DNA of 64,000 bases from positions 3,134 through 67,133 of the forward strand of contig JAYFRF010000009.1 in NCBI GenBank assembly GCA_034926225.1, written 5' to 3'. Under the pieces are notes generated by a model. The model was not told the origin of the DNA. It ran no database searches and saw only the letters and a list, made by a program, of their open reading frames with translations. Source of the stretch: Clostridiaceae bacterium (GTDB lineage: Bacteria > Bacillota > Clostridia > Oscillospirales > QAMX01). The position numbers were made by a program, and so were the translations under genes. Positions 1-64,000 of the stretch are shown piece after piece; position 1 is the stretch's first letter, and every line of letters starts with the position of its first letter.

Positions 1-1156
1 TGAAGTCACCCAGCAGGGACACACCGTCATCGGCGAGGGTCTGGAGCTGCGGCAGAAGTACCGTACCCATAACGCGCTTCGCTGCTTCGGAACCCTGCTT
101 TAATCGCTGAACGGAGTCGTCGAAGGCGCCCAGCTTGGCGATGCTTTCTTCGCTTAAGACAGCACCCATGCGATGTGCTTCTTCGGTTAGTGCTGCGATA
201 CCTGCGCTGCCTTGGGCAATGAGGGGATTCAAGTCCTGTGCGCTCTTACCGAACAGCTGCATAGCGAGAGCGTCGCGCTCGGTTTCGTTAGAGACGTTGC
301 CCAGGGCATCGATGACCTCCCAGTAAACATCCTCGCTGTCACGCAGTGTACCGTCCGCGTTCGTTACTGCCACGCCAAGCTGAGCGTACGCATCCGCATA
401 TTTCGCGGAGCCGTCAGCGGCGCTCGACATGGACTTGACGTTCTTCGCCATCGACCCGGTGAGTGTATCGAGCGACACATCCACAAGATCTGCGGCATAG
501 GAATACGCTTGCAAGCTCTCTACGCTCATGCCCGTGACGGTAGACTGAGTCAGCATTTCATCCGCGAAAGCGGCGGCTTCTACGGACATATCCACCAGTG
601 CTTTACCCGCAGAGATCGCAGCCGTGCCGATTGCCGCGAGGGCTGCTCCCATAGCGACACCGATGCCTTTAACCACGGACCCGAGTTTTTCAAACTTGCT
701 GCCGGAGCTGTCAGCTTCCCGGGCAGTGTCCTCCAGCTCATCACCGAATTTATCGGTTTCCTTCGCCGCGTCGCCCATCTCGTCGCCGATATCGTCGATG
801 GCTTTTTCGTTGCCCTTCAGTTCTCGCTCCATGCCGTTCAGCTCGGCCTGGGCATTGTTCAGAGCGGTGACCCATTGTTGCGTCCGCCGGTCGTTCTCCC
901 CGAAGGAGTCGGAGGCGTTCTGTAGCGCCTTACGCAGGGTTTCGATTTTGTCCTTCTGCGCATCGATCTGTTTCGTCAAGACCTCGTTCTTAGCGGTAAG
1001 AGACTGAACACTCTGCTCATTTTTATCGAACTGGGAGGTGGCAAGAGCCATCTCCGAGCCCAAAACTTTGAACGACTGGTTGATGTCGGAGAGCGCTTTT
1101 TTGAACTCCTTTTCACCCTCGACGCCGATTTTCAATCCGAAATTGTTATATCCCAT
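1..1156 (-). CDS. Tail tape measure protein, N-terminal part (continues beyond window start)
   Basis: Not in the ORF track because it is open at the edge. My manual translation from the ATG at 1156 gives MGYNNFGLKIGVEGEKEFKKALSDINQSFKVLGSEMALATSQFDKNEQSVQSL.... It is coiled-coil rich with a hydrophobic GIGVAMGAALAAIGTAAISAG segment, typical of tape-measure N-termini. It sits downstream of the G/GT chaperone. Confidence 0.85.
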   Translation of the reverse strand, partial: MGYNNFGLKIGVEGEKEFKKALSDINQSFKVLGSEMALATSQFDKNEQSVQSLTAKNEVLTKQIDAQKDKIETLRKALQNASDSFGENDRRTQQWVTALNNAQAELNGMERELKGNEKAIDDIGDEMGDAAKETDKFGDELEDTAREADSSGSKFEKLGSVVKGIGVAMGAALAAIGTAAISAGKALVDMSVEAAAFADEMLTQSTVTGMSVESLQAYSYAADLVDVSLDTLTGSMAKNVKSMSSAADGSAKYADAYAQLGVAVTNADGTLRDSEDVYWEVIDALGNVSNETERDALAMQLFGKSAQDLNPLIAQGSAGIAALTEEAHRMGAVLSEESIAKLGAFDDSVQRLKQGSEAAKRVMGTVLLPQLQTLADDGVSLLGDF

Positions 1157-1174
1157 AAATAAAGTTATCCTCCT
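1148..1174. repeat. 27-nt repeat copy 1, containing the tape-measure Shine-Dalgarno sequence and ATG-GGA-TAT
   Basis: Its reverse complement, aggaggataactttatttatgggatat, is identical to 1401-1427 on the plus strand. The two form a perfect inverted repeat separated by about 226 bp. Confidence 0.9.
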
Positions 1175-1400
1175 TTCTGCCGAGAATCGGCTTATTTACA
1201 GTGGTTTTCGGCTATTCTCTTCGGATAACTATTACAAAGGAATATTAGCCGTTATGGTTTGAAATCCGATATTTTATGCTTTTGAGCTGTCAAAGCAGGC
1301 GAAATGAGGATAACTATGCCTCAGAATGAGTGAAATACCTAAAAAGTTATCCGAGCAATTAAAGCAAAAACCGTTGATTTTACGGCATTTACAGGGAGTT

Positions 1401-1485
1401 AGGAGGATAACTTTATTTATGGGATATGCGGATTTATCCGAGATGTAGGATAAATCTGCATATCCCATGAGTTTGTTATCCTCCC
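1401..1485. repeat. Long imperfect hairpin made of repeat copies 2 and 3 of the tape-measure RBS/start sequence
   Basis: The left arm is 1401-1439 and the right arm 1448-1485. Paired blocks are 10 + 11 + 9 bp, with one internal loop and one G-T pair. The loop is gagatgta. Confidence 0.85.
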
Positions 1486-1566
1486 TTCTCTTTATAAATG
1501 CTAAATATCCGGGCATTTCGCCTTAATCAACTGCCTGTAAAATGGCGTATGTTCATATCTAAGCGG

Positions 1567-1595
1567 TTGAAACAACCATTATATTGTGGTAAAAT
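1567..1595 (+). promoter_or_regulatory. Sigma-70-like promoter for the GNAT cassette
   Basis: TTGAAA (1567-1572), a 17-nt spacer, then TAAAAT (1590-1595), about 90 nt upstream of the GNAT ATG. Confidence 0.55.
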
Positions 1596-1681
1596 TAAAC
1601 AGTTGCCGTGCAAAATATTTGCGAAACGGTAGCTGTGGAGAATTAAACTCGCGGGGTATATTTATATTAGGTGGTGTTCCC

Positions 1682-2137
1682 ATGGATTATCAAATAAAAA
1701 AATTAGAGCCTGAGAATTATAATAAGTGTAATAATATATGGGATATGAATAAGCACTCTGAACTAGCCAAAAGGTGGTACAATGAACTATTATCCGGCAA
1801 TAGAATTATATTTATATATGAAGTGAACGGAGAGTATATAGGCGAGGGCTCACTTGTGCTTGATGAAAATGATCCCGATTACACGATTCCTAATAAACGT
1901 ATTTATCTTTCCAGAATGGTCGTTAAGCCTGAATTCCGCAATCAGGGTATTGGTGGCTTGATCATTGATTTTCTTATCTCATATGCAAAAAATTTGGGAT
2001 ACGTAGAAATGTCATTAGGTGTTGATATTGTTAATATAGGCGCAAGATGGCTATATGAAAAAAAGGGGTTTACAAATATCATCTTTGTAGGAGAAGATAA
2101 TGATGGGAAATATGTTAAGCTTGTGAAAACACTTTAG
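1682..2137 (+). CDS. GNAT-family N-acetyltransferase (moron, opposite strand to the phage late genes)
   Basis: The acetyl-CoA motif A RNQGIGGLII lies within the VVKPEFRNQGIGGLIIDFL context. RBS AGGTGGTG precedes the ATG at 1682; the ORF-track start at 1586 is probably too early. The cassette is AT-rich. Confidence 0.8.
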   Translation: MDYQIKKLEPENYNKCNNIWDMNKHSELAKRWYNELLSGNRIIFIYEVNGEYIGEGSLVLDENDPDYTIPNKRIYLSRMVVKPEFRNQGIGGLIIDFLISYAKNLGYVEMSLGVDIVNIGARWLYEKKGFTNIIFVGEDNDGKYVKLVKTL

Positions 2138-2212
2138 CTATACATATAAGCATTCACCCCGTCTGGATAGTCTTTACCCTGTCCAAGCAAATCTCGATCA
2201 CACCGAAAGTGT

Positions 2213-2254
2213 GGGCAACCTCACTGATTGTGGCTTGGTTGCCCTTATTTATTT
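2213..2254 (+). terminator. Rho-independent terminator after the GNAT gene
   Basis: GGGCAACC, a 16-nt loop, GGTTGCCC, followed by TTATTTATTT. Confidence 0.6.
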
Positions 2255-2277
2255 AAGAAGATAGTACGAACGCTCCG

Positions 2278-2867
2278 CTATATCCCCACAATAAACACAT
2301 CATCAATAAACCATTCACGCTTCGGTTTTGCCATGCCATTGAACTGTTTATAGACCTCCCACTGGTCGAGCAGGTAGCCCAGAGGCATGAGCCACACCTC
2401 CGGCTCTGCCCGACCCAATAGGGTTACGCCGTAGAAAATCAACCGGGCAAACAACTCGTCGTCGCTTACCCGGCCGGCACGTTTTTTGATGCGGCACCTC
2501 CGGTAACGCTATCCTCGCTTTCGACCTCGCGCTTTGTGCCTTTATACATCGCTTCCATGATAGCAGCCTTGTAATCAGCCAGCTCAAGCGGTGAGGTGAG
2601 CAGCTCGACTGCCTCTTCCGTCAGCGTTTCGCGCTTATCCTGCGGGTTTTGCAGGTTGTGGATGAGGATACTCTGGTTGCACAGCAGCGTAATGAGATAG
2701 ACCACCTCGTCAAGCGCCGTTTCAAAGTTGTCGGACTTCATGAGCGTATCACCAAGACTTGAAAGGCCACCGTAACGCACCGCGATCTCCTTGGTAGCGC
2801 GAGTGGTGAGGACCATTTCATATTCCTTGCCGCCGATGGTAATGGCGGCACTTCTCTCGTTAGCCAT
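2278..2867 (-). CDS. Tail assembly chaperone GT-like product made by -1 programmed frameshift
   Basis: After the slip at A_AAA_AAC, the -1 frame stays open for about 68 codons (KKRAGRVSDDELFARLIFYGVTLLGRAEPEVWLMPLGYLLDQWEVYKQFNGMAKPKREWFIDDVFIVGI). It ends at the TAG at 2278-2280. Confidence 0.65.
2466..2867 (-). CDS. Tail assembly chaperone (G-like, zero-frame product)
   Basis: A 133-aa ORF lies between the major tail protein and the tape-measure gene. A slippery heptamer sits near its 3' end. Confidence 0.75.
   Translation of the reverse strand: MANERSAAITIGGKEYEMVLTTRATKEIAVRYGGLSSLGDTLMKSDNFETALDEVVYLITLLCNQSILIHNLQNPQDKRETLTEEAVELLTSPLELADYKAAIMEAMYKGTKREVESEDSVTGGAASKNVPAG
2481..2487 (-). 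promoter_or_regulatory. -1 ribosomal frameshift slippery heptamer A_AAA_AAC
   Basis: The zero-frame reading is TCA AAA AAC. This gives the X_XXY_YYZ pattern in the correct phase, 5 codons before the G stop. Confidence 0.65.
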
Positions 2868-3382
2868 TAACCCTCACCTCCGGCGGATACAGTGACCGTC
2901 ACAGCATTCGTCTTGACGGTGGTAGCCCCGGCGCTGACCGCGCAGTAGTAATAATAGATGCCCTCGGTAAGGTCTGTGGGGATCGTCATGCTTGCGCTGG
3001 TGGCACCCGTAATGACCGTCCCGCCAGTCGTACTTTCAGATGTGTTGCTATACCACTGATAGAGCAGCGTACTACTCGACGCAGTCGCAGCGACGGTCAG
3101 GTCACCGGTGATCGCGCCTTGGGTCACTGCGGCGTCCTGCGGCTGTGTAGTAATAGTAACGGTGGGAACGGTAAAGTCTGGTTCATACACCTGCGTAAAC
3201 CAACCGGAGATGACGCTTGCGGGCAGACTGGTATCTCCCTCGTTGGCTTCTGCCTTCCACGGATGATTGTTCTGTCCATCCAGCTTATTACGGCGGAAGA
3301 TGGTCCCCTCGATGGTCGGCGTGGAGAAGGTGATGCTGTCTCCTTTGGTTTGCAGGTTCGTCGCGGGAATGCCGAACTTCAC
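2867..3382 (-). CDS. Major tail protein continuation (same frame) plus C-terminal Ig-like domain
   Basis: Same reading frame as 3386-3748, separated only by TAG-CGC. It begins (V)KFGIPATNLQTKGDSITFSTPTIEG, which continues the conserved major-tail core. The C-terminus TVTITTQPQD...YQWY...GIYYYYCAV is Ig-like. Confidence 0.75.
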   Translation of the reverse strand: MKFGIPATNLQTKGDSITFSTPTIEGTIFRRNKLDGQNNHPWKAEANEGDTSLPASVISGWFTQVYEPDFTVPTVTITTQPQDAAVTQGAITGDLTVAATASSSTLLYQWYSNTSESTTGGTVITGATSASMTIPTDLTEGIYYYYCAVSAGATTVKTNAVTVTVSAGGEG

Positions 3383-3385
3383 GCG

Positions 3386-3748
3386 CTAGAGCCAGAAATA
3401 CTTATAACGACCGTCAGCCTTACGTGCGCGGAAACCGATGGCCACGGGGTTACCGCCGTTTTCGGACGCGGAGACAAGAACGTGATTCGTGTCAATCTGC
3501 GCTCCGGTCAGCTCGTTTGCGATGGTCGTACCGATGTCGTCGATTCCCAGCGTGAGGGTGCCGGACTTGAACTCCTTGACCGTTTCGGCCACGCCGTCAT
3601 CCGCGTAGAGGGTCGCTTCGTTCAACTCCACGGACAGTTCCGCAGAGATGGCTTTTGCGAGTGAAGCAGGTGTGCCGTAGGTCTCCGAGCCGTCAGCGGC
3701 TTCGGTGATAGGTGCATAAAATAGTCTGTCAAAACCGATAGTTGCCAT
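3386..3748 (-). CDS. Major tail protein (phi13/TP901-like), N-terminal portion ending at an in-frame TAG
   Basis: MATIGFDRLFYAPITEAADGSETYGTP...GFRARKADGRYKYFWL then TAG at 3386-3388. Confidence 0.8.
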   Translation of the reverse strand: MATIGFDRLFYAPITEAADGSETYGTPASLAKAISAELSVELNEATLYADDGVAETVKEFKSGTLTLGIDDIGTTIANELTGAQIDTNHVLVSASENGGNPVAIGFRARKADGRYKYFWL

Positions 3749-3751
3749 TGG

Positions 3752-4090
3752 TTATACCTCCAGTTCAAATGTGTAATCCTTTGCCACGTCGATGGTAAAG
3801 TGGTGATAGCCGTTATCGTAGGCGATGTACCGGCGGTCGGTTATCGTAATGTCCGCGGCAAGCAGCGCTCGGACGATCCGATTCTTGATATGGGTGTAGC
3901 TGCCTTTGTTGAACAGGGAAAGCCGCGCCTCCTGCACCTCTTGGTGGGGCTTGTCGTCGGCATACAGCTCGAAGGTGTCTACTACAGGGGTAATGACCAA
4001 ATAGCAATCAGGAGCGGTGCCGGAGAAAACGCCTGTTTCTATGGGAATAAGCGGTGTAAGCACCGTATTCAGTTCTTCCAGCAGGCTCAT
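3752..4090 (-). CDS. Tail terminator / tail completion-like protein
   Basis: A 112-aa ORF immediately upstream of the major tail protein, placed by synteny in SPP1/HK97-like modules. No diagnostic motif was recognised. Confidence 0.5.
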   Translation of the reverse strand: MSLLEELNTVLTPLIPIETGVFSGTAPDCYLVITPVVDTFELYADDKPHQEVQEARLSLFNKGSYTHIKNRIVRALLAADITITDRRYIAYDNGYHHFTIDVAKDYTFELEV

Positions 4091-4572
4091 ATGCTTTTTA
4101 CCTCTCGTTCAAAAGCGGCTTTCATAGCCTCAACGCAGTCGTTCTTGCTGGCAGATTTCGCGGGTTTCAGGAACGGACGCGGCGGTTGACCGTGCTTGCC
4201 GTATTCGAGCACTCCCGCTATCATAGCGTTGGACTTACCATCCGAGCGGCCTTCCGAGAATCCCACCTTGACATTGAAATTTCCGTCTTTATCCTGTTTC
4301 GCCGGCGAGACGCCGAGTGAAGAAAATAGCTCGCCGGTGGAGCGACTTTCTTCCTTCGTACCGCTGCCGATGACGCTTTTCAGATTGCTTCTGACTTTTG
4401 CCTTCACAACCTCGCCGCCAGCCTGCAAGACACGTGGGATTATTTCGTCCGTTCTGTCACCCAGCTGAGAGAGATTTAGAAGGAAATCCTCCGGTAGCTG
4501 CGTTATCGCTTTACCCACTGGGCCGTACCTCCTTCGCGAGTACTTCCGAATACATACCGCGCCCCTTGACAT
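4087..4572 (-). CDS. HK97 gp10-family tail component
   Basis: ...GVLEYGKHGQPPRPFLKPA... is typical of the gp10 family. The likely true start is the GTG at 4518, preceded by GGAGGT and overlapping the upstream stop (GTGGGTAA). Confidence 0.7.
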   Translation of the reverse strand: MSRGAVCIRKYSRRRYGPVGKAITQLPEDFLLNLSQLGDRTDEIIPRVLQAGGEVVKAKVRSNLKSVIGSGTKEESRSTGELFSSLGVSPAKQDKDGNFNVKVGFSEGRSDGKSNAMIAGVLEYGKHGQPPRPFLKPAKSASKNDCVEAMKAAFEREVKSI

Positions 4573-4858
4573 CCTCGACTGATGTTATTTCAAACCGATA
4601 TGCTTCATTTATAATAATCATAGAAGTGGTAACGGCTACGCCTGGAATACGGCGAAAACGGAAAAGGTCGGTGGCTTCTGAGAAAGCAGCCCGGTTAGCC
4701 CATTTCTCGGTTCCATGCCGTCCTTCCCGGTAAGCCCTGACAGATGCGACGATATTGTCAACCTCAGTGCTGAAGCCCTCCGAATCCTTTATAGTTACTA
4801 TCTCTATGATGTCGATGAAGGTATCCATCTTGCCAATACTCATACTCACACTTTCCAC
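4511..4858 (-). CDS. Head-tail adaptor / head closure protein (SPP1 gp16-like)
   Basis: Size, position and an RAYREGRHGTEKWANRAAFSEATDLFRFRRIPG-type sequence. Confidence 0.65.
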   Translation of the reverse strand: MESVSMSIGKMDTFIDIIEIVTIKDSEGFSTEVDNIVASVRAYREGRHGTEKWANRAAFSEATDLFRFRRIPGVAVTTSMIIINEAYRFEITSVEDVKGRGMYSEVLAKEVRPSG

Positions 4859-5169
4859 GCCCGTTCAAGACGCAAAAGTAGGTTGACCGTATTCCAGACC
4901 TGCTGCCCTGCCTGGACGTTATCCGCAAAAAAGCCGCCTGTGCTGCCGTCCCTGGATTCGTAGAAATGGGACGACAGCATAATAACCGCTTGTTCCGTGG
5001 TAGGCGGCATCGGGTTACTGCTGTAATATTCTTCTGCAATGTGCTGGTAGCTTTCTGCATAGGAAACAGCGGCGGTGATATACAGCTGCAGGAGCTCATC
5101 GTCCGCCGTGTGTTCGAGAATGAGATTTGCCTTAACCTTTTCAAGCAGTGTCATACCGCCGCCGTCCAT
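4846..5169 (-). CDS. Head-tail connector (gp6-like, DNA-packaging/connector family)
   Basis: A 107-aa ORF, LLEKVKANLILEHTADDELLQLYITAAVSYAE..., at the position after the capsid-accessory gene. Confidence 0.65.
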   Translation of the reverse strand: MDGGGMTLLEKVKANLILEHTADDELLQLYITAAVSYAESYQHIAEEYYSSNPMPPTTEQAVIMLSSHFYESRDGSTGGFFADNVQAGQQVWNTVNLLLRLERAWKV

Positions 5170-5172
5170 TCT

Positions 5173-5808
5173 CTATTCCTCTTCCGGCTCCGCGATTACG
5201 ACGGTAAAGGTCTCTTCGGGATACCCGGAAGCCCACAGGGTGAAGGTCTTCGGCGTATTCACGATTTCATCGCATTTGAGCCACATGACAATATCGCCGG
5301 CAGAGCAGCCCAAAACAGTCGCTTCCGTAACATCCTCCGCGGCAAGCTGATAACCGTTGTACTTGACCGCCGTTATATCCGTCAGTCCTGTGGTAATGGC
5401 AATGCCGACCCACTTATGTGTGCCCTGCGCCGGATTAGAACTGGGGAAAGCGACGAGGTCAGACACGTCCACGGTGACAGAAATAACCCTGTCCGCGAGG
5501 GTGATACCTGTGACCGCAGCCTGATTCGCCGTCATTTCAGCTGCGTAAGGATCGCCAGCCGGTACCTGCGGTATTTTGGCGACAGACACATGCCACGTGT
5601 CCGGCGTCATAAGCCCGGCGTCTTTCAGCTTGAGAAGCAGGGCGTTGAAATCGTCCTTGACTCCCGCGACAGTAGCAGCTGTGCTGGCAGCTTGGTTAAG
5701 TGCGGAAGGAAGCCCCGTTACCGAGGCTCCCTCCTTGATTTCCAGCGTTCCGCCGATCACCGTTTTCTCGCCGCCCTGTTCGGTGTAATTCTTTGTGTTA
5801 TACGACAT
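5173..5808 (-). CDS. Head decoration / head fibre-like protein
   Basis: A 211-aa ORF directly downstream of the major capsid gene. The N-terminus MSYNTKNYTEQGGEKTVIGGTLEIKEG resembles phage head-fibre-type proteins, from my recollection only. Confidence 0.45.
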   Translation of the reverse strand: MSYNTKNYTEQGGEKTVIGGTLEIKEGASVTGLPSALNQAASTAATVAGVKDDFNALLLKLKDAGLMTPDTWHVSVAKIPQVPAGDPYAAEMTANQAAVTGITLADRVISVTVDVSDLVAFPSSNPAQGTHKWVGIAITTGLTDITAVKYNGYQLAAEDVTEATVLGCSAGDIVMWLKCDEIVNTPKTFTLWASGYPEETFTVVIAEPEEE

Positions 5809-5822
5809 AGCCGTATCCTCCT

Positions 5823-7010
5823 TTAAGCGTGCTGCTTCAAGAGCTTGATACCTTCGGGCAGAACGGTCTTCCCGTCCACGCGCTGGAAGGCGTAGAAGCC
5901 GGTCTGCAGGTTCGCGATATGCAGCTCGTTTGCCCGGCGAATGGTTCTGCCGCTGCGGTCGGCAATCCAGTAGTTCTGGAAATCACCGAACGCGACGGTG
6001 TATGCGTTGGCTGCGATGGTCGGAGCATACTGCGAGATATGCACCGGGAAACCGAGCAGGCGATCGGGCTGATCTGCCTGCAGCGACGGCTGCCACATAT
6101 ATACGCCGTTGCCGTCCTTCAGCTTGCGGATCCCTGCGAGGGTAGCACTATTGAGAATAAACACCGCGTTTTTCTTGTAACCATCCTTGAGGGAATAGGT
6201 CAGGTCAATGAGCTCGTCTGCCTTAATGTCGGCTGTTCCTGCGGTCGTCACGCCAACATCTCCGCCTTTGACAGTAAAGATGCCGGTGGGCTGCCCTTCG
6301 CCGGTACCGACACAGAAGGCCTGTTCCTCCTTCGCCGCGAAAGCCAGGGCGAAGTTGCTGATGAGGTAATCCTCAAGGTCAAACATGGAATCCTGAAGCA
6401 GCTCCTCCGAAACCAGCGCCGCCGCACGAAGCGTATATGCGTCGAGGGAGAGCTGATTGAAGGTGGGCGTGCTGGGCGTAAACACACCGCTTTCAGCAAC
6501 CCAGTCGGCGGACACATCCGTCAACGCGATGTTGATCCTGTGCGGCGCCGTGGTGGTGATGATCTTTGCGAGGGAACGGATCACGTTTTCCTTCGCAAGC
6601 TTCTTCACAAGGGTGCTGTCGAATTCTACAGGCACAAGATAGCCGCCGGTAGATGAAGTGCCTTCCTCCATGACGTTGTGAATCGGGCGCTTGCCGCGCA
6701 CGAGATTCAGGAAGTCCTCGCGGTATTCAGCGGTCGCTCTGGGAGAGACGGGCTGGCCGTTCTGTGCGTTGGGTTTCGCTGTAAGCGGCGAGCTGGTCGG
6801 CTGCGCCATAGCAGCATCTCTGGCCACGCGGTCTTCCTCGATGGCAATTTGGTGGGCCATCGCATCCACATCCGCCAGCATCTTGTCATAGGTTGCGTTG
6901 TCTTCGGCAGAAAGGACGCCGTCCTTCGCACGAGTGTCGAGGAACGCCTTTGCCGCGTCCCATGCCTTTGCGCGTTTTTCACGCATTTCGAGTACCTTTT
7001 TCATAATCAA
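5823..7010 (-). CDS. Major capsid protein, HK97 family (with N-terminal delta/scaffold-like region)
   Basis: A 395-aa ORF with a coiled N-terminus MKKVLEMREKRAKAWDAAKAFLD and a core with ...TSSTGGYLVPVEFD.... It sits after the prohead protease. Confidence 0.9.
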   Translation of the reverse strand: MIMKKVLEMREKRAKAWDAAKAFLDTRAKDGVLSAEDNATYDKMLADVDAMAHQIAIEEDRVARDAAMAQPTSSPLTAKPNAQNGQPVSPRATAEYREDFLNLVRGKRPIHNVMEEGTSSTGGYLVPVEFDSTLVKKLAKENVIRSLAKIITTTAPHRINIALTDVSADWVAESGVFTPSTPTFNQLSLDAYTLRAAALVSEELLQDSMFDLEDYLISNFALAFAAKEEQAFCVGTGEGQPTGIFTVKGGDVGVTTAGTADIKADELIDLTYSLKDGYKKNAVFILNSATLAGIRKLKDGNGVYMWQPSLQADQPDRLLGFPVHISQYAPTIAANAYTVAFGDFQNYWIADRSGRTIRRANELHIANLQTGFYAFQRVDGKTVLPEGIKLLKQHA

Positions 7011-7019
7011 ATTCCTCCA

Positions 7020-7814
7020 TTAAATGAATTTACGGGCCTGCAGTTTCTGCATAGCCGCTTCGATAGATACGCCGGTCGGCGCATCCTGCTTCGGCACTTG
7101 CTTGTCAAGTGCGTGCTCCGTCTTCGGTGCGGATTTTGAGATGAGCTTGTTCATAAGCGAATTGGTAACCGCCCTGCGGCTGAACGCAAAGACCACATCG
7201 TCGGTACGAACGCGTTTGGCGTCCTCCAAGATGCCGTCGGCAAAGCCAAGCTCCACTGCCTTGTTTGCGTTCATATAGGTTTCGCCGTCCATGAGATGAG
7301 AGATTTTTGCGCGGGATTGCCCAGTCTTGATTTCGTAGGCGTTGATAATGGATTCCTTGACTTCATCCAGCATGGCGATTGCTTTTTGCATTTCCTCGGT
7401 ATCGCCGATTGCGATTGACATCGGATTATGGATCATGAGCATGGCCGTCGGAGCCATGAGCACCTCGGTTCCTGCCATAGCAATTACCGAAGCCGCGCTT
7501 GCTGCTAAACCATCAATTTTCACGGTGACATTTCCTGTGTAATCAATGAGCATTGTATATATCTGGCTTGCTGCCACGCAGTCTCCACCGGGTGAGTTAA
7601 TCCACACCACGATGTCTCCGCTCCCGGAAAGCAGCTCATCTTTGAACATCCGAGGGGTGATTTCGTCGTCCCACCAGCTTTCGTCTGCAATAGTACCGTC
7701 GAGGTAAAGGGTGCGGACGCCTGATTTTTCGTCTTTGTCCCAGTTCCAAAAGTGCTTATTACCTGCTCTGCCGAGGGCTTTGCTTGGGCTTGTCGCCCGC
7801 ATTGTTTTGTCCAT
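7020..7814 (-). CDS. Prohead (head maturation) protease, ClpP/S14-like
   Basis: WINSPGGDCVAASQIY...GLAASAASVIAMAG...MIHNP motifs, located between portal and capsid. Confidence 0.9.
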   Translation of the reverse strand: MDKTMRATSPSKALGRAGNKHFWNWDKDEKSGVRTLYLDGTIADESWWDDEITPRMFKDELLSGSGDIVVWINSPGGDCVAASQIYTMLIDYTGNVTVKIDGLAASAASVIAMAGTEVLMAPTAMLMIHNPMSIAIGDTEEMQKAIAMLDEVKESIINAYEIKTGQSRAKISHLMDGETYMNANKAVELGFADGILEDAKRVRTDDVVFAFSRRAVTNSLMNKLISKSAPKTEHALDKQVPKQDAPTGVSIEAAMQKLQARKFI

Positions 7815-9066
7815 CTGAGGTTTCCTCCGTTTCTGTAGAATTTACGAACGCGCCCGCGTCCTGTAATTTAGTCATCGCGCCGTTGATAAGAAAAAGGTCC
7901 CCTCCCAGTTCTGCCGGGATGCGGTCGAGGTTCTCAAGCTGCCTGATATCGTTGGCAGACATCCATCCATTCTGCCGTGCGGTGGCGTAGCCCGTCATAC
8001 GGCTGGCGTAATCTCCGCGAAGCAATCCATCCACATTGAATTTCGTAAACACATCACGCTTTTCGCTTTCGAGCAGCAGCGACTTATTCATCGCTTGTTC
8101 CCAGCGTATAACCCACGGGTCTAGCGTGTATTTCACGAACTCAAGCGACTGTTGCTCAATATTGCTGAACGATGATTTCTCCAAGTCGGCGAGCATATGT
8201 GGCGGTACCCTGAAAATGCGGGCGATTTCGTTTATCTGAAATTTCCGTGTCTCAAGGAACTGTGCCTGTTCCGGTGAGATGGCAATCGGTGTATACTTGA
8301 GACCTTCCTCAAGAACTGCGATCTTGTTGCTGTTAGCACTGCCGCCAAACGTGGACTGCCAGCTTTGCCGTATACGCTCCGGATCTTTAATCGTGCCGGG
8401 GTGTTCGAGGACACCGCTTGGTGCTGCACCGTTAGCAAAGAATTTAGCGCCGTATTCCTCAGCGGCGATGGCCAGCCCCACGGCGTTTTTCGCCATTGCA
8501 ATCGGTGAGTATCCAACTAGGCCATCAAAGCCCAGACCGAGAACGTGCAGCACATCGCTTGGTGCGAGGATGACGTCACTCTGTTTGGCTTTGCCAATCT
8601 CCGGTGCATCATCGCTGCTTTTTCGATAACGGTAGTAAAGCCGTCCATAAGAATCCCTGTCTACAGTCATGCGGTCAGGCATGAGCGGATACAGCGCTAC
8701 CACATCGCCGCGAGCGTTTCGTATAATTTGAGCGTAGGCGTTGCCCGTCAGCAGAAGGTGGTTCATCATGGTTTCCCGGAAGACAAACGATGTCATCTCC
8801 GGGTTCGGTTCATCGTGCAGTACGCGCCACAAGGGGTGGTCGATATACTTATCCTTACTGCCGTCGCTGCCGTATTTATACACGAACAGTGGTAAACTCG
8901 CGATTGCTTCCGCTAGAATGCGCACACAGCTGTAAACCGCTGTCATCTGCATGGCTGTTCTTTCGTTTACAACCTTGCCGGAGGACGATCCACCCAATAA
9001 AAAGCTGCTACTGCCTAAGTTCTTCGGCTTGTCACGGGGCTTAAATATATACTGGAACATGCTCAT
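7759..9066 (-). CDS. Portal protein (HK97 family)
   Basis: A 435-aa ORF with typical portal sequence (...TAMQMTAVYSCVRILAEAIASLP...). It is the next large structural gene after the TerL gene, separated from it by the AT-rich 9.1-10.1 kb patch. Confidence 0.9.
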   Translation of the reverse strand: MSMFQYIFKPRDKPKNLGSSSFLLGGSSSGKVVNERTAMQMTAVYSCVRILAEAIASLPLFVYKYGSDGSKDKYIDHPLWRVLHDEPNPEMTSFVFRETMMNHLLLTGNAYAQIIRNARGDVVALYPLMPDRMTVDRDSYGRLYYRYRKSSDDAPEIGKAKQSDVILAPSDVLHVLGLGFDGLVGYSPIAMAKNAVGLAIAAEEYGAKFFANGAAPSGVLEHPGTIKDPERIRQSWQSTFGGSANSNKIAVLEEGLKYTPIAISPEQAQFLETRKFQINEIARIFRVPPHMLADLEKSSFSNIEQQSLEFVKYTLDPWVIRWEQAMNKSLLLESEKRDVFTKFNVDGLLRGDYASRMTGYATARQNGWMSANDIRQLENLDRIPAELGGDLFLINGAMTKLQDAGAFVNSTETEETSDGQNNAGDKPKQSPRQSR

Positions 9067-9084
9067 AAGCTTATACCTCTTGTG

Positions 9085-9414
9085 TTACTGGTAAACTAAT
9101 AGAACGAATATTGGTAAAGAAGAATCCCCCGCTGAAACGCCAACTGTGTATAAATTAAAAGGGTGAAACACATGAGGCTGGGAGTGTATGGTGGGAACCG
9201 AGATGTATTCAGAAATACAAAAACGGTCTCCACCAGGCGCTTTTATAACTGATTTCTGAATTATGCGAAACACTTCTGTCGTCATCACTTCTAACAAGGG
9301 CTTTGATTGTTGGGCTGTATTCTCGGCAATGCCGTCCTTGCTGCTTTTTTCGATAGACTTACTCCTCGCTCTCAGATCCTTAATTTCTCTGACGATCACT
9401 ACAGGATACCTCAT
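9085..9414 (-). CDS. Hypothetical protein (weak call)
   Basis: A 109-aa ORF in the AT-rich patch with no convincing Shine-Dalgarno sequence and no recognisable motif. Confidence 0.3.
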   Translation of the reverse strand: MRYPVVIVREIKDLRARSKSIEKSSKDGIAENTAQQSKPLLEVMTTEVFRIIQKSVIKAPGGDRFCISEYISVPTIHSQPHVFHPFNLYTVGVSAGDSSLPIFVLLVYQ

Positions 9415-9762
9415 CGCAAATCGATCTTCTGATTAATGGGGAAATTTTGTTCGCCAATATTTGCGGTTTTTGCTTGACAGTGTCAGTTTGGGTATTGCTT
9501 TTTTTGTAACTATATAATACAATATTTTAATGATATGAACTGCTTATTCCTATCATATCAAATAAAAAGCAGACCGCATGTATCATGCCTGTTATTACTC
9601 ATTAGCACCTCTCCTTATCGCTACCGCACTGTAGGTTTTTCGGCGGTTTTTTCATTTTCCGCTTTGGTGTTGCTGGCAAGGTTTGTGTGGATGTAGAAAT
9701 CGTCCATCATCCAACAAAGATGGTTGAGTGTTACATTTGTTAAGCTGTAGGAGGAATCAGTC

Positions 9763-10014
9763 ATGAGTAAATGGAAAATTCACGAAGATGATACTTATGT
9801 ACAAGGATATTACCGACGAAGGCGTAATAGTGTAAAAAAAAACACAGGGAATGGCACAGGCAGTGTCGGTAGTTTGATTCTACTTTTTATTTTTTTTCCC
9901 TTTTTTTCATTAGGTTATATACCAGAATTAATAAAAAATAAAGCTTGGTTCTTGTTATTAATTATTGTGATTTATTTGGTATTTTATTGTAAATTTGTTA
10001 TTCGGCTTATATAA
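9763..10014 (+). CDS. Small predicted membrane protein (moron, opposite strand)
   Basis: A strong RBS (GTAGGAGGAATCAGTC-ATG) precedes the start. A basic N-terminus is followed by two hydrophobic stretches (LILLFIFFPFFSLGYI; WFLLLIIVIYLVFY). It is very AT-rich and followed by a terminator. Confidence 0.6.
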   Translation: MSKWKIHEDDTYVQGYYRRRRNSVKKNTGNGTGSVGSLILLFIFFPFFSLGYIPELIKNKAWFLLLIIVIYLVFYCKFVIRLI

Positions 10015-10023
10015 AATTTGCCT

Positions 10024-10058
10024 GAACGTAGCATATGAATATACGTTCTGTCTTTTAT
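10024..10058 (+). terminator. Rho-independent terminator after the small membrane-protein gene
   Basis: GAACGTA, an 11-nt loop, TACGTTC, followed by TGTCTTTTA. Confidence 0.5.
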
Positions 10059-10111
10059 CAAATTTCAGTTTCAACTTATCAAGTTGTATAGTCAGTAAAT
10101 ATCGTGGTCAT

Positions 10112-12787
10112 TTATATAAGCAATAAACCGCGTGTATCATACACACTTTCGCTCGTATCGTTTCCGCACCGTATCGCCCGGTCAAGCGCCATAATGGTAG
10201 CGACGGCACCGTCTATCTTCTCAGTGGATTTTTCCTTGTCTGCCTTAATGTTGCCCGCCGGGTCTGTGCGTATATAAATGTTGTCCATCATCCAGCGTAG
10301 TACCGGCTGACCGCCGTGGGCAAGCTTCTGTTCTAAGGTAAGCTTCATCAGCTCTTTTGTCGGTGGACTCATATCCTTGAAGCCCTGACCGAAGGGCACG
10401 ACGGAGAAGCCAAGGTTTTCGAGGTTCTGAGTCATCTGTACAGCACCCCAGCGGTCGAAAGCGATCTCTCGGATGTTATACTTCGTGCCGAGCTCCTCGA
10501 TAAAGGACTCGATGAAGCCGTAGTGGACGACGTTGCCTTCGGTGGTTTGTAGGAAACCCTGCCTCTTCCAAACATCATAGTTCACATGGTCACGCCGCAC
10601 ACGCAAATCGATGTTGTCCTTTGGTATCCAGAAATACGGAAGCACGATATACTTGTCATCCTCATTAACCGGTGGAAATACCAGGACGAAAGCAGTAATA
10701 TCGGTGGAGGACGAAAGGTCAAGTCCGCCGTAGCATACACGTCCCCGTAACACTTCCGGGTCAACCGGGAAAGCGCAGGCGTCCCATTTCTCCATCGGCA
10801 TCCAGCGTACGGCCTGTTTGACCCACTGGTTTAAGCGTAGTTGTCGAAAGCTGTTCTCCTCGGCGGGATTTTGCCGTGCCGACTCAAACGCCGCCTTGAC
10901 CTTATCCATACTCACCGTAATGCCGAGAGATGGGTTTGCTTTTTTCCACACCTTAGGATCAGTCCAGTCGTCCTCCGGCGCTGCGCCGTAAATAACCGGG
11001 TAGAAGGTTGAGTCGGTCTTGCGGCCGTCTATAATGTCCACCGCTTTCTGATGAACCTCCCAGCAGATGCTGTTCTGGTTATCTCCGGCGGTTGTAATAA
11101 GAAAATACAGCGGCTGCATTCTTGCGTCACCGCTGCCCTGGAGCATAACATCGTATAGTTTCCTGTTTGGCTGGGTATGAAGCTCATCAAATATAACACC
11201 GTGGGTGTTGAAACCATGCTTGTTCGCCACGTCCGCCGAAAGAGCCTTGTATTTGCTGCCGGTCGGAACATAGGTCATGGTTTTCAGGCTTGCCTGAATG
11301 CTCATTTTACTGAACAGATGAGGACAACGTTTGACCATATCCATCGCCACATCGAAAACGATACGCGCCTGGTCTTTATCCGCAGCACAGCCATAGACCT
11401 CGGCGCCGGGTTCAAAGTCCGCGCAGAGAAGATACAGCGCAACAGCCGCCGCGAGTTCGCTGTTATGTGTCGGCAAAAAAGAACGCCCCACCAGGTATTG
11501 ATGAGACGGGCTGTCAACCTGTATGCATTGCATTCCTCTGTTGGGTATAGGTTCGACGGCATCGATGTAGCGGAAATGACTCCGTGTGTAGGGATTCCTT
11601 ACGGCCGCACGTGATCGTTTGCGGTTCATACCTGACACGGGCATGTCTTCAAACGCAGTAAACTTCACATAGTACAGCGTCTCACCTGTCGGAACGCGGC
11701 CGCACTCTGTACTCGTCTTTGACCAGTCCCGCCTCTGCGTGGAGGGTGCGACGGTTATAGTATTTTTAATACCTAAACTCCACAGCAATTCACTGACACT
11801 TTCAGAGAGCGCTTTTTCTGTGGAGGTGTATATGCCTTGTCCTTTACGGGTACTGATACAGCCATCTGAATCCATTAACCCTTGCAGCAACCGCAACCGC
11901 TGCTGTCTCGAAGCCCTGATATATGGAAATGGAATCACTTTCTCGTGGAAGCTCTTTAACAGCACGGAACGCAGCGCCGGGATGTTGAAAACAATACTGT
12001 CGCCGGTGTTGTTCAAGGCGCTCAGCACCTCGTAATACGGTACTATGTTTTTTAGCACTCCGGCGACATCTTCGGTCTTTATTGTTACTTCAGGCCTTAC
12101 CGCATTCCCGTTACCAAGCCAGTAACCCATCAGATACGGTTCTATCGGCAAATCGGCATCGGGCACTTCAATGGCATCGGAAACGGCAATCCGAAATCGA
12201 ATCACCCCGTCATGCTTTGGCATACGGAACAATTCACCGGTTGTCATGGTGCAAGGCCTTCTCTTGCCGTGTGTATATTCACCCACCCACTGGTGGCGTT
12301 CTCCTGCGTCAATAACCTGTCCATCTTTAAAAATTATTCTGTATGCCTGTTCATCATAGTCTATCGCACTTTTTGCCACGACATGGCAGACGCGTCCCTT
12401 CTCATCAAATACCTGATCCCCAACCTGAATACTTCCCATTGTCGCAAACCCGGACGGAGTTGGAATGAGTGTGTCCAGCGCCAGTTGTTTGCCCATCTTC
12501 TTGGGGATCTCGATATATGCCGTATTGAACTGCCGGTATCCGTTCGGTTTTAGAATCCCGAATACATCCCGGATAATCTGTTCCTGCCAATCGATAAGCT
12601 CGAAAGGCTTACCGTCCCAAGTGCCTTTGGTATGGCAGCAGAAGTTTTCTATAAAGCACACAGCGTGGTCGGCGGCATCCTTGTCATAATGACTGCCTTC
12701 CGCCATAAAACGTGTGGGATGGTATTTATTAAGCTTTTTCAAGGATCCCGCCTCCTTCTGGACAAAATAATAGACCGCCATCAGCAA
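10112..12787 (-). CDS. terL: Terminase large subunit (Terminase_1-like) interrupted by an intein
   Basis: The extein sequence IEIPKKMGK/SELAAAVALYLL restores a Walker A context. The downstream nuclease half is typical. The probable true start is the TTG at 12742, after AGGAGG plus 8 nt. Confidence 0.9.
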   Translation of the reverse strand: MLMAVYYFVQKEAGSLKKLNKYHPTRFMAEGSHYDKDAADHAVCFIENFCCHTKGTWDGKPFELIDWQEQIIRDVFGILKPNGYRQFNTAYIEIPKKMGKQLALDTLIPTPSGFATMGSIQVGDQVFDEKGRVCHVVAKSAIDYDEQAYRIIFKDGQVIDAGERHQWVGEYTHGKRRPCTMTTGELFRMPKHDGVIRFRIAVSDAIEVPDADLPIEPYLMGYWLGNGNAVRPEVTIKTEDVAGVLKNIVPYYEVLSALNNTGDSIVFNIPALRSVLLKSFHEKVIPFPYIRASRQQRLRLLQGLMDSDGCISTRKGQGIYTSTEKALSESVSELLWSLGIKNTITVAPSTQRRDWSKTSTECGRVPTGETLYYVKFTAFEDMPVSGMNRKRSRAAVRNPYTRSHFRYIDAVEPIPNRGMQCIQVDSPSHQYLVGRSFLPTHNSELAAAVALYLLCADFEPGAEVYGCAADKDQARIVFDVAMDMVKRCPHLFSKMSIQASLKTMTYVPTGSKYKALSADVANKHGFNTHGVIFDELHTQPNRKLYDVMLQGSGDARMQPLYFLITTAGDNQNSICWEVHQKAVDIIDGRKTDSTFYPVIYGAAPEDDWTDPKVWKKANPSLGITVSMDKVKAAFESARQNPAEENSFRQLRLNQWVKQAVRWMPMEKWDACAFPVDPEVLRGRVCYGGLDLSSSTDITAFVLVFPPVNEDDKYIVLPYFWIPKDNIDLRVRRDHVNYDVWKRQGFLQTTEGNVVHYGFIESFIEELGTKYNIREIAFDRWGAVQMTQNLENLGFSVVPFGQGFKDMSPPTKELMKLTLEQKLAHGGQPVLRWMMDNIYIRTDPAGNIKADKEKSTEKIDGAVATIMALDRAIRCGNDTSESVYDTRGLLLI
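11462..12487 (-). mobile_element. Intein (342 aa) with LAGLIDADG-type endonuclease domain inserted in the TerL P-loop; class-3-like
   Basis: It covers residues 101-442 of the ORF. It starts QLALDTLIPT and ends FLPTHN, followed by a +1 Ser. Motifs are block B GERHQW, blocks C/E LMGYWLGNGNA and LLQGLMDSDGCIS, and block F MQCIQVD. Confidence 0.8.
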
Positions 12788-12857
12788 TCCGTCAAAATAT
12801 ACCTAAACGAGATACAGCCCATGCAGGGCTGAACCTCCGCTATTTTATTAGCGCGGG

Positions 12858-13109
12858 TTAGAAGTTTTCGCTAATGCTGGCGTTGTCGTCGTCGCACTTC
12901 CGACAAATGTCCTCGCCAAAGACCACGTTCAATCCGCTGCCGTTGTCCCATTTCACCATAACACTCGCCGTGTCATCCACCCCGATAACAGTGCCTTTGG
13001 TGCCGATGGGTGGTGCCTGCACATCGTTCATGCGGATAAGCTCTACGCGGCAACCGACCGGAAACTGGCGGCGGGTGCGCTCAACGATATCTTTACTCGG
13101 AAATCTCAT
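12858..13109 (-). CDS. DUF4314-like small protein
   Basis: An 83-aa ORF. FPVGCRVELIRMNDVQAPPIGTKGTVIGVDDTASVMVKWDNGSGLNVVFGED matches my recollection of the DUF4314 family seen in Clostridia mobile elements. Confidence 0.55.
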   Translation of the reverse strand: MRFPSKDIVERTRRQFPVGCRVELIRMNDVQAPPIGTKGTVIGVDDTASVMVKWDNGSGLNVVFGEDICRKCDDDNASISENF

Positions 13110-14100
13110 CGTTAGCCGCCTCCTCTCCGTTCAGTAAGGCTTTTACCGCTTCTATTACTGTGGGGCCGTCAGTGGCAGCGTCGAGGTCTTCTGCGTTGAA
13201 GCCCTTCTTGGCTCCCGAGCGAAACGCCGTGCTGCCGGTCAGGTTACGAAGGAGCTCCCGACGCGTTTCCTTGTACTCATCACCAATGAAGCCGAGTCGC
13301 AGGAGGAAGCAGCGGAAAGCGTACTTCTCGTTGTCTGTTTCCTTTTCCTTGGCAGTCACACGCTTCTGGCTCTTGGCTGCAGCAAGCATTTTTCCAACAA
13401 AGTGCGTGATGGCGCTAATGACTGCCGGCTCCGGAATGTGGTCGAACCAAGGGAAGCGAATAAGCTCATCGGTGAGCTCAATTTTCAAGCTATCCGCACC
13501 GAGCGCTTTTTTGATGAGCGTAGCTTTGCTGTCGACCAGCCGCTTGAGGTTGTCAATCGCGGTGTCGGTTAAAGAAGAGCGCGGCATCTCAATTACCAAT
13601 CCATTGCCATCCTCGAGTTCCGGTACATCGCTTGCCTGCATTCCGTTTTCACCCTGGAAGTTTTCGCGGCGGGTACAGCCAAGACCCAATTCCTCGCGGC
13701 CGTCCATCCTCAGGTCCTCAAAGGCGAGTGCTTCATCCAGTTGTCTTTGCATGGCTTCGGTAATCGGCGCGTCGGGATTGGCATACTGTCCGGGGTGGTG
13801 CTGGTCAATATCCGGGAACTCGTCAAGCGCACCCATACCGCCAAGTCCGCTCTCGTAGGTGTCGGCTTCGTCATACTCGCGAGTGTCGCCGTCTGCGTCA
13901 AAACCCGCGTGATGGAGTGAATCCTCCAAGTCCAGGTTGTCGGGACCCGTAAGCGTTCCGGTCTTGTCGATGTGGTAATCGCCGATCTCGTAGGCGAAGG
14001 TCGGGGCTCCAAGGTACTTGGCGGGGGAATCCAGTGCTGTGCTGATCGCGCCAACCAGTGATTTGCGTTCAGGTCCTGTTACGTTGTAGTTGATTTTCAT
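13093..14100 (-). CDS. Hypothetical protein with strongly acidic central region (often auto-annotated 'virulence-related protein' in Clostridia elements)
   Basis: A 335-aa ORF with a D/E-rich stretch DNLDLEDSLHHAGFDADGDTREYDEADTYES...DEFPDIDQ. No catalytic motif was recognised. Confidence 0.6.
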   Translation of the reverse strand: MKINYNVTGPERKSLVGAISTALDSPAKYLGAPTFAYEIGDYHIDKTGTLTGPDNLDLEDSLHHAGFDADGDTREYDEADTYESGLGGMGALDEFPDIDQHHPGQYANPDAPITEAMQRQLDEALAFEDLRMDGREELGLGCTRRENFQGENGMQASDVPELEDGNGLVIEMPRSSLTDTAIDNLKRLVDSKATLIKKALGADSLKIELTDELIRFPWFDHIPEPAVISAITHFVGKMLAAAKSQKRVTAKEKETDNEKYAFRCFLLRLGFIGDEYKETRRELLRNLTGSTAFRSGAKKGFNAEDLDAATDGPTVIEAVKALLNGEEAANDEISE

Positions 14101-14277
14101 TTGTCAAAACCGCCTTTCTTATTTCGGTACTACATTAATGCCTCAAAACCGCATATATAGCAACACTTATTTGCGATTTTCATGTAGAATACCGCACCGA
14201 TTATTCGGCGGTTTTTTGTGTATATAACACAATGCGGGAAAGAACAAAACAGGCATAGTTCAGACCTGAGAGTGAGT

Positions 14278-15516
14278 TTACTCATCTACAGTCACCTCCG
14301 TATAGGAGTAAATCACACCGTCGCGCTGTACGGAAACCTTGTCCGCCGAGCCGACCTGTTCGATGTACCGCTTGACAATAACGCCGCAGAACCGCTCATC
14401 GATTTCGGCTGTATAACAGATACGCCCGGACTGCTCACAGGCAATGAGCGTGGATCCGCTGCCGCCGAAGGGGTCGAGGACGATGGAGTTCGTCAGTGAT
14501 GAGTTCATTATGGGGTAAGCCAGAAGCGGTATCGGTTTCATCGTGGGGTGATCGCCGTTTTTCTTCGGCTTGTCGAACTCCCAGATGGTAGTTTCCTTCC
14601 TGCCGGTGTACCACTGATGCTTTCCGCTTTTCTTCCAGCCGTAGAGCACGGGCTCATGCTGCCACTGATACGGAGAGCGTCCGAGTACCAGAGACTGCTT
14701 TTTCCAGATACAGCAGCCGGAGAGATAGAACCCCGCGTCGGCAAAGGCACGGCGGAAATTCAACCCCTCGGTGTCTGCGTGGAATACATATATGGAGGCG
14801 TCGTCCGCCATGTAGCTTGCCATATTGGTAAAGGCGTCTAGGAGGAACTGATAGAACTTGTCGTTCGCCATATTGTCGTTCTTGATTTTTCCGGCGGAGC
14901 CTTCGTAATTAACGTTGTACGGAGGATCGGTCACTACTAGGTTGACGCGATGGTCGCCGATAAGAATATCATACGTTTCCTTTTTAGTGGAGTCGCCGCA
15001 GATAAGCCTGTGCCGTCCGAGCGTCCAGATATCACCGGTTTTTGAGAAGGTCGGCTTTTGCAGTTCAGCATCGACGTCGAAATCGTCATCCTTCACCTCG
15101 GTGTCCTTGCCGAACAAATCCGACAGGTCCTTTTCATCGAATCCTGTAAGGCCGAGGTCGAAGCCGAGACCCTCGAGTTCTTCCAACTCTATCTTCAATA
15201 GTTCCTCGTCCCATCCGGCATCGAGCGCCATACGGTTATCTGCGAGGATATACGCTTTCTTCTGCGCCTCGGTAAGATGGTCGACATATACACACGGTAC
15301 CTCGGTGATGCCTTCCTCCATAGCCGCCTGGATTCTGCCGTGTCCGGCGATGACACCGTAGCTGCGGTCGATGAGGACAGGGTTTACAAAGCCGAATTCC
15401 CGTAAAGAAGATCGGAGCTTTTTTATTTGCTCCGCCGAGTGTGTTCTCGCGTTATTCTGATAAGGCACCAGCTTTGCGATGGGCACGAGCCGCATCTCAG
15501 TCGTTGTCTTGCTCAT
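14278..15516 (-). CDS. ParB-like N-terminal domain fused to a DNA methyltransferase (N6-adenine/N4-cytosine, beta class)
   Basis: The N-terminus LVPYQNNARTHSAEQIKKLRSSLREFGFVNPVLID...GHGR is ParB/Srx-like. Motif IV is VVTDPPYN and motif I is LDPFGGSGSTLIACEQ. Confidence 0.9.
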   Translation of the reverse strand: MSKTTTEMRLVPIAKLVPYQNNARTHSAEQIKKLRSSLREFGFVNPVLIDRSYGVIAGHGRIQAAMEEGITEVPCVYVDHLTEAQKKAYILADNRMALDAGWDEELLKIELEELEGLGFDLGLTGFDEKDLSDLFGKDTEVKDDDFDVDAELQKPTFSKTGDIWTLGRHRLICGDSTKKETYDILIGDHRVNLVVTDPPYNVNYEGSAGKIKNDNMANDKFYQFLLDAFTNMASYMADDASIYVFHADTEGLNFRRAFADAGFYLSGCCIWKKQSLVLGRSPYQWQHEPVLYGWKKSGKHQWYTGRKETTIWEFDKPKKNGDHPTMKPIPLLAYPIMNSSLTNSIVLDPFGGSGSTLIACEQSGRICYTAEIDERFCGVIVKRYIEQVGSADKVSVQRDGVIYSYTEVTVDE

Positions 15517-16666
15517 GCTTTTTCACCGCCTCCCGGAGTTCCTGCGCACAGTGATTCCACTCCCATCTCTCGCAGCCGCCGAAGTGACCGTAGGTCGCGG
15601 TCGCGGAATAATCCGTGTCCTTCAGCTTGAGGAATTCGATAATGGCAGCCGGACGGAAGTTGAATGTATCAATAACAGCGTTTCTGATTGCCGTATCGGA
15701 ATACCTGCCTGTGCCGAAGGTATCGACCTGCACGGCGACGGGGTCAGCCTTGCTGATGGCATAGGAGACGGCGACCTGGCATTTATCCGCCAGACCGTTC
15801 TGCACGACAGACACGGCGACGCATCTCGCCATATAAGCTGCTGAGCGGTCGACCTTCGTGGGGTCTTTGCCGGAGAACGCTCCGCCGCCGTGCGCTCCCT
15901 CGCCACCGTAGGTGTCCACGATGATCTTTCTGCCAGTGAGCCCCGTATCTGCGGCGGGACCGCCTTTAACAAATCTGCCGGAGGGGTTGACGAGGATCTC
16001 CGTTTCCTCATCAAAAGGAAAGCCCTCGAACGCCGGCCACAGGACATTGGTGATAATTTCATTATGGAGAGCATCGAGGTCTTTGTCCTCGGAATGCTGA
16101 ACGGATACCACAATTGTCTTTACACGCTTGGGCTTTCGGTCTTCATACTGGACGGTCACCTGCGCTTTTCCGTCGGAGAAGATACCTTTGATGGTCCCGT
16201 CCGAGCGAACCTTGTCGAGCCGTTTACAGATCTGATGGGCAAGTTCCAGAGGCAGAGGAATAAGAGTTTTGGTTTCGTTGGTGGCGTAGCCGTAAACCGT
16301 ACCTTGATCCCCGGCGCCGATGGTGGAATACCAGGAGGTGTCTCCGTTTCTTGATTCAAGGGCTCTGGAAACGCCACCGTCGATGTCCTCCGATTGTTTA
16401 TGTATATATACATAAATGAGAAACCCCAGCGGATTGTATCCGGCTATCCGCAGGGCCTGTCTTGTAATAAATCGGATATCCACACGCTTTGAGCAGGTGA
16501 TCTCGCCCGCTACGATGATTTTGTGTCCCGTCGCCATGACCTCGCAGGCTACGCGGGAGGATTTGTCGAGCCGCATGCACTCGTCCAGAATGCTGTCGGC
16601 AATGAGGTCACACAGTTTATCCGGGTGACCGATGCATACGCTTTCACAGGTTTTATAGGATATCAT
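15497..16666 (-). CDS. metK: S-adenosylmethionine synthetase (phage-encoded MetK homolog)
   Basis: ESVCIGHPDKLCDLIADSILDE..., GAGDQG, and DTYGG...HGGGAFSGKDPTKVDRSAAY motifs. The start was refined to the ATG at 16666, directly after the terS stop (TGAtATG). Confidence 0.9.
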   Translation of the reverse strand: MISYKTCESVCIGHPDKLCDLIADSILDECMRLDKSSRVACEVMATGHKIIVAGEITCSKRVDIRFITRQALRIAGYNPLGFLIYVYIHKQSEDIDGGVSRALESRNGDTSWYSTIGAGDQGTVYGYATNETKTLIPLPLELAHQICKRLDKVRSDGTIKGIFSDGKAQVTVQYEDRKPKRVKTIVVSVQHSEDKDLDALHNEIITNVLWPAFEGFPFDEETEILVNPSGRFVKGGPAADTGLTGRKIIVDTYGGEGAHGGGAFSGKDPTKVDRSAAYMARCVAVSVVQNGLADKCQVAVSYAISKADPVAVQVDTFGTGRYSDTAIRNAVIDTFNFRPAAIIEFLKLKDTDYSATATYGHFGGCERWEWNHCAQELREAVKKHEQDND

Positions 16667-16667
16667 A

Positions 16668-17240
16668 TCAAAATCCCTTTCTCTGGTGCAGCAGTCTTTC
16701 CAAATCATCATTTGGGTTTGCGCCGCTGAAATCCACGGTACAGTTTTCCTTGACGATCTGCATGATGGCGTCCCACTGACGGGCTGCCTGATTCATATAG
16801 TTGATACCGATGTTTATAAACGGAGAAGTGATGGGCTTTCCGGTTGTCGGATGTTTTGAGAGGAAGCCAAGTTCATTGGTCATCTCCTCGCACTGAATCC
16901 ATCGCGCCACGCACATGGCATAGCGCTCTAACGTCTGGGGAGACACATAGGAGGCACAGCCGATATTGTTGAGCCACTGCCATGTTTCCTCGTATACCGC
17001 CTTCGCACGGAGCTCTGTGCCGTCGCGCTGTTTTGCCGAGAGGATGTCTTTCGGCTTCGGCATTGCCGTCCCCTCAACATCGGGAATGTCCAGAACGGTA
17101 AGTTTCCTGCCGCCCGGATTTCCGTTGGCCGCTTTCTCTGTCACGGCCTTTTTCTTGCGTCCGGCGCCGGGTCTTTTTCCGCCCTGTCCGCCGGTGTTAT
17201 TCGATTTTGTCGGCATTTTCTCACCGCCTTTCTTTATCAC
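16668..17240 (-). CDS. terS: Terminase small subunit (P27 family-like)
   Basis: A basic N-terminus is followed by ...AKAVYEETWQWLNNIG...LERYAMCVARWIQCEEM.... It lies adjacent to an HNH endonuclease. The alternative start is the ATG at 17216. Confidence 0.75.
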   Translation of the reverse strand: MIKKGGEKMPTKSNNTGGQGGKRPGAGRKKKAVTEKAANGNPGGRKLTVLDIPDVEGTAMPKPKDILSAKQRDGTELRAKAVYEETWQWLNNIGCASYVSPQTLERYAMCVARWIQCEEMTNELGFLSKHPTTGKPITSPFINIGINYMNQAARQWDAIMQIVKENCTVDFSGANPNDDLERLLHQRKGF

Positions 17241-17330
17241 CCTTCTGATATCGCCGTTTGTTCACACGAAGCCCCACGCCGCTGTCCGCTTGAAAAGGTC
17301 ACAGAGGTAAAATGACCCCACCGGTCGGCA

Positions 17331-17690
17331 TTAGCGGTCGATGTCATTCTTATTTGCCTCAAGGGTTATCCGCGAGTGACACGCCTTGCATAGTGCCATA
17401 AGGTTATGCACGTCGTTGGTGCCGCCCTGACTGAGCGGGAGAATATGATGAATCTCCTCGGTCGGTGTCAGGCGACCAACCTTCTTACATTCCTCGCAGA
17501 GCGGGTGCACCTTGATGAAGCGGTCGCGGATTCGCTTCCACGCACGACCGTACCTTTTGTTCGTCTCCGGCTCACGCTGGAAATGGTTGTAATGATAGTC
17601 TGCCTGTCGTTGGTGCTCCGGGCAGTAAAGACCGCTTGTCAGCGTTGGACAGCCGGGTTGCTGGCACGGGCGCTGGGGCTTCTTCGGCAT
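17331..17690 (-). CDS. HNH endonuclease (packaging-associated)
   Basis: CPEH...HPLCEECKKVGRLTPTEEIHHILPLSQGGTNDVHNLMALCKACH. The start at 17690 has RBS GAGGAGGTG. It sits immediately upstream of terS. Confidence 0.85.
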   Translation of the reverse strand: MPKKPQRPCQQPGCPTLTSGLYCPEHQRQADYHYNHFQREPETNKRYGRAWKRIRDRFIKVHPLCEECKKVGRLTPTEEIHHILPLSQGGTNDVHNLMALCKACHSRITLEANKNDIDR

Positions 17691-17805
17691 GATGTTCACC
17701 TCCTCACGGGCATAAGAAAAGCCCTGCGGGATTGCTCCCACAAGGCTCGCCTTTGCTAAATTTTCTATACTACCATTATACTACATTGCGCCATAACATC
17801 AACTC

Positions 17806-18225
17806 TCATATACTCTCCACTTTGGGAACGACTACTTTGGTCAAAGCCCAATCGCGCATCCGATAAGTGTGCTGAATGCTGTAGCCCATCTTGGCTGCCA
17901 CCTCTTCCCATGTACAGCCGCAGAGGAAACGAAGCTCAAGTAACGTCTGGTATTCCTTATTATCCACTGCCTTGATGGCGGTAACAATCTGCCGCTTGAT
18001 GTCAACCAGACGGTGAATGTCGACGTCGATTTCCGTCTGCAGGTCGACGATCTTTGCGACAGCGTCAGCCATAGATGACAGGCTGTGGCTGGGATTACGG
18101 GGCATTCCCGTTAGTGTTGATGTGCATTTTGTCGCCAGTTCGTTTAGCGAAGCTATCTGTTCGAGCTTACTGTCAATGCGGAGATCAAGGCGATATGCCT
18201 GACTAAGAAAATCCAAAGCCGTCAT
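17806..18225 (-). CDS. Sigma-70 region-4-like phage transcriptional regulator (DUF1492/ArpU-RinA-like late activator)
   Basis: The C-terminus EYQTLLELRFLCGCTWEEVAAKMGYSIQHTYRMRDWAL is HTH-like. It sits just before the packaging genes. The start was refined to the ATG at 18225. Confidence 0.65.
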   Translation of the reverse strand: MTALDFLSQAYRLDLRIDSKLEQIASLNELATKCTSTLTGMPRNPSHSLSSMADAVAKIVDLQTEIDVDIHRLVDIKRQIVTAIKAVDNKEYQTLLELRFLCGCTWEEVAAKMGYSIQHTYRMRDWALTKVVVPKVESI

Positions 18226-18226
18226 A

Positions 18227-18511
18227 TCACCGCACCTCCATTGCACGAATCTGCCGGAGCAGTATTTCACCGTCCAGATTGGAAAGCATTTCAAACCAAC
18301 CGGAGCGAAAGAAGCGCTCCACCTCGTCCCGCACACCTTCATTCTTTATGATTTTATCCCGAAGGACACGCTTGCGTTTATCCGACTGAGCGTCCTTCGT
18401 GTCGAAATCGGGTGTATGCGGATGGCGCTTCAGAAAGTCTAGTGCTTCGCGGTAGTCTCTCGCCGCCTGTACAATAATTGCGTTCGCCAGATTCACATAA
18501 TGGTCGTTCAT
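18227..18511 (-). CDS. Hypothetical phage protein
   Basis: A 94-aa ORF tightly packed with its neighbours. No motif was recognised. Confidence 0.5.
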   Translation of the reverse strand: MNDHYVNLANAIIVQAARDYREALDFLKRHPHTPDFDTKDAQSDKRKRVLRDKIIKNEGVRDEVERFFRSGWFEMLSNLDGEILLRQIRAMEVR

Positions 18512-18569
18512 AATCTGTACCTCCGATAATTTATTACCCTCGGATTGGCACGGATTGTCGATGATTGTC

Positions 18570-19949
18570 TCATATTTGCAGAACGGCTTTTACGGCATCG
18601 ATCAGGGCGGCTTGGGTACTGTCCTTCATGGATAACACCTTCAGAACCCGCTCGTCGATAGTACCTTTTGCCACAATGTGCTGCACCACAACCGTTTCGG
18701 CACTCTGTCCCTGTCGCCACAGGCGGGCGTTGGTCTGCTGATATAATTCCAGTGACCAGGTTAGCCCGAACCAGACGATGCAGGAGCCACCACTTTGTAG
18801 ATTTAACCCGTGACCGGCGGACGCCGGATGGATAAGCGCCACGGGTAGCTCTCCGGCGTTCCAGCGTATTATACTGTCAGCGCTGTCCAGCTTAGAAAAC
18901 GGAACATGGAACTTTTGTAGCCGCTCCATAATGCGGGCAAGGTCATGCTTGAACCAGTAGGCCACAAGAAGTGGCTTGCCACCAGCGGCTTCGATAATAT
19001 CCTCCAGTGCGTCCAGCTTTCTATCATGGATAGCTATGGTATCACCGTCGTCGGTGTATATAGCGCCGTTTGCCATCTGGCACAGCTTCCCGGTAAGCGC
19101 GGCGGCGTTTGCGGCGGTGATGTCTCCGTCCGGGAGCTGCAGCACGAGGTCTTGCTTTAACTCGTCGTAGTGCTTGCGCTCATCCTCGGAGAGCCAGACG
19201 GTATACTCGCTGCTGACTAGCTCTGGCATTTTCAGAAGCTCGGTGGAGCGCATGGAGATGGTGATGTCGGAGATTTTGTCGTAAATTCGCCGCTCCGCGC
19301 CGGGCAGGGGTTTGTAGTTGAAGATGACCTGCCCGTTGCGCTTGTCCGGCTGGAAGTATTCGAGGCGGTAGTGGCTGATAAAGCGTCCGAGCCGAGCGCC
19401 CATATCCAGCAGCCGGAACTCAGCCCACAAATCCATGAGACCGTTACTGCTGGGCGTGCCTGTGAGCCCGATGATGCGTTTTACCTTTGGCCGTACCTTC
19501 ATCAACGCCCGGAAGCGCTTTGTTTGATAATTCTTGAATGAAGACAGCTCGTCTATTACGACGGTATCGTAGTTGAACGGCAGCTTGCTGTCCTCGATCA
19601 GCCATTGGACGTTTTCGCGGTTGATGATGTAGATGTCGGCTGGTTTTATAAGAGCTGCCCGGCGCTCAGCCTCGGTACCGACAGCCACGCTGTATGTCAG
19701 ATTGCTCAAATGAGTCCATTTGCTAAATTCTTTCGGCCAGCTCATATAGGCAACTCGTAAAGGTGCGATTACTAACACTCTATGGATTTCAAAGCTATCA
19801 AACAATAGATCGTACAGAGCCGTCAGTGTAATAATTGTTTTTCCTAAGCCACAATCAAGGAATATCGCAGATATCGGTTGATTTTCGATAAAATCTACGC
19901 TGAAATTCTGGTAATAGTGTAGACTATCTCTACTTAGTGAATCTGCCAT
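18570..19949 (-). CDS. SNF2-family helicase
   Basis: LDCGLGKTI (motif I), VIDELSSFKN (DExx box), and the C-terminal helicase motif RLWRQGQ. Confidence 0.9.
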   Translation of the reverse strand: MADSLSRDSLHYYQNFSVDFIENQPISAIFLDCGLGKTIITLTALYDLLFDSFEIHRVLVIAPLRVAYMSWPKEFSKWTHLSNLTYSVAVGTEAERRAALIKPADIYIINRENVQWLIEDSKLPFNYDTVVIDELSSFKNYQTKRFRALMKVRPKVKRIIGLTGTPSSNGLMDLWAEFRLLDMGARLGRFISHYRLEYFQPDKRNGQVIFNYKPLPGAERRIYDKISDITISMRSTELLKMPELVSSEYTVWLSEDERKHYDELKQDLVLQLPDGDITAANAAALTGKLCQMANGAIYTDDGDTIAIHDRKLDALEDIIEAAGGKPLLVAYWFKHDLARIMERLQKFHVPFSKLDSADSIIRWNAGELPVALIHPASAGHGLNLQSGGSCIVWFGLTWSLELYQQTNARLWRQGQSAETVVVQHIVAKGTIDERVLKVLSMKDSTQAALIDAVKAVLQI

Positions 19950-20274
19950 TTTTGTCTCTCCTTTTACGCATCGCGTGAATTCTCATGTGCTCATTTCTGT
20001 TTATCACAAGAAGATTGCTTAAATTATTGTTGTAGTGATCCCCGTCAATGTGGTGAACTTCGTCGCTTGCCGTCAGCTCTCGTCCTAGATTGTGTTCAGC
20101 TATTTACCGATACAGCACTTTACCAGACACCCTTTGATTTTTTGCACCGGCTTTCTTTGACTTTTGCGGCATATGACATTCAGCACAACAATAGTGGTGC
20201 TTGTTACGTTGCCCATGCCGATCTCGCTTTGTTATTTCTTTTCCACACCAATCGCACTTAACGGTTGATTTCAT
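19930..20274 (-). pseudogene. Small HNH endonuclease interrupted by an in-frame TAA (20104-20106)
   Basis: Upstream part: MKSTVKCDWCGKEITKRDRHGQRNKHHYCCAEC...KVLYR. Then TAA, then the same frame continues IAEHNLGRELTASDEVHHIDGDHYNNNLSNLLVINRNEHMRIHAMRK, which is the HNH core. Confidence 0.7.
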
Positions 20275-20536
20275 CGAGTATCCCTCCAATCTGCTGCTCA
20301 TCATCAAGGACGTAAACCTTAAAGCCGAGTTTTCTAAGCATCCTGTGTCTTGCCGTCTGCAGCGGTCTCGGCTTTTCTTCAGGCGCTTTCACTTCCACGA
20401 ACGCCATCTTGCCGCCCGGAAAGAGCAGCAGTCTGTCCGGCATCCCGTCATAACCAGGAGATACGAACTTGGGGGCGATGCCGCCGGCCGCCTTGACCGC
20501 ATTCACCAGTTTTCGCTCAATCTGTTTTTCTCTCAT
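20258..20536 (-). CDS. VRR-NUC domain nuclease
   Basis: GMPDRLLLFPGGKMAFVEVKAPEEKPRPLQTARHRMLRKLGFKVYV. The start was refined to the ATG at 20536. Confidence 0.8.
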   Translation of the reverse strand: MREKQIERKLVNAVKAAGGIAPKFVSPGYDGMPDRLLLFPGGKMAFVEVKAPEEKPRPLQTARHRMLRKLGFKVYVLDDEQQIGGILDEINR

Positions 20537-21020
20537 ATTCCAGCACCTCAAATGCCACCGCTTTCGCCGCCTCAAGCGTTTCAATCCTTCGGTTTTCCCA
20601 CCACTGGTACGGTTCACCGCCAATGATGACCTTGTAGAATTCTCTGCCGCGAAAGCTGTCTATTTCTGCCGTTATGGTTTTGCGGGTTTTGGGTAGTACC
20701 ATGAATCCTGCCGGATGTTCCACCCACTGCTTTTTCATAAACGCTCTTTTCCGTGACTCTTTGCGTTTTGCCGCATCGTCGCGCTCCTGGGCCGCCCGCA
20801 TATTCCCGGACATGGTGCCGTCGCATACGCAGCCGACCCGGAACTCACCGTTCCACTGGGGATGAAGCATAACGTGAACATATTTGATGCGGTCATAATC
20901 GCAGAGTTCACAGGTGAAGGTCGCGTCTTTCATCGTTTCGACGTTCTCGCAAATCCATCCGCTGTGGGGAGCGCCAATGGATTCCAGTCTTGCGATACAT
21001 TTCTGCGAATATCCGCTCAC
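20517..21020 (-). CDS. Hypothetical protein (Cys-rich N-terminal region)
   Basis: A 167-aa ORF with a GTG start after RBS ACGGAGGAG. No family was recognised. Confidence 0.55.
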   Translation of the reverse strand: MSGYSQKCIARLESIGAPHSGWICENVETMKDATFTCELCDYDRIKYVHVMLHPQWNGEFRVGCVCDGTMSGNMRAAQERDDAAKRKESRKRAFMKKQWVEHPAGFMVLPKTRKTITAEIDSFRGREFYKVIIGGEPYQWWENRRIETLEAAKAVAFEVLEYERKTD

Positions 21021-21185
21021 TTTTACTCCTCCGTTCTGACAAAAATAATGAATGTAACGAAAGTAACTACTTGTAGGAGAAACATATATCTCGTATAGGG
21101 CTTTTTCTTTACGACCCCCATGAAATTAAAACTACATATATATGCGGTTGTCTTCCGAATGAGGGTGTTACGGGGGTTATTCTCG

Positions 21186-24053
21186 TTACAGAAACTCTTC
21201 AGCCTCGGTATCGACGTCAATTTTTAGGCATACGACGCGGGTGTTGACGCCTTGAATCCGCTTCTGAGTCTGGTTGTTGTTGCCGCCCTCCGAATTGGAA
21301 AAGCTCTCGATATACTCTCTGTCATGGAATCCCTTGATGCACTTGGTGTAGATGAACCCGGCATCCTCCAAAGCCTCCCGCAGAACCGACGCGATAACGA
21401 ATACATGATGCTTGTCGATTTTTCCGTAACAGGGAGATACAGCCGTATCGAAACGGTTTTTGTTTTCCGCGACCCATCCTTCAACAAAATGCCATGCTCT
21501 ATCCACGGAATCTTCCTTTTCCAGTGACTTGCAGTTGTGCAGAAGCGTCATGCCGAGTTCCAGCGCCTCCGCTATGGCATCCTCGTCGCTCATACTGAAA
21601 AGGCACTCGGAGGAATATTTGTCGGCAAGGGTGATAGCGGCGATGTTGTCCAGATGTGCGCCGGGGTCGCCGAGGTCAAGCATTTCAAAGGACTTTTTCA
21701 GTACACTGCGAATCTTAGTGTAGTCGCCGCTCAATTTGCCTTTGACCGGCATAACCTTTTCAACCAGATACCTTACAAACTTCTCTCCGGCAAAACCGTA
21801 ATTATCTTCGCTTACCTGGTGGACATATCGCCCGTACTCCATGTCCTCAATGGGTTGACCGTAGACCTCCAGAACACGGGTGTTGATGCCGTCCATAGAG
21901 GTTTCGTTTGTGATGGGCTGCTCCCCGGTAGAAATGATGCTGTTGAGCCAGGTTGGTACTTCCTGCAGACCGCCGTTTTTTGAACCTCTGGTCTTGCCGT
22001 AGCCGTTGCCAAGAGAGTACACGATTGTAGAGGAGGACAGCCTCTTTTCGTTCAGCACCTGCAGTTCATCCAGACCAAGCGGCAGATGCTTCAGCGTTCC
22101 GGCTCTGCGTTCCAGTCCGACCGCTGTGGAGTTAAAATTGCCCATGAGTTTCAGCGGATTGCCCCAAACGGAAAGGGAGAACTTCAGCATGGCGGTCTTT
22201 CCGCTCCCGGATGCGTACCAGAAGTGGATGTTGATGATTCTGTTCTGCAGCGGACTCAGCATCGGGGAAACAAAGGAACCCGCCAGCATCGCTCTCGATA
22301 CGGCCGACTTCCGCAGTTCTTTTGCGGTTTCAAGCCACACCGCGAAGTCACCCTTGGCTGTTAGCGCCGGGAGTATCTCCTCGCCGTCGTCACCGTCAAA
22401 CACGATTTCGCCATCCGTGACATAAGGGTAGAACTCTTTCCCTATCCAGCCGATTCTGCTCACGCTGCGGATAAAGGGAATGACGCCGCCGTTCTCGGTT
22501 TCATAATCGGTGAAATACCGCACCATGCCCTCGGAGTTGTCGGAGGACACCAGAAGACCGCTGTCTGCGTATTTTACGAGGGAGGTCTTATTGAACAGAT
22601 TTGATCGGGGAGCGCGTAGGGTCTTCCACTTGCCGTTTCTCATGAAAGCAAGCTCCATCATTTCCAAACCGCTGTCGATATTCTCAAGCCTTGCGGTGAT
22701 AACCACGGGCTGATGGCAGAGGCAGACTTTAGCGGGGACGCCGTTGAAGATGGATGTGGCGGTTACGCCCTCCTCGATGCTGATCTGGTATCCGGCAGGT
22801 TCCACAGCGCCGTTAAGGTCGATGCCGTCAAGGTTGATATCTGCCTGCATACTATCAAACTCCGGCTCGACCGCTTTTTCCGCTGTGAACTTGACGGCGT
22901 GTTCAAAATCGCGTATACCCACACCGGATGTTTTAATGAGCTGCTTGAGCCGGGCGTAGAGGGCGGGTGCTTTTACTTTCGCGTACCCGGCGAGCCGCAG
23001 AGTGCGGTCATCCAGAGCCTCGTCGCCGTCAACCTTCTTTTTTGTCAGCAATATTTCAAGTTGTTCATGGAGAGAAAGCAGCGCATGGACGACCGGTGCC
23101 TTTACACCGCAGCCTCCCGTAGGACAGTCGAAGCAGAGGTTCTCCCGGATATACCGGCAGGTGACCGGGCGCTTTACCTTCTGCGACCGCTGAATCTTCC
23201 TCTCCGTTTCCTCTTCGGAATAACCGTCGTACAAGGCGCTCCACTCATGGAACAGCTCCGCGCCGTCTGGGACGAGGGAGATGTTGTCGCACATGGCTTT
23301 CCATTCTGGCTCGGTCACACCGTTGGGGTCGTTTTTGAGTTTCTGCACAAAAGCGCAACGTTCCATAATCCTGTTCGCGCTGCCCGTTGTTTCCGGATCT
23401 GCCTCAAACGGCTCTTTGTCGAAAGACGTAGGTTTTTCGTAGTATTCGGCAAAGTCCTCAAGGGCATAGCGCGGACCGTCAAAGGAAATGACCGTACAGG
23501 GTATCGGCTCGTCCAACTTGTGGTTTATACTGCCGGGAGCGCGGAACATATGGGAAATATTATACACGTTGTCCAGCTTCCAACCGCGCTTCGCTGCCTC
23601 TCCCATCAGCAACTTTCCGAATCCCCGGAGCAGACCTTTCGCCCGTTCACGGGTGTCGTCATCCGCAAGGGAGACAGGCTCCTTAATAAGGTAATAGCCG
23701 TATATGCCGTAGCCGGAGTCCACGAAGCCCGTGGGTTTTATCTTCATCTCATCGAGGAAGGTCATGGCCGAATCCTTGTCCGGCGGCAGTTCAGTTTCTT
23801 TATGGGCGGGACCGTGAACGTCGATATCCGCCACAAAGGCAATTAGTGTTTCCACATCATCGTCCTCACCACGGAGGTTCGGCGACAGGTCAGCTCTTCG
23901 TGTGTTGGGGTTGATATACACATTCCTGCTTTTACCGAGTTCGACCACGCGGTCATAGACCCCGTCCGCCGGGACGCGGTAGTGCTTTCTGTCTGGCAGA
24001 GTCGTGATTATGACCGCATTGCCAAACAGCTTATAAAATTCGCGCTCGTTCAT
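21186..24053 (-). CDS. Primase-polymerase / SF3-type replicative helicase fusion (DUF927 / P4-D5-like)
   Basis: A 955-aa ORF. The N-terminal prim-pol-like region has IAFVADIDVHGPAHK, and a central Walker A reads YASGSGKTAMLK. It sits next to the DNA polymerase. Confidence 0.75.
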   Translation of the reverse strand: MNEREFYKLFGNAVIITTLPDRKHYRVPADGVYDRVVELGKSRNVYINPNTRRADLSPNLRGEDDDVETLIAFVADIDVHGPAHKETELPPDKDSAMTFLDEMKIKPTGFVDSGYGIYGYYLIKEPVSLADDDTRERAKGLLRGFGKLLMGEAAKRGWKLDNVYNISHMFRAPGSINHKLDEPIPCTVISFDGPRYALEDFAEYYEKPTSFDKEPFEADPETTGSANRIMERCAFVQKLKNDPNGVTEPEWKAMCDNISLVPDGAELFHEWSALYDGYSEEETERKIQRSQKVKRPVTCRYIRENLCFDCPTGGCGVKAPVVHALLSLHEQLEILLTKKKVDGDEALDDRTLRLAGYAKVKAPALYARLKQLIKTSGVGIRDFEHAVKFTAEKAVEPEFDSMQADINLDGIDLNGAVEPAGYQISIEEGVTATSIFNGVPAKVCLCHQPVVITARLENIDSGLEMMELAFMRNGKWKTLRAPRSNLFNKTSLVKYADSGLLVSSDNSEGMVRYFTDYETENGGVIPFIRSVSRIGWIGKEFYPYVTDGEIVFDGDDGEEILPALTAKGDFAVWLETAKELRKSAVSRAMLAGSFVSPMLSPLQNRIINIHFWYASGSGKTAMLKFSLSVWGNPLKLMGNFNSTAVGLERRAGTLKHLPLGLDELQVLNEKRLSSSTIVYSLGNGYGKTRGSKNGGLQEVPTWLNSIISTGEQPITNETSMDGINTRVLEVYGQPIEDMEYGRYVHQVSEDNYGFAGEKFVRYLVEKVMPVKGKLSGDYTKIRSVLKKSFEMLDLGDPGAHLDNIAAITLADKYSSECLFSMSDEDAIAEALELGMTLLHNCKSLEKEDSVDRAWHFVEGWVAENKNRFDTAVSPCYGKIDKHHVFVIASVLREALEDAGFIYTKCIKGFHDREYIESFSNSEGGNNNQTQKRIQGVNTRVVCLKIDVDTEAEEFL

Positions 24054-24390
24054 AATTTTTGCACCTGTCTTCCTCGGTTACGAATTTGATGGTCATATTC
24101 TTTTCACTCGCCCTGTCAAACTCCGCTTCCATACCGGGACTGAGGCGGTCGCCGCATACCCAGACTTCGCTGCATCTGTCCATGAGGGCATTACCAAAGG
24201 ACATACCGAGTTTTCGTTCCGCCAGGTCGGTATCGTCCATAAACTGCGGAAACAAAAGATGAGGCGCAACGGGGATGTATCCCTTATCCACGGCAAGGCG
24301 GCAATATTCTCTCGCCGCCTTTACGTTCGCCGCCACATCCCCGGAGTAGGGACTGCAGATATACACGAGCGGTCGTTTATTGTCCGTCAT
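24031..24390 (-). CDS. DUF4406 / nucleoside 2-deoxyribosyltransferase-like protein
   Basis: PLVYICSPYSGDVAANVKAAREYCRLAVDKGYIPVAPHLLFPQF... matches my recollection of the DUF4406 fold family. Confidence 0.55.
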   Translation of the reverse strand: MTDNKRPLVYICSPYSGDVAANVKAAREYCRLAVDKGYIPVAPHLLFPQFMDDTDLAERKLGMSFGNALMDRCSEVWVCGDRLSPGMEAEFDRASEKNMTIKFVTEEDRCKNYERARIL

Positions 24391-24766
24391 GACGCACCTC
24401 CATTACCTTGTCGAGGAGATCGTCCACAAAGAGCTCGCATTCCTCCGGGATGAGTTCATGGACATCTTCGATATCAAAGCTGTCGAAAAGCTCCCGGAGC
24501 GCCGCACCGTATCCCATATCGGAGAAAGCCTCCACAAGGAGCGCGACCGCGTCGAAGTTGATATTGCTTGTGTGCATCATCCTGTCGGTGCAGTCTGCGC
24601 AATTCACCTCTGTGTCATAGGGGTCTTGCGCTCCGGCGAGAATAAGCTCCCGCAGATCCATCTGAATTTCCTTGCCGCATACGGCGCAGCGGGTATAAGT
24701 GGTCTTTGCCGTAACGGGACCGCACACGACCGCGCCGTCCTTCAGCTTCGTTTTTGTGTAAATCAT
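24377..24766 (-). CDS. Hypothetical protein (CxxC...CxxC zinc-ribbon-like)
   Basis: The start was refined to the ATG at 24766, after GGAGGTA plus 6 nt. It contains the CAVCGKE...CADC pair. Confidence 0.55.
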   Translation of the reverse strand: MIYTKTKLKDGAVVCGPVTAKTTYTRCAVCGKEIQMDLRELILAGAQDPYDTEVNCADCTDRMMHTSNINFDAVALLVEAFSDMGYGAALRELFDSFDIEDVHELIPEECELFVDDLLDKVMEVRHDGQ

Positions 24767-24804
24767 CTTCTCTACCTCCGCAGTATTCGTGATGAACGGA
24801 AAAT

Positions 24805-24848
24805 CCGTCCTCACCTCGTACAGGACAGGCAAGAACGGAAACCGTACC
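24805..24848 (-). repeat. 44-nt conserved intergenic element, copy A
   Basis: ccgtcctc-acctcgtacaggacaggc-aagaacgg-aaaccgtacc. It ends exactly 38 nt before the ATG at 24766. Confidence 0.8.
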
Positions 24849-24852
24849 ATAT

Positions 24853-25362
24853 TTAATCTTTTTTCTGCTGACGTCGATTACGTTGTTGTTCTTGGATTGA
24901 TATCCATCGGCAGTTTTCTGGACAGTAGTTGCCGTCCGGGTTAATTCGATCAATAGTAAGCCCCATTTGATAGCCGGATTTCATGGCCCATTCTCGGAAG
25001 GGCAAATATTCATCCCATTCTTGGCAGATGGATATACCTCTTGCTCCGTAATAGTGAAAATCATGGTTTCTCGGATTACGGCACCGTTGCCGCATTTGAC
25101 TCCACACGGCCCTCAACGACTCGTTGTAATAACCGTGTTTTGTAGCTTTTTTGCGCATATAATCTTGCCTTAGACATCCGCAACTTTTTGTACTTCCGCA
25201 TCTTAAGCTGGCTGCTTGAACTGAAATAATCCGCCCACATTCACACGAACATGAATAGATAACTCTCTTTTTAATGTTTGGGAGTCTGTTGTTTACACTC
25301 AGTCTTCCAAATTTCATCCCAGTGAGATCAATAAAGTTGTTTCCACCGTGCATAACTATCAC
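24853..25362 (-). CDS. Free-standing HNH-like homing-endonuclease-family protein
   Basis: FGRLSV...CSCECG...GSTKSCGC...YGARGISICQEW...IDRINPDGNYCPENCRW. This family is commonly annotated as HNH endonuclease in phages. It is AT-richer than its neighbours and abuts the polymerase stop codon. Confidence 0.65.
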   Translation of the reverse strand: MIVMHGGNNFIDLTGMKFGRLSVNNRLPNIKKRVIYSCSCECGRIISVQAASLRCGSTKSCGCLRQDYMRKKATKHGYYNESLRAVWSQMRQRCRNPRNHDFHYYGARGISICQEWDEYLPFREWAMKSGYQMGLTIDRINPDGNYCPENCRWISIQEQQRNRRQQKKD

Positions 25363-27744
25363 CTAACCTTTCTGATAGAAATCGCATTCATAGCCGTCGG
25401 CGCGGAGGATAAGACCCGGAGCCCAGGGCGGTGTTCTGCCCATCTGTTCGCAGACCGCCTCAAGGGACATGATCCTGTCTGCTTCAATAATGATTTCATC
25501 GTGTACATGGACAACAATGTCACAGTAGCTCAGGGTCTTCATGGCGTGGCAGAGGATATCCCGGCTCGTAGCCTGAACGATATTTTCCACCAGCTTGGGG
25601 CCGTAGGTTACCAGCCGCTCCCACTTCTTCATGCCGCCGATACCCTCATAGGTGATAGCCTCGCCTCCGAAACGGTTCTCACCGATTCTTGGCTTCACAT
25701 AGGCGAGTCTTCTGCCGGACGGTAGTTTTATGAAAAGGAATCCACTCTCGTAGGAAAACTCGACACCGTAAGCGGATGTAGTGGACTTACCCTTGATAGC
25801 CGCTTTCGCCGCCCGGTCGACCGCCCACCAGAACTTGACGATATTGGGGTTAGCACTGCGCCATGAGTCCACGATAGGCTGAAGTTCTGACTCCTTGAGA
25901 CCCATCTCAAGAGCGCCCATGGCCTTGAGTGCGCCTACGGAGCCGCCGTAGCCGCAGTTGTGGACTAACTTGCCCGATACGGTAAAACGATGATGTGGTC
26001 CGACATTTCGTATGTCATAAAGTCGAGCCGTGTGCTTATTAGTTTCCAATTCTTTCGTTTCTCGAAGACTTTTGTTTCCGCATCCTGTATTACCCAACCG
26101 TATCGGGTTCCCACCATATCCGGTTTGTTTGAGATGTGCGCCGCAGGAGGTGGCGAATCCAAATCGTATCGGCTCCGGTTGCCCCTCAATCCAGACAAGG
26201 TGGTCTGGTGTAGCCGTAAGTCCCTCATAAGTAATCACCTCTCGTTCACCTTTATATATGATGCCATCGTGTTTAACCCAGTTTTCTCCATCCCACAGTT
26301 TCATATCTGTGGTAACATTTTCGATTCTTATTAAGCCATGGTTCGTTAATACAAGCTGCCCTTCAGCAATACAGGCTAATTCTGCGATCTTTCCCTTCTG
26401 TCTTAGTTCTCCGTTTACGCCGTGCTTGACCACGGGGACATGAAACATCTGCGAGGCGGTGGCGCAGTAAATATCTTCGCCCTTGGCGAAAGCGTCCGAT
26501 TTCCACTGTTCTTTTGCAAACCATGAGATGACCCTTGCCTCGATTGCCGAGAAGTCCGCCACGATAAACTTCCTGCCGTTCTGCGGCACGAAAGCAGTGC
26601 GGATAAGCTGAGACAGAGTATCCGGGATATCCTCATACAGCATTTCAAGAGCGCCATAATCTTCAGCACCGGCAAGGGCGCGGGCTTCGGCGAGGTCGGG
26701 GATATGGTTCTGAGGCAGATTTTGTAACTGGACCAGCCGCCCGGCGAATCGGCCCGTGCGCGAGGCTCCGAGGAACATGAACATTCCTCGGACACGGTTG
26801 TCGGCGCAGACGGCGTTTTTCATCGCCGTGTATTTCTTTACGGACGATTTCGCAAGCTGCTGGCGGAGCTGCAGCACCGGCACAAGTTCCTCCGGGGCGG
26901 TCTTCAGCCGTGCCGACACTTCTTTCTTGCCGAGGGTGTCTATCTCAAGTCCGTTATCGGCAAGCCAGCCCTTGACCTGCGCCACGCTGTTGGGGTTTTC
27001 CAGAGCGGTCATTTCCCGCATGGCTTCGGTCAGTGCGTCTGTTGACCTTGCATCCAAGGACAGACAGGCGGAAACGAAGGGCATATCTACGCCGATACCT
27101 CTGTCGTTTATTTCTTCGGACAGGTGGTACTCGTCCCACACGAAATCCAGCACGGGGAACTTGGAGAGTTTCTGCGTTATCTGCATCTCGACTTCTACAT
27201 CGCGGAGGTTGTAGGATTTGAAGAGTTCCCACTTTTCCGGGGCGTCGGAGGGCAGGTTTCTCGTCCTGCCGCCGTTTGCCTTTGTCGGTGCACATGGCTG
27301 GCAGAAGAATTTAACGAGTTCCTTGCCCTCGGTCAGCTTTTTCTTTTCAAGACCGAGTATTTCTCCAACATCCGCGAGGGAGAGCGGAAGGCCGAGATAA
27401 GCCGCCCATGTCATGGAGCAGCGCCAGGAGGACGGGTTCAAATAATTCCCAAGAGGATGACCCAGGTGGCGTGAGATACAGATGCGTTCAAACGCGCTGT
27501 TATGGCTCCACTTGAGAACGCCATCATCTTCTATTGCCGCCAGAACGTCGGCGGGTATCTGTTCGCCATGGGCAATATCGACCACTTGAACAGGTTCGTC
27601 ATCAACCGCATAGCTGAACAGAAGAATTCGAAAATCCGGGGACTCGGCATATTTGTAAAGGCCACATTTTTGCAGATCTACGCTGCTGAAAGTCTCAATG
27701 TCACAGGCCAGTTGTTTTATTTTACTCATCTTCTTTTCCTTCAT
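25363..27744 (-). CDS. Family A DNA polymerase with 3'-5' exonuclease domain, interrupted by a mini-intein
   Basis: Exo I is ACDIETFS, motif A is VADFSAIEARV, and motif B is split as RQKGKIAELA / CGYGGSVGAL. Confidence 0.9.
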   Translation of the reverse strand: MKEKKMSKIKQLACDIETFSSVDLQKCGLYKYAESPDFRILLFSYAVDDEPVQVVDIAHGEQIPADVLAAIEDDGVLKWSHNSAFERICISRHLGHPLGNYLNPSSWRCSMTWAAYLGLPLSLADVGEILGLEKKKLTEGKELVKFFCQPCAPTKANGGRTRNLPSDAPEKWELFKSYNLRDVEVEMQITQKLSKFPVLDFVWDEYHLSEEINDRGIGVDMPFVSACLSLDARSTDALTEAMREMTALENPNSVAQVKGWLADNGLEIDTLGKKEVSARLKTAPEELVPVLQLRQQLAKSSVKKYTAMKNAVCADNRVRGMFMFLGASRTGRFAGRLVQLQNLPQNHIPDLAEARALAGAEDYGALEMLYEDIPDTLSQLIRTAFVPQNGRKFIVADFSAIEARVISWFAKEQWKSDAFAKGEDIYCATASQMFHVPVVKHGVNGELRQKGKIAELACIAEGQLVLTNHGLIRIENVTTDMKLWDGENWVKHDGIIYKGEREVITYEGLTATPDHLVWIEGQPEPIRFGFATSCGAHLKQTGYGGNPIRLGNTGCGNKSLRETKELETNKHTARLYDIRNVGPHHRFTVSGKLVHNCGYGGSVGALKAMGALEMGLKESELQPIVDSWRSANPNIVKFWWAVDRAAKAAIKGKSTTSAYGVEFSYESGFLFIKLPSGRRLAYVKPRIGENRFGGEAITYEGIGGMKKWERLVTYGPKLVENIVQATSRDILCHAMKTLSYCDIVVHVHDEIIIEADRIMSLEAVCEQMGRTPPWAPGLILRADGYECDFYQKG
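25957..26373 (-). mobile_element. Mini-intein (139 aa, class 1: Cys1 ... His-Asn / Cys+1) in DNA polymerase motif B
   Basis: It covers residues 458-596. It starts CIAEGQLVLTNHG, has block B TATPDHLVW, and ends RFTVSGKLVHN, followed by CGYGG. No endonuclease domain is present, and the segment is locally AT-rich. Confidence 0.85.
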
Positions 27745-27844
27745 TAGAAAAGCGGCGGAGAAAGACCGTCTCCCTCCGCCGCCCGTTTTGATTACTGCTT
27801 TTCTTCGGCTATTGACTCAATATGCGTCATAGTGCTGCTCTCCC

Positions 27845-28417
27845 TTAACCCAGGAAGTCGTCGTCGGCATCGGACTTGTAGCCGTCGTTGAAATCGTCTT
27901 CTGCCTTGGCTTTACCTCCGAGGGATTCGCCGTCCTTGATTTTCTGGATGTTCTGAAGACCGCAGGCAACGCCTTTATTTCCATTAGAATTAAAAGCATA
28001 GAAACTGAGAGACACACGGGCATACACGCCGGAGTAAATTTCCGAGGTATCGAAGATGGGCTGACAGTGGACATCCACGACGCCGGGAGCATTAGTGCTG
28101 TTGGCGTTCACGAACCAGCAACCCTTGTACGCTTCATCGGCCGGGCGCTCGACATCTCCGTCGCGGAGGGGCGTTTTCAGAGTTGAGAGCGGAGGTACGG
28201 TTTTGCCGCTGCCGCGCAGTTTGCCCTGACCTTCCTCGTAGGCCGCCTGAATAGCGGCCTTAATTTTGGTCACGGTGACAGTGTCGGACTTAGGGATAAG
28301 TACGGAAGTGGAGAACTTCGGCGCTCCGCCGTTCACACTTTTGGCTTGCCATACGTTGGCATAGGAAAGACGGGCCAGGCCGGTTACAACTTTTGTGGGG
28401 TTAACAGAATTTGTCAT
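27845..28417 (-). CDS. DUF2815-family phage ssDNA-binding-like protein
   Basis: GLARLSYANVWQAKSVNGGAPKFSTSVLIPKSD... with an acidic C-terminal tail DADDDFLG. The start was refined to the ATG at 28417, after AAGGAG. Confidence 0.7.
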   Translation of the reverse strand: MTNSVNPTKVVTGLARLSYANVWQAKSVNGGAPKFSTSVLIPKSDTVTVTKIKAAIQAAYEEGQGKLRGSGKTVPPLSTLKTPLRDGDVERPADEAYKGCWFVNANSTNAPGVVDVHCQPIFDTSEIYSGVYARVSLSFYAFNSNGNKGVACGLQNIQKIKDGESLGGKAKAEDDFNDGYKSDADDDFLG

Positions 28418-28430
28418 GATAATAATCTCC

Positions 28431-29534
28431 TTAATTTTCATTTGGGTCGGCGAAGTCATCCGCCGCCGTGTTTAGTTCGTTACGCTTGTCCGATGCCGGA
28501 ACAAGCACGGGTTTGCCTTCGGGCTTGCAGGTCAGCCCGCCGAGGAGCTCATCAAACTTCTTCCTGCCGAGAAGCGAAGTCATAGCCGTTATGCCGAGCA
28601 GCTTGTGTTCATAGGGGTCGTACCCCGCGTCCTTGACCGCGGCTGCAGCGGCATCATCATCTGTGTACTTGCGGTTGCTTCTGCCGGCCACAACCTTCCA
28701 GCCGTCATACTTCGTGCCGGAAAGTGCCTGGGCAAGAGCGTAGTCCTTGACGTCCGACGCCCAGGAAACCAGTTCGTCGATTTTACCGAGGATGTCCGCA
28801 ACCTCGCAGATTTGCAGTAGAGCGGGGTCTGTGAAGTCATAGGCGGCAAGCGCCATATTTGCTTCGGCTCTGGCTCTGCATTCCGCTTTCGCCTTGCAGA
28901 ACCGGCAGTGGTCGCCAGCCTTATAGCTGCCTTTGCCGTCCCATGCGAGTTTCGCTGCCGGGACAAGCACGGTTTCCGCCCATTCGGTGAGAGCCTCTGC
29001 GGTCGTCTCCCAGGTCTGCACATTGCCGAGCCTTGGCTGATAGATACTCATCCGCACGGTATCGAACCGATAGAGGAAGTCGAACATCCGCATGGCACCG
29101 AGGGCGTAGATGCGAAGCTGGTCATTTTCTTCCGCATCGACCTTTACGCCGCGTCCGCTTTTCAGATCGATGATGTGCAGGACGCCGTCTGACACGATAA
29201 GTGCGTCGCAGGTGCCAAAGCACTCCGGGACATAGCGGGAGCAGTCCACGCGCTGCTCAACAAATACAGCCGGGTTTTTGAGTCCTTCCGACTGCTCCAT
29301 TACGAAGTCGGTGTAATCGGATGTGTACTCATCCATCTCCGCGTCATCGCAAGTAGGAGCGTTTTCGGCTCGTCCGAGTCGGTGGTTGAGTTTCTCCTCC
29401 GCCATGCTGTGGGCAATGGTGCCTTCCGCCGCGTAGCTTGACACGGTGTCTGCGAGGAACTCCGTGAGCCGTGCCGACGGTGGACACGCAATCCACCTGT
29501 GGCTTGCCGAGGGAGAGAGGAGTGCGTGGCTCAT
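28431..29534 (-). CDS. DUF2800-family PD-(D/E)XK nuclease (Cas4/RecB-like)
   Basis: The N-terminus LLSPSASHRWIACPPSARL and the C-terminal Cys cluster CRFCKAKAEC are typical of DUF2800. Confidence 0.75.
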   Translation of the reverse strand: MSHALLSPSASHRWIACPPSARLTEFLADTVSSYAAEGTIAHSMAEEKLNHRLGRAENAPTCDDAEMDEYTSDYTDFVMEQSEGLKNPAVFVEQRVDCSRYVPECFGTCDALIVSDGVLHIIDLKSGRGVKVDAEENDQLRIYALGAMRMFDFLYRFDTVRMSIYQPRLGNVQTWETTAEALTEWAETVLVPAAKLAWDGKGSYKAGDHCRFCKAKAECRARAEANMALAAYDFTDPALLQICEVADILGKIDELVSWASDVKDYALAQALSGTKYDGWKVVAGRSNRKYTDDDAAAAAVKDAGYDPYEHKLLGITAMTSLLGRKKFDELLGGLTCKPEGKPVLVPASDKRNELNTAADDFADPNEN

Positions 29535-29857
29535 AACAGCGCCCTCGCTTCCTCCATGAGCTCTTCATAGAACTCACTTTCAACCTCGGACAGCTTTTCA
29601 CAGCCGCGGCTTTCAAGCAGCTTCTTTACCTCCGCCGTTTTTCCGCCGCGGGATACCTCCGCCAGCAGAGCGCGGACTTCGGCAAGCTCCGGGGCCGTCT
29701 TCTGAGGTGCTTTGGGAGAGGGACTGCCAACCTCGTATGCCTTGAGCGCCGTACTCAGCTTAGTCACGCTGCCAGCCAGCGAGGTGAGTTCTGCGATTAC
29801 ACGCGCCAGGGTTTCCGCGATGTTGACCAGTTCGTTCCCGATTTCGGTGATTGTCAT
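29531..29857 (-). CDS. Hypothetical coiled-coil protein
   Basis: A 108-aa ORF with RBS GGAGGTA plus 6 nt. Confidence 0.5.
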   Translation of the reverse strand: MTITEIGNELVNIAETLARVIAELTSLAGSVTKLSTALKAYEVGSPSPKAPQKTAPELAEVRALLAEVSRGGKTAEVKKLLESRGCEKLSEVESEFYEELMEEARALL

Positions 29858-29895
29858 TCGGTTTACCTCCGTTTCTTATTTGTGAGAGGTCTTGT

Positions 29896-29939
29896 CCCTC
29901 TCCACCTCGTACAGGACAGGCGGAGAGGGAAACCGTACC
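29896..29939 (-). repeat. 44-nt conserved intergenic element, copy B
   Basis: ccctctcc-acctcgtacaggacaggc-ggagaggg-aaaccgtacc. It ends exactly 38 nt before the ATG at 29857. Confidence 0.8.
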
Positions 29940-29951
29940 GAAACGCAGAAA

Positions 29952-30524
29952 TTATTCGAAATAGTTTTTGAGAGCGTAATTTTCACGGAGAGTCTGTGCG
30001 AGTTTCTTCACGCGCTTGCGGATAGCGCCCTCGCTCAGACCGCATTCCTCCGCAATCTTTGCCTTGGTCTTGTCGCTCAGAAGCTCGTCCCATAGATACC
30101 GCTCCTCCGGGGTAAGGGCGTCAACAGCAATGCGAATGGATGTGATGGTTTCCTTTTTTATAAGGAATTCAACTGGACCGTCCGCGTCGTCCGGGATATC
30201 AAAGCCACTTTCCTCGCCGTCCTCGGAGCGGGACATAGGCTTATCAATTTCGAGGTTGCCGTGCTTGGCGGCTCTCACCGTCCAGCGTTCCTGGCGCTTG
30301 AGGTCGGCGGCGTTTGCCTTGTGGGTATCGTCACCCATCGTGTTTCTGGGTAGCCGAATTGCCATCTCGCGGTCGGGACTGTAATACCAGCGTTGAACGA
30401 AGGGGTTGTCCGCTGTGGGCGTTTCTGCTGGGGCGAAGCACTCTTGTCGGGTGCATTCGACTGTTTCTCCGCTTGGGCGCATACGGTAATAGTGGCGGTA
30501 GTGGAACTGTTGGTAGTTTTTCAT
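29952..30524 (-). CDS. Sigma-70-like / HTH transcriptional regulator (phage early)
   Basis: The C-terminus LTPEERYLWDELLSDKTKAKIAEECGLSEGAIRKRVKKLAQTLRE is region-4-like. The start was refined to the ATG at 30524, after CAGGAGGAAACACC. Confidence 0.65.
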   Translation of the reverse strand: MKNYQQFHYRHYYRMRPSGETVECTRQECFAPAETPTADNPFVQRWYYSPDREMAIRLPRNTMGDDTHKANAADLKRQERWTVRAAKHGNLEIDKPMSRSEDGEESGFDIPDDADGPVEFLIKKETITSIRIAVDALTPEERYLWDELLSDKTKAKIAEECGLSEGAIRKRVKKLAQTLRENYALKNYFE

Positions 30525-30565
30525 GGTGTTTCCTCCTGTGATTCGCCGGGGCTTCAGCGGCGGAG

Positions 30566-30604
30566 GAAACAAATAAAGGGTCTGCATCCGATGGACACAG
30601 ACCC
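30566..30604 (-). terminator. Rho-independent terminator oriented on the minus strand, upstream of the sigma-like gene
   Basis: In minus-strand reading: GGGTCTG, a 13-nt loop, CAGACCC, followed by TTTATTTGTTT. Confidence 0.55.
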
Positions 30605-31047
30605 CGTTTCGCCGAAAATGAGCGCACGAAACTAAGGTGGTGGCACATCGGAGCTCCGGGAGCGGTCTTTATCACCGTTCCGAGAACCTCTATGTAACCT
30701 CCACCGCTTCATGGCCACTCAGCAGTGTGATATATTTTCTGAGCCGTATAATCCGCGGCTCCTGCGGACAGTTAAGCTTTTTTGAGCGAGCCTCTTGTAA
30801 AATCTCAAATAGTAATGTATAATTAAGTGTGATTTAGTGGTAACAAGTCGAAGTAAGTAAAGTTCTGCTTGGGTTCAATGTTGCGTGAGGAATGCTCAAA
30901 TGGCTTGTCCAGCCTTACAAGCTGATTATAGATAATTTAAGTTCCACCTTCACCGACTGGGGTTGGGACTTCGTTCGGACGAATTAGGACATTATTCAGA
31001 CAATTCGGACCGATGCATAAATCGGAGGACATGAGAGGGATGCAGGA

Positions 31048-33381
31048 ATGAAATACACGGATTATTTCTCAAATTTCTATATGGGCAGAAGCTCCGGTGG
31101 CATCCTTGGGCACAAGTCCAAAGAAAAGATTCCAGAATACTTTTTCAATGCCGCGTTACCTGAAGATCACTATGAACTTTTGCCAACTTCGAACAGCACA
31201 TACGGAAAATGGTTTGATGGGACACGAAAACCAGAAGGCGTTATTTGGGGAACAGTTGTTTCGCATTTTGACGAAGATGGTTTTATTGACGAGACCTCGA
31301 AAAAGCTGAATGACAGTGTGTTAAGGGACATCATGCATCGCTTTGGCATTGAATTACAAACAGGAGAAAATCCTGATAAACACCTCTTTGCGTTTTCGCT
31401 GGCTAAACTGTTTTATGCAATCGCTCAAGGAAATGGAGAGACCACAGACGAAGCAAAGAATTATTACAAGCCAGAAGCACATATCATTTCTTTTCATCAG
31501 TACGTTGCACGGACAATAGCTAAATACGAGAAAATAAAAACGCCCTTCTCGGAAGGAGAAGAGCGTTTGATAGACGATATATATGTTTGCAATAAATTGA
31601 GTAGCCGGCTCTCAGCTACAAGGAACCGGCACCGCGGAACTCAAGAAAAAATTATTCTTAATGCGACTCTCGACTTGATTGAAGAATATTCAAAGAAAGT
31701 CATCCTTGTTGCAAATGGCGGAATGGGAAAAACGATGCTGCTTCAGCATCTGCTTCTTGAATCAGTCCGTAAGCACACACAAACGGGTCTGCTTCCAATC
31801 ATAATCGAACTCCGCGACTTTAGCGAGGGCAATGATCTGTTGAATGATTACATAATAAAGACAGCAAGTGTTTATGATGAAAACTTGACCAGCAAAAAAG
31901 TCGAAGAGTTGATGATATCAGGCAAATGCCAAATTCTTATGGATGGCGCTGATGAGATTGATCCTTCCGATGAAAAAGCATTTCAGCGGAAAATAGCTGA
32001 ACTTATCGATAGATACCCATACAATCAGTATGTCTTGGCCTCTAGGGAATGTGGGTTATTAAAAGGCATCACTGGTTTCTCACGGATGTATCTTCACCCC
32101 TTCAGCAGGGAGCAGTCAACTACACTAATTGATAACCTCTTAAAGGGTTGTGACGACGAAGCCATTATCGAAAGTATAAAAAATTACACGGAGGGCGATT
32201 TTCTCCAAAGGCACAAGGTGTTTGCTTCAAATCCCATGCTACTGACCTTTGTTATTATGAAGTATCCTATTGTGGAATCCTTTGATGGAAAAAAGAGACT
32301 ATTTTATAGAGCTGTATATGATGCAATCGTATATGGACACGATGAGGAAAAGGAAGGTTATTCTAGAGTATTTAGAAGTGCTCAAAATGCTGATGAATTT
32401 ACAAAGGTATTTGCCGAACTATGTGCCACCACATATATGAAGCACGAAGCAGAGTTTGATCTTGACACATTTGATGAGTACTTTAACAACCTGGCCACGA
32501 AGAATAGTATTGAAAACCCCAAAGCCATGACCAGTAAAAGCTTTATACACGATGCCTGTGCAACAGCGTGCATGATGTACGAGCAAGAGACGAAGCTCTT
32601 ATATATCGACCCAGGTTTTCAGGAGTATTTGTTTGCCAAGTACTATTTTTCAGCAGCACCCGAGGAATTGATTGCCCTTGGACAAAGCCTTTGGGATATT
32701 GCAGAAACAGAGTTTGAAGGACTCGACGCTTTTGAAATGTTAAATGAGTTTTCCCCTGAGAAATATGAACGGTATTTTCTCAAGCCGTTTTTGGAGAATG
32801 TTTTTCAGGGAAAGGATGAAGCCAAATATTTCATAACATTTTTGCGATATGGGTACCGAGATCTGGAATATCAAATGATTGATCTTGATTGTGTCGCAGC
32901 GTATGCAACGAAAGAAAAGTCCGAATGGGCTTCACCAAAGCCCGCCGTTACGGAACCATCTAGCCTCGTTTTTTCGATGTTACTACGAAAGCTGGGCACT
33001 CCCTGTCTATTGTGCTTGACCATTTTCGAGAAAGCACTTGATTATTCCGAGTTTATGACTGCCGGGATATATGGGGAACTTTATTTCGACCCGGCTGACA
33101 GTAAAAATAAAATTGTCCCTCGCAGATTGTTGCATCAAGAAACTCAAGATTTACAAGCTTACGAGAGAACACACGCAGTCGAAAACCATGTCCGTGATGA
33201 TGCAAAGCAGCTTGTATGTTTTGGACGCGAATATAAGGTTGATTTTAATAAGGTTCTGGAAACACCTGAGAACTACACCGATTTAATCAATGTTCTGAAA
33301 ACGCCAGAAGAAGATGTGTGGAAAACCTTTTGCAAGGTAAAAGAATACTATGAGGGTTTGGTAACAAGATATGGCACTTAA
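31048..33381 (+). CDS. NACHT-type STAND NTPase (NLR-like), flanking domains unassigned
   Basis: Walker A is VILVANGGMGKTMLL (nt 31717-31734) and Walker B is QILMDGADEID (31933-31956). These are followed by YVLASRE, LHPFSREQ and ASNPMLLTFV, which match the NACHT motif order. Confidence 0.8.
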   Translation: MKYTDYFSNFYMGRSSGGILGHKSKEKIPEYFFNAALPEDHYELLPTSNSTYGKWFDGTRKPEGVIWGTVVSHFDEDGFIDETSKKLNDSVLRDIMHRFGIELQTGENPDKHLFAFSLAKLFYAIAQGNGETTDEAKNYYKPEAHIISFHQYVARTIAKYEKIKTPFSEGEERLIDDIYVCNKLSSRLSATRNRHRGTQEKIILNATLDLIEEYSKKVILVANGGMGKTMLLQHLLLESVRKHTQTGLLPIIIELRDFSEGNDLLNDYIIKTASVYDENLTSKKVEELMISGKCQILMDGADEIDPSDEKAFQRKIAELIDRYPYNQYVLASRECGLLKGITGFSRMYLHPFSREQSTTLIDNLLKGCDDEAIIESIKNYTEGDFLQRHKVFASNPMLLTFVIMKYPIVESFDGKKRLFYRAVYDAIVYGHDEEKEGYSRVFRSAQNADEFTKVFAELCATTYMKHEAEFDLDTFDEYFNNLATKNSIENPKAMTSKSFIHDACATACMMYEQETKLLYIDPGFQEYLFAKYYFSAAPEELIALGQSLWDIAETEFEGLDAFEMLNEFSPEKYERYFLKPFLENVFQGKDEAKYFITFLRYGYRDLEYQMIDLDCVAAYATKEKSEWASPKPAVTEPSSLVFSMLLRKLGTPCLLCLTIFEKALDYSEFMTAGIYGELYFDPADSKNKIVPRRLLHQETQDLQAYERTHAVENHVRDDAKQLVCFGREYKVDFNKVLETPENYTDLINVLKTPEEDVWKTFCKVKEYYEGLVTRYGT

Positions 33382-33401
33382 TTCATTGGAAGGGAGTTTT
33401 A

Positions 33402-33641
33402 TTGGACATGAAAGATAGTAAAGTAAATGCTGTAGAACATTGGCTTAGCCTCGAGGAAATTTCAAAGCACGTTGGCTGCAGCAAGGACACCATCCGGTCC
33501 TGGGTCAAAAAGGATACCATTCCCTTCCATAAAGTTGGAAGGCTGTACAAATTTAGAGTATCCGAAGTGGACGCTTGGATTGAAAGCGGCGCAAGCGCAG
33601 ATGCAGATAAAAACAATTCGGAGGTAAAAGACAATGGCTGA
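33402..33641 (+). CDS. Excisionase/MerR-type helix-turn-helix DNA-binding protein
   Basis: WLSLEEISKHVGCSKDTIRSWVKKDTIPFHKVGRLYKFRVSEVDAWI. Its 3' end overlaps the hsdM start by 8 nt (ATGGCTGA). Confidence 0.8.
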   Translation: MDMKDSKVNAVEHWLSLEEISKHVGCSKDTIRSWVKKDTIPFHKVGRLYKFRVSEVDAWIESGASADADKNNSEVKDNG

Positions 33642-35226
33642 CATGAAAAAAGAGCAGGAGCGGGATGAGCTCCACCGTGCCATTTGGGCGATTGCCGACG
33701 AGCTGCGTGGTGCCGTAGACGGTTGGGATTTTAAGAACTATGTGCTTGGAACGATGTTCTACCGCTATATTTCCGAAAATTTGACCGCGTACATCAACGA
33801 CGGCGAGATTGAAGCCGGAAATACCAGTTTTGACTATGCCAAACTGAAAGATGCGGAAGCGGAGGAAGCCCGCGTCGGCCTAGTGCAGGAAAAGGGATTC
33901 TTCATTCTGCCCAGTGAGCTTTTTTGCAACGTGAGAGCCAGAGCCGCCAGCGGAGAAGGTTGGACTTACCCCAACGGCAAAGAAAAGCTGCTCAATGAAA
34001 AGCTGGAGGAAGTGTTTAGCCACATCGAGGAATCCGCCCAAGGCAGTGCTTCTGAAAACAGTTTTGCAGGGCTATTCGATGACTTTGATGTAAACAGTAA
34101 CAAGCTGGGCAGTACCGTCGCAAAGAGAAATGAGCGTCTTGCAAAGCTGCTGGATGGCGTTGCCGCCATGAATCTCGGTTCTATCAAAGACCATGACATC
34201 GATGCTTTTGGCGATGCCTATGAATTTTTAATGACTATGTACGCCTCCAATGCAGGCAAATCGGGCGGCGAGTTTTTCACCCCAGCAGATGTGTCCGAAC
34301 TGTTGACCCGTCTTGGTACGGTGGGCAAGAAAACCATCAACAAGGTTTATGACCCCGCCTGCGGTTCCGGCTCTCTGCTTTTAAAAGCCGAAAAAATTCT
34401 GGGCAAAGATTCAGTTACTACCGGGTTCTATGGTCAGGAAATCAATATCACCACCTACAACCTTTGCCGCATAAATATGTTTCTGCACGATATTGGCTTT
34501 GATAAGTTTGATGTGGAGTGCGAGGATACACTGATTAACCCGCAGCACTGGGACGATGAGCCCTTTGAACTGATCGTATCCAATCCGCCCTACTCCATCA
34601 AATGGGTGGGCGATGAAAACCCCTTGCTCATTAACGACCCTCGGTTTTCTCCCGCTGGTATCCTTGCACCAAAGAGCAAAGCCGACCTTGCCTTTATCAT
34701 GCACAGCCTTTCTTGGCTTGCAAGCAACGGAACGGCTGCCCTAGTCTGCTTCCCGGGCATTATGTACCGTGGCGGCGCAGAACAGAAAATCCGTAAATAC
34801 TTAATCGACAACAACTTTGTGGACTGCATTATTCAGTTGCCAAGTAACCTGTTTTTTGGCACCTCCATTGCCACCTGCATCATGGTGATGAAGAAGAACA
34901 AGAGCGACAACAAAACCCTGTTTATTGACGCATCCAACGAGTGTATTAAGGTCACCAATAACAACAAGCTGACCCCGGTAAATATCGACCGCATTGTGGA
35001 CACCTTTGCAAAGCGGGAGGAAGTGGCGAACTTCTCCCACCTTGCCGGTTATGATGAAGTAGCAGAAAACAACTATAACCTCTCGGTTTCCACCTATGTG
35101 GAGGAGGAGGACACCCGGGAAGAGATTGATATTGCCAAGCTGAATGCTGAGATTGAAGAAATCGTCATGCGCGAGGACGAACTGCGAGAAGCTATTCGGA
35201 ATATTATTGAAGAAATCGAGGCGTAA
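33634..35226 (+). CDS. hsdM: Type I restriction-modification system, methyltransferase subunit
   Basis: The N-terminal HsdM_N-like region has LWAIADELRG. Motif I is VYDPACGSGSLL and motif IV is VSNPPYSIKW. Confidence 0.95.
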   Translation: MADMKKEQERDELHRAIWAIADELRGAVDGWDFKNYVLGTMFYRYISENLTAYINDGEIEAGNTSFDYAKLKDAEAEEARVGLVQEKGFFILPSELFCNVRARAASGEGWTYPNGKEKLLNEKLEEVFSHIEESAQGSASENSFAGLFDDFDVNSNKLGSTVAKRNERLAKLLDGVAAMNLGSIKDHDIDAFGDAYEFLMTMYASNAGKSGGEFFTPADVSELLTRLGTVGKKTINKVYDPACGSGSLLLKAEKILGKDSVTTGFYGQEINITTYNLCRINMFLHDIGFDKFDVECEDTLINPQHWDDEPFELIVSNPPYSIKWVGDENPLLINDPRFSPAGILAPKSKADLAFIMHSLSWLASNGTAALVCFPGIMYRGGAEQKIRKYLIDNNFVDCIIQLPSNLFFGTSIATCIMVMKKNKSDNKTLFIDASNECIKVTNNNKLTPVNIDRIVDTFAKREEVANFSHLAGYDEVAENNYNLSVSTYVEEEDTREEIDIAKLNAEIEEIVMREDELREAIRNIIEEIEA

Positions 35227-36440
35227 TGATGAGCAAATTAAATGAATTGATTGCTAAATTATGCCCATATGGGGTGGAATATCGAGAACTCGGGGCATTC
35301 GCCCAAAATGAGAAGAAAAAGAATATAGGAGAACATTGTAAGTTGGCCTACAGCATTACACAAGCGGGATTGATTCCCACTTCCGAATACTTCAAAGGTG
35401 CAAAAGTTACAAGTGATGATACTTCCGGATATAGAATTGTAAAAAGAAATTGGTTTGTATATTCTCCTTCTCGAATTGATGTTGGTTCAATTAATTATCT
35501 TAGAGATAAAGATGAAGTGATCGTGAGTCCGCTCAATGTTGTTTTTAGTGTTAATGAAACGGAGATCCGTCCAGATTATCTCTTATACTTTCTGAACTCA
35601 CGGAGCGGAACATGGCAAATAATAACGAGTCGAGAGGGAATCGAGGGTACAGGACGAAAACTGCTACCGTTTGATAAGTTTAAGAAAATAATAGTTCCCG
35701 TTCCCCCTCTGCCCGTGCAGGCTGAGCTTGTCCGTATTCTGGACAATTTTACGGAACTTACAGCGGAGCTTACAGCGGAACTTACAGCGAGAAAAAAGCA
35801 GTATGAATATTATAGAGATAGTCTGTTGAAATGTGACAGCAGCGCTGAATGGAAATCAATGGGAGAAATCGGAAATTTTATAAGGGGTAGAAGATTTGTT
35901 CATGCAGATGATAGGCAAAATGGTATTCCTTGTATTCATTATGGCGAATTGTATACCCATTATGGCATTTCGGCAACGAATGTAAAAACTTATATAAATC
36001 CAGAGTTAAAAACCAACTTCCGATATGCAAAAAAGAATGATGTTGTTATTGTTGCGGCTGGAGAAAATAAGGTTGATATTGGGGTTGGAGTTGCTTGGCT
36101 GGGCAATTATGATGTTGCGATACACGACGCTTGCTTTATTTTCTGCCATAATCAAAATCCTAAATATATATCATATTTCTTGCGAACGGAAATGTTTCAC
36201 CAGCAAATTATTAAATTTGTGTCAGAAGGTAAAATATGTTCTATATCTGCCAATGGACTTGCAAAAGCAAAAATCCCGTTGCCACCCCTTGCCGAACAAC
36301 AGCGCATCGTCACCATCCTCGACCATTTCGATACCCTTTGCAACGATATTTCAACCGGTCTCCCCGCTGAAATCGCCGCACGACAAAAGCAATATGAATA
36401 CTATCGGGACAAGCTGCTGTCATTCCAAGAATTGACCTGA
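35226..36440 (+). CDS. hsdS: Type I restriction-modification system, specificity subunit
   Basis: Two target-recognition halves are each followed by a conserved helix (ELTARKKQYEYYRDSLL and AEIAARQKQYEYYRDKLL). The start overlaps the hsdM stop (TAATG). Confidence 0.9.
   Translation: MMSKLNELIAKLCPYGVEYRELGAFAQNEKKKNIGEHCKLAYSITQAGLIPTSEYFKGAKVTSDDTSGYRIVKRNWFVYSPSRIDVGSINYLRDKDEVIVSPLNVVFSVNETEIRPDYLLYFLNSRSGTWQIITSREGIEGTGRKLLPFDKFKKIIVPVPPLPVQAELVRILDNFTELTAELTAELTARKKQYEYYRDSLLKCDSSAEWKSMGEIGNFIRGRRFVHADDRQNGIPCIHYGELYTHYGISATNVKTYINPELKTNFRYAKKNDVVIVAAGENKVDIGVGVAWLGNYDVAIHDACFIFCHNQNPKYISYFLRTEMFHQQIIKFVSEGKICSISANGLAKAKIPLPPLAEQQRIVTILDHFDTLCNDISTGLPAEIAARQKQYEYYRDKLLSFQELT
35751..35789 (+). 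repeat. Tandem 12-bp repeats encoding (T)ELTAELTAELTA in the central conserved region of HsdS
   Basis: ACGGAACTT ACAGCGGAGCTT ACAGCGGAACTT ACAGCG. Confidence 0.9.
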
Positions 36441-36453
36441 GGAGGTGTAGAAA

Positions 36454-39400
36454 GTGCCATTTTTCAATATTGTTGCCGAAACCAATAAAAACACCGTTGT
36501 TACCGAATATGAGCCGGTCAGAACCCGATCCGATAGCTACCAGAGCGAGTCGGCCTTGGAACAGGAGTTTATTCGTCTGCTGTGTGAGCAAGGCTATGAT
36601 TATCTGCCCATCCACACCGAGGCCGACCTGATTGCCAACCTTCGCACAAAGCTGGAAGAACTCAACGATTACACCTTTACTGATACGGAATGGGAACGCT
36701 TCTTTTCCGACTGCATTGCCAACAAAAACGACGGCATTGTGGAAAAGACCCGCAAAATCCAAGAGGATTATGTGCAGGTGCTAAAGCGTGATGATGCCAT
36801 GACTAAAAACATCACGCTTATCGATAAAAAGAACATCCACAACAACCGCTTGCAGGTCATCAATCAGTACGTGCTTGGCAAAGAGGACGGCGCAACATAT
36901 GACAACCGCTATGATGAGACAGTGCTTGTAAATGGCCTGCCTCTTGTACATATCGAACTGAAACGCCGGGGCGTTGCCATTCGGGAGGCGTTCAACCAAA
37001 TTAACCGTTATCAGCGCGACAGCTTTTGGGCGGGCTGTGGCCTGTTTGAATATGTGCAGATTTTTGTCATCTCCAACGGCACGAACACCAAGTATTATTC
37101 CAACAGCACCCGATTTAATGCCATCAAAGATGCGTCATCCGGCAAAACCAAAAAGGGCAAAACAAGCAACAGCTTTGAGTTTACCTCGTTCTGGGCGGAC
37201 GCCAACAACAAGACGATTCCCGACCTGATTGACTTTACGAAGACCTTCTTTGCCCGGCACGCAATTTTAAATATTTTGACGAAGTACTGTGTTTTCACTT
37301 CTGAGAATATGCTGATGGTCATGCGTCCCTATCAGATTACCGCAACCGAGCGCATCCTCAACCGCATTGAGATTGCGCACAACTACAGAAAATACGGTGA
37401 CATTGCCGCCGGCGGTTATATCTGGCACACCACCGGTTCCGGTAAAACCTTGACTTCCTTCAAGACTGCACGGATTGCCTCGCAGTTGCCGTACATAAAT
37501 AAAGTCCTGTTTGTGGTAGACCGCAAAGACCTCGACTATCAGACCATGAAGGAATACGACCGCTTTGAAAAAGGTGCTGCCAACAGCAACACCTCAACTG
37601 CAATTTTGCAAAAACAGCTTGCTGGAACAAAAGAGCGTATCATCATCACCACAATTCAGAAGCTGTCGACCTTTATCAAGAAAAACAAGGAGCACTCGGT
37701 ATATAACAAAAACGTAGTTATTATCTTTGACGAGTGCCACCGTAGCCAGTTCGGAGATATGCACACGGCAATCGTGCAGAACTTCAAAAAGTATTATATG
37801 TTTGGCTTTACCGGAACTCCAATTTTCTCGGTTAACGCAGGCCGCGCGAAAAATGCGCAGTTCTTCACCACAGAGCAGACCTTCGGCGATCAGCTCCACG
37901 CCTACACCATTGTAGATGCCATCAACGATAGAAACGTGCTGCCCTTCCGTGTGGACTATATCAAAACAATGGATACTGACCGGGATATCGACGACGAGCA
38001 GGTTTGGGACATCGACCGTGAAAAGGCGTTCATGGCTCCGCAGCGCATTTCATTGGTCGCCAAATACATCCTGGATCACTTCGATCAGAAAACCTATCGT
38101 GGCGATAAGTCGTACATCTTTAGTCAGATGACAAATATTTCAGATGTAGCCTCGGCGAAAAGAGGAGCAGTTGAGGAAATTAAACAAAAACAGCGTATCA
38201 GCGGTTTCAACTCTATTTTTGCGGTGGCGTCTGTGGACATAGCAAAGCTGTATTATGATGAATTCCGCAAGAAGATGCGGGAAGACCCCATCAAGCAACT
38301 AAAAATCGCTGTAATCTACAGCTATGCCCCGAATGAGGAAGAAACTGACGGCATCCTTGATGAGGAAAATCCGGAGGATACTTCCGCACTGGACAAGACC
38401 TCCCGCGATTTTCTGGAGAGTGCAATAGACGATTATAACGGGATGTTCCACACCACCTATGACACCTCTTCCGACAAGTTTCAGAACTACTACAAGGATG
38501 TATCTCTGCGGATGAAGAACAAGGAACTGGACCTTTTAATTGTGGTCAACATGTTCCTCACCGGCTTTGACGCTACTACGCTCAACACTCTGTGGGTAGA
38601 TAAAAACCTCAAGATGCACGGCTTGATTCAGGCATTCAGCCGCACCAATCGAATTCTCAATTCGATTAAGACTTTCGGTAATATTGTTTGCTTCCGCAAT
38701 TTGCAAAAGAGAGTGGATGCAGCAATCTCGCTGTTCGGAGATAAAAATGCCGGCGGTATTGTTTTGCTGCAGAGCTTCAAAGATTATTATTACGGATACG
38801 AATCTGTGGATGGCACCCCGAAGCCGGGTTACATTGATATGATCGAGGACTTGTCAAACAAGTTCCCTCTGTCAGAGCCACAGATTATTGGCGAAAAGAA
38901 TCAGAAGGACTTTATTTCACTGTTTGGCGCTATCCTGCGTATTCGTAATCTTTTGGTCTCCTTTGATGAATTTAAGGGGAAAGAAATGATTACCGAGCGC
39001 GATCTGCAGGATTATCTGGGCAGATACCAGGACCTGCGCGATGAATGGAAGCGCAAACGTGAAAATGGTGAAAGCACTGATATTATTGATGATATTGTAT
39101 TCGAGATTGAACTGATCAAGCAAATCGAAATCAATATTGACTATATTCTTATGCTGGTGAAGAAGTACCACGATACGCATTGTGAGGACAAAGAGGTGCT
39201 TGTCACCATCAAAAAGGCAATCGACGCCAGCCCTGAACTGCGCAGCAAAAAGCAGCTGATTGAAACCTTTATTGCCGGGGTCAATGATGTGGATGATGTC
39301 ATGAGCGAATGGCATGGTTTCGTTGCCCAGCAGCGCGAGCAGGATCTTTCTGCACTGATTCAAGACGAAAAGTTGAAGCCGGCAGAAACTCGTATTTTCT

Positions 39401-39585
39401 TGGAAAACTCGTTCCGAGAAGGCGAGATAAAGACTGTTGGTACGGATATTGATAGAATTATGTCACCTGTGAGCCGCTTTGGGGGCGGAAATAGGGAGAA
39501 AAAGAAACAGAGTATCATTGATAAGCTGAAAGCATTCTTTGAGAAGTATTTTGGAATTGGTGGATCGAATAAATTTACATGCTGA
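36454..39585 (+). CDS. hsdR: Type I restriction-modification system, restriction (helicase-nuclease) subunit
   Basis: A 1043-aa ORF with a GTG start after GAGGAGGTG. Motifs are HTTGSGKTLTSF, FDECHRSQFG, and the C-terminal helicase motif FSRTNR. Confidence 0.95.
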   Translation: MPFFNIVAETNKNTVVTEYEPVRTRSDSYQSESALEQEFIRLLCEQGYDYLPIHTEADLIANLRTKLEELNDYTFTDTEWERFFSDCIANKNDGIVEKTRKIQEDYVQVLKRDDAMTKNITLIDKKNIHNNRLQVINQYVLGKEDGATYDNRYDETVLVNGLPLVHIELKRRGVAIREAFNQINRYQRDSFWAGCGLFEYVQIFVISNGTNTKYYSNSTRFNAIKDASSGKTKKGKTSNSFEFTSFWADANNKTIPDLIDFTKTFFARHAILNILTKYCVFTSENMLMVMRPYQITATERILNRIEIAHNYRKYGDIAAGGYIWHTTGSGKTLTSFKTARIASQLPYINKVLFVVDRKDLDYQTMKEYDRFEKGAANSNTSTAILQKQLAGTKERIIITTIQKLSTFIKKNKEHSVYNKNVVIIFDECHRSQFGDMHTAIVQNFKKYYMFGFTGTPIFSVNAGRAKNAQFFTTEQTFGDQLHAYTIVDAINDRNVLPFRVDYIKTMDTDRDIDDEQVWDIDREKAFMAPQRISLVAKYILDHFDQKTYRGDKSYIFSQMTNISDVASAKRGAVEEIKQKQRISGFNSIFAVASVDIAKLYYDEFRKKMREDPIKQLKIAVIYSYAPNEEETDGILDEENPEDTSALDKTSRDFLESAIDDYNGMFHTTYDTSSDKFQNYYKDVSLRMKNKELDLLIVVNMFLTGFDATTLNTLWVDKNLKMHGLIQAFSRTNRILNSIKTFGNIVCFRNLQKRVDAAISLFGDKNAGGIVLLQSFKDYYYGYESVDGTPKPGYIDMIEDLSNKFPLSEPQIIGEKNQKDFISLFGAILRIRNLLVSFDEFKGKEMITERDLQDYLGRYQDLRDEWKRKRENGESTDIIDDIVFEIELIKQIEINIDYILMLVKKYHDTHCEDKEVLVTIKKAIDASPELRSKKQLIETFIAGVNDVDDVMSEWHGFVAQQREQDLSALIQDEKLKPAETRIFLENSFREGEIKTVGTDIDRIMSPVSRFGGGNREKKKQSIIDKLKAFFEKYFGIGGSNKFTC

Positions 39586-39616
39586 TCAAATTTTGCGCTC
39601 GGGAGGTGTTGAGCAT

Positions 39617-39946
39617 ATGGGCCGAGGTTAAAGTATCAATCTATTTTTAATGGACGGAACCGCCACGGGACGAATAAAACGTACCCTTGCTAACTGGACG
39701 AGTGTGGCATATAACAAATAGTGTTGTCTCGCTCACACCTACCAAAAGTTGTCCGGAAGCAATTATTAAGCGTAGAAAAGCCTGTCAGGAAAAATCGATG
39801 TCGAGGGCGTGTTAACTGAAAACACTTTGTTTGGAAGTCCCTCCACAGCGGCGGCCTTTGTTACTTTTGGCGGTGCTAATGGAAATATTATATGGGAAAC
39901 CGCTGAAGGACACACTTTAAAAGACGTCGAGCGGTCTGAAAGCTAG
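39617..39946 (+). pseudogene. Decayed DUF4357/GIY-YIG-associated gene remnant
   Basis: The pieces lie in different frames. They are M-G-R-G-stop; AEVKVSIYF; LMDGTATGRIKRTLANWTSVAYNK-stop; and a C-terminal piece ENTLFGSPSTAAAFVTFGGANGNIIWETAEGHTLKDV, which is the DUF4357 signature. The middle of the gene is missing. Confidence 0.6.
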
Positions 39947-40190
39947 CTAGTAAATGCCGCTAAAGATAGTGCAGGCATGCGATAGCCAGGGCGTTTTGAA
40001 CCCTTTTATTTTTCCTTGAACTTCGTTATTTTTCGTAGAACTATTTTATTTTTCCTAAAGGGGTATTCAAATTGTGCCTTGAGCCGAGAGTACTTCCGAA
40101 GCCCCAAGACGCAAAAAAAGCCTGCAATACAAAGAATTTTGCATACCCGTATGGGGCAAATCCCTTGTATTGCAGGCTTTCTTGATATGA

Positions 40191-40236
40191 ATAATAAAAG
40201 AATTGACCGTAGCATTGTATCAATGCTACGGTCAAT
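40191..40236 (-). terminator. Rho-independent terminator downstream of tRNA-Leu
   Basis: A perfect 16-bp stem ATTGACCGTAGCATTG / CAATGCTACGGTCAAT with a 3-nt loop. On the minus strand it is followed by TTCTTTTATTAT. Confidence 0.7.
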
Positions 40237-40239
40237 GTT

Positions 40240-40326
40240 TGGTGCCGGTGGCGGGGGTCGAACCCGCACGGTGTCGCCACCGCGGGATTTTGAGTCCCGT
40301 ACGTCTGCCAATTCCATCACACCGGC
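40240..40326 (-). tRNA. tRNA-Leu (anticodon CAA), class II with long variable arm, CCA encoded
   Basis: GCCGGTG...ACGGGA-CTCAAAA-TCCCG-CGGTGGCGACACCGTG-CGGGTTCGACCCCCG-CCACCGGC-A-CCA folds as a cloverleaf, with CAA at positions 34-36. Confidence 0.9.
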
Positions 40327-40339
40327 TTAAAGCATACTT

Positions 40340-40368
40340 ATTATAGCACGGCTTACCCGAAAAAGCAA
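40340..40368 (-). promoter_or_regulatory. Sigma-70-like promoter of tRNA-Leu
   Basis: In minus-strand reading: TTGCTT, 17 nt, TATAAT, ending about 13 nt before the tRNA 5' end. Confidence 0.6.
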
Positions 40369-40542
40369 GGGCTTTTTGTAAGAGGAAATGAGCATAAAAG
40401 ATTATAATATTCACTGCATTAATACAGCATAAACATTAATGCAATCATTGCATAAATCCTATTGCGTTTTTTATAGGTTTGTGCTATACTGGAAACAGAT
40501 AAATTCGCATAGGGTTTAGTACTATGAAGGAGGATTATTCAT

Positions 40543-41856
40543 ATGGCGAAGAAGAAAGCTTCCGATTTCCGTTACAATACCGGCGAGACGAAGGTGCCGT
40601 GGGCTGCCGTCGGCGAAAACTACAACGCGGGCGACCTGATGAGCGTCGTCGAGTTCCTGATGCAGGGTTCGGGCGACGCGTATGATGCGGCACTGTCTGC
40701 TGTCCGCGAAAAGGTGAACGCCCTCGCCGCCATATCCGCCCCGCCGGCAAAACTGTCGCTCGATACCAAGGTCGCGCAGGCCGAGCAGGCCGTGGACGAA
40801 TATCTCGGTACGGAGGCCAGCACATTCGTGCCGAGCTGCACCGCGGGCTTTGAAATCGCATTCCGTTATTGCAACATTGGCCCGGGAGACGAGGTCATCG
40901 TTCCCGCGATCACCTTCATCGCGACGATGGCATACCCCCTCGCCGCCGGCGCCAAGGTCGTCTTCTGCGACGTCGATCCCCGCACGCTGAACATGAATCC
41001 CGCGGACCTCGAGCGCAAGATCACCTCCAAGACGAAGATGATCGTCCCAGTCGATATCGGCGGCTACCCCTGTGACCTCGACGCGATTATGGCGATCGCC
41101 CGCAAGCATAACATCACCGTACTCGAGGACGGCGCGCATTCGTTCGGCGCCGAGTACAAGGGCCGCAAGATCGGCACCATCGCCGACTTCACCGGTTTCT
41201 CCCTCCACGAGGTCAAGAACATCACCTCCTACGGCGAAGGCGGCATCCTCTCCACGACGATCGACTCCTTCCGTCCGTATATCAAGCGCTGCCGCTTCTT
41301 CGGTACCACCTTTGAGCGCCAGATCAAGGATTGGCTCTACGATGTCGAGCTGATCCCCGGCAAGTACGCCCCGTTCGTCGCCCTCAACGCCTCGACCACC
41401 GAAATCCAGGCCGTCGGTTTGATGAACCAGCTCGAGCGCGTCGATCAGATCATCGCCGAGCGCGCCGCGAACGCCGCATACCTGAATTCCCGCTTCGCCG
41501 AAAACGACGCCATCATCCCGCAGCTCCTCGGCGACGACGAAATTAAACCTTCCTTCCATCTCTATCAGCTCCAGATCGACCCGGCCAAAGCCGGCGGCGA
41601 CATCCAGATGCTCAAAAAGAAGCTCGAAGCGCGCGGCGTCACCAACATCCCGCATTTTGGCCCGCTCTACCGCTTCGATATCATCCGTGCACTCGGCTAC
41701 GATGTGGACGCAATCGCCGCGTCCTGCCCCAACACCGAGGAAGTTTTCTACCACCGCTTCACCCATCTCCCCGTCTACGATCTGACGCGCGAACAGCTCG
41801 AGTACATGGCCGACGCCATCCTGGACGCTGTCGCTGAAATGCAGGCCGGGAAATAA
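40543..41856 (+). CDS. DegT/DnrJ/EryC1/StrS-family PLP-dependent aminotransferase
   Basis: DEVIVPAITFIATMAYPLAAGAKVVFCDVDPRTLNM...VPVDIGGYPCDLD...LEDGAHSFGA...FSLHEVKNITS. Confidence 0.85.
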   Translation: MAKKKASDFRYNTGETKVPWAAVGENYNAGDLMSVVEFLMQGSGDAYDAALSAVREKVNALAAISAPPAKLSLDTKVAQAEQAVDEYLGTEASTFVPSCTAGFEIAFRYCNIGPGDEVIVPAITFIATMAYPLAAGAKVVFCDVDPRTLNMNPADLERKITSKTKMIVPVDIGGYPCDLDAIMAIARKHNITVLEDGAHSFGAEYKGRKIGTIADFTGFSLHEVKNITSYGEGGILSTTIDSFRPYIKRCRFFGTTFERQIKDWLYDVELIPGKYAPFVALNASTTEIQAVGLMNQLERVDQIIAERAANAAYLNSRFAENDAIIPQLLGDDEIKPSFHLYQLQIDPAKAGGDIQMLKKKLEARGVTNIPHFGPLYRFDIIRALGYDVDAIAASCPNTEEVFYHRFTHLPVYDLTREQLEYMADAILDAVAEMQAGK

Positions 41857-41871
41857 TCTGGCGATAGCCTT

Positions 41872-42100
41872 CCTTCCCTCTGCTTTCGGTGAAAGCAGAG
41901 GGAAGGCTTGTCGGAGGGGGACTTCTCGTCCCCCTCCGACACCACCTCCGCGCCAGTATTCTTTCTGCGGCAGAAAGAATACTGGACAAGAAAGCACCTT
42001 TTTGAGGACGGGGAAAACGCCTGAGGGCGTTTTTTATACGAGAGAGCAGCTATTACCGCGTACCGGTTTTTGACGGCGCGGTGACAGCTGCTCTTTTTTG
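41872..42100. repeat. Array of five consecutive near-perfect hairpins (REP-like / terminator cluster)
   Basis: The stems are 41872-41906 (16 bp), 41910-41938 (12 bp), 41953-41985 (15-16 bp), about 42014-42036 (followed by a T-run), and about 42052-42100 (nested, followed by a T-run). Confidence 0.75.
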
Positions 42101-42162
42101 CTTTACAAAGCGGGGGCTATGACGTATAATAAAGAATAAGATTATTTGCCCGATGGGAGTGT

Positions 42163-42921
42163 ATGGTTTGTATGAAGCCTTTGATTCTGATAACGCCTAC
42201 CTATACGTATACGGATAAGCTGCCTCTGAATGATTTTACCTTCCGTGTAAACTCCACTTATGTCGCGGCGTTCAGCGCCGCCGGGGCAGTGCCTGTTGTC
42301 GCTGTTGAGACGGACTATGAAGCTCTCGTCGAGCATGCCGACGGCGTCCTTTTCGCGGGCGGCGTCGACGTCGATCCCGTCTATTTCGGCGAGGCCGCCG
42401 CGAACGATACCGTCGAGATCTGCCGGGCCAGAGATGAGCTCGAGCTTGCCCTCTTTGAGAAGGCCGCCGCGAAAGGCTTGCCCATCCTCGGCATCTGCCG
42501 CGGCATCCAGCTCATCAACGTCGCGCTCGGTGGCAGTCTGTGGCAGGATATTCCCTCTCAATGCGCGGGTTCCCTCGTCCACAGCGGCGGCGCGCGCCAC
42601 GAGGTGCGCTGTGAGGATAATTCCGTCGTCAGCCGCTTGTTTGGGGAGAGTGTTCTCACAAACTCCTACCACCATCAGTCCGTGAAAACCCCCGGACGCG
42701 GCCTGCGCGTAACAGCGTATGCCTCCGACGGTATCGTCGAGGCCGTTGAGCATGAGAGCCTGCCCATCCTCGGACTGCAGTGGCATCCCGAGCGGCAGAC
42801 AGGTGATTTCAAGCCGGACGGCGTGGACGATATGACCGAGGTCTTCCGCATGTTCGTCCGCTGTTGTGCAGAGCGTAACAGCAGTTACGCGCGTGACAGC
42901 AGTTGCGCCAAGCGGAGCTGA
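42163..42921 (+). CDS. Class I glutamine amidotransferase / gamma-glutamyl-GABA hydrolase-like (peptidase C26)
   Basis: LPILGICRGIQLINVALGGSLWQDI...YHHQSV...GLQWHPE. Confidence 0.85.
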   Translation: MVCMKPLILITPTYTYTDKLPLNDFTFRVNSTYVAAFSAAGAVPVVAVETDYEALVEHADGVLFAGGVDVDPVYFGEAAANDTVEICRARDELELALFEKAAAKGLPILGICRGIQLINVALGGSLWQDIPSQCAGSLVHSGGARHEVRCEDNSVVSRLFGESVLTNSYHHQSVKTPGRGLRVTAYASDGIVEAVEHESLPILGLQWHPERQTGDFKPDGVDDMTEVFRMFVRCCAERNSSYARDSSCAKRS

Positions 42922-42924
42922 CGA

Positions 42925-43269
42925 ATGGCGGGATACAAGACGGTCAACCTCGAGCTGGGCATGCCGACCGCCGACCGCGCCATCCGCCGGTTGACGTATG
43001 AGCTGGCCGCGGCGAAGAGCATGGGCTATACCGCCGTCAAGCTCATTCACGGCTATGGCTCCTCCGGCAAAGGCGGCGTGCTGCGCGTCGAGGTGCGGGA
43101 GTATCTTTTAAGAAAGCATCGGCGCGGCGAGATTCAGGCGTTCATCGAAGGTGAGCGGCTTTCCATCTTCGACGAGGATACCCGCATCGCGATGGGGCTG
43201 TGCCCCGAAATCCGTATGGATCGGGACCTCGAGCGGCACAATAACGGCATCACGGTTGTAATCCTGTAA
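42925..43269 (+). CDS. Smr-domain-like protein
   Basis: VKLIHGYGSSGKGGVLRVEVREYL resembles the Smr core. Confidence 0.55.
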   Translation: MAGYKTVNLELGMPTADRAIRRLTYELAAAKSMGYTAVKLIHGYGSSGKGGVLRVEVREYLLRKHRRGEIQAFIEGERLSIFDEDTRIAMGLCPEIRMDRDLERHNNGITVVIL

Positions 43270-45433
43270 ACAGCGGCGACGGTTTCCCTGAGTACAGGAT
43301 CCGCAGCGTATGCAGCGCGCGCGTACATGCGACGTACAGCGCCCGCACAGCGTCCTGCGTATCCGGATAGCTTGCCGCGTCCGCGTCGGCCAGGATCACG
43401 CGGTCAAATTCCAGACCCTTCACGCTTTTGACATCGAACACGCTCGCCCCGCCCGCGTACGTCCCGTCAAGCGAGGCGTCCTCCGTGAACAGATGCACGC
43501 CCTCGCGCGCCGGCAGCGCGGCATACAGCGCCCTCGCGCTCTCCGCCGTCGCGCAGACGACGGCGAGCGACCCTTCCGCGCCCTTCCATGCCGTAAGCTC
43601 CTCCGATATGGCGGCTGTCACCGCCCCGTCATCGTCCAGCGCCGAAAAGATCACCGGTTCTCCGTGACGCACCACCGGCGTGATGTCGTAGGCGCGTGCG
43701 CGGCTGTGCGACAGCACCGCGTTCGCAACGGCCGCAATTTCGATCGTGTTGCGGTAGCTCTTTGATAAGACCCGGAACGCGTGGCTGCGTCCGGCAAAGC
43801 TTGCTTCGAGCACCGCGTCCCAGTCCGAAACCCCTGACTCGCCCGAGAGGTTCTGCGAGACGTCGCCGAGGATTGTAAACGTCGTGTGCGGCTGGGGGAA
43901 GATGCGTGCAAACATTGCGTACAGCGACGGGCCGAAGTCCTGCGCCTCGTCGATCACGAGATGCCGGAATTCGTCGGCACGGGTGGGTCGGTCGAGCCGC
44001 GCAGCCGCGTACAGGAGCGCGCACAGGTCATAGACGCCGTACTGCCCTGCCCGGACGCGTTTTAAGACGGCTTTCGCACGCGGATCGCCGCTTTTCGCGC
44101 TTTGCGTTAAAAACTGCGTGTAAAGCTTCTCGGGAGGCATCGCGCGCACCTTCCGCGCAAACCGGTTGCGCAGCTCGGACGACTGCTTCTTCGCTACGGC
44201 GATCAGCGCGTTGCGGTAGTCGATGATGTCCCCGACGTTTGAGTACCCCGTGGCCTCTCCCGCGCGAAAACGCGCGACGTCCCGGTCGGACTGTGCCTCC
44301 AGCCGTGCGATCGTACGCGGCAGCGCCGTCGAAAGCCGCAGCTCGAGGATGCTGTGCATCAGCTCCGCACGGTCGGCGCAAGGATGCGTCCGGCCGCCAA
44401 TCACGCGCTCGGCTATCTCTTGCCGTGTCATGATCGGCTCGTCAAGGAGCATCAGGTCCTCCGAGAGGAACACGCTGTCCTCAAACGCACGGACATGTGC
44501 GTCGAACGCGTCGAAGAAGCCCTGCGAGCTTTGCCAGGCCGTTTCCGCCGCCGGCGGAGTGCTTTCCCGCTCCGGTTCCGGCAGACGCAGGATATAGCGC
44601 AGAAGCTCCGGCATGACCATCTGCCGCACGTTCTCCACACCGAGGTCGGGGAGCATCCCCGAGATGTACGACAGGAACATCCGGTTTGAGCCAATCACGA
44701 CGAAGCCCGAGGTCTTCATCTTGTCGGAAAAGTTGAAGATCAGATACGCAAGCCTGTGCAGCGCGACCGTCGTCTTCCCCGACCCCGCGACGCCCTGCAC
44801 CAGGACGTCCTTCCACGGGTCGACACGGATGATTTCGTTTTGATCCTTCTGAATCGTCGCGACGATGTCCTTTAAGACGGCGCTCGCGTTCTTCGACAGG
44901 TATTCCTGCAGCAGAGCGTCATTGGCGACCATATCCGCGTCGAAATACGCGCCGAGAACACCGTTTTTGATGTTATACGTCCGCTTGCAGGACAGCTCGC
45001 CCTGAATCGTCTCCTCGACGCTCCGGTACGACGCCCGTCCGGGCGTCGCGTCGTAATAGAGGTTTGCGACCGGCGTGCGCCAGTCGACGACGACGGTTTT
45101 GTGCGTGCGCTCATCGTACAGGCCGCCGCGTCCGATGTAGATACGGCTTATGTGACCTTCGTCGTCCGCGCGGAAGTCGACGCGCCCGAAATACGGGCTG
45201 TCCCCCGCGCGGGAGAGCGCGTGCAGCACCGATCCTTGACTTTTCTGCATATCCGTCGCCACAACGAGCGCCATCCGCAGTTCCTCGTTATCCGAGTTGT
45301 AGTGCTCCATCATGTCCGCGATCTGTTCGTCAAGCTCCGCCTTCGTCGCGGAGACCTCCGCGTTCTTCTTCGCGACAAATTCCAGCGTCTCCTTCAGGTT
45401 TTGCCGCTCAAAACGTTCCGACAAGGTATCCAT
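43250..45433 (-). CDS. helD: UvrD-family helicase, HelD-like
   Basis: An N-terminal coiled coil is followed by SPYFGRVDF. The Walker A is VQGVAGSGKTTVALHRLAYL, and the C-terminal motif is VKGLEFDRVIL. Confidence 0.75.
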   Translation of the reverse strand: MDTLSERFERQNLKETLEFVAKKNAEVSATKAELDEQIADMMEHYNSDNEELRMALVVATDMQKSQGSVLHALSRAGDSPYFGRVDFRADDEGHISRIYIGRGGLYDERTHKTVVVDWRTPVANLYYDATPGRASYRSVEETIQGELSCKRTYNIKNGVLGAYFDADMVANDALLQEYLSKNASAVLKDIVATIQKDQNEIIRVDPWKDVLVQGVAGSGKTTVALHRLAYLIFNFSDKMKTSGFVVIGSNRMFLSYISGMLPDLGVENVRQMVMPELLRYILRLPEPERESTPPAAETAWQSSQGFFDAFDAHVRAFEDSVFLSEDLMLLDEPIMTRQEIAERVIGGRTHPCADRAELMHSILELRLSTALPRTIARLEAQSDRDVARFRAGEATGYSNVGDIIDYRNALIAVAKKQSSELRNRFARKVRAMPPEKLYTQFLTQSAKSGDPRAKAVLKRVRAGQYGVYDLCALLYAAARLDRPTRADEFRHLVIDEAQDFGPSLYAMFARIFPQPHTTFTILGDVSQNLSGESGVSDWDAVLEASFAGRSHAFRVLSKSYRNTIEIAAVANAVLSHSRARAYDITPVVRHGEPVIFSALDDDGAVTAAISEELTAWKGAEGSLAVVCATAESARALYAALPAREGVHLFTEDASLDGTYAGGASVFDVKSVKGLEFDRVILADADAASYPDTQDAVRALYVACTRALHTLRILYSGKPSPLFTGLQP

Positions 45434-45526
45434 CGATTTCTTCCCTCCTTTTTTGACGTGAAGGCATCCATTTTACGCCTATTTTACGCACTTGTCAAGT
45501 GCTAATTCTCATAAAGGAGCAAAAAT

Positions 45527-48250
45527 ATGACTGTACTTGATCTCTCCGGCGCATGGTCGTGCGCGTATACCGCGCCGGGAGAAGCCGCTATGCCAAAAGC
45601 CTTCCCCGGGACCATCCGTGTCCCCGGCTACTGGGACGACCAGAGCGCCGCTTTCGAGGACTTTTCCCCGGTGACGAACCCCGACTACATCCCTGTGGTA
45701 TACCCCATGCCCGATACCCCCGATGCGTCGCTGCCGTATATCGTCGGCACCGTCTGGTATCAAAGGCGGTTTACCCTCGACGAGCCGACACCCTGCGCCG
45801 TCCTCGAGCTCGCGGGTGTATGCACCGGGGTGCGCGTCTGGGCAAACGGCGCGTATGTCGGACAGGCGTTTAGCTACTCCGTTCCGCATCGCTTTTCCCT
45901 CGATGGCTATCTGCAAAAAGGGGAGAATACCCTTCTCCTTGCCGTCGATAACGACCCGCACGGCCGCCTCGGCTGCGTGACGCGCGGCTTTAAGGGATTT
46001 TCCGGTGGGATTACCCGCGCCGTTACCCTCCGCGCCACCGGGAAATGCCGCATCGCGGACGCCGCCGCGTTCGCCCGCGACGAAAAGTTCTTCACCCTCG
46101 ACGTGCTCTTTGACGGCGACACCTCGAACGCCGAAATCTCCTATAAGATTTGCGACGGTCTGCACGTCCTCAAGGAGGGCAATTTCCCGCTCGACGGCGC
46201 GTCGCTGCGCCGTGATATACTCTCGCTCGGGCTTGCGCGCTGGAGCGAAACCGACCCACGAGTCTACGAATGTAAGATTACCCTAAGGAACCGTGACGGC
46301 GTATGCGACAGACTGACTGTCCCCCTCGGCCTGCGGAGCTTTCGCCGCGATAAAACCCGCTTGACACTCGACGGCGTTCCCGTCTTCCTGCGCGGCGCGA
46401 CCGAGCACGCCTACTATCCTGAAACCTGCACCCCGCCCGCCGATGTCGAGACCTATCTTGAAAAGCTCGGCATCCTTAAAGGTTACGGCTTTAATTTCCT
46501 GCGCTTCCATACCTCCGTTCCGAACGAGGAATACATGACCGCCGCCGACGCTTTGGGCTTCTTTATTCAAGTCGAAGCCCCGGTCAACTGCGACTTATCC
46601 GAGTGGGAGGACATCCTCCGCTTTACGCGCCGCCACCCCAGCGTCGCCGTCCTCTGCGGCGGCAACGAGGAGCTGCTCGACGAGGACAAGATCGCCGCCC
46701 TCGCCCGCGAGGCGCGTCTTGCGCACACCCTCGCCCCCGCGACACTCTGTAACCCGCAGGAAGCCCTGCGCGGGATCGAATACGGCTGGAGCGACGCCGA
46801 CATGGGAGACTGCGTCGATGAGCCGAGCGCGCATAACCCGAAGCGTCTCGCCGCGCTGAAAACCTTCTCCGACGTTTTCGGCCAGTTTACGTGGGGCTTT
46901 TTGAGCTACGGCTCCACCGACGGCGAAAACCACGAGCTGGACCGCCGCCTTGCCGTCTACGAGCGACCCTGCCTCGCTCACGAAATGGGCATCTATGGCG
47001 GCTATTTCGACTTTTCTCTTGAAAAACGTTACGAGGGGACGCGCATCGGCACCGATATGTACGCCAAAGCCCGCGAATACCTCGAGCGCGAGGGCCTGTT
47101 CGACCGCTGGGAACAGTTTTACCGCAATTCGAGCGCGCTGATGGCGTCCGTCCGCAAGCAGAACGTCGAGACCGCCCGCAAATGCCGTCTACTTGCCGGG
47201 TTTGACTACCTCGGCGCGATCGACTACCACTGGCACCGTACGGGCTACCCTTGCGGTATCCTGAGCGAGTTCTACGAGGAAAAGCCTTATTCCCCCAGGG
47301 CTGAGGTACTCTCGTGGAACAGCCCCACCGTTCTGCTATGGGATCACTGCAACCGCTTTACCTACTATAGCGGCGACCAAATGGAATGCACCCTGCTCGT
47401 CTCACGCTTTGACTTAAGTGACCTCCCCTCCGGTACGGTGACATGGATGCTCACAGATGCGCACGGCGCGTCCGAGGGCTGTGGCATTACCGAAACGGCC
47501 GAAGTCCCGAACGGCAGCGTCGCCGAGGTATGCGCCTTTCGCGTCCGGCTGCCGGCAAAGGAGGGCAAATACACCTTATCCACCGTTCTCACGTCGGAGG
47601 AGTCTCCCATCCGCAACCGCTGGACGCTCTGGTGCTTCGACCGCGCCGAAAAGACAGTTCCCGCAAACGTCCGCGTGACCGATACGCTGACCGACGCCGA
47701 TGTAGCGGCCCTTGAACGCGGCGCGCGCATCCTCCTGACCTCCGCGCATCCTCTGCCGTCCGAGGAGACTGCCTTCCAGCCCATGTGCGCCGGCCGTCCC
47801 CATGGCGTCGCGGCATCGGTCATCCATCCCCATCCCGCCCTCGATGCCTTTCCCCACGACGGATGGTGTGACTGGCAGTTTAAGACCCTGCTCGACGGCG
47901 GCACCGCCGTCCGCTACGGCGCGCCGAGCGCGCCGGCGATGGACGCCGCCTTCGCCCCCATCGTCGAGCTGGTCACGGGCTTTAAGAACATCGACCGCCT
48001 TGCCGCCGTCGCCGAATTTGGAGTAGGGGAGGGCAGGCTCCTTATTTGCGGGCTAGTCCTCGGCGACGCGCCAGAGCAGGTCGCCCTTCGCGCAAGGCTC
48101 ATGACTTACCTCGCGGGTACGCTCGTCCCCGCGCCGTCGATCGCGCCGGATACCCTCCGCGCCCGGATCGCCGAGCGCGAACAGGCAACCTCCCATATCG
48201 CTACCGATCGCGGGTACGATGCAAACGCGCAGGTGAAGATCACATTCTGA
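45527..48250 (+). CDS. Glycoside hydrolase family 2-like protein
   Basis: The N-terminal sugar-binding motif is GTVWYQRRFTL. The TIM-barrel region has GFNFLRFHTSVPNEEY and CGGNEELL. Confidence 0.65.
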   Translation: MTVLDLSGAWSCAYTAPGEAAMPKAFPGTIRVPGYWDDQSAAFEDFSPVTNPDYIPVVYPMPDTPDASLPYIVGTVWYQRRFTLDEPTPCAVLELAGVCTGVRVWANGAYVGQAFSYSVPHRFSLDGYLQKGENTLLLAVDNDPHGRLGCVTRGFKGFSGGITRAVTLRATGKCRIADAAAFARDEKFFTLDVLFDGDTSNAEISYKICDGLHVLKEGNFPLDGASLRRDILSLGLARWSETDPRVYECKITLRNRDGVCDRLTVPLGLRSFRRDKTRLTLDGVPVFLRGATEHAYYPETCTPPADVETYLEKLGILKGYGFNFLRFHTSVPNEEYMTAADALGFFIQVEAPVNCDLSEWEDILRFTRRHPSVAVLCGGNEELLDEDKIAALAREARLAHTLAPATLCNPQEALRGIEYGWSDADMGDCVDEPSAHNPKRLAALKTFSDVFGQFTWGFLSYGSTDGENHELDRRLAVYERPCLAHEMGIYGGYFDFSLEKRYEGTRIGTDMYAKAREYLEREGLFDRWEQFYRNSSALMASVRKQNVETARKCRLLAGFDYLGAIDYHWHRTGYPCGILSEFYEEKPYSPRAEVLSWNSPTVLLWDHCNRFTYYSGDQMECTLLVSRFDLSDLPSGTVTWMLTDAHGASEGCGITETAEVPNGSVAEVCAFRVRLPAKEGKYTLSTVLTSEESPIRNRWTLWCFDRAEKTVPANVRVTDTLTDADVAALERGARILLTSAHPLPSEETAFQPMCAGRPHGVAASVIHPHPALDAFPHDGWCDWQFKTLLDGGTAVRYGAPSAPAMDAAFAPIVELVTGFKNIDRLAAVAEFGVGEGRLLICGLVLGDAPEQVALRARLMTYLAGTLVPAPSIAPDTLRARIAEREQATSHIATDRGYDANAQVKITF

Positions 48251-48272
48251 CTGAACAAAGGAGGATGCCCCC

Positions 48273-49715
48273 ATGTCCACGCGAATCGCCGCATGGCTTC
48301 TGTTCGCGCTGTTTCTGTTCCCCGACGCATACCCCGGATACGGTAGCTTCCTCCGTGTGGATACCCATGCCGACACGCTTGCCGCCGCGCTGACTAAGGG
48401 GTTTTCCCGGACGGATACCGCCACCCTCACGACAGCCGACGGGGAAATCCTCCGCGTGGAGGGCGCGTCCGATACCGCGCGCGTCCGGCTCTACCGCTTC
48501 CCCTCCGGCGCGCTTGTCTGCCAGCGGCAGGAACGCGCTGCCGCCACGGTGACCATCGACTTCACCGGCTCCGGTACCGTCCGATGGGTCGAAAACGGCG
48601 TGTGGGTCGAGAAGCCCTCCGTGACGAGCGGCACTCAGACTTTATATATTCGCTTGACCGACGGGGGAGAGACGCGCGAGCTGATTGTCAATCCGCCGAA
48701 GATGTATCGCGGCGCGCCGCTCGGCTGCGTCGAGGAAATCCCCGCGTCCGCGGGCACCGTTTCCGTCGCCGAAAACGCCGGGAACGTTCGCGTAACCATC
48801 CGGGTACCCCTTCCCCCTTACGCTGCGTGGGCGGACTGGTCGGTCGTCTATGCCGACACGCCGCTGATCGACTGGTCGAATGACACTCTGCGCGCGCTGT
48901 GGGCTAACTACGACCTCAGCGAGAAAAGCCGTCTGACCTTCGACGGCTGCTGTTACAAAATAGAGCCTGACTATGAACCGGCGGGGGAGAATATCTTCGA
49001 ATACGCACCCTCCATGTACGTCCCAAACGGCATGGCGCAGTCCGGCGGCTCCGACGCGGCGTTTTATCTCGCGACCGTCATGCTCGACCTCGCACGCAGC
49101 CGCTACACCGACGAGGGCTATTTCCCGACCGAGACGAGAAGCCTCTGGCTTGCGCGCGACTACGGGTGTGCCCCAGGATTCTTCGATACCCGGTTTAATA
49201 CCGACACCGCCTATTCGTATCGGAAGCTCGGGCGCGAGTACGGTATCCCCGCCTTCCTCGACGTCGCCGAACGCTACACAGCGTATCTCCTTGCGCATAT
49301 CGAAACGTACGGAATCCCGACCGAAAACGGCGTACTGGCCCCCGACTACGCGGGCTCGGGGGAGCCTACGCACGCTTCCTTAAACCATATGCTCGCGGAA
49401 ATACTCTATCTCTACCGCGACGGCTCCGAGGAGGCGTCGTCCGCTGCCGACGCGCTTCTCGCCGGGATCGCCGATCTCGGCCGCGCGTGGATCCGCCCGA
49501 ACGGGAATCTTCACTACGCATGGCTTCCCGACGGGTCGTTTGGTTTAGAGGATTACCCGTATCTGACGTATAACGATCTCTACAACCTGCAAAGCTACCT
49601 CTATGAGACGACCGGCGTTCAAAACGCCGCGATCGACATGCTCATGCACGCAAAGCTTGCGTGGATGCGCGGTAACGGTATAACCGGCTACAAAACAGAC
49701 CTCATCGGCAACTAA
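48273..49715 (+). CDS. Hypothetical secreted/membrane-anchored protein
   Basis: It has a hydrophobic N-terminus IAAWLLFALFLF. No family was recognised. Confidence 0.5.
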   Translation: MSTRIAAWLLFALFLFPDAYPGYGSFLRVDTHADTLAAALTKGFSRTDTATLTTADGEILRVEGASDTARVRLYRFPSGALVCQRQERAAATVTIDFTGSGTVRWVENGVWVEKPSVTSGTQTLYIRLTDGGETRELIVNPPKMYRGAPLGCVEEIPASAGTVSVAENAGNVRVTIRVPLPPYAAWADWSVVYADTPLIDWSNDTLRALWANYDLSEKSRLTFDGCCYKIEPDYEPAGENIFEYAPSMYVPNGMAQSGGSDAAFYLATVMLDLARSRYTDEGYFPTETRSLWLARDYGCAPGFFDTRFNTDTAYSYRKLGREYGIPAFLDVAERYTAYLLAHIETYGIPTENGVLAPDYAGSGEPTHASLNHMLAEILYLYRDGSEEASSAADALLAGIADLGRAWIRPNGNLHYAWLPDGSFGLEDYPYLTYNDLYNLQSYLYETTGVQNAAIDMLMHAKLAWMRGNGITGYKTDLIGN

Positions 49716-49729
49716 AAGGAGGGTTTTCA

Positions 49730-52069
49730 TTGGCAGAGCATCCGTTTTACAGGCTTGCGCCGTTTATTCAGGAATTTATCTATAAGAACGAGTGGAAATC
49801 CCTGCGCGCCGTACAGGTCGCGGCGTGCGAGACGATTTTCGATACCGACTGCCATCTCCTGCTCGCGGCAACCACCGCCGCGGGAAAAACCGAGGCCGCG
49901 TTCTTCCCGATTCTCACCGACCTTTACGAAAATCCCCCCGCGACCCTCGGCGCGCTCTATATCGGCCCCTTAAAAGCCCTCATCAACGATCAGTTCCAAC
50001 GCCTGGAAGCCCTCTGCGCCGAAGGGGACATCCCCGTATGGCACCGCCACGGCGACGTGTCGCAGTCCCACAAGGAAAAGATGCTTAAAAACCCACGCGG
50101 CGTGCTGCAAATTACCCCGGAATCCCTCGAAGCCCTGATGATGCACAAGCACGGTGACCTCGTCCGTCTGTTCGGGGAGCTGCGCTATGTCGTCATCGAC
50201 GAGGTACATGCCCTCATGCGCGCCGACCGCGGCGGTCAGGTGCTGTGCCTGCTCGAGCGCCTGGAGCGTATGTCCGGCTGCCGACCCCGCAGAATCGGGC
50301 TTTCCGCCACCATCGGTGACCTAGACGCCGCGGGACGCTGGCTTGCCGGTAACAGCGGCCGCCGCACCATTGCCCCCAAGCTCGAGGCGGTCGGTACGCG
50401 CTGGCGGCTCACCCTCGCGCATTTCCCCGTCTCCGAAAACGCCTCCGACTACAACCGCACCCGCCGCTGGAAGCTCCCGAACGCCCTGCCGGACGAAGCA
50501 CCGCCCGAGCCTGTCCTCGCCGAAACCGCGCCCGATGTCGAAAGTCCCGACGGCGCCGCCTACGATGAAAAGGCCGCGGAGTCGGGTGTCCTCGCAAACG
50601 CCGACCCCGGCTTCCACTATATTTTCGACCACACAGCGGGCAAGAAGTGCCTAATTTTTTGCAACAGCCGCGAGGAAGCGGAAATGGTTACCACCACCCT
50701 CCGCCAGTACTGCGAGGACATGCACGAGCCGGAACGTTTCCTCATCCATCACGGCAACCTTTCCGCGTCCTACCGCGAGACGGCCGAGGCCCTCATGAAG
50801 GACGACACCCTGACGTTCTCCACCGTGACCACGGCGACGCTGGAGCTTGGCATTGATATCGGTAGGCTCGAGCGGGCGTTTCAGGTGGACGCGCCTTTCA
50901 CCGTCAGCTCATTTTTACAGCGCATGGGACGCACCGGGCGGCGCGGAGATCCGCAGGAGATGTGGTTCGTCCTCCGCGAAGCCCCGCCCCTGCCGAGAGC
51001 GCCCATCCAGCACCACATCCCGTGGAAGCTTTTGCAGGCCATCGCCCTCGTCCAGCTTTATCTCGAGGAAAAGTGGGTAGAACCCCCGCGCGAGGGTAAG
51101 CGGCCGTTCTCGCTTCTGTTCCATCAGACCTTAAGCACCCTTGCCTCCTGCGGAGAGCTGACCCCACCGCAGCTTGCCGACCGCGTGCTGCGCCTGTCGC
51201 CCTTCCAAAACATCTCCCCGGACGATTACCGCGCGCTTCTGCGGCACATGCTCGACAACGACATGATCCAGACGACCGCCGACCGGGGTTTGATCATCGG
51301 CCTTGCCGGGGAACGCATTGTCAACAGCTATAAGTTCTACGCCGTCTTCCGCGAGGACGAGGAGTACGCCGTCCGCTGGGAGTCCCAGGAGCTTGGCACA
51401 CTCGTCATGCCGCCGCCCGTCGGGGAGCGCGTCGCCATTGCCGGACGCGTCTGGGAGGTCACGGAGCTTGACTTAAAGAAGCGTGTCCTCTACGTCGAGC
51501 CGGTGCGCGGCAACGTCCCGGCTTATTTCGGCCTTGTTCCCGGCGACATCCACACAAAGGTGCTGGAACGTATGCGGCAGGCTCTCATCGAGGACGTAAA
51601 CTATCCTTATCTGCAAAAAAACGCCGCACAGCGTCTCTACGAAGTCCGTACGCAGGTTCACGCCGCGAAGCTTTTAGAGGGAAGCTCCCCGCGTGACATA
51701 CTTTTCCGGCTCGGCGGCGATATGTGGTGCCTGACCCCCTGGCTCGGCACCTACGCATTTCTCGCGCTCGAGCGCTTCCTGCGCCTGATCTGCGGCAAGG
51801 AGCTCTCTCTCTCCGGCTTTGAATCCTCCCGCCCGTATTTCATGCAGTTCCACATGAAGGCCTCCGAGGACGAGTTCTGGCAGATCGTCCTCCGTCATGC
51901 GGCGGAGCCGGACGACCCCATGCAGTATCTCTACGACGGCGAAGTCCCGATCTTTGAAAAATACGACGACTACGTCCCAGCGGAGCTTTTGCGCCGCGCG
52001 TTTGCCTACGGGGTGCTTGATATCGATGGAGCGAAGAAGAGAATGCTGGAGGCTTCCTCCGCTTGCTGA
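49730..52069 (+). CDS. DEAD/DEAH (DEVH)-box helicase, Lhr-like
   Basis: Motif I is ATTAAGKTEAAFFPIL and motif II is VVIDEVHAL. Helicase C is TATLELGIDIG...QRMGRTGRRG. Confidence 0.75.
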   Translation: MAEHPFYRLAPFIQEFIYKNEWKSLRAVQVAACETIFDTDCHLLLAATTAAGKTEAAFFPILTDLYENPPATLGALYIGPLKALINDQFQRLEALCAEGDIPVWHRHGDVSQSHKEKMLKNPRGVLQITPESLEALMMHKHGDLVRLFGELRYVVIDEVHALMRADRGGQVLCLLERLERMSGCRPRRIGLSATIGDLDAAGRWLAGNSGRRTIAPKLEAVGTRWRLTLAHFPVSENASDYNRTRRWKLPNALPDEAPPEPVLAETAPDVESPDGAAYDEKAAESGVLANADPGFHYIFDHTAGKKCLIFCNSREEAEMVTTTLRQYCEDMHEPERFLIHHGNLSASYRETAEALMKDDTLTFSTVTTATLELGIDIGRLERAFQVDAPFTVSSFLQRMGRTGRRGDPQEMWFVLREAPPLPRAPIQHHIPWKLLQAIALVQLYLEEKWVEPPREGKRPFSLLFHQTLSTLASCGELTPPQLADRVLRLSPFQNISPDDYRALLRHMLDNDMIQTTADRGLIIGLAGERIVNSYKFYAVFREDEEYAVRWESQELGTLVMPPPVGERVAIAGRVWEVTELDLKKRVLYVEPVRGNVPAYFGLVPGDIHTKVLERMRQALIEDVNYPYLQKNAAQRLYEVRTQVHAAKLLEGSSPRDILFRLGGDMWCLTPWLGTYAFLALERFLRLICGKELSLSGFESSRPYFMQFHMKASEDEFWQIVLRHAAEPDDPMQYLYDGEVPIFEKYDDYVPAELLRRAFAYGVLDIDGAKKRMLEASSAC

Positions 52070-52092
52070 AACTTTTCAATGGCTGATACCTT

Positions 52093-52506
52093 TGCAGGGG
52101 CGCTTCCCGCCCCCTGCACCCCAGGGTTACTTTCTTTGCACGAGCAAAGAAAGTAACAAAGAAAGCTCGCTTAGGGGAACTTCGTTCCCCTAAGTACCCC
52201 TCCGGGGTTGCGTCACCTGCGGGCGACGCTTATACGAAGGTTTGCCTTTCATTAAAACAACTGTGCCGTCGTCTTCTGATCCATTCCGAAAACTCACCCT
52301 TGTTCTCGGGTGGCATTTTCCGTCAGGACAGGAGACGACGGCATTTCCAACTTTATACAAATTAAACTCCCGTATAAGCATCGCGAAGCGATGCCGTTCC
52401 GGGGTAATTCTTAAGAGGACTTTAGTCCTCTTAAGACGGCTTTCTTTCCCTCTTTCTTTGCCGGTGCAAAGAAAGAGGTCGGGAGGTGCAGGGGGGCGAA
52501 GCGCCC
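52093..52506. repeat. About 415-bp quasi-palindrome: two inverted copies of a triple-hairpin module flanking a hairpin-rich core
   Basis: The left module (52093-52200) and the reverse complement of the right module (52395-52506) share three hairpins: TGCAGGGGCG..CGCCCCCTGCA, CTTTCTTTGC(n4)GCAAAGAAAG, and CTTAGGGGAAC..GTTCCCCTAAG-like. The inner inverted repeats are CTTATACG/CGTATAAG and TGCCGTCGTCT/AGACGACGGCA. Confidence 0.75.
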
Positions 52507-52550
52507 CTTGCAAACTATCCACTGCTTTCAGTAAAAGCAGTGGGATAGTT

Positions 52551-53870
52551 TTAATAAACGAAGAATTCCACATAGACCGCGCGCACCGCGCGCTCGAAGT
52601 CGGCTTCGTCTACGCCGATGATAATGTTCATCTCCGACGACCCCTGGTCGATCATGCGGATGTTGATGTCTGCGCCTGCGATGGCGGAAAGGAGGCGGGC
52701 GGCAATACCTTTGGAACGCACCATGCCGCGTCCGACGACGGCAAGCAGCGCGATGTTGCGCACGACCTCGATGTGGTCGGGCGACGCCGCTTCCTGAATC
52801 TCCGAGAGCAGCGTATCCTCGATGCCGTCCAAAAGCTCCGCGTGCAGGACGATGCCCAGCGTGTCGATGCCCGTGGGCAGATGCTCGTAGCTGATACCAT
52901 GGCGTTCCAGTACGGATAACACCTTGCGGGTAAAGCCGACCTCCGAGTTCATCATGTCCTTCTCCAGCGTGATAACGCTGAAGCCCCGCTTACCGGCCAC
53001 GCCCGTGACTTTGCCCGTGCGGATCGGGGCGTCCGACGCCTGCACAATCCGCGTGCCGGGCTCCTCCGGTGCGTTTGTGTTGCGGATGTTGATCGGAATG
53101 CCTACCGCCCGTACCGGGAAAATCGAATCCTCGTGCAAAACAGTCGCACCCATGTATGACAACTCCCGCAGCTCCGCAAAGCTGATCGTCTCGATGATGC
53201 GCGGGTTCGTGACAAGACGCGGGTCGGCTACCGAGAAACCTGAGACATCGGTCCAGTTTTCGTATAACGCCGCACCTACGCCGCGCGCCACGATCGCACC
53301 CGATATGTCCGAGCCGCCGCGCGAAAATGTCTTAACCTTCTTGTCATACCCGCGTCCGTAAAAGCCCGGAATGACCGCGCGCGGAAAGCGGGAGGACATC
53401 TCACGGATCGCCGCATAGGTGAGATCCTCGTCAAGACGCCCCGAACGGTCGAAAAAGATCACGTTGGCCGCGTCCACAAACGGATAGCCGAGGTACGCCG
53501 CCAGCAGGATGCCGTTCAGGTACTCGCCGCGCGACGCCGCATAGTCGCGCATGCCATCCTCGCCATACGCGCGTTCAATCGCAGCAAACTCTGTCTCGAG
53601 ATCGACGCCCAGGGACAGCTCGCGGGCAATTCCTTCAAAACGCTCCCGGATTGGCGCGAACGCGGTCTCAAACGCCTCTCCACGACGCACGGCATCATAG
53701 CTCCCATATAAAAGATCGGTGACTTTGCGGTCGCCGGAATTGCGTTTGCCCGGTGCGGACGGGACGACATAACGGCGGGAGGGGTCCGCCTTGATGATCG
53801 CGGCGACCTTTTGAAATTGCGCGGCGTCGGCAAGTGAGCTTCCGCCAAATTTGACTACAGTTACAGACAT
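52551..53870 (-). CDS. Aspartate kinase
   Basis: VVKFGGSSLADAAQF...VVPSAPGK..., with C-terminal ACT-like repeats. Confidence 0.9.
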   Translation of the reverse strand: MSVTVVKFGGSSLADAAQFQKVAAIIKADPSRRYVVPSAPGKRNSGDRKVTDLLYGSYDAVRRGEAFETAFAPIRERFEGIARELSLGVDLETEFAAIERAYGEDGMRDYAASRGEYLNGILLAAYLGYPFVDAANVIFFDRSGRLDEDLTYAAIREMSSRFPRAVIPGFYGRGYDKKVKTFSRGGSDISGAIVARGVGAALYENWTDVSGFSVADPRLVTNPRIIETISFAELRELSYMGATVLHEDSIFPVRAVGIPINIRNTNAPEEPGTRIVQASDAPIRTGKVTGVAGKRGFSVITLEKDMMNSEVGFTRKVLSVLERHGISYEHLPTGIDTLGIVLHAELLDGIEDTLLSEIQEAASPDHIEVVRNIALLAVVGRGMVRSKGIAARLLSAIAGADINIRMIDQGSSEMNIIIGVDEADFERAVRAVYVEFFVY

Positions 53871-54116
53871 GTAAAAAACGACTCCTTTGACCGAATAGAA
53901 TTATTATAATGTATGCGCAAAGCCTTTGCAAGGTACATTTCGCTTAAGCTTTCATAACCGCAGACTTTTTTATTATAACGAATGCACTACAAAAACACTT
54001 AAAACTGCGCCGAAGTAGATAGAGAGGTTCCTTATCGCCGCCTTTATGACGCGAATTTAGGAATTTCGGCGAATCTTTCCGGACGGCGCCCTCTCGTTTT
54101 CGTGAATTTTTGGTTG

Positions 54117-54145
54117 TTGACATCTTGCAGTTTTCAGCGTATACT
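54117..54145 (+). promoter_or_regulatory. Sigma-70-like promoter of the T-box leader
   Basis: TTGACA (54117-54122), 17 nt, TATACT (54140-54145). Confidence 0.65.
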
Positions 54146-54151
54146 AAGAAT

Positions 54152-54467
54152 AGTTTCATAAGGTAAACCGTTGAGACGGGCGAGTACGCAAAAAGACTCC
54201 CTTTGCAGAGAGCCGCCGGTGATGAAAAGGCGGTATCGGAGATTTTGCCGAATGGACCGTGGAGGGCGAGCCGAAAACATCGCATGTGTGCGTATCGTAC
54301 ACGTATGATGTGAGTATGCTTCGACGGGGATTCCCACGTTACGGGAAGGCCGCATGGTAGTGCGGAGTAAGTGGACGGCAATATCGCCGTCAATTCGGGT
54401 GGCACCGCAGAAGCGTTTGTAAGCTTTTGTCCCGGAAAATGATTTTTCCGAGGATGAAGGCTTTTTT
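54152..54467 (+). promoter_or_regulatory. T-box riboswitch leader with Trp (UGG) specifier
   Basis: Stem I has the GAGTA and AGAGAG elements. The specifier context is GAA-TGG-A, with TGG at 54253-54255. The T-box sequence AATTCGGGTGGCACCGC lies at 54392-54408. A terminator helix at 54421-54463 (about 19 bp, one bulge) is followed by TTTTTT. Confidence 0.8.
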
Positions 54468-54539
54468 CATACTCTTCTTCCCGGAAGAACGCGGAATCCT
54501 ACCAGCTTCCGCACATTTTTGAAAGGAGAGACTCTTACT

Positions 54540-55925
54540 ATGAAAACCGCCGCCGACGTAAACATCCCCTACAAGATCTATCTGTCCGAAAACGAACTTC
54601 CCCATGCGTGGTACAACGTCCGCGCCGATATGAAGAATAAACCCGCGCCGCTTCTGCACCCCGGAACCTTGCAGCCTATGGGCTACGATGATCTCCGCCC
54701 CGTCTTCTGCGACGAGCTCGTGCGTCAGGAGCTGGACGACACCACCCCGTATATCGATATCCCCACGGAAATCCGCGACTTTTATAAGATGTACCGCCCG
54801 TCCCCCCTCGTCCGCGCCTACTGCCTCGAGGAAAAGCTCGGTACCCCGGCGAAAATCTACTATAAGTTTGAAGGCAACAATACCTCCGGCAGCCATAAGC
54901 TGAACTCCGCGATCGCGCAAGCGTATTATGCTAAAAAACAAGGCCTGAAAGGCGTCACCACCGAGACCGGAGCCGGTCAGTGGGGTACCGCGTTGTCTAT
55001 GGCTTGTGCATACCTCGGCCTTGAATGTCGGGTCTATATGGTGAAATGCTCCTACGAGCAGAAGCCCTTCCGCCGCGAGGTGATGCGTACCTACGGCGCG
55101 TCCGTGACCCCCAGCCCCTCCGAAACCACCGCCATAGGCCGTAAAATCCTTGCCGAGCATCCCGGCACCACCGGCTCTCTCGGCTGCGCCATCTCCGAGG
55201 CCGTCGAGGTCGCCACGACAACTCCCGGCTTCCGCTATGTCCTCGGCAGCGTCCTCAATCAGGTGCTCCTGCATCAGTCTGTGATCGGTCTGGAAGCCAA
55301 AGCCGCCTTCGACAAAGTCGGCGTGCGCCCCGACGTGATCATCGGCTGCGCCGGCGGCGGCTCCAACCTCGGCGGCCTGATCGCTCCCTTCATGCGCGAA
55401 AAACTGCACGGGGAAGCCGACTACCGCATCATCGCCGTCGAACCCGCCTCCTGCCCCAGCTTTACCCGCGGCAGGTTTGCCTATGACTTCTGCGATACCG
55501 GTATGGTTACTCCGCTTGCGAAAATGTATACGCTCGGTTCCGGCTTCATTCCCTCCGCCAACCACGCCGGCGGGCTCCGCTACCACGGCATGAGCTCCAC
55601 CCTCTCCCAGCTCTACCACGACGGTCTCATGGAAGCGTGTTCCGTCGAGCAGACCTCCGTCTTCGAAGCCGCCGAAACCTTCGCCCGTGTCGAAGGCATC
55701 CTCCCTGCGCCCGAGTCCAGCCACGCCATCCGCGTCGCGATGGACGAGGCCATCCGCTGCCGTGAAACCGGCGAGGAAAAAACCATCCTCTTTGGACTCA
55801 CCGGCACCGGCTACTTCGATATGGTCGCCTACCAGAAGTACAACGACGGCGTCATGTCGGATACGATCCCCACGGACGACGATCTGGCGGTTGGTTTTGC
55901 GGGTCTGCCGAGCGTGAACGGCTAA
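54540..55925 (+). CDS. trpB: TrpB2-type tryptophan synthase beta-like PLP enzyme
   Basis: YKFEGNNTSGSHKLNSAIAQAYYAKKQGLKGVTTETGAGQWGTALSMA.... The start was refined to the ATG at 54540, after GAAAGGAGAG. Confidence 0.85.
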   Translation: MKTAADVNIPYKIYLSENELPHAWYNVRADMKNKPAPLLHPGTLQPMGYDDLRPVFCDELVRQELDDTTPYIDIPTEIRDFYKMYRPSPLVRAYCLEEKLGTPAKIYYKFEGNNTSGSHKLNSAIAQAYYAKKQGLKGVTTETGAGQWGTALSMACAYLGLECRVYMVKCSYEQKPFRREVMRTYGASVTPSPSETTAIGRKILAEHPGTTGSLGCAISEAVEVATTTPGFRYVLGSVLNQVLLHQSVIGLEAKAAFDKVGVRPDVIIGCAGGGSNLGGLIAPFMREKLHGEADYRIIAVEPASCPSFTRGRFAYDFCDTGMVTPLAKMYTLGSGFIPSANHAGGLRYHGMSSTLSQLYHDGLMEACSVEQTSVFEAAETFARVEGILPAPESSHAIRVAMDEAIRCRETGEEKTILFGLTGTGYFDMVAYQKYNDGVMSDTIPTDDDLAVGFAGLPSVNG

Positions 55926-56015
55926 AACGCAAAAAAACAGGACAATTTGCGCGGGAAACAGGAAATCCTTTCGATTCCGCCGAATGTCTCTTGCATTTAA
56001 ACACACAATGCGGTA

Positions 56016-56055
56016 GAATAGGAATGCGATTTTTATCGCATTCCTATTCTTTTGC
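56016..56055 (+). terminator. Rho-independent terminator after trpB2
   Basis: AGAATAGGAATGCGAT, a 4-nt loop, ATCGCATTCCTATTCT, followed by TTTG. Confidence 0.7.
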
Positions 56056-56076
56056 TTAACTTAAGGAGATTTGCAC

Positions 56077-57465
56077 ATGAAGCTCTGGGGCGGACGGTTC
56101 TCCCGTGAAACGGATAAGACCGCAAACGATTTCCAGGCATCGATCGGATTCGATCAGCGCCTGTACCGTGAGGATATTGAAGGCAGTATCGCCCATGCGA
56201 CCATGCTCGCGCGGCAGGGGATTATCACGCATGACGACGAAAAGCAGATCGTCGAGGGACTCCACGGGATCCTTGCCGATATCGAAGCCGGGAAGCTCGA
56301 GTTCTCCGAGGATAACGAGGACATTCATATGAACATCGAGACCTTCCTGACCGCGCGTATCGGCAGCGCCGGGAAAAGGCTCCATACCGCGCGCTCCAGA
56401 AATGATCAGGTCGCTCTCGATATGCGCCTGTATACCCGCCGTGAAATAGGGGAGATCGAATCCCTCGTCGCGGATGCCCTCGAGGCGCTTTTGTCTCAAG
56501 CGCGTGCACACACCGCCAGCGTAATGCCCGCCTATACCCACCTGCAGCGCGCGCAGCCCGTGACGTTTGCCCATTATATGCTCGCCTGGGCCCAGATGCT
56601 CCGCCGCGACTATACCCGGCTTAGCGACTGCCGCGAACGCATGAACGAATGCCCCCTGGGCGCCGGTGCTTGCGCTTCGACGACCTACCCGCTCGACCGG
56701 GCGTTCGTGGCCGAAGCCCTCGGCTTTGACCGACCAACCGAAAACTCCATCGATTCCGTCTCCGACCGCGATTATCTGATTGAGCTCTGCTCCGCTTTGT
56801 CCATATTGATGATGCACCTTTCCCGTATGTGCGAGGAGCTTTGCCTATGGTGCTCGTGGGAGTTCCGCTTCGTCGAGATGGACGAGGCCTACTCCACCGG
56901 CTCCTCCATCATGCCCCAGAAGAAGAACCCCGACATGGCCGAGCTGATCCGTGGAAAGACCGGCCGCGTCTACGGCGACCTTATCGGCCTGCTTACCGTC
57001 ATGAAAGCGCTCCCGCTTGCCTACAACAAGGACATGCAGGAGGACAAGGAAGCCGCCTTCGATGCGATGGATACCGCGAAAAACTGTCTTCGGGTCTTTG
57101 CGCCGATGGTCCGCACCATGCGTATCCGCACCGACCGTCTCCGCGCGGCGGCAGGGGAGGGCTTTATCAACGCCACCGACGCCGCCGACTACCTTGTCCG
57201 CCGCGGCATCCCCTTCCGCGACGCCTATACCGCCGTCGGCAAGCTTGTCGCGGCCTGCGTCGACGCCGGCACCACCCTCGAAAAGCTCCCGCTTCGGACC
57301 CTGCAAAGCATCCATCCCGCCTTCGGCCCCGACGTTTACGAGGCCATCTCCCTCGACGCCTGTGTCAACGGCCGCAAAGTTCCCGGCGGCCCCGCCGAGG
57401 AAAGCGTCCGCACGCAGATCGCCGGGCTGGAAGCCTTTTTGAAGGAAGCCGCGACGGACGCTTAA
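56077..57465 (+). CDS. argH: Argininosuccinate lyase
   Basis: MKLWGGRFS...DIEGSIAHATMLARQGII..., SRNDQV, and GSSIMPQKKNPD signatures. The ATG at 56077 follows AAGGAG. Confidence 0.95.
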   Translation: MKLWGGRFSRETDKTANDFQASIGFDQRLYREDIEGSIAHATMLARQGIITHDDEKQIVEGLHGILADIEAGKLEFSEDNEDIHMNIETFLTARIGSAGKRLHTARSRNDQVALDMRLYTRREIGEIESLVADALEALLSQARAHTASVMPAYTHLQRAQPVTFAHYMLAWAQMLRRDYTRLSDCRERMNECPLGAGACASTTYPLDRAFVAEALGFDRPTENSIDSVSDRDYLIELCSALSILMMHLSRMCEELCLWCSWEFRFVEMDEAYSTGSSIMPQKKNPDMAELIRGKTGRVYGDLIGLLTVMKALPLAYNKDMQEDKEAAFDAMDTAKNCLRVFAPMVRTMRIRTDRLRAAAGEGFINATDAADYLVRRGIPFRDAYTAVGKLVAACVDAGTTLEKLPLRTLQSIHPAFGPDVYEAISLDACVNGRKVPGGPAEESVRTQIAGLEAFLKEAATDA

Positions 57466-57501
57466 ATCATTAGCCCTTAATACAAAGGAGGTCTTATTCA
57501 T

Positions 57502-58314
57502 ATGGTGGATTTTGCACAGAAACTCGAGTTCTTCCGCACAAATCCAGTTACCGACTGGCATGAGCACGTCGCGATCGGCGCGGTATCCGGTGGGGAAACC
57601 GATGAACGGCTTGAAAAGCTCATCCGCGACATGGCGGTCTGCGGCATCGACCGCGTCGTCATCTCTCGTCCCATCACGGGGGGGACGCACGCGCTGCCGG
57701 AGGAAATTGCGCGTGCGAACGATACCGTTGGCTACACCGTGGAGAGGTACCCCGGGAAAATCTGGGGGCTTGCCTACACCGATGCCATACACGGCAGGTA
57801 CGCCGTCGACGAAATCGACCGCTGCCGCAGGAGCTTCGGCGCGATCGGCGTAAAGCTCTACAACCAGTTCACGATGGACAACGATATCCAGAATCCCATC
57901 ATCGAATACTGCATCGAACACGATATGTTCATCCTGATGCACGCCGCGCACCTGACGCAGCGTCCGTGGGAGCAGGCTTACCTTTCCGGCAGCGACCATA
58001 TCTGCGCCGCCGCGAAAAAGTACCCCGCCGCGACGTTCCTCATGGCGCATATCGGCGGCGGCGGCGACTGGAGCTGGCAGCTGAGAGGGCTTGAGGACTG
58101 CCCCAACGTGTTCTGCGATATCTCCGGTTCCGTTCACGATGCCGGCATGATCGAAGGACTTGTCCGCGCGATGGGCACCGAGCGGATCCTCTTCGGTACC
58201 GACGGCTCCTTCTCATCGAGTGTCGGCAAGCTCCTGGGCGCCCGCATTTCCGATGCCGAGAAGCTGGAAATCATGGAAAATACCGCCTTCAAACGGTATT
58301 TGGAGAGGAGATAA
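57502..58314 (+). CDS. Amidohydrolase-family (TIM-barrel metal-dependent hydrolase) protein
   Basis: DWHEHV...MHAAH...HIGGGGDW...LFGTD pattern. Confidence 0.7.
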   Translation: MVDFAQKLEFFRTNPVTDWHEHVAIGAVSGGETDERLEKLIRDMAVCGIDRVVISRPITGGTHALPEEIARANDTVGYTVERYPGKIWGLAYTDAIHGRYAVDEIDRCRRSFGAIGVKLYNQFTMDNDIQNPIIEYCIEHDMFILMHAAHLTQRPWEQAYLSGSDHICAAAKKYPAATFLMAHIGGGGDWSWQLRGLEDCPNVFCDISGSVHDAGMIEGLVRAMGTERILFGTDGSFSSSVGKLLGARISDAEKLEIMENTAFKRYLERR

Positions 58315-58320
58315 GGCCGT

Positions 58321-59118
58321 ATGAGAGAATATATCGACGCCTGCGCCTATATCGGGGCGTATCCGTTTCGCAAGGTGGAGCATACCTCCGCGCGTGACCT
58401 CGTCGCCGCGATGGACGAGTACGGCATCACGCAGGCGATCGTCTCGTCCCTGCCCGCGATCTACTACCGCGACGTCCGCGACGGCAACCTCGAGCTGATG
58501 AGCGAAATCGCACCCTTCCGCGGCCGCCTCATCCCCGCCGCGACAGGCAATCCCGTCTATAACTGCGCGATGGAAGATCTCGAGCGTTATGCGGGGGAAT
58601 TCGGCTGCCGCGAGGTCCGTCTTTTCCCCCGTCAGCACGGCTATCAGCTGACCGATGAGAAGGCTGTCCGCTATCTCCGGCGTGCCGCCGAGCTGTCCGT
58701 CGCCGTCGCGCTGCCCCTCTACGTTGAGGACCCGCGCCAGAGACATGTCCTTGACATCCTGGACCCCGTCGGCGCGGCAGAAATCCGCGACGCCGCCGTC
58801 CTCGCGCCGGAGACCGATTTCGTCCTCCACAACGCCGGCAATCTCGGATACGCGCATACGCTTGCGCCTGTCGCCGCGTCCCGTACCGGTGCGTTTTACT
58901 ACGATTTCGGCCGTACGGATTGCCTCTACTCTGGCAGTCTGCAGCAGATGATCGCGCTCGCGGGTGAGGATCATATCCTCTTTGCCACGTCGCAGCCGTT
59001 GCAGTATCCCGACCCGGCGTTTGTCAAAATGGCGTTCCTGCCGGAAAAGGCGGGGCTTCAGGAAGCGACGCTCGAGCTGATCGCGTCCGGCAACGCCCGA
59101 CGGTTGTTCGCACTCTAA
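58321..59118 (+). CDS. Amidohydrolase-related protein (paralogous neighbour)
   Basis: IDACAYIGAYPFRK... at a size and position adjacent to 57502-58314. The metal ligands are less clear. Confidence 0.55.
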   Translation: MREYIDACAYIGAYPFRKVEHTSARDLVAAMDEYGITQAIVSSLPAIYYRDVRDGNLELMSEIAPFRGRLIPAATGNPVYNCAMEDLERYAGEFGCREVRLFPRQHGYQLTDEKAVRYLRRAAELSVAVALPLYVEDPRQRHVLDILDPVGAAEIRDAAVLAPETDFVLHNAGNLGYAHTLAPVAASRTGAFYYDFGRTDCLYSGSLQQMIALAGEDHILFATSQPLQYPDPAFVKMAFLPEKAGLQEATLELIASGNARRLFAL

Positions 59119-59171
59119 AAAACATAGAAACTTAGCGCGGGAGGATGCTTTCCGCCCGCGCCTGCTATTTT

Positions 59172-59591
59172 TTATAGATGTGTCCGAATCTTTTCGATCA
59201 TCGCTTCCAGCTCCGCGTCGGGAATCAGGATCTGATCCTCCGGCGGCGGCAGCATCTCGAAAAGCTTGCCCCATGTATAGCCGTTTTTGATTTTCGGGAC
59301 GATGTGCATGTGGAAATGCCGGTTTCCGTCGCCGCAGATGCCGTAATTAAGCTTGTCACACGGGAACGCAAGCGTGATCGCACGCGCGACGCGCGCCACG
59401 TCGTCGGAAAACCCCGCCCGCTCCTCCGGCGTCAGCTCAAACCACTCCTCCGCATGCCGCTTTAACGTCACGATGCAGCGCCCGGGGTAGTATTTCTGGT
59501 ATCCCGCCATGTATGCGTACGAAACCGACAGCTCTTTGATCAATTTCATGTATTTTTTGTACTCATCGCCGCAGTAATAGCATTCGCTCAT
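59172..59591 (-). CDS. HIT-family (histidine triad) protein
   Basis: NRHFHMHIVPK histidine-triad motif. Confidence 0.85.
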   Translation of the reverse strand: MSECYYCGDEYKKYMKLIKELSVSYAYMAGYQKYYPGRCIVTLKRHAEEWFELTPEERAGFSDDVARVARAITLAFPCDKLNYGICGDGNRHFHMHIVPKIKNGYTWGKLFEMLPPPEDQILIPDAELEAMIEKIRTHL

Positions 59592-59687
59592 TTTAACCTA
59601 CCGACCTTTCATACCGTATTGCAGGTTTATTATACCACAGTTCGCCGGAAACGCAAGCGTTTTTGGCCTAATTAGGAGGTAACCGTC

Positions 59688-62390
59688 ATGCAGCGAGCCG
59701 TCAAGCGTGACCCGTTTTTCGCCGATCAGCCGCCGCTTTCCTTCCTTGACGACCTGAAATCCCCCGTCCACGCCGAAAAACCCGCCGGCTTCGGGACCCG
59801 CTCTATCGCCCCCGGAGAGGCCGACGTGTCCGGTCTGTATCTCGATTCCGGTTTCCCCGATCCTAAAGGCTTGCTGGAAACCATCTACGACGATTTCACG
59901 AAGTTCCTGCTCGTCACCGACGTCTTCGGCATGCGGATTCCTGTCCGTATCGAGATGGCCCAAACCCCCGTCTTTGAAGCCTACCGCGTGACCGTAACGG
60001 ACGACGCCGTGACCGTCGAAACCGCCGATACCGAGGGGGCGCGGCGTGCGCTGATCTGGATTGAGGATGAGCTGAAACGCCGCGAAGGGGCGTTTTTGCC
60101 GTACGGCACCATAGAACGCACCCCGCACATCCATGCGCGCATCACCCGTTGCTTTTTCTCGCCGATCAACCGCCCGCCCAAATACGGCGACGAGTTGTCT
60201 GACGATATCGATTACTATCCCGACGAGTACCTAAACCGCATTATGCACGACGGCGCGAACGGTGTATGGATCTACACCCGCTTCTCCGATCTCGTCGAGT
60301 CCTCCTACCTCACCCACTACGGCAAAGGCCGCGAGCCCCGCATCGAGAAGCTGAACCGCGTCATAGAAAAGTGCGCCCGCTACGGCATCGGCGTCTATGT
60401 CTTCGCGATCGAACCCGTGGCCCTCACCGCCGAGGAAGCGGAAAAGTATCCAGAGGCCGCCGGCGCGCATAGTGGCTGGGACGGCCGCCGTACCTTCTGC
60501 ACTAACACCGAATTCGGCAAAGCCTTCTGCGAGGAGGCCGGACGCCGCCTGTTCGAATCCGCGCCGGGACTTGCGGGCTATATCAGCATCACCTACGGCG
60601 AACGCACGACCTCCTGCTCGTCAGCCTACCGTCACTGCGACTGTCCCCGCTGTAAGGACATCGCGCCCGGACAGGTCCTCGCACAGGCCGTAGACGCCCT
60701 CACGGCCGGGATGAAGGCGGCATCGCCCTCCGCGACGCTCGTCAGCTGGACCTACGGGCACCGCCTCTGGAGCTTTGACGATATCCGTGAGTACGTCCGG
60801 AATGCGCCGGGCGGCGTCGCGCTGATGCAGAACTTCGATGATATGGGTTACGAGGATCAGCTCGGCCGTATGCGCCTTGCCGTCGACTACTGGCTCTCCT
60901 ATGTAGGCCCCTCCGAGCTGTTCCGCATCACCGCCGAGGAAGCCAAGGCCGCCGGGAAAACATGTTTTGCCAAAATGCAGGTCTGCTGCTCCCATGAGGT
61001 CGCGAGTGTCCCGTATGTGCCCGTCCCGGGTATTATTTATAAGAAGTACAAGGCGGCGCACGAGCTCGGCGTGACCGGCGTTATGCAGTGCTGGTACTTC
61101 GGCAACTACCCTTGCCTGATGTCCAAAGCCGCAGGCGAGCTTGCCTTCGAGGACTTCTCCCGCGGTGAGGATGCTTTCCTTGCCGATCTAGCCGCCATCT
61201 ACTGGGGCCGCTCCCGCGCCGCGGTTGTGGTGAACGCATGGCGCTACTTCGAACGCGCCTACCGTAATTACCCGATGAACGTCATGTTCTCCTACTACGG
61301 CCCCATGCACGACAGCGTTGTCTGGGAGCTGCAGCTCCTGCCCAAAAACTTCTCCCTGCCGCGCACCTGGCAGACACTCGACCCCATCGACGGCGACCGC
61401 ATCGCCGAAAGCCTCTTAAATGGCCATACGCTCGCCGAAGCCATCACCCTCACCGGCCGCATGGTCACCTTCTGGAACGCAGGGCTCCGTGAGATGAACG
61501 CGCTTTCCGATCTCGACGCCGAACGCCGCGGTCAGCTCAGCGTCGCCGCCGCTCTCGGCATCCTGTTCTCCGGCGGACACGATATCCTTGAGTTTTATCA
61601 ATACCGCGACTTCCTCGGCAGAGGCCAGAAGCCCAATGAGTACCTCGACGCGATGCGCGCGATCGTCGGCCGCGCTATCCGTCAAAGCGAAGCTATGACC
61701 GTCCTCTGCGAAGCCGACGGCAGGCTCGGCTACCACTCCGAGGGAGAGGGCTATAAATTCTTCCCCAAAAAGCTCAGATCTAGGATCGATCAGCTTAAAA
61801 ACCTTCTCGAGACCGAGTTTACCGAGGTGCAGCGCCGCATCGACGAGGGGAAAGCGCCCCTATCTTACTACGAAGGCGTCGAACCCGACGTCCGGCACTA
61901 TCAAATGAGTAAAACGGGCATCGCGAGCGCCCCGTGGGAGCCGCTCTCCGACGGGAAGTCCGCTTTCCGCGTGGCTTACGACGATCAGGCTATGACAATC
62001 GAGCTTTCCTCCCCCGAATCCTGCAATTTCATTCTGACGCCTGAGTTTCGGCTCCTCTGGCCGGATGCAAGCGCCGTCATCGCGCCGGACGCCACGGTCA
62101 CCCTCGAGGGTAACGCTTTTCTCTATTTCTCCCTCTTCGGCGAACGTGAAAAACAAAACCGCGAACGCTGGCATACCGAGACGCTTCCCGGCGACGGCAC
62201 GCAGCTGCGCGTGACCCTCGAACGCCGTGACATCGAATGGGACGGCAAGCTCCCCATGAAGCTCCGCGTCGCGCTGGATAACCGCGACAATAATGGCCGG
62301 GGCGCTCTCTGGTGCGTTGAGACTGACCCGGTGGTCACCCTCGGTAAGAGCTACGTTTCCCCCTGTGAGTTCGGCTGGCTCATGCCTTAA
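59688..62390 (+). CDS. Large hypothetical protein, possibly carbohydrate-active (no family assigned)
   Basis: A 900-aa ORF next to a sugar-type ABC binding protein. It has a Cys cluster CSSAYRHCDCPRC. I recognised no diagnostic motif. Confidence 0.5.
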   Translation: MQRAVKRDPFFADQPPLSFLDDLKSPVHAEKPAGFGTRSIAPGEADVSGLYLDSGFPDPKGLLETIYDDFTKFLLVTDVFGMRIPVRIEMAQTPVFEAYRVTVTDDAVTVETADTEGARRALIWIEDELKRREGAFLPYGTIERTPHIHARITRCFFSPINRPPKYGDELSDDIDYYPDEYLNRIMHDGANGVWIYTRFSDLVESSYLTHYGKGREPRIEKLNRVIEKCARYGIGVYVFAIEPVALTAEEAEKYPEAAGAHSGWDGRRTFCTNTEFGKAFCEEAGRRLFESAPGLAGYISITYGERTTSCSSAYRHCDCPRCKDIAPGQVLAQAVDALTAGMKAASPSATLVSWTYGHRLWSFDDIREYVRNAPGGVALMQNFDDMGYEDQLGRMRLAVDYWLSYVGPSELFRITAEEAKAAGKTCFAKMQVCCSHEVASVPYVPVPGIIYKKYKAAHELGVTGVMQCWYFGNYPCLMSKAAGELAFEDFSRGEDAFLADLAAIYWGRSRAAVVVNAWRYFERAYRNYPMNVMFSYYGPMHDSVVWELQLLPKNFSLPRTWQTLDPIDGDRIAESLLNGHTLAEAITLTGRMVTFWNAGLREMNALSDLDAERRGQLSVAAALGILFSGGHDILEFYQYRDFLGRGQKPNEYLDAMRAIVGRAIRQSEAMTVLCEADGRLGYHSEGEGYKFFPKKLRSRIDQLKNLLETEFTEVQRRIDEGKAPLSYYEGVEPDVRHYQMSKTGIASAPWEPLSDGKSAFRVAYDDQAMTIELSSPESCNFILTPEFRLLWPDASAVIAPDATVTLEGNAFLYFSLFGEREKQNRERWHTETLPGDGTQLRVTLERRDIEWDGKLPMKLRVALDNRDNNGRGALWCVETDPVVTLGKSYVSPCEFGWLMP

Positions 62391-62413
62391 CGAAATTTTA
62401 ATACAATAGTAAC

Positions 62414-62456
62414 GATAGCCCCGATCCCGACAGAACGTCGGGATCGGGGCTATTTT
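62414..62456 (+). terminator. Rho-independent terminator after 59688-62390
   Basis: A 17-bp perfect stem ATAGCCCCGATCCCGAC / GTCGGGATCGGGGCTAT with a 5-nt loop, followed by TTTCG. Confidence 0.7.
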
Positions 62457-62665
62457 CGATATTTAACGAAAATATATGAAGGATACTCATAAATTTAATT
62501 AATGGAGCTAACAGTATATTTAATATAGACAAAAGAAACTGTGTTTAAAAAGTAAAATTTCATAGAAACCTCAAAAAAACTATTGAAAAACTGAAAAAGC
62601 TGTTATATACTAATTATAAAAAGTGCGTTATATACAGATGCACTTTTAACGAAAGGAGAAGCATC

Positions 62666-64000
62666 ATGGAACACCGCATTTGGTCCCGCGCAATTGTTCT
62701 TTTGCTGGTTGTCGCCCTCGTCCTGACGACAGCCTGCTCATCCGGAGGCGGCACCGCGACTACGACAACCGCCGCGACGACCGCTGCGACGACAGCCGCT
62801 GCCACAACAACTGCTGCCGCCTCTACGACTGCCGGCACCACCCGCGCCACGACTGCGATTACCACCGCGCAGACCTCTACCGCGACGACGGTGCCCGCCA
62901 GCACCGACGCTCCGCACATTACCTGGTATGCGAACAACGGCGTCAACACCGACAACGATATGGTAATGGAATACCTTGAAAAGTATATCCTCGAGGCCAT
63001 CAACGTCGATGTGACCATCAACAACATGAGCGACGCCGACTACAAGGAAAAAGTTCCCGTTATGCTCAACGCCGGTCAGGAAATGGATATGATTATCTGC
63101 AACGCGTCCTTCAACAACGCCATTTCCGATATGGTGAAGATCAACGCGCTCCAGCCCGTGACCGAGTACTATGATACCCTCCTTGCCGATGTCGTAGCGA
63201 TCCTGCCGGAAAACATCTGGAAGGATTCCACCTACAAAGGCGAAATCTGGGGCGTCCCGCTCTATAAGAACCGCGTGCGCAACTACGACTTCCTCTACAA
63301 TAAGAACCTCGCCGAACAGCTCGGCGTCGGCGATTATATGTCCACTCTCGAATGGGAATTCATGCCCGACCTGATGGAAAAGCTCTACACCGTGAAGGAC
63401 GCGATGGATTCTCAGGGCTTCAGCGCGCCCTACGTGACGACGATGTATACCCCGGACAGCGCTCTTCGCAGCTTCGCCGCGATTGATACCCTCCAGGGCG
63501 ATAATACGAAGAAGGGCTATGCCTCGATCAACATCGACGGCGAGATCGGCTGCGCTTCTCAGCAGCACGGCGTCGTTTACAATGCCTACGGTACCGAAGA
63601 ATTCCGCGACTGGTGCCACCTCGCCTGGCAGTGGGTGCAGGACGGGATGGTTCCGCCGGATGATACCAAGAACATCGACCCCGATAACGCCCTGCGGACC
63701 AATGGCGAGCTCTTCGCCTGGGGCTCCTCCGGTCTTACCTCCATCGACCCCTTCTCCTTCTCCAACGACTATGAGACCGTTCTTATCCGCTCTAAGAAGG
63801 CGATCGGTCTGTCCAACGCCTCCAACGGCGTTTACTGCGTCCCCGCTTCCTCCAAGAACCCCGAAGCCGCGGTCAAGCTGATGAACCTCACCAACTCCGA
63901 CGGCTACCTCGCGACCTGCATGCGCTACGGTATCGAAAACACCCACTGGAAGTATGATACCGACGGCCAGGTGACCTTAGAGTTCGAAGGCTCCCGTAAC
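62666..64000 (+). CDS. ABC transporter extracellular solute-binding lipoprotein (partial, runs off window end)
   Basis: Not in the ORF track because it is open-ended. The ATG at 62666 follows GAAAGGAGAA. The signal peptide plus lipobox is LVVALVLTTAC-SSGG, followed by a Thr/Ala-rich linker and SBP-like sequence (ITWYANNGVNTDNDMV...). Confidence 0.8.
   Translation, partial: MEHRIWSRAIVLLLVVALVLTTACSSGGGTATTTTAATTAATTAAATTTAAASTTAGTTRATTAITTAQTSTATTVPASTDAPHITWYANNGVNTDNDMVMEYLEKYILEAINVDVTINNMSDADYKEKVPVMLNAGQEMDMIICNASFNNAISDMVKINALQPVTEYYDTLLADVVAILPENIWKDSTYKGEIWGVPLYKNRVRNYDFLYNKNLAEQLGVGDYMSTLEWEFMPDLMEKLYTVKDAMDSQGFSAPYVTTMYTPDSALRSFAAIDTLQGDNTKKGYASINIDGEIGCASQQHGVVYNAYGTEEFRDWCHLAWQWVQDGMVPPDDTKNIDPDNALRTNGELFAWGSSGLTSIDPFSFSNDYETVLIRSKKAIGLSNASNGVYCVPASSKNPEAAVKLMNLTNSDGYLATCMRYGIENTHWKYDTDGQVTLEFEGSRN

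Follow-up and report, generated by a model that had tools for sequence, protein, structure and literature searches.

Background

Work on bacterial NLR-like proteins has so far regarded them as stand-alone sensors, with few triggers known, and the tested bNACHT genes function on their own (Kibby et al., bioRxiv 10.1101/2022.07.19.500537). Other antiphage systems respond to phage counter-defence: PARIS and Ronin are set off by anti-restriction proteins, for example Ocr and ArdA, and precedents for cell death triggered by anti-restriction have been described (bioRxiv 10.1101/2023.04.06.535777). Ocr itself has been reported to block Type I R-M and BREX alike (PMC7261183). Hotspots of phages and satellites carry PARIS-type systems, which may also lie inside BREX or R-M loci. 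The hosts of embedded defence genes considered by Payne et al. are Hma, BREX, DISARM and Type I R-M loci; the text of that study does not mention NACHT (bioRxiv 10.1101/2024.01.29.577857). A literature search for a NACHT-R-M or NACHT-BREX operon found no description, which, given the incomplete coverage of the search, is absence of evidence only.

Here, we analyse such an arrangement in a window of 64,000 nucleotides (the whole stretch of Clostridiaceae DNA under study), in which the gene for a NACHT protein, a bacterial relative of animal NLR immune sensors, precedes a small HTH_17 gene and a Type I R-M system. The comparison with related loci suggests that the partner of this NACHT family is methylation-based immunity as a whole.

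Organisation of the locus

The five genes from NACHT to hsdR lie on the same strand with spacings of 20, -8, -1 and 13 nt, and both their coordinates and their junctions match the initial annotation exactly (Table 1). The NACHT stop codon and the HTH_17 start are 20 nt apart; this gap holds a ribosome-binding site, GGAAGGGAG, and becomes 26 nt if the in-frame ATG at 33408 is the start used. HTH_17 and hsdM overlap by 8 nt (ATGGCTGA), hsdM and hsdS by 1 nt, and the last gap, of 13 nt, separates hsdS from hsdR. A consensus scan of positions 33381-33402 found no terminator-like site on the forward strand, in agreement with the earlier reading of this junction. Because the packing is so tight, NACHT, HTH_17 and hsdMSR must be co-transcribed or reached by read-through. 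The view of these genes as an operon-like unit is supported by their common strand, their tight junctions and the recurrence of the arrangement in relatives.

The restriction genes form a complete EcoR124-like (type IC-like) Type I R-M system, with hsdM, hsdS and hsdR all intact. HsdM has the N6_Mtase and HsdM_N domains, HsdS two stretches of Methylase_S, and HsdR the domains HSDR_N, SWI2_SNF2, T1R_D3 and EcoR124_C; the corresponding PADLOC scores are 424 bits (MTase_I), 336 bits (Specificity_I) and 1123 bits (REase_I). The GC content of the cassette is 40-48%, that of the flanks 52-62%. DNA related to the remnant downstream of hsdR occurs at the same place in two other loci (L127 and L002).

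To the left, the cassette adjoins a prophage replication module whose genes include a DUF927 primase-helicase, an HNH-like gene, a family A DNA polymerase, an Enc34-type SSB and a DUF2800 PD-(D/E)XK gene. A terminase and other phage genes lie farther left. A megablast search of the cassette against a phage collection gave no match.

Table 1. Features of the NACHT-HTH_17-hsdMSR cassette and its surroundings (positions in the window).
Feature	Position	Strand	Details	Basis
Prophage early/replication module	21186-30587	-		Pfam, PHROGs
Sigma-factor-like gene	29952-30587	-	divergent from cassette	
Promoter-like TTGTAA-17-TATAAT	30795-30823	+	best consensus match 5' of NACHT	10/12 matches
Promoter-like TTGTCC-16-TATAGA	30905-30932	+	position and sequence kept across related loci	
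Leader array	30962-31033	+	direct repeats GGAC(A), spacing 10-11 nt	
NACHT gene	31048-33381	+	777 aa	ORF coordinates
NACHT residues 1-205	31048-31662	+	all-helical N-terminal domain, effector/adaptor position	
NACHT residues 206-560	31663-32727	+	NTPase and helical middle region	Pfam, translation, invariant columns
NACHT residues 561-777	32728-33381	+	SNaCT14-type C-terminal domain (borderline match), presumed sensor	Pfam
HTH_17 gene	33402-33641	+	79 aa, TTG start	Pfam, PADLOC mad1, PHROGs
hsdM	33634-35226	+	Type I N6-adenine methyltransferase subunit	Pfam (377 bits), PADLOC
hsdS	35226-36440	+	specificity subunit, two target-recognition domains	Pfam, PADLOC
hsdR	36454-39585	+	restriction/translocase subunit, EcoR124-like (type IC-like)	Pfam, PADLOC
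Decayed ORF remnant	39600-39950	+	3' of hsdR, several in-frame stops	
tRNA-Leu(CAA)	40240-40326	-	right edge of low-GC cassette	ARAGORN

Conservation of the NACHT-hsdM linkage

The initial annotation had left it to comparative genomics whether homologues of the NACHT gene are linked to hsdMSR or whether the pairing is mere defence-island clustering. The linkage is conserved: HTH-hsdM(SR) follows directly downstream, on the same strand, in 33/33 of the related loci whose NACHT gene is intact and whose downstream sequence is available, and clustering is insufficient as an explanation. In these loci, the NACHT gene always meets the next one either in a TAATG overlap or across a spacer of just 3-31 nt that carries a ribosome-binding site of the GGAGG type. 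This recurrence goes far beyond chance.

The components evolve at different rates. The median pairwise identity is 0.34 for the NACHT protein (down to about 30%), 0.83 for hsdM and 0.82 for hsdR, and NACHT dN/dS values of 0.04-0.22 indicate purifying selection. HsdS identity between loci is just 28-46%, as expected from the shuffling of target-recognition domains. In four loci the NACHT gene is broken next to intact hsdM and hsdR; the opposite case was never seen. Closely related hsdMSR operons that have no NACHT gene are common, which makes a PrrC-like physical guard of HsdMSR unlikely.

One phage family, several methylation-based cargoes

A second scan, seeded with the HTH_17 protein, returned 39 loci, of which we read the upstream and downstream genes. 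The NACHT gene is directly upstream of HTH_17 in 36 of them. Downstream come Type I R-M, BREX type 1, BREX type 3, a module of SNF2, DUF4391 and a Type III-like methyltransferase, and a DpnII-like Type II system. Every cargo that could be identified is methylation-based, and none is a CBASS, a toxin-antitoxin, a retron or similar. The classes of N-terminal domain assort combinatorially with these cargo types, around a constant NACHT-SNaCT core and HTH_17. Since the BREX, SNF2 and Type II cargoes have no Hsd proteins, the partner of the NACHT protein appears to be methylation-based immunity and not HsdMSR specifically.

A single family of Clostridial temperate phages accounts for all NACHT cassettes, and nearly all of those in other loci adjoin the same replication module, relative to which the cassettes occupy two different positions. 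Given this shared descent and shared insertion slot, the independent associations look more numerous than they are. An unbiased sample of the same phage family also contains methylation-based cargo that lacks the NACHT gene, some of it with HTH_17. Distant NACHT relatives without R-M or HTH exist as well, namely P0182 (25% identity) and P0243, which has an FGE-sulfatase sensor.

The HTH_17 gene and the NACHT leader

The HTH_17 protein is of the excisionase/MerR-like winged helix type, with an invariant recognition helix (SKDTIRxWIKK). The gene leads five cargo types at gaps of 5-52 nt. Without NACHT, it also heads Type III R-M (L180, L181) and distant hsd-like cargo (L194, L203); these four loci rule out that it is a NACHT-specific module only. 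It is absent from L021 and L024, where the NACHT gene is intact. HTH_17 is the generic leader gene for the methylation-based cargo of this Clostridial phage family. A phmmer search against all PDB chains returned nothing at E < 0.08, the only matches being RppC and IS629 OrfA.

The earlier suggestion that the small HTH protein controls the operon is plausible in that the overlap of an HTH gene with the hsdM start recurs in a sister clade that lacks NACHT. There, the overlapping gene is of a different, Xre type, with its own promoter and palindromic operator; the palindrome TCACGTTTTCGTGA, inside the promoter, is found only in this clade. The NACHT-linked loci do not share this part of the picture, as they have no intergenic promoter or operator of HTH_17's own. 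A transcriptional controller of methylation-based cargo is what HTH_17 most likely is.

Upstream of the NACHT gene, the element at 30905-30932 is a putative promoter on grounds of conservation: CTTGTCC..CCTTACAAGCTnATTATAGA was found again in about 15 loci. It is followed by degenerate repeats, which Tandem Repeats Finder missed, at 30966, 30977, 30987, 30998 (AGAC), 31007 and 31027. A script count over 29 loci gave a mean leader density of 3.9 GGAC per 100 nt (0.39 expected), with 59 of 83 spacings at 10 or 11 nt. The direct repeats are helically phased, as is typical of cooperative protein binding, and form a candidate regulatory leader. HTH_17 as the binder of the repeats is weakened on two counts: the repeat motif differs by subclade although the recognition helix never does, and in L024 the repeats persist in spite of the missing HTH gene.

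Architecture of the NACHT protein

The central region (residues 206-560) is the best conserved part of the protein. Its match to NACHT (PF05729) scores 36.9 bits for a cut-off of 26.7, the Walker A (GGMGKT) and Walker B (ILMDGADE) motifs are both present, and G225, G227, K228, D299, D302 and E303 do not vary among 31 homologues. The PADLOC match to PDC-S60 covers the P-loop region only and was not taken as family membership. PDB sequences contained no match to a profile of the whole family, and Pfam revealed no DNA-binding domain anywhere in the 777 residues.

The C-terminal domain is the most variable part, with a mean pairwise identity of 0.41 vs 0.55-0.57 in the core, and is the presumed sensor. 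Its match to SNaCT14 (PF22720) is borderline (26.9 bits for a cut-off of 27); many homologues have a precomputed match, and the BREX-linked relatives reach 171 bits. The N-terminal domain has no Pfam match. AlphaFold2 (AF2) models both regions with high confidence (pLDDT of about 95 for residues 1-145 and of 91.5 for the C-terminal domain). Fold searches gave nothing informative for the N-terminal domain in PDB and BFVD, the sole matches being two uncharacterised Siphoviridae proteins, and no match for the C-terminal domain in PDB. We flag these two confidently predicted domains, as neither has a recognisable fold or catalytic motif; the term "effector" hence reflects position. Elsewhere, the N-terminal domain is fused to the Lamassu/ABC-3C domain CTD6, in which case an MC2 gene follows, and it also heads NACHT + FGE-sulfatase, TPR and WD40 proteins. 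The NACHT genes of L030, L045 and L136, once suspected to be truncated, code for a variant of 890 aa that begins with another N-terminal domain.

A proposed two-layer defence operon and its alternatives

Our leading explanation, offered tentatively and with a little less than even confidence, is that the cassette is a modular, prophage-borne operon with two layers of defence: methylation-based immunity of whatever kind, backed up by an NLR-like sensor/effector. The NACHT protein would be self-contained in this role, with an effector-type domain at the N-terminus that can be swapped, the NTPase as the switch and the rapidly evolving SNaCT14 region as the sensor. This second layer would be of the abortive-infection type and tied to methylation-based immunity as a whole, and its trigger would most likely be something that phages do to defeat that immunity; DNA-mimic anti-restriction proteins and S-adenosylmethionine (SAM) depletion are candidates. 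The logic would resemble that of PARIS, where counter-defence is sensed directly, and not that of PrrC, which docks on HsdMSR. In favour of this reading are the linkage to hsdM kept in spite of NACHT divergence, the purifying selection on NACHT, the one-sided decay of NACHT beside intact hsd genes, the range of methylation-based cargo behind NACHT and HTH_17, the variable C-terminus and, for an effector role of the N-terminal domain, its fusions to CTD6 and to other proteins; the stand-alone relatives, the single phage family and the methylation-based cargo without NACHT count against it.

It is also possible, though on the unlikely side, that NACHT-SNaCT14 and HTH_17 form a front-end dedicated to guarding immunity by DNA methylation as a class (Type I, Type II, BREX, SNF2/methyltransferase), which then triggers a new helical effector domain. 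A bacterial NLR would then monitor the integrity of other immune systems, or the counter-defences they share, such as DNA mimics and SAM depletion. If true, the "guard" principle of plant NLRs would have a prokaryotic counterpart, carried by temperate phages to protect their lysogens, and its confirmation would provide a bacterial case of an NLR guarding another immune system.

The alternative that survives best, in our view possible if somewhat doubtful, is that the NACHT gene forms an antiphage system by itself and only shares transcription and transfer with the large defence system, of whatever kind, that fills the slot, so that the two layers do not interact. The stand-alone distant relatives, together with the single-gene activity of bNACHT proteins, indicate that the NACHT protein may need no partner. 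The occurrence of its N-terminal domain in unrelated conflict systems, R-M that functions without NACHT (pseudogenised copies beside intact hsd genes, NACHT-less sister operons) and the confinement of every locus to one phage family fit this view too. Yet an intact NACHT gene of the clade without a methylation-based system was found in 0/33 loci, and the linkage has survived divergence to about 30% identity, two module positions, N-terminal swaps and five cargo types. The nature of the cargo also speaks against a mere passenger, each identified one being methylation-based, with no CBASS, toxin-antitoxin or retron.

We consider it improbable that NACHT and HTH_17 together are a split STAND-type transcription factor that senses infection or establishment and times the expression of the methylation and restriction cargo, for instance by delaying restriction after lysogenisation of a host that is not yet methylated, or by switching it on when a superinfecting phage arrives. 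BrxR is a regulator at the 5' end of BREX, and STAND NTPases with DNA-binding domains, MalT and AfsR, act as regulators; both precedents count for this possibility. So do the constancy of the pair in front of variable cargo, its location at the 5' end, like that of the Type I R-M regulator RptR (PMC12255303), and the phased repeats of the leader. Several observations point the other way: the HTH has a gene of its own, which L021 and L024 lack despite an intact NACHT gene; the repeat motif varies by subclade under an invariant recognition helix; NACHT decays while hsd remains intact; the N-terminal domain takes the effector position in a Lamassu LmuA-like protein; and the architecture is that of the defensive short NACHT proteins.

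Very unlikely, finally, is the PrrC-like guard implied by the initial annotation, a NACHT protein bound to HsdMSR, kept inactive and freed when an anti-restriction protein blocks the enzyme: the strict hsdMSR linkage in the closest 33 loci and the precedents of PrrC/EcoprrI and Ronin speak for it, but the analogy does not carry over to a NACHT family that, with HTH_17, also heads BREX-1, BREX-3, SNF2/methyltransferase and Type II cargo, all without Hsd subunits, whose sensor domain evolves fast next to an HsdM/HsdR conserved at about 80%, and whose gene is 5' of the operon and not between hsd genes.

The lock to methylation-based defence would narrow the list of triggers to anti-restriction or anti-BREX proteins, SAM depletion, and failure of methylation or restriction. 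The comparison of loci also defines a portable NACHT-HTH-cargo cassette in gut Clostridial prophages, of which both the effector and the cargo parts can be swapped.

Comparison with known systems

Like PrrC in EcoprrI, the NACHT gene counts among accessory genes of the abortive-infection type and cannot be separated genetically from its Type I R-M operon. Unlike PrrC, an ABC-type ATPase with an anticodon nuclease encoded between hsd genes, it lies 5' of HTH_17 and hsdM, belongs to a family not exclusive to Type I R-M, and encodes a protein without homology to PrrC, matching only NACHT/STAND in Pfam and PADLOC. The proposed second layer would, like PARIS (AriAB) and Ronin, answer phage counter-defence against methylation-based immunity, but the NACHT protein shares no sequence relationship with either. 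Ronin, moreover, combines a 61-aa transmembrane toxin (RonA) with HsdMS and no HsdR, whereas the present locus has a full hsdMSR and no small toxin gene.

As a small DNA-binding protein (about 79 aa) encoded as an R-M leader, HTH_17 is reminiscent of Type II C proteins and of RptR (PMC12255303). It has no homology to RptR (PDB 9R2Z) detectable by phmmer against PDB chains at E < 0.08, and in place of the promoter and palindromic C-box that C proteins have of their own, only 20 nt lie between the NACHT stop and its start. The separate HTH gene also sets the locus apart from MalT/AfsR-like STAND transcription factors, in which the DNA-binding domain is fused. The co-oriented defence gene, nested against a modification-based system, resembles the "guilt-by-embedding" genes of Payne et al. 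(bioRxiv 10.1101/2024.01.29.577857), an approach that scores genes between system genes, whereas NACHT is upstream of the entire system.

In architecture, the protein resembles the short NACHT proteins (bNACHT-SNaCT; Kibby et al., bioRxiv 10.1101/2022.07.19.500537), with a variable N-terminus, an NTPase with intact Walker A and B motifs, and a short, rapidly diversifying C-terminal domain that is borderline for SNaCT14 in the 777-aa protein. This clade differs from other bNACHT proteins in an N-terminal domain without known fold or function, and in being the first gene of methylation-based defence operons, paired with HTH_17.

Anatomy of the NACHT operon

The ORF table returned exactly the coordinates that the initial annotation had given for the five genes, and a consensus scan agrees with it in finding no terminator-like site on the + strand between NACHT and the HTH gene. 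The junction sequence shows that the 20 nt separating the stop of NACHT from the start of the HTH gene contain a ribosome-binding site (GGAAGGGAG); this gap widens to 26 nt if an alternative in-frame ATG at 33408 is taken as the HTH start. The HTH gene and hsdM overlap by ATGGCTGA (junction sequence), hsdM and hsdS overlap by 1 nt, and hsdS and hsdR are 13 nt apart (ORF table). GC content is 40-48% in the cassette (about 30600-40240) versus 52-62% in the flanks, and a tRNA-Leu(CAA) adjoins the cassette end. hsdR is immediately followed by the decayed remnant of an ORF, interrupted by several in-frame stop codons, and related DNA is also found 3' of hsdR in two other loci (L127 and L002). The translation of this remnant may resemble DUF4357/GIY-YIG proteins, which are frequent neighbours of Type I R-M.

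Coordinates of features in the window and in one related locus
Feature	Position	Strand	Remarks
ParB-N-domain/N6_N4 DNA methyltransferase fusion beside SAM synthetase	14278-16711	-	
Sigma-factor-like protein	29952-30587	-	211 aa
Consensus promoter-like site upstream of NACHT	30795-30823	+	consensus scan
TTGTCC-16-TATAGA promoter-like element	30905-30932	+	conserved across loci
GGAC(A) direct-repeat array	30962-31033	+	four to six units, 10-11 nt spacing (repeat count)
NACHT	31048-33381	+	777 aa; ORF table
HTH_17	33402-33641	+	79 aa, TTG start; ORF table
hsdM	33634-35226	+	ORF table
hsdS	35226-36440	+	ORF table
hsdR	36454-39585	+	ORF table
Decayed ORF	39600-39950		
tRNA-Leu(CAA)	40240-40326		
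296-aa-protein arrangement	L234:7100-8609	-	also L195, L223, L230, L236, L247, L254, L257

Gene identities were assigned with Pfam and PADLOC. The first gene encodes a NACHT NTPase (PF05729, score above the cut-off) with intact Walker A (GGMGKT) and Walker B (ILMDGADE) motifs and a borderline C-terminal match to SNaCT14. It is followed by a winged-helix protein of the HTH_17 family and by a complete Type I R-M system, whose HsdR has an EcoR124-like architecture. Divergence within the NACHT protein is highest in its SNaCT14 region (mean pairwise identity 0.41); this region is predicted confidently (pLDDT 91.5), with no match in the PDB. The N-terminal 205 residues lack a Pfam match and are predicted with high confidence to form an all-helical domain, whose fold has no match in the PDB and resembles only uncharacterised phage proteins. 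No acidic or histidine residue is invariant in this domain; the invariant positions are W55, W67, Y140, Y152, and V180. In a profile search of 1.84 billion representatives, the domain was confined almost wholly to the NACHT architecture. It also forms the N-terminus of NACHT + FGE-sulfatase proteins, of TPR proteins, and of WD40 proteins, and is fused to the CTD6 of ABC-3C/Lamassu in a gene with an MC2 gene behind it (L139:567-1944; proteins P0195 and P0219), which places it at the LmuA effector position of another defence system. In conflict systems, these placements are those of effectors or adaptors.

The linkage between NACHT and Type I R-M is strict and one-way

We collected about 120 NACHT homologues at the cluster level, from Clostridia, of equal length and with 32-95% identity. 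Scanning 185,579 species genomes with the family alignment gave 34 true relatives, and a scan of viral contigs gave 13 more. In all loci having downstream sequence, tblastn searches with the proteins of the window placed NACHT, HTH, hsdM, hsdS, and hsdR on the same strand. In 33 loci of the census, an intact NACHT has hsdM downstream, itself either intact or truncated solely by the end of the contig; these loci are not independent observations since all cassettes belong to one phage family. No locus of the census has an intact NACHT without hsdM. The conserved linkage to Type I R-M on which the initial annotation had made its reading depend thus holds in 33 loci, with no exceptions. At its 3' end, NACHT always either overlaps the next gene by TAATG or is separated from it by 3-31 nt that contain a GGAGG-type ribosome-binding site; in L021 and L024, which have no HTH, hsdM directly abuts NACHT. 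Four loci have a broken NACHT next to intact hsdM and hsdR (L027, L029, L044, and L133), with an identical deletion in L029 and L044; both parts are damaged in L033 and L034, and an intact NACHT beside decayed hsd genes was not seen in the census. More distant relatives have other contexts: P0182 (25% identity) and P0243, which carries an FGE-sulfatase sensor, occur without R-M, and downstream of P0206 (31% identity) the place of R-M is taken by a 230-aa ORF that weakly matches MmeI-methyltransferase.

The reverse sample consisted of 80 metagenomic loci picked by HsdM similarity (82-87% identity). NACHT is present in five of them, which are exactly those with the window-type HTH_17, and the operons lacking NACHT form one clade in the hsdM tree. 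The leader gene of this sister clade (L050-L123) is a different one: it codes for a 75-aa Xre-type HTH_26 protein and shares 8 nt with hsdM. It has a promoter of its own (TTGAAA ... TATACT-like) some 60 nt upstream, and within this promoter lies the palindrome TCACGTTTTCGTGA. This appears to be a classical autoregulatory layout and looks C-protein-style for a Type I system. Together, the forward census and the reverse test show that R-M can dispense with NACHT, and that the NACHT clade never occurs without R-M.

Across the 19 loci that are complete, NACHT has a median pairwise identity of 0.34 (minimum 0.29), compared with 0.83 for HsdM and 0.82 for HsdR, and NACHT and Hsd distances are correlated (Spearman 0.64-0.70). 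NACHT is under purifying selection, with dN/dS of 0.04-0.22 (0.02-0.08 for hsdM and hsdR). Synonymous divergence along the cassette is mosaic, and this reveals recombination inside it. The comparison of 31048-35226 with L001 gave dS values of 0.42 for the NACHT N-terminal region, 0.045 for SNaCT, and 0.41 for hsdM, and this mosaic points to recent recombination breakpoints inside the NACHT gene.

Two further arrangements were observed. Eight loci (L009, L014, L025, L027, L028, L030, L134, and L135) have, between hsdS and hsdR, extra partial copies of hsdS as well as gaps of 0.3-0.7 kb, so that some cassettes may have hsdS shufflons or a phase-variable specificity. In L032 (9980-13200), the N-terminal domain and NACHT NTPase (family residues 1-460) continue in frame, within a single 728-aa ORF, into an AAA_5 GTPase domain of McrB type; McrC is encoded 3' of this ORF, and the leader upstream of the ORF is nearly identical to that of L024. 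The ORF and McrC constitute a natural NACHT-McrBC chimera.

A conserved leader region precedes NACHT

The GGAC(A) array is helically phased and lies between the conserved promoter-like element and the NACHT start, at an equivalent position in L001-L034 and L124-L136. GGAC occurs at a mean density of 3.9 per 100 nt where 0.39 is expected; of 83 spacings, 59 measure 10 or 11 nt. Other subclades have arrays at the equivalent position with a different unit (GGATT, TTGGCTT, or GGAA/ATAGAA). The recognition helix of HTH_17 is invariant across subclades despite these switches, which weakens the case for HTH_17 as the repeat-binding factor. The NACHT pseudogene of L029 retains the promoter and the repeats, and the arrangement fits a dependence of hsd expression on the region upstream of NACHT. 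The sigma-factor-like protein, which has a region 4-type HTH and is divergent from the operon, may regulate the intergenic region; a comparable Sigma70_r4_2 gene lies upstream in L032.

NACHT and HTH_17 precede diverse methylation-based systems

Seeding a scan of viral contigs with the HTH_17 alignment retrieved 39 loci, 36 of which have a NACHT-family gene immediately 5' of HTH_17. The cargo was typed with a limited set of profile searches and, for the remaining loci, from resemblance to the representatives so annotated; where identified, it comprises Type I hsdMSR (11 loci), BREX type 1 (BrxA-BrxB-BrxC-PglX, 8 loci), BREX type 3 (BrxF-BrxC-PglXI, 4 loci), an SNF2 helicase with DUF4391 and a Type III-like methyltransferase (5 loci), and an N6_N4 methyltransferase paired with a DpnII endonuclease (1 locus). 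One further locus (L172) has a Type III-like methyltransferase immediately 3' of the HTH, and in L180 and L181 a distant HTH_17 (51% identity), with no NACHT, stands ahead of a Type III Mod/Res pair. The NACHT proteins of this sample all keep Walker A and have 28-33% identity to the window protein over residues about 148-650. Their N-terminal domains fall into at least three unrelated classes, which assort combinatorially with the type of cargo. Hence, the NACHT-SNaCT core and HTH_17 are the constant part of a modular cassette, and the N-terminal domain and cargo are exchangeable.

The cassettes are carried by phages

The window to the left of the cassette is a prophage, with genes for terminase subunits, a ParB-methyltransferase, a SAM synthetase, an SNF2 helicase, a DUF927 primase, a family A polymerase, an Enc34 SSB, DUF2800, and a sigma-like protein. 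The SAM synthetase is complete and adjoins the methyltransferase fusion; a phage-borne SAM supply thereby accompanies SAM-dependent R-M cargo. A DUF2800-SSB-PolA module, placed downstream of hsdR or divergently upstream of the cassette, flanks almost all NACHT cassettes and none of the hsd loci lacking NACHT. An unbiased sample of this large phage family, seeded on DUF2800, gave at least 563 matches, 50 of them loci with enough upstream sequence. None of the 50 has a full-length NACHT, and several have other arrangements of accessory gene(s), HTH_17, and a methyltransferase system. In one type of arrangement, from phages of the family without NACHT, the same slot encodes a 296-aa protein whose N-terminal domain is that of an 890-aa NACHT variant; behind it come a gene of 208 aa, an HTH_17 with 43% identity, and a large system that includes a methyltransferase.

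Possible roles of NACHT

We infer that NACHT is a bNACHT-type sensor/effector and that it is tied to methylation-based immunity as a class. Its partner systems have in common a dependence on SAM-dependent DNA methylation, and they share a vulnerability to common counter-defences; Ocr reportedly blocks Type I R-M and BREX alike (PMC7261183). Because of these two shared properties, we tentatively prefer a model in which NACHT would sense counter-defence directly, as in PARIS. That NACHT is an autonomous passenger gene of these cassettes is somewhat less likely. A regulatory switch formed by NACHT and HTH, the pair that stands between the leader region and the cargo, is improbable. A guard that docks on HsdMSR in the manner of PrrC, the precedent named in the initial annotation, is very improbable because the partner systems have no subunit in common.

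Comparison with known systems

Bacterial NACHT genes have been described as essentially stand-alone (Kibby et al., bioRxiv 10.1101/2022.07.19.500537), and the supplements of that study contain no link to R-M. The literature searched, whose coverage is incomplete, contains no description of an operon that joins NACHT to R-M or BREX, and neither the guilt-by-embedding preprint (bioRxiv 10.1101/2024.01.29.577857) nor a 2026 BREX survey mentions NACHT. A small repressor that leads a Type I R-M system is known in RptR (PMC12255303), which is unrelated in sequence to the HTH_17 of the window. For cell death triggered by anti-restriction proteins, Ronin, EcoR22I, and PrrC provide a conceptual precedent (bioRxiv 10.1101/2023.04.06.535777).
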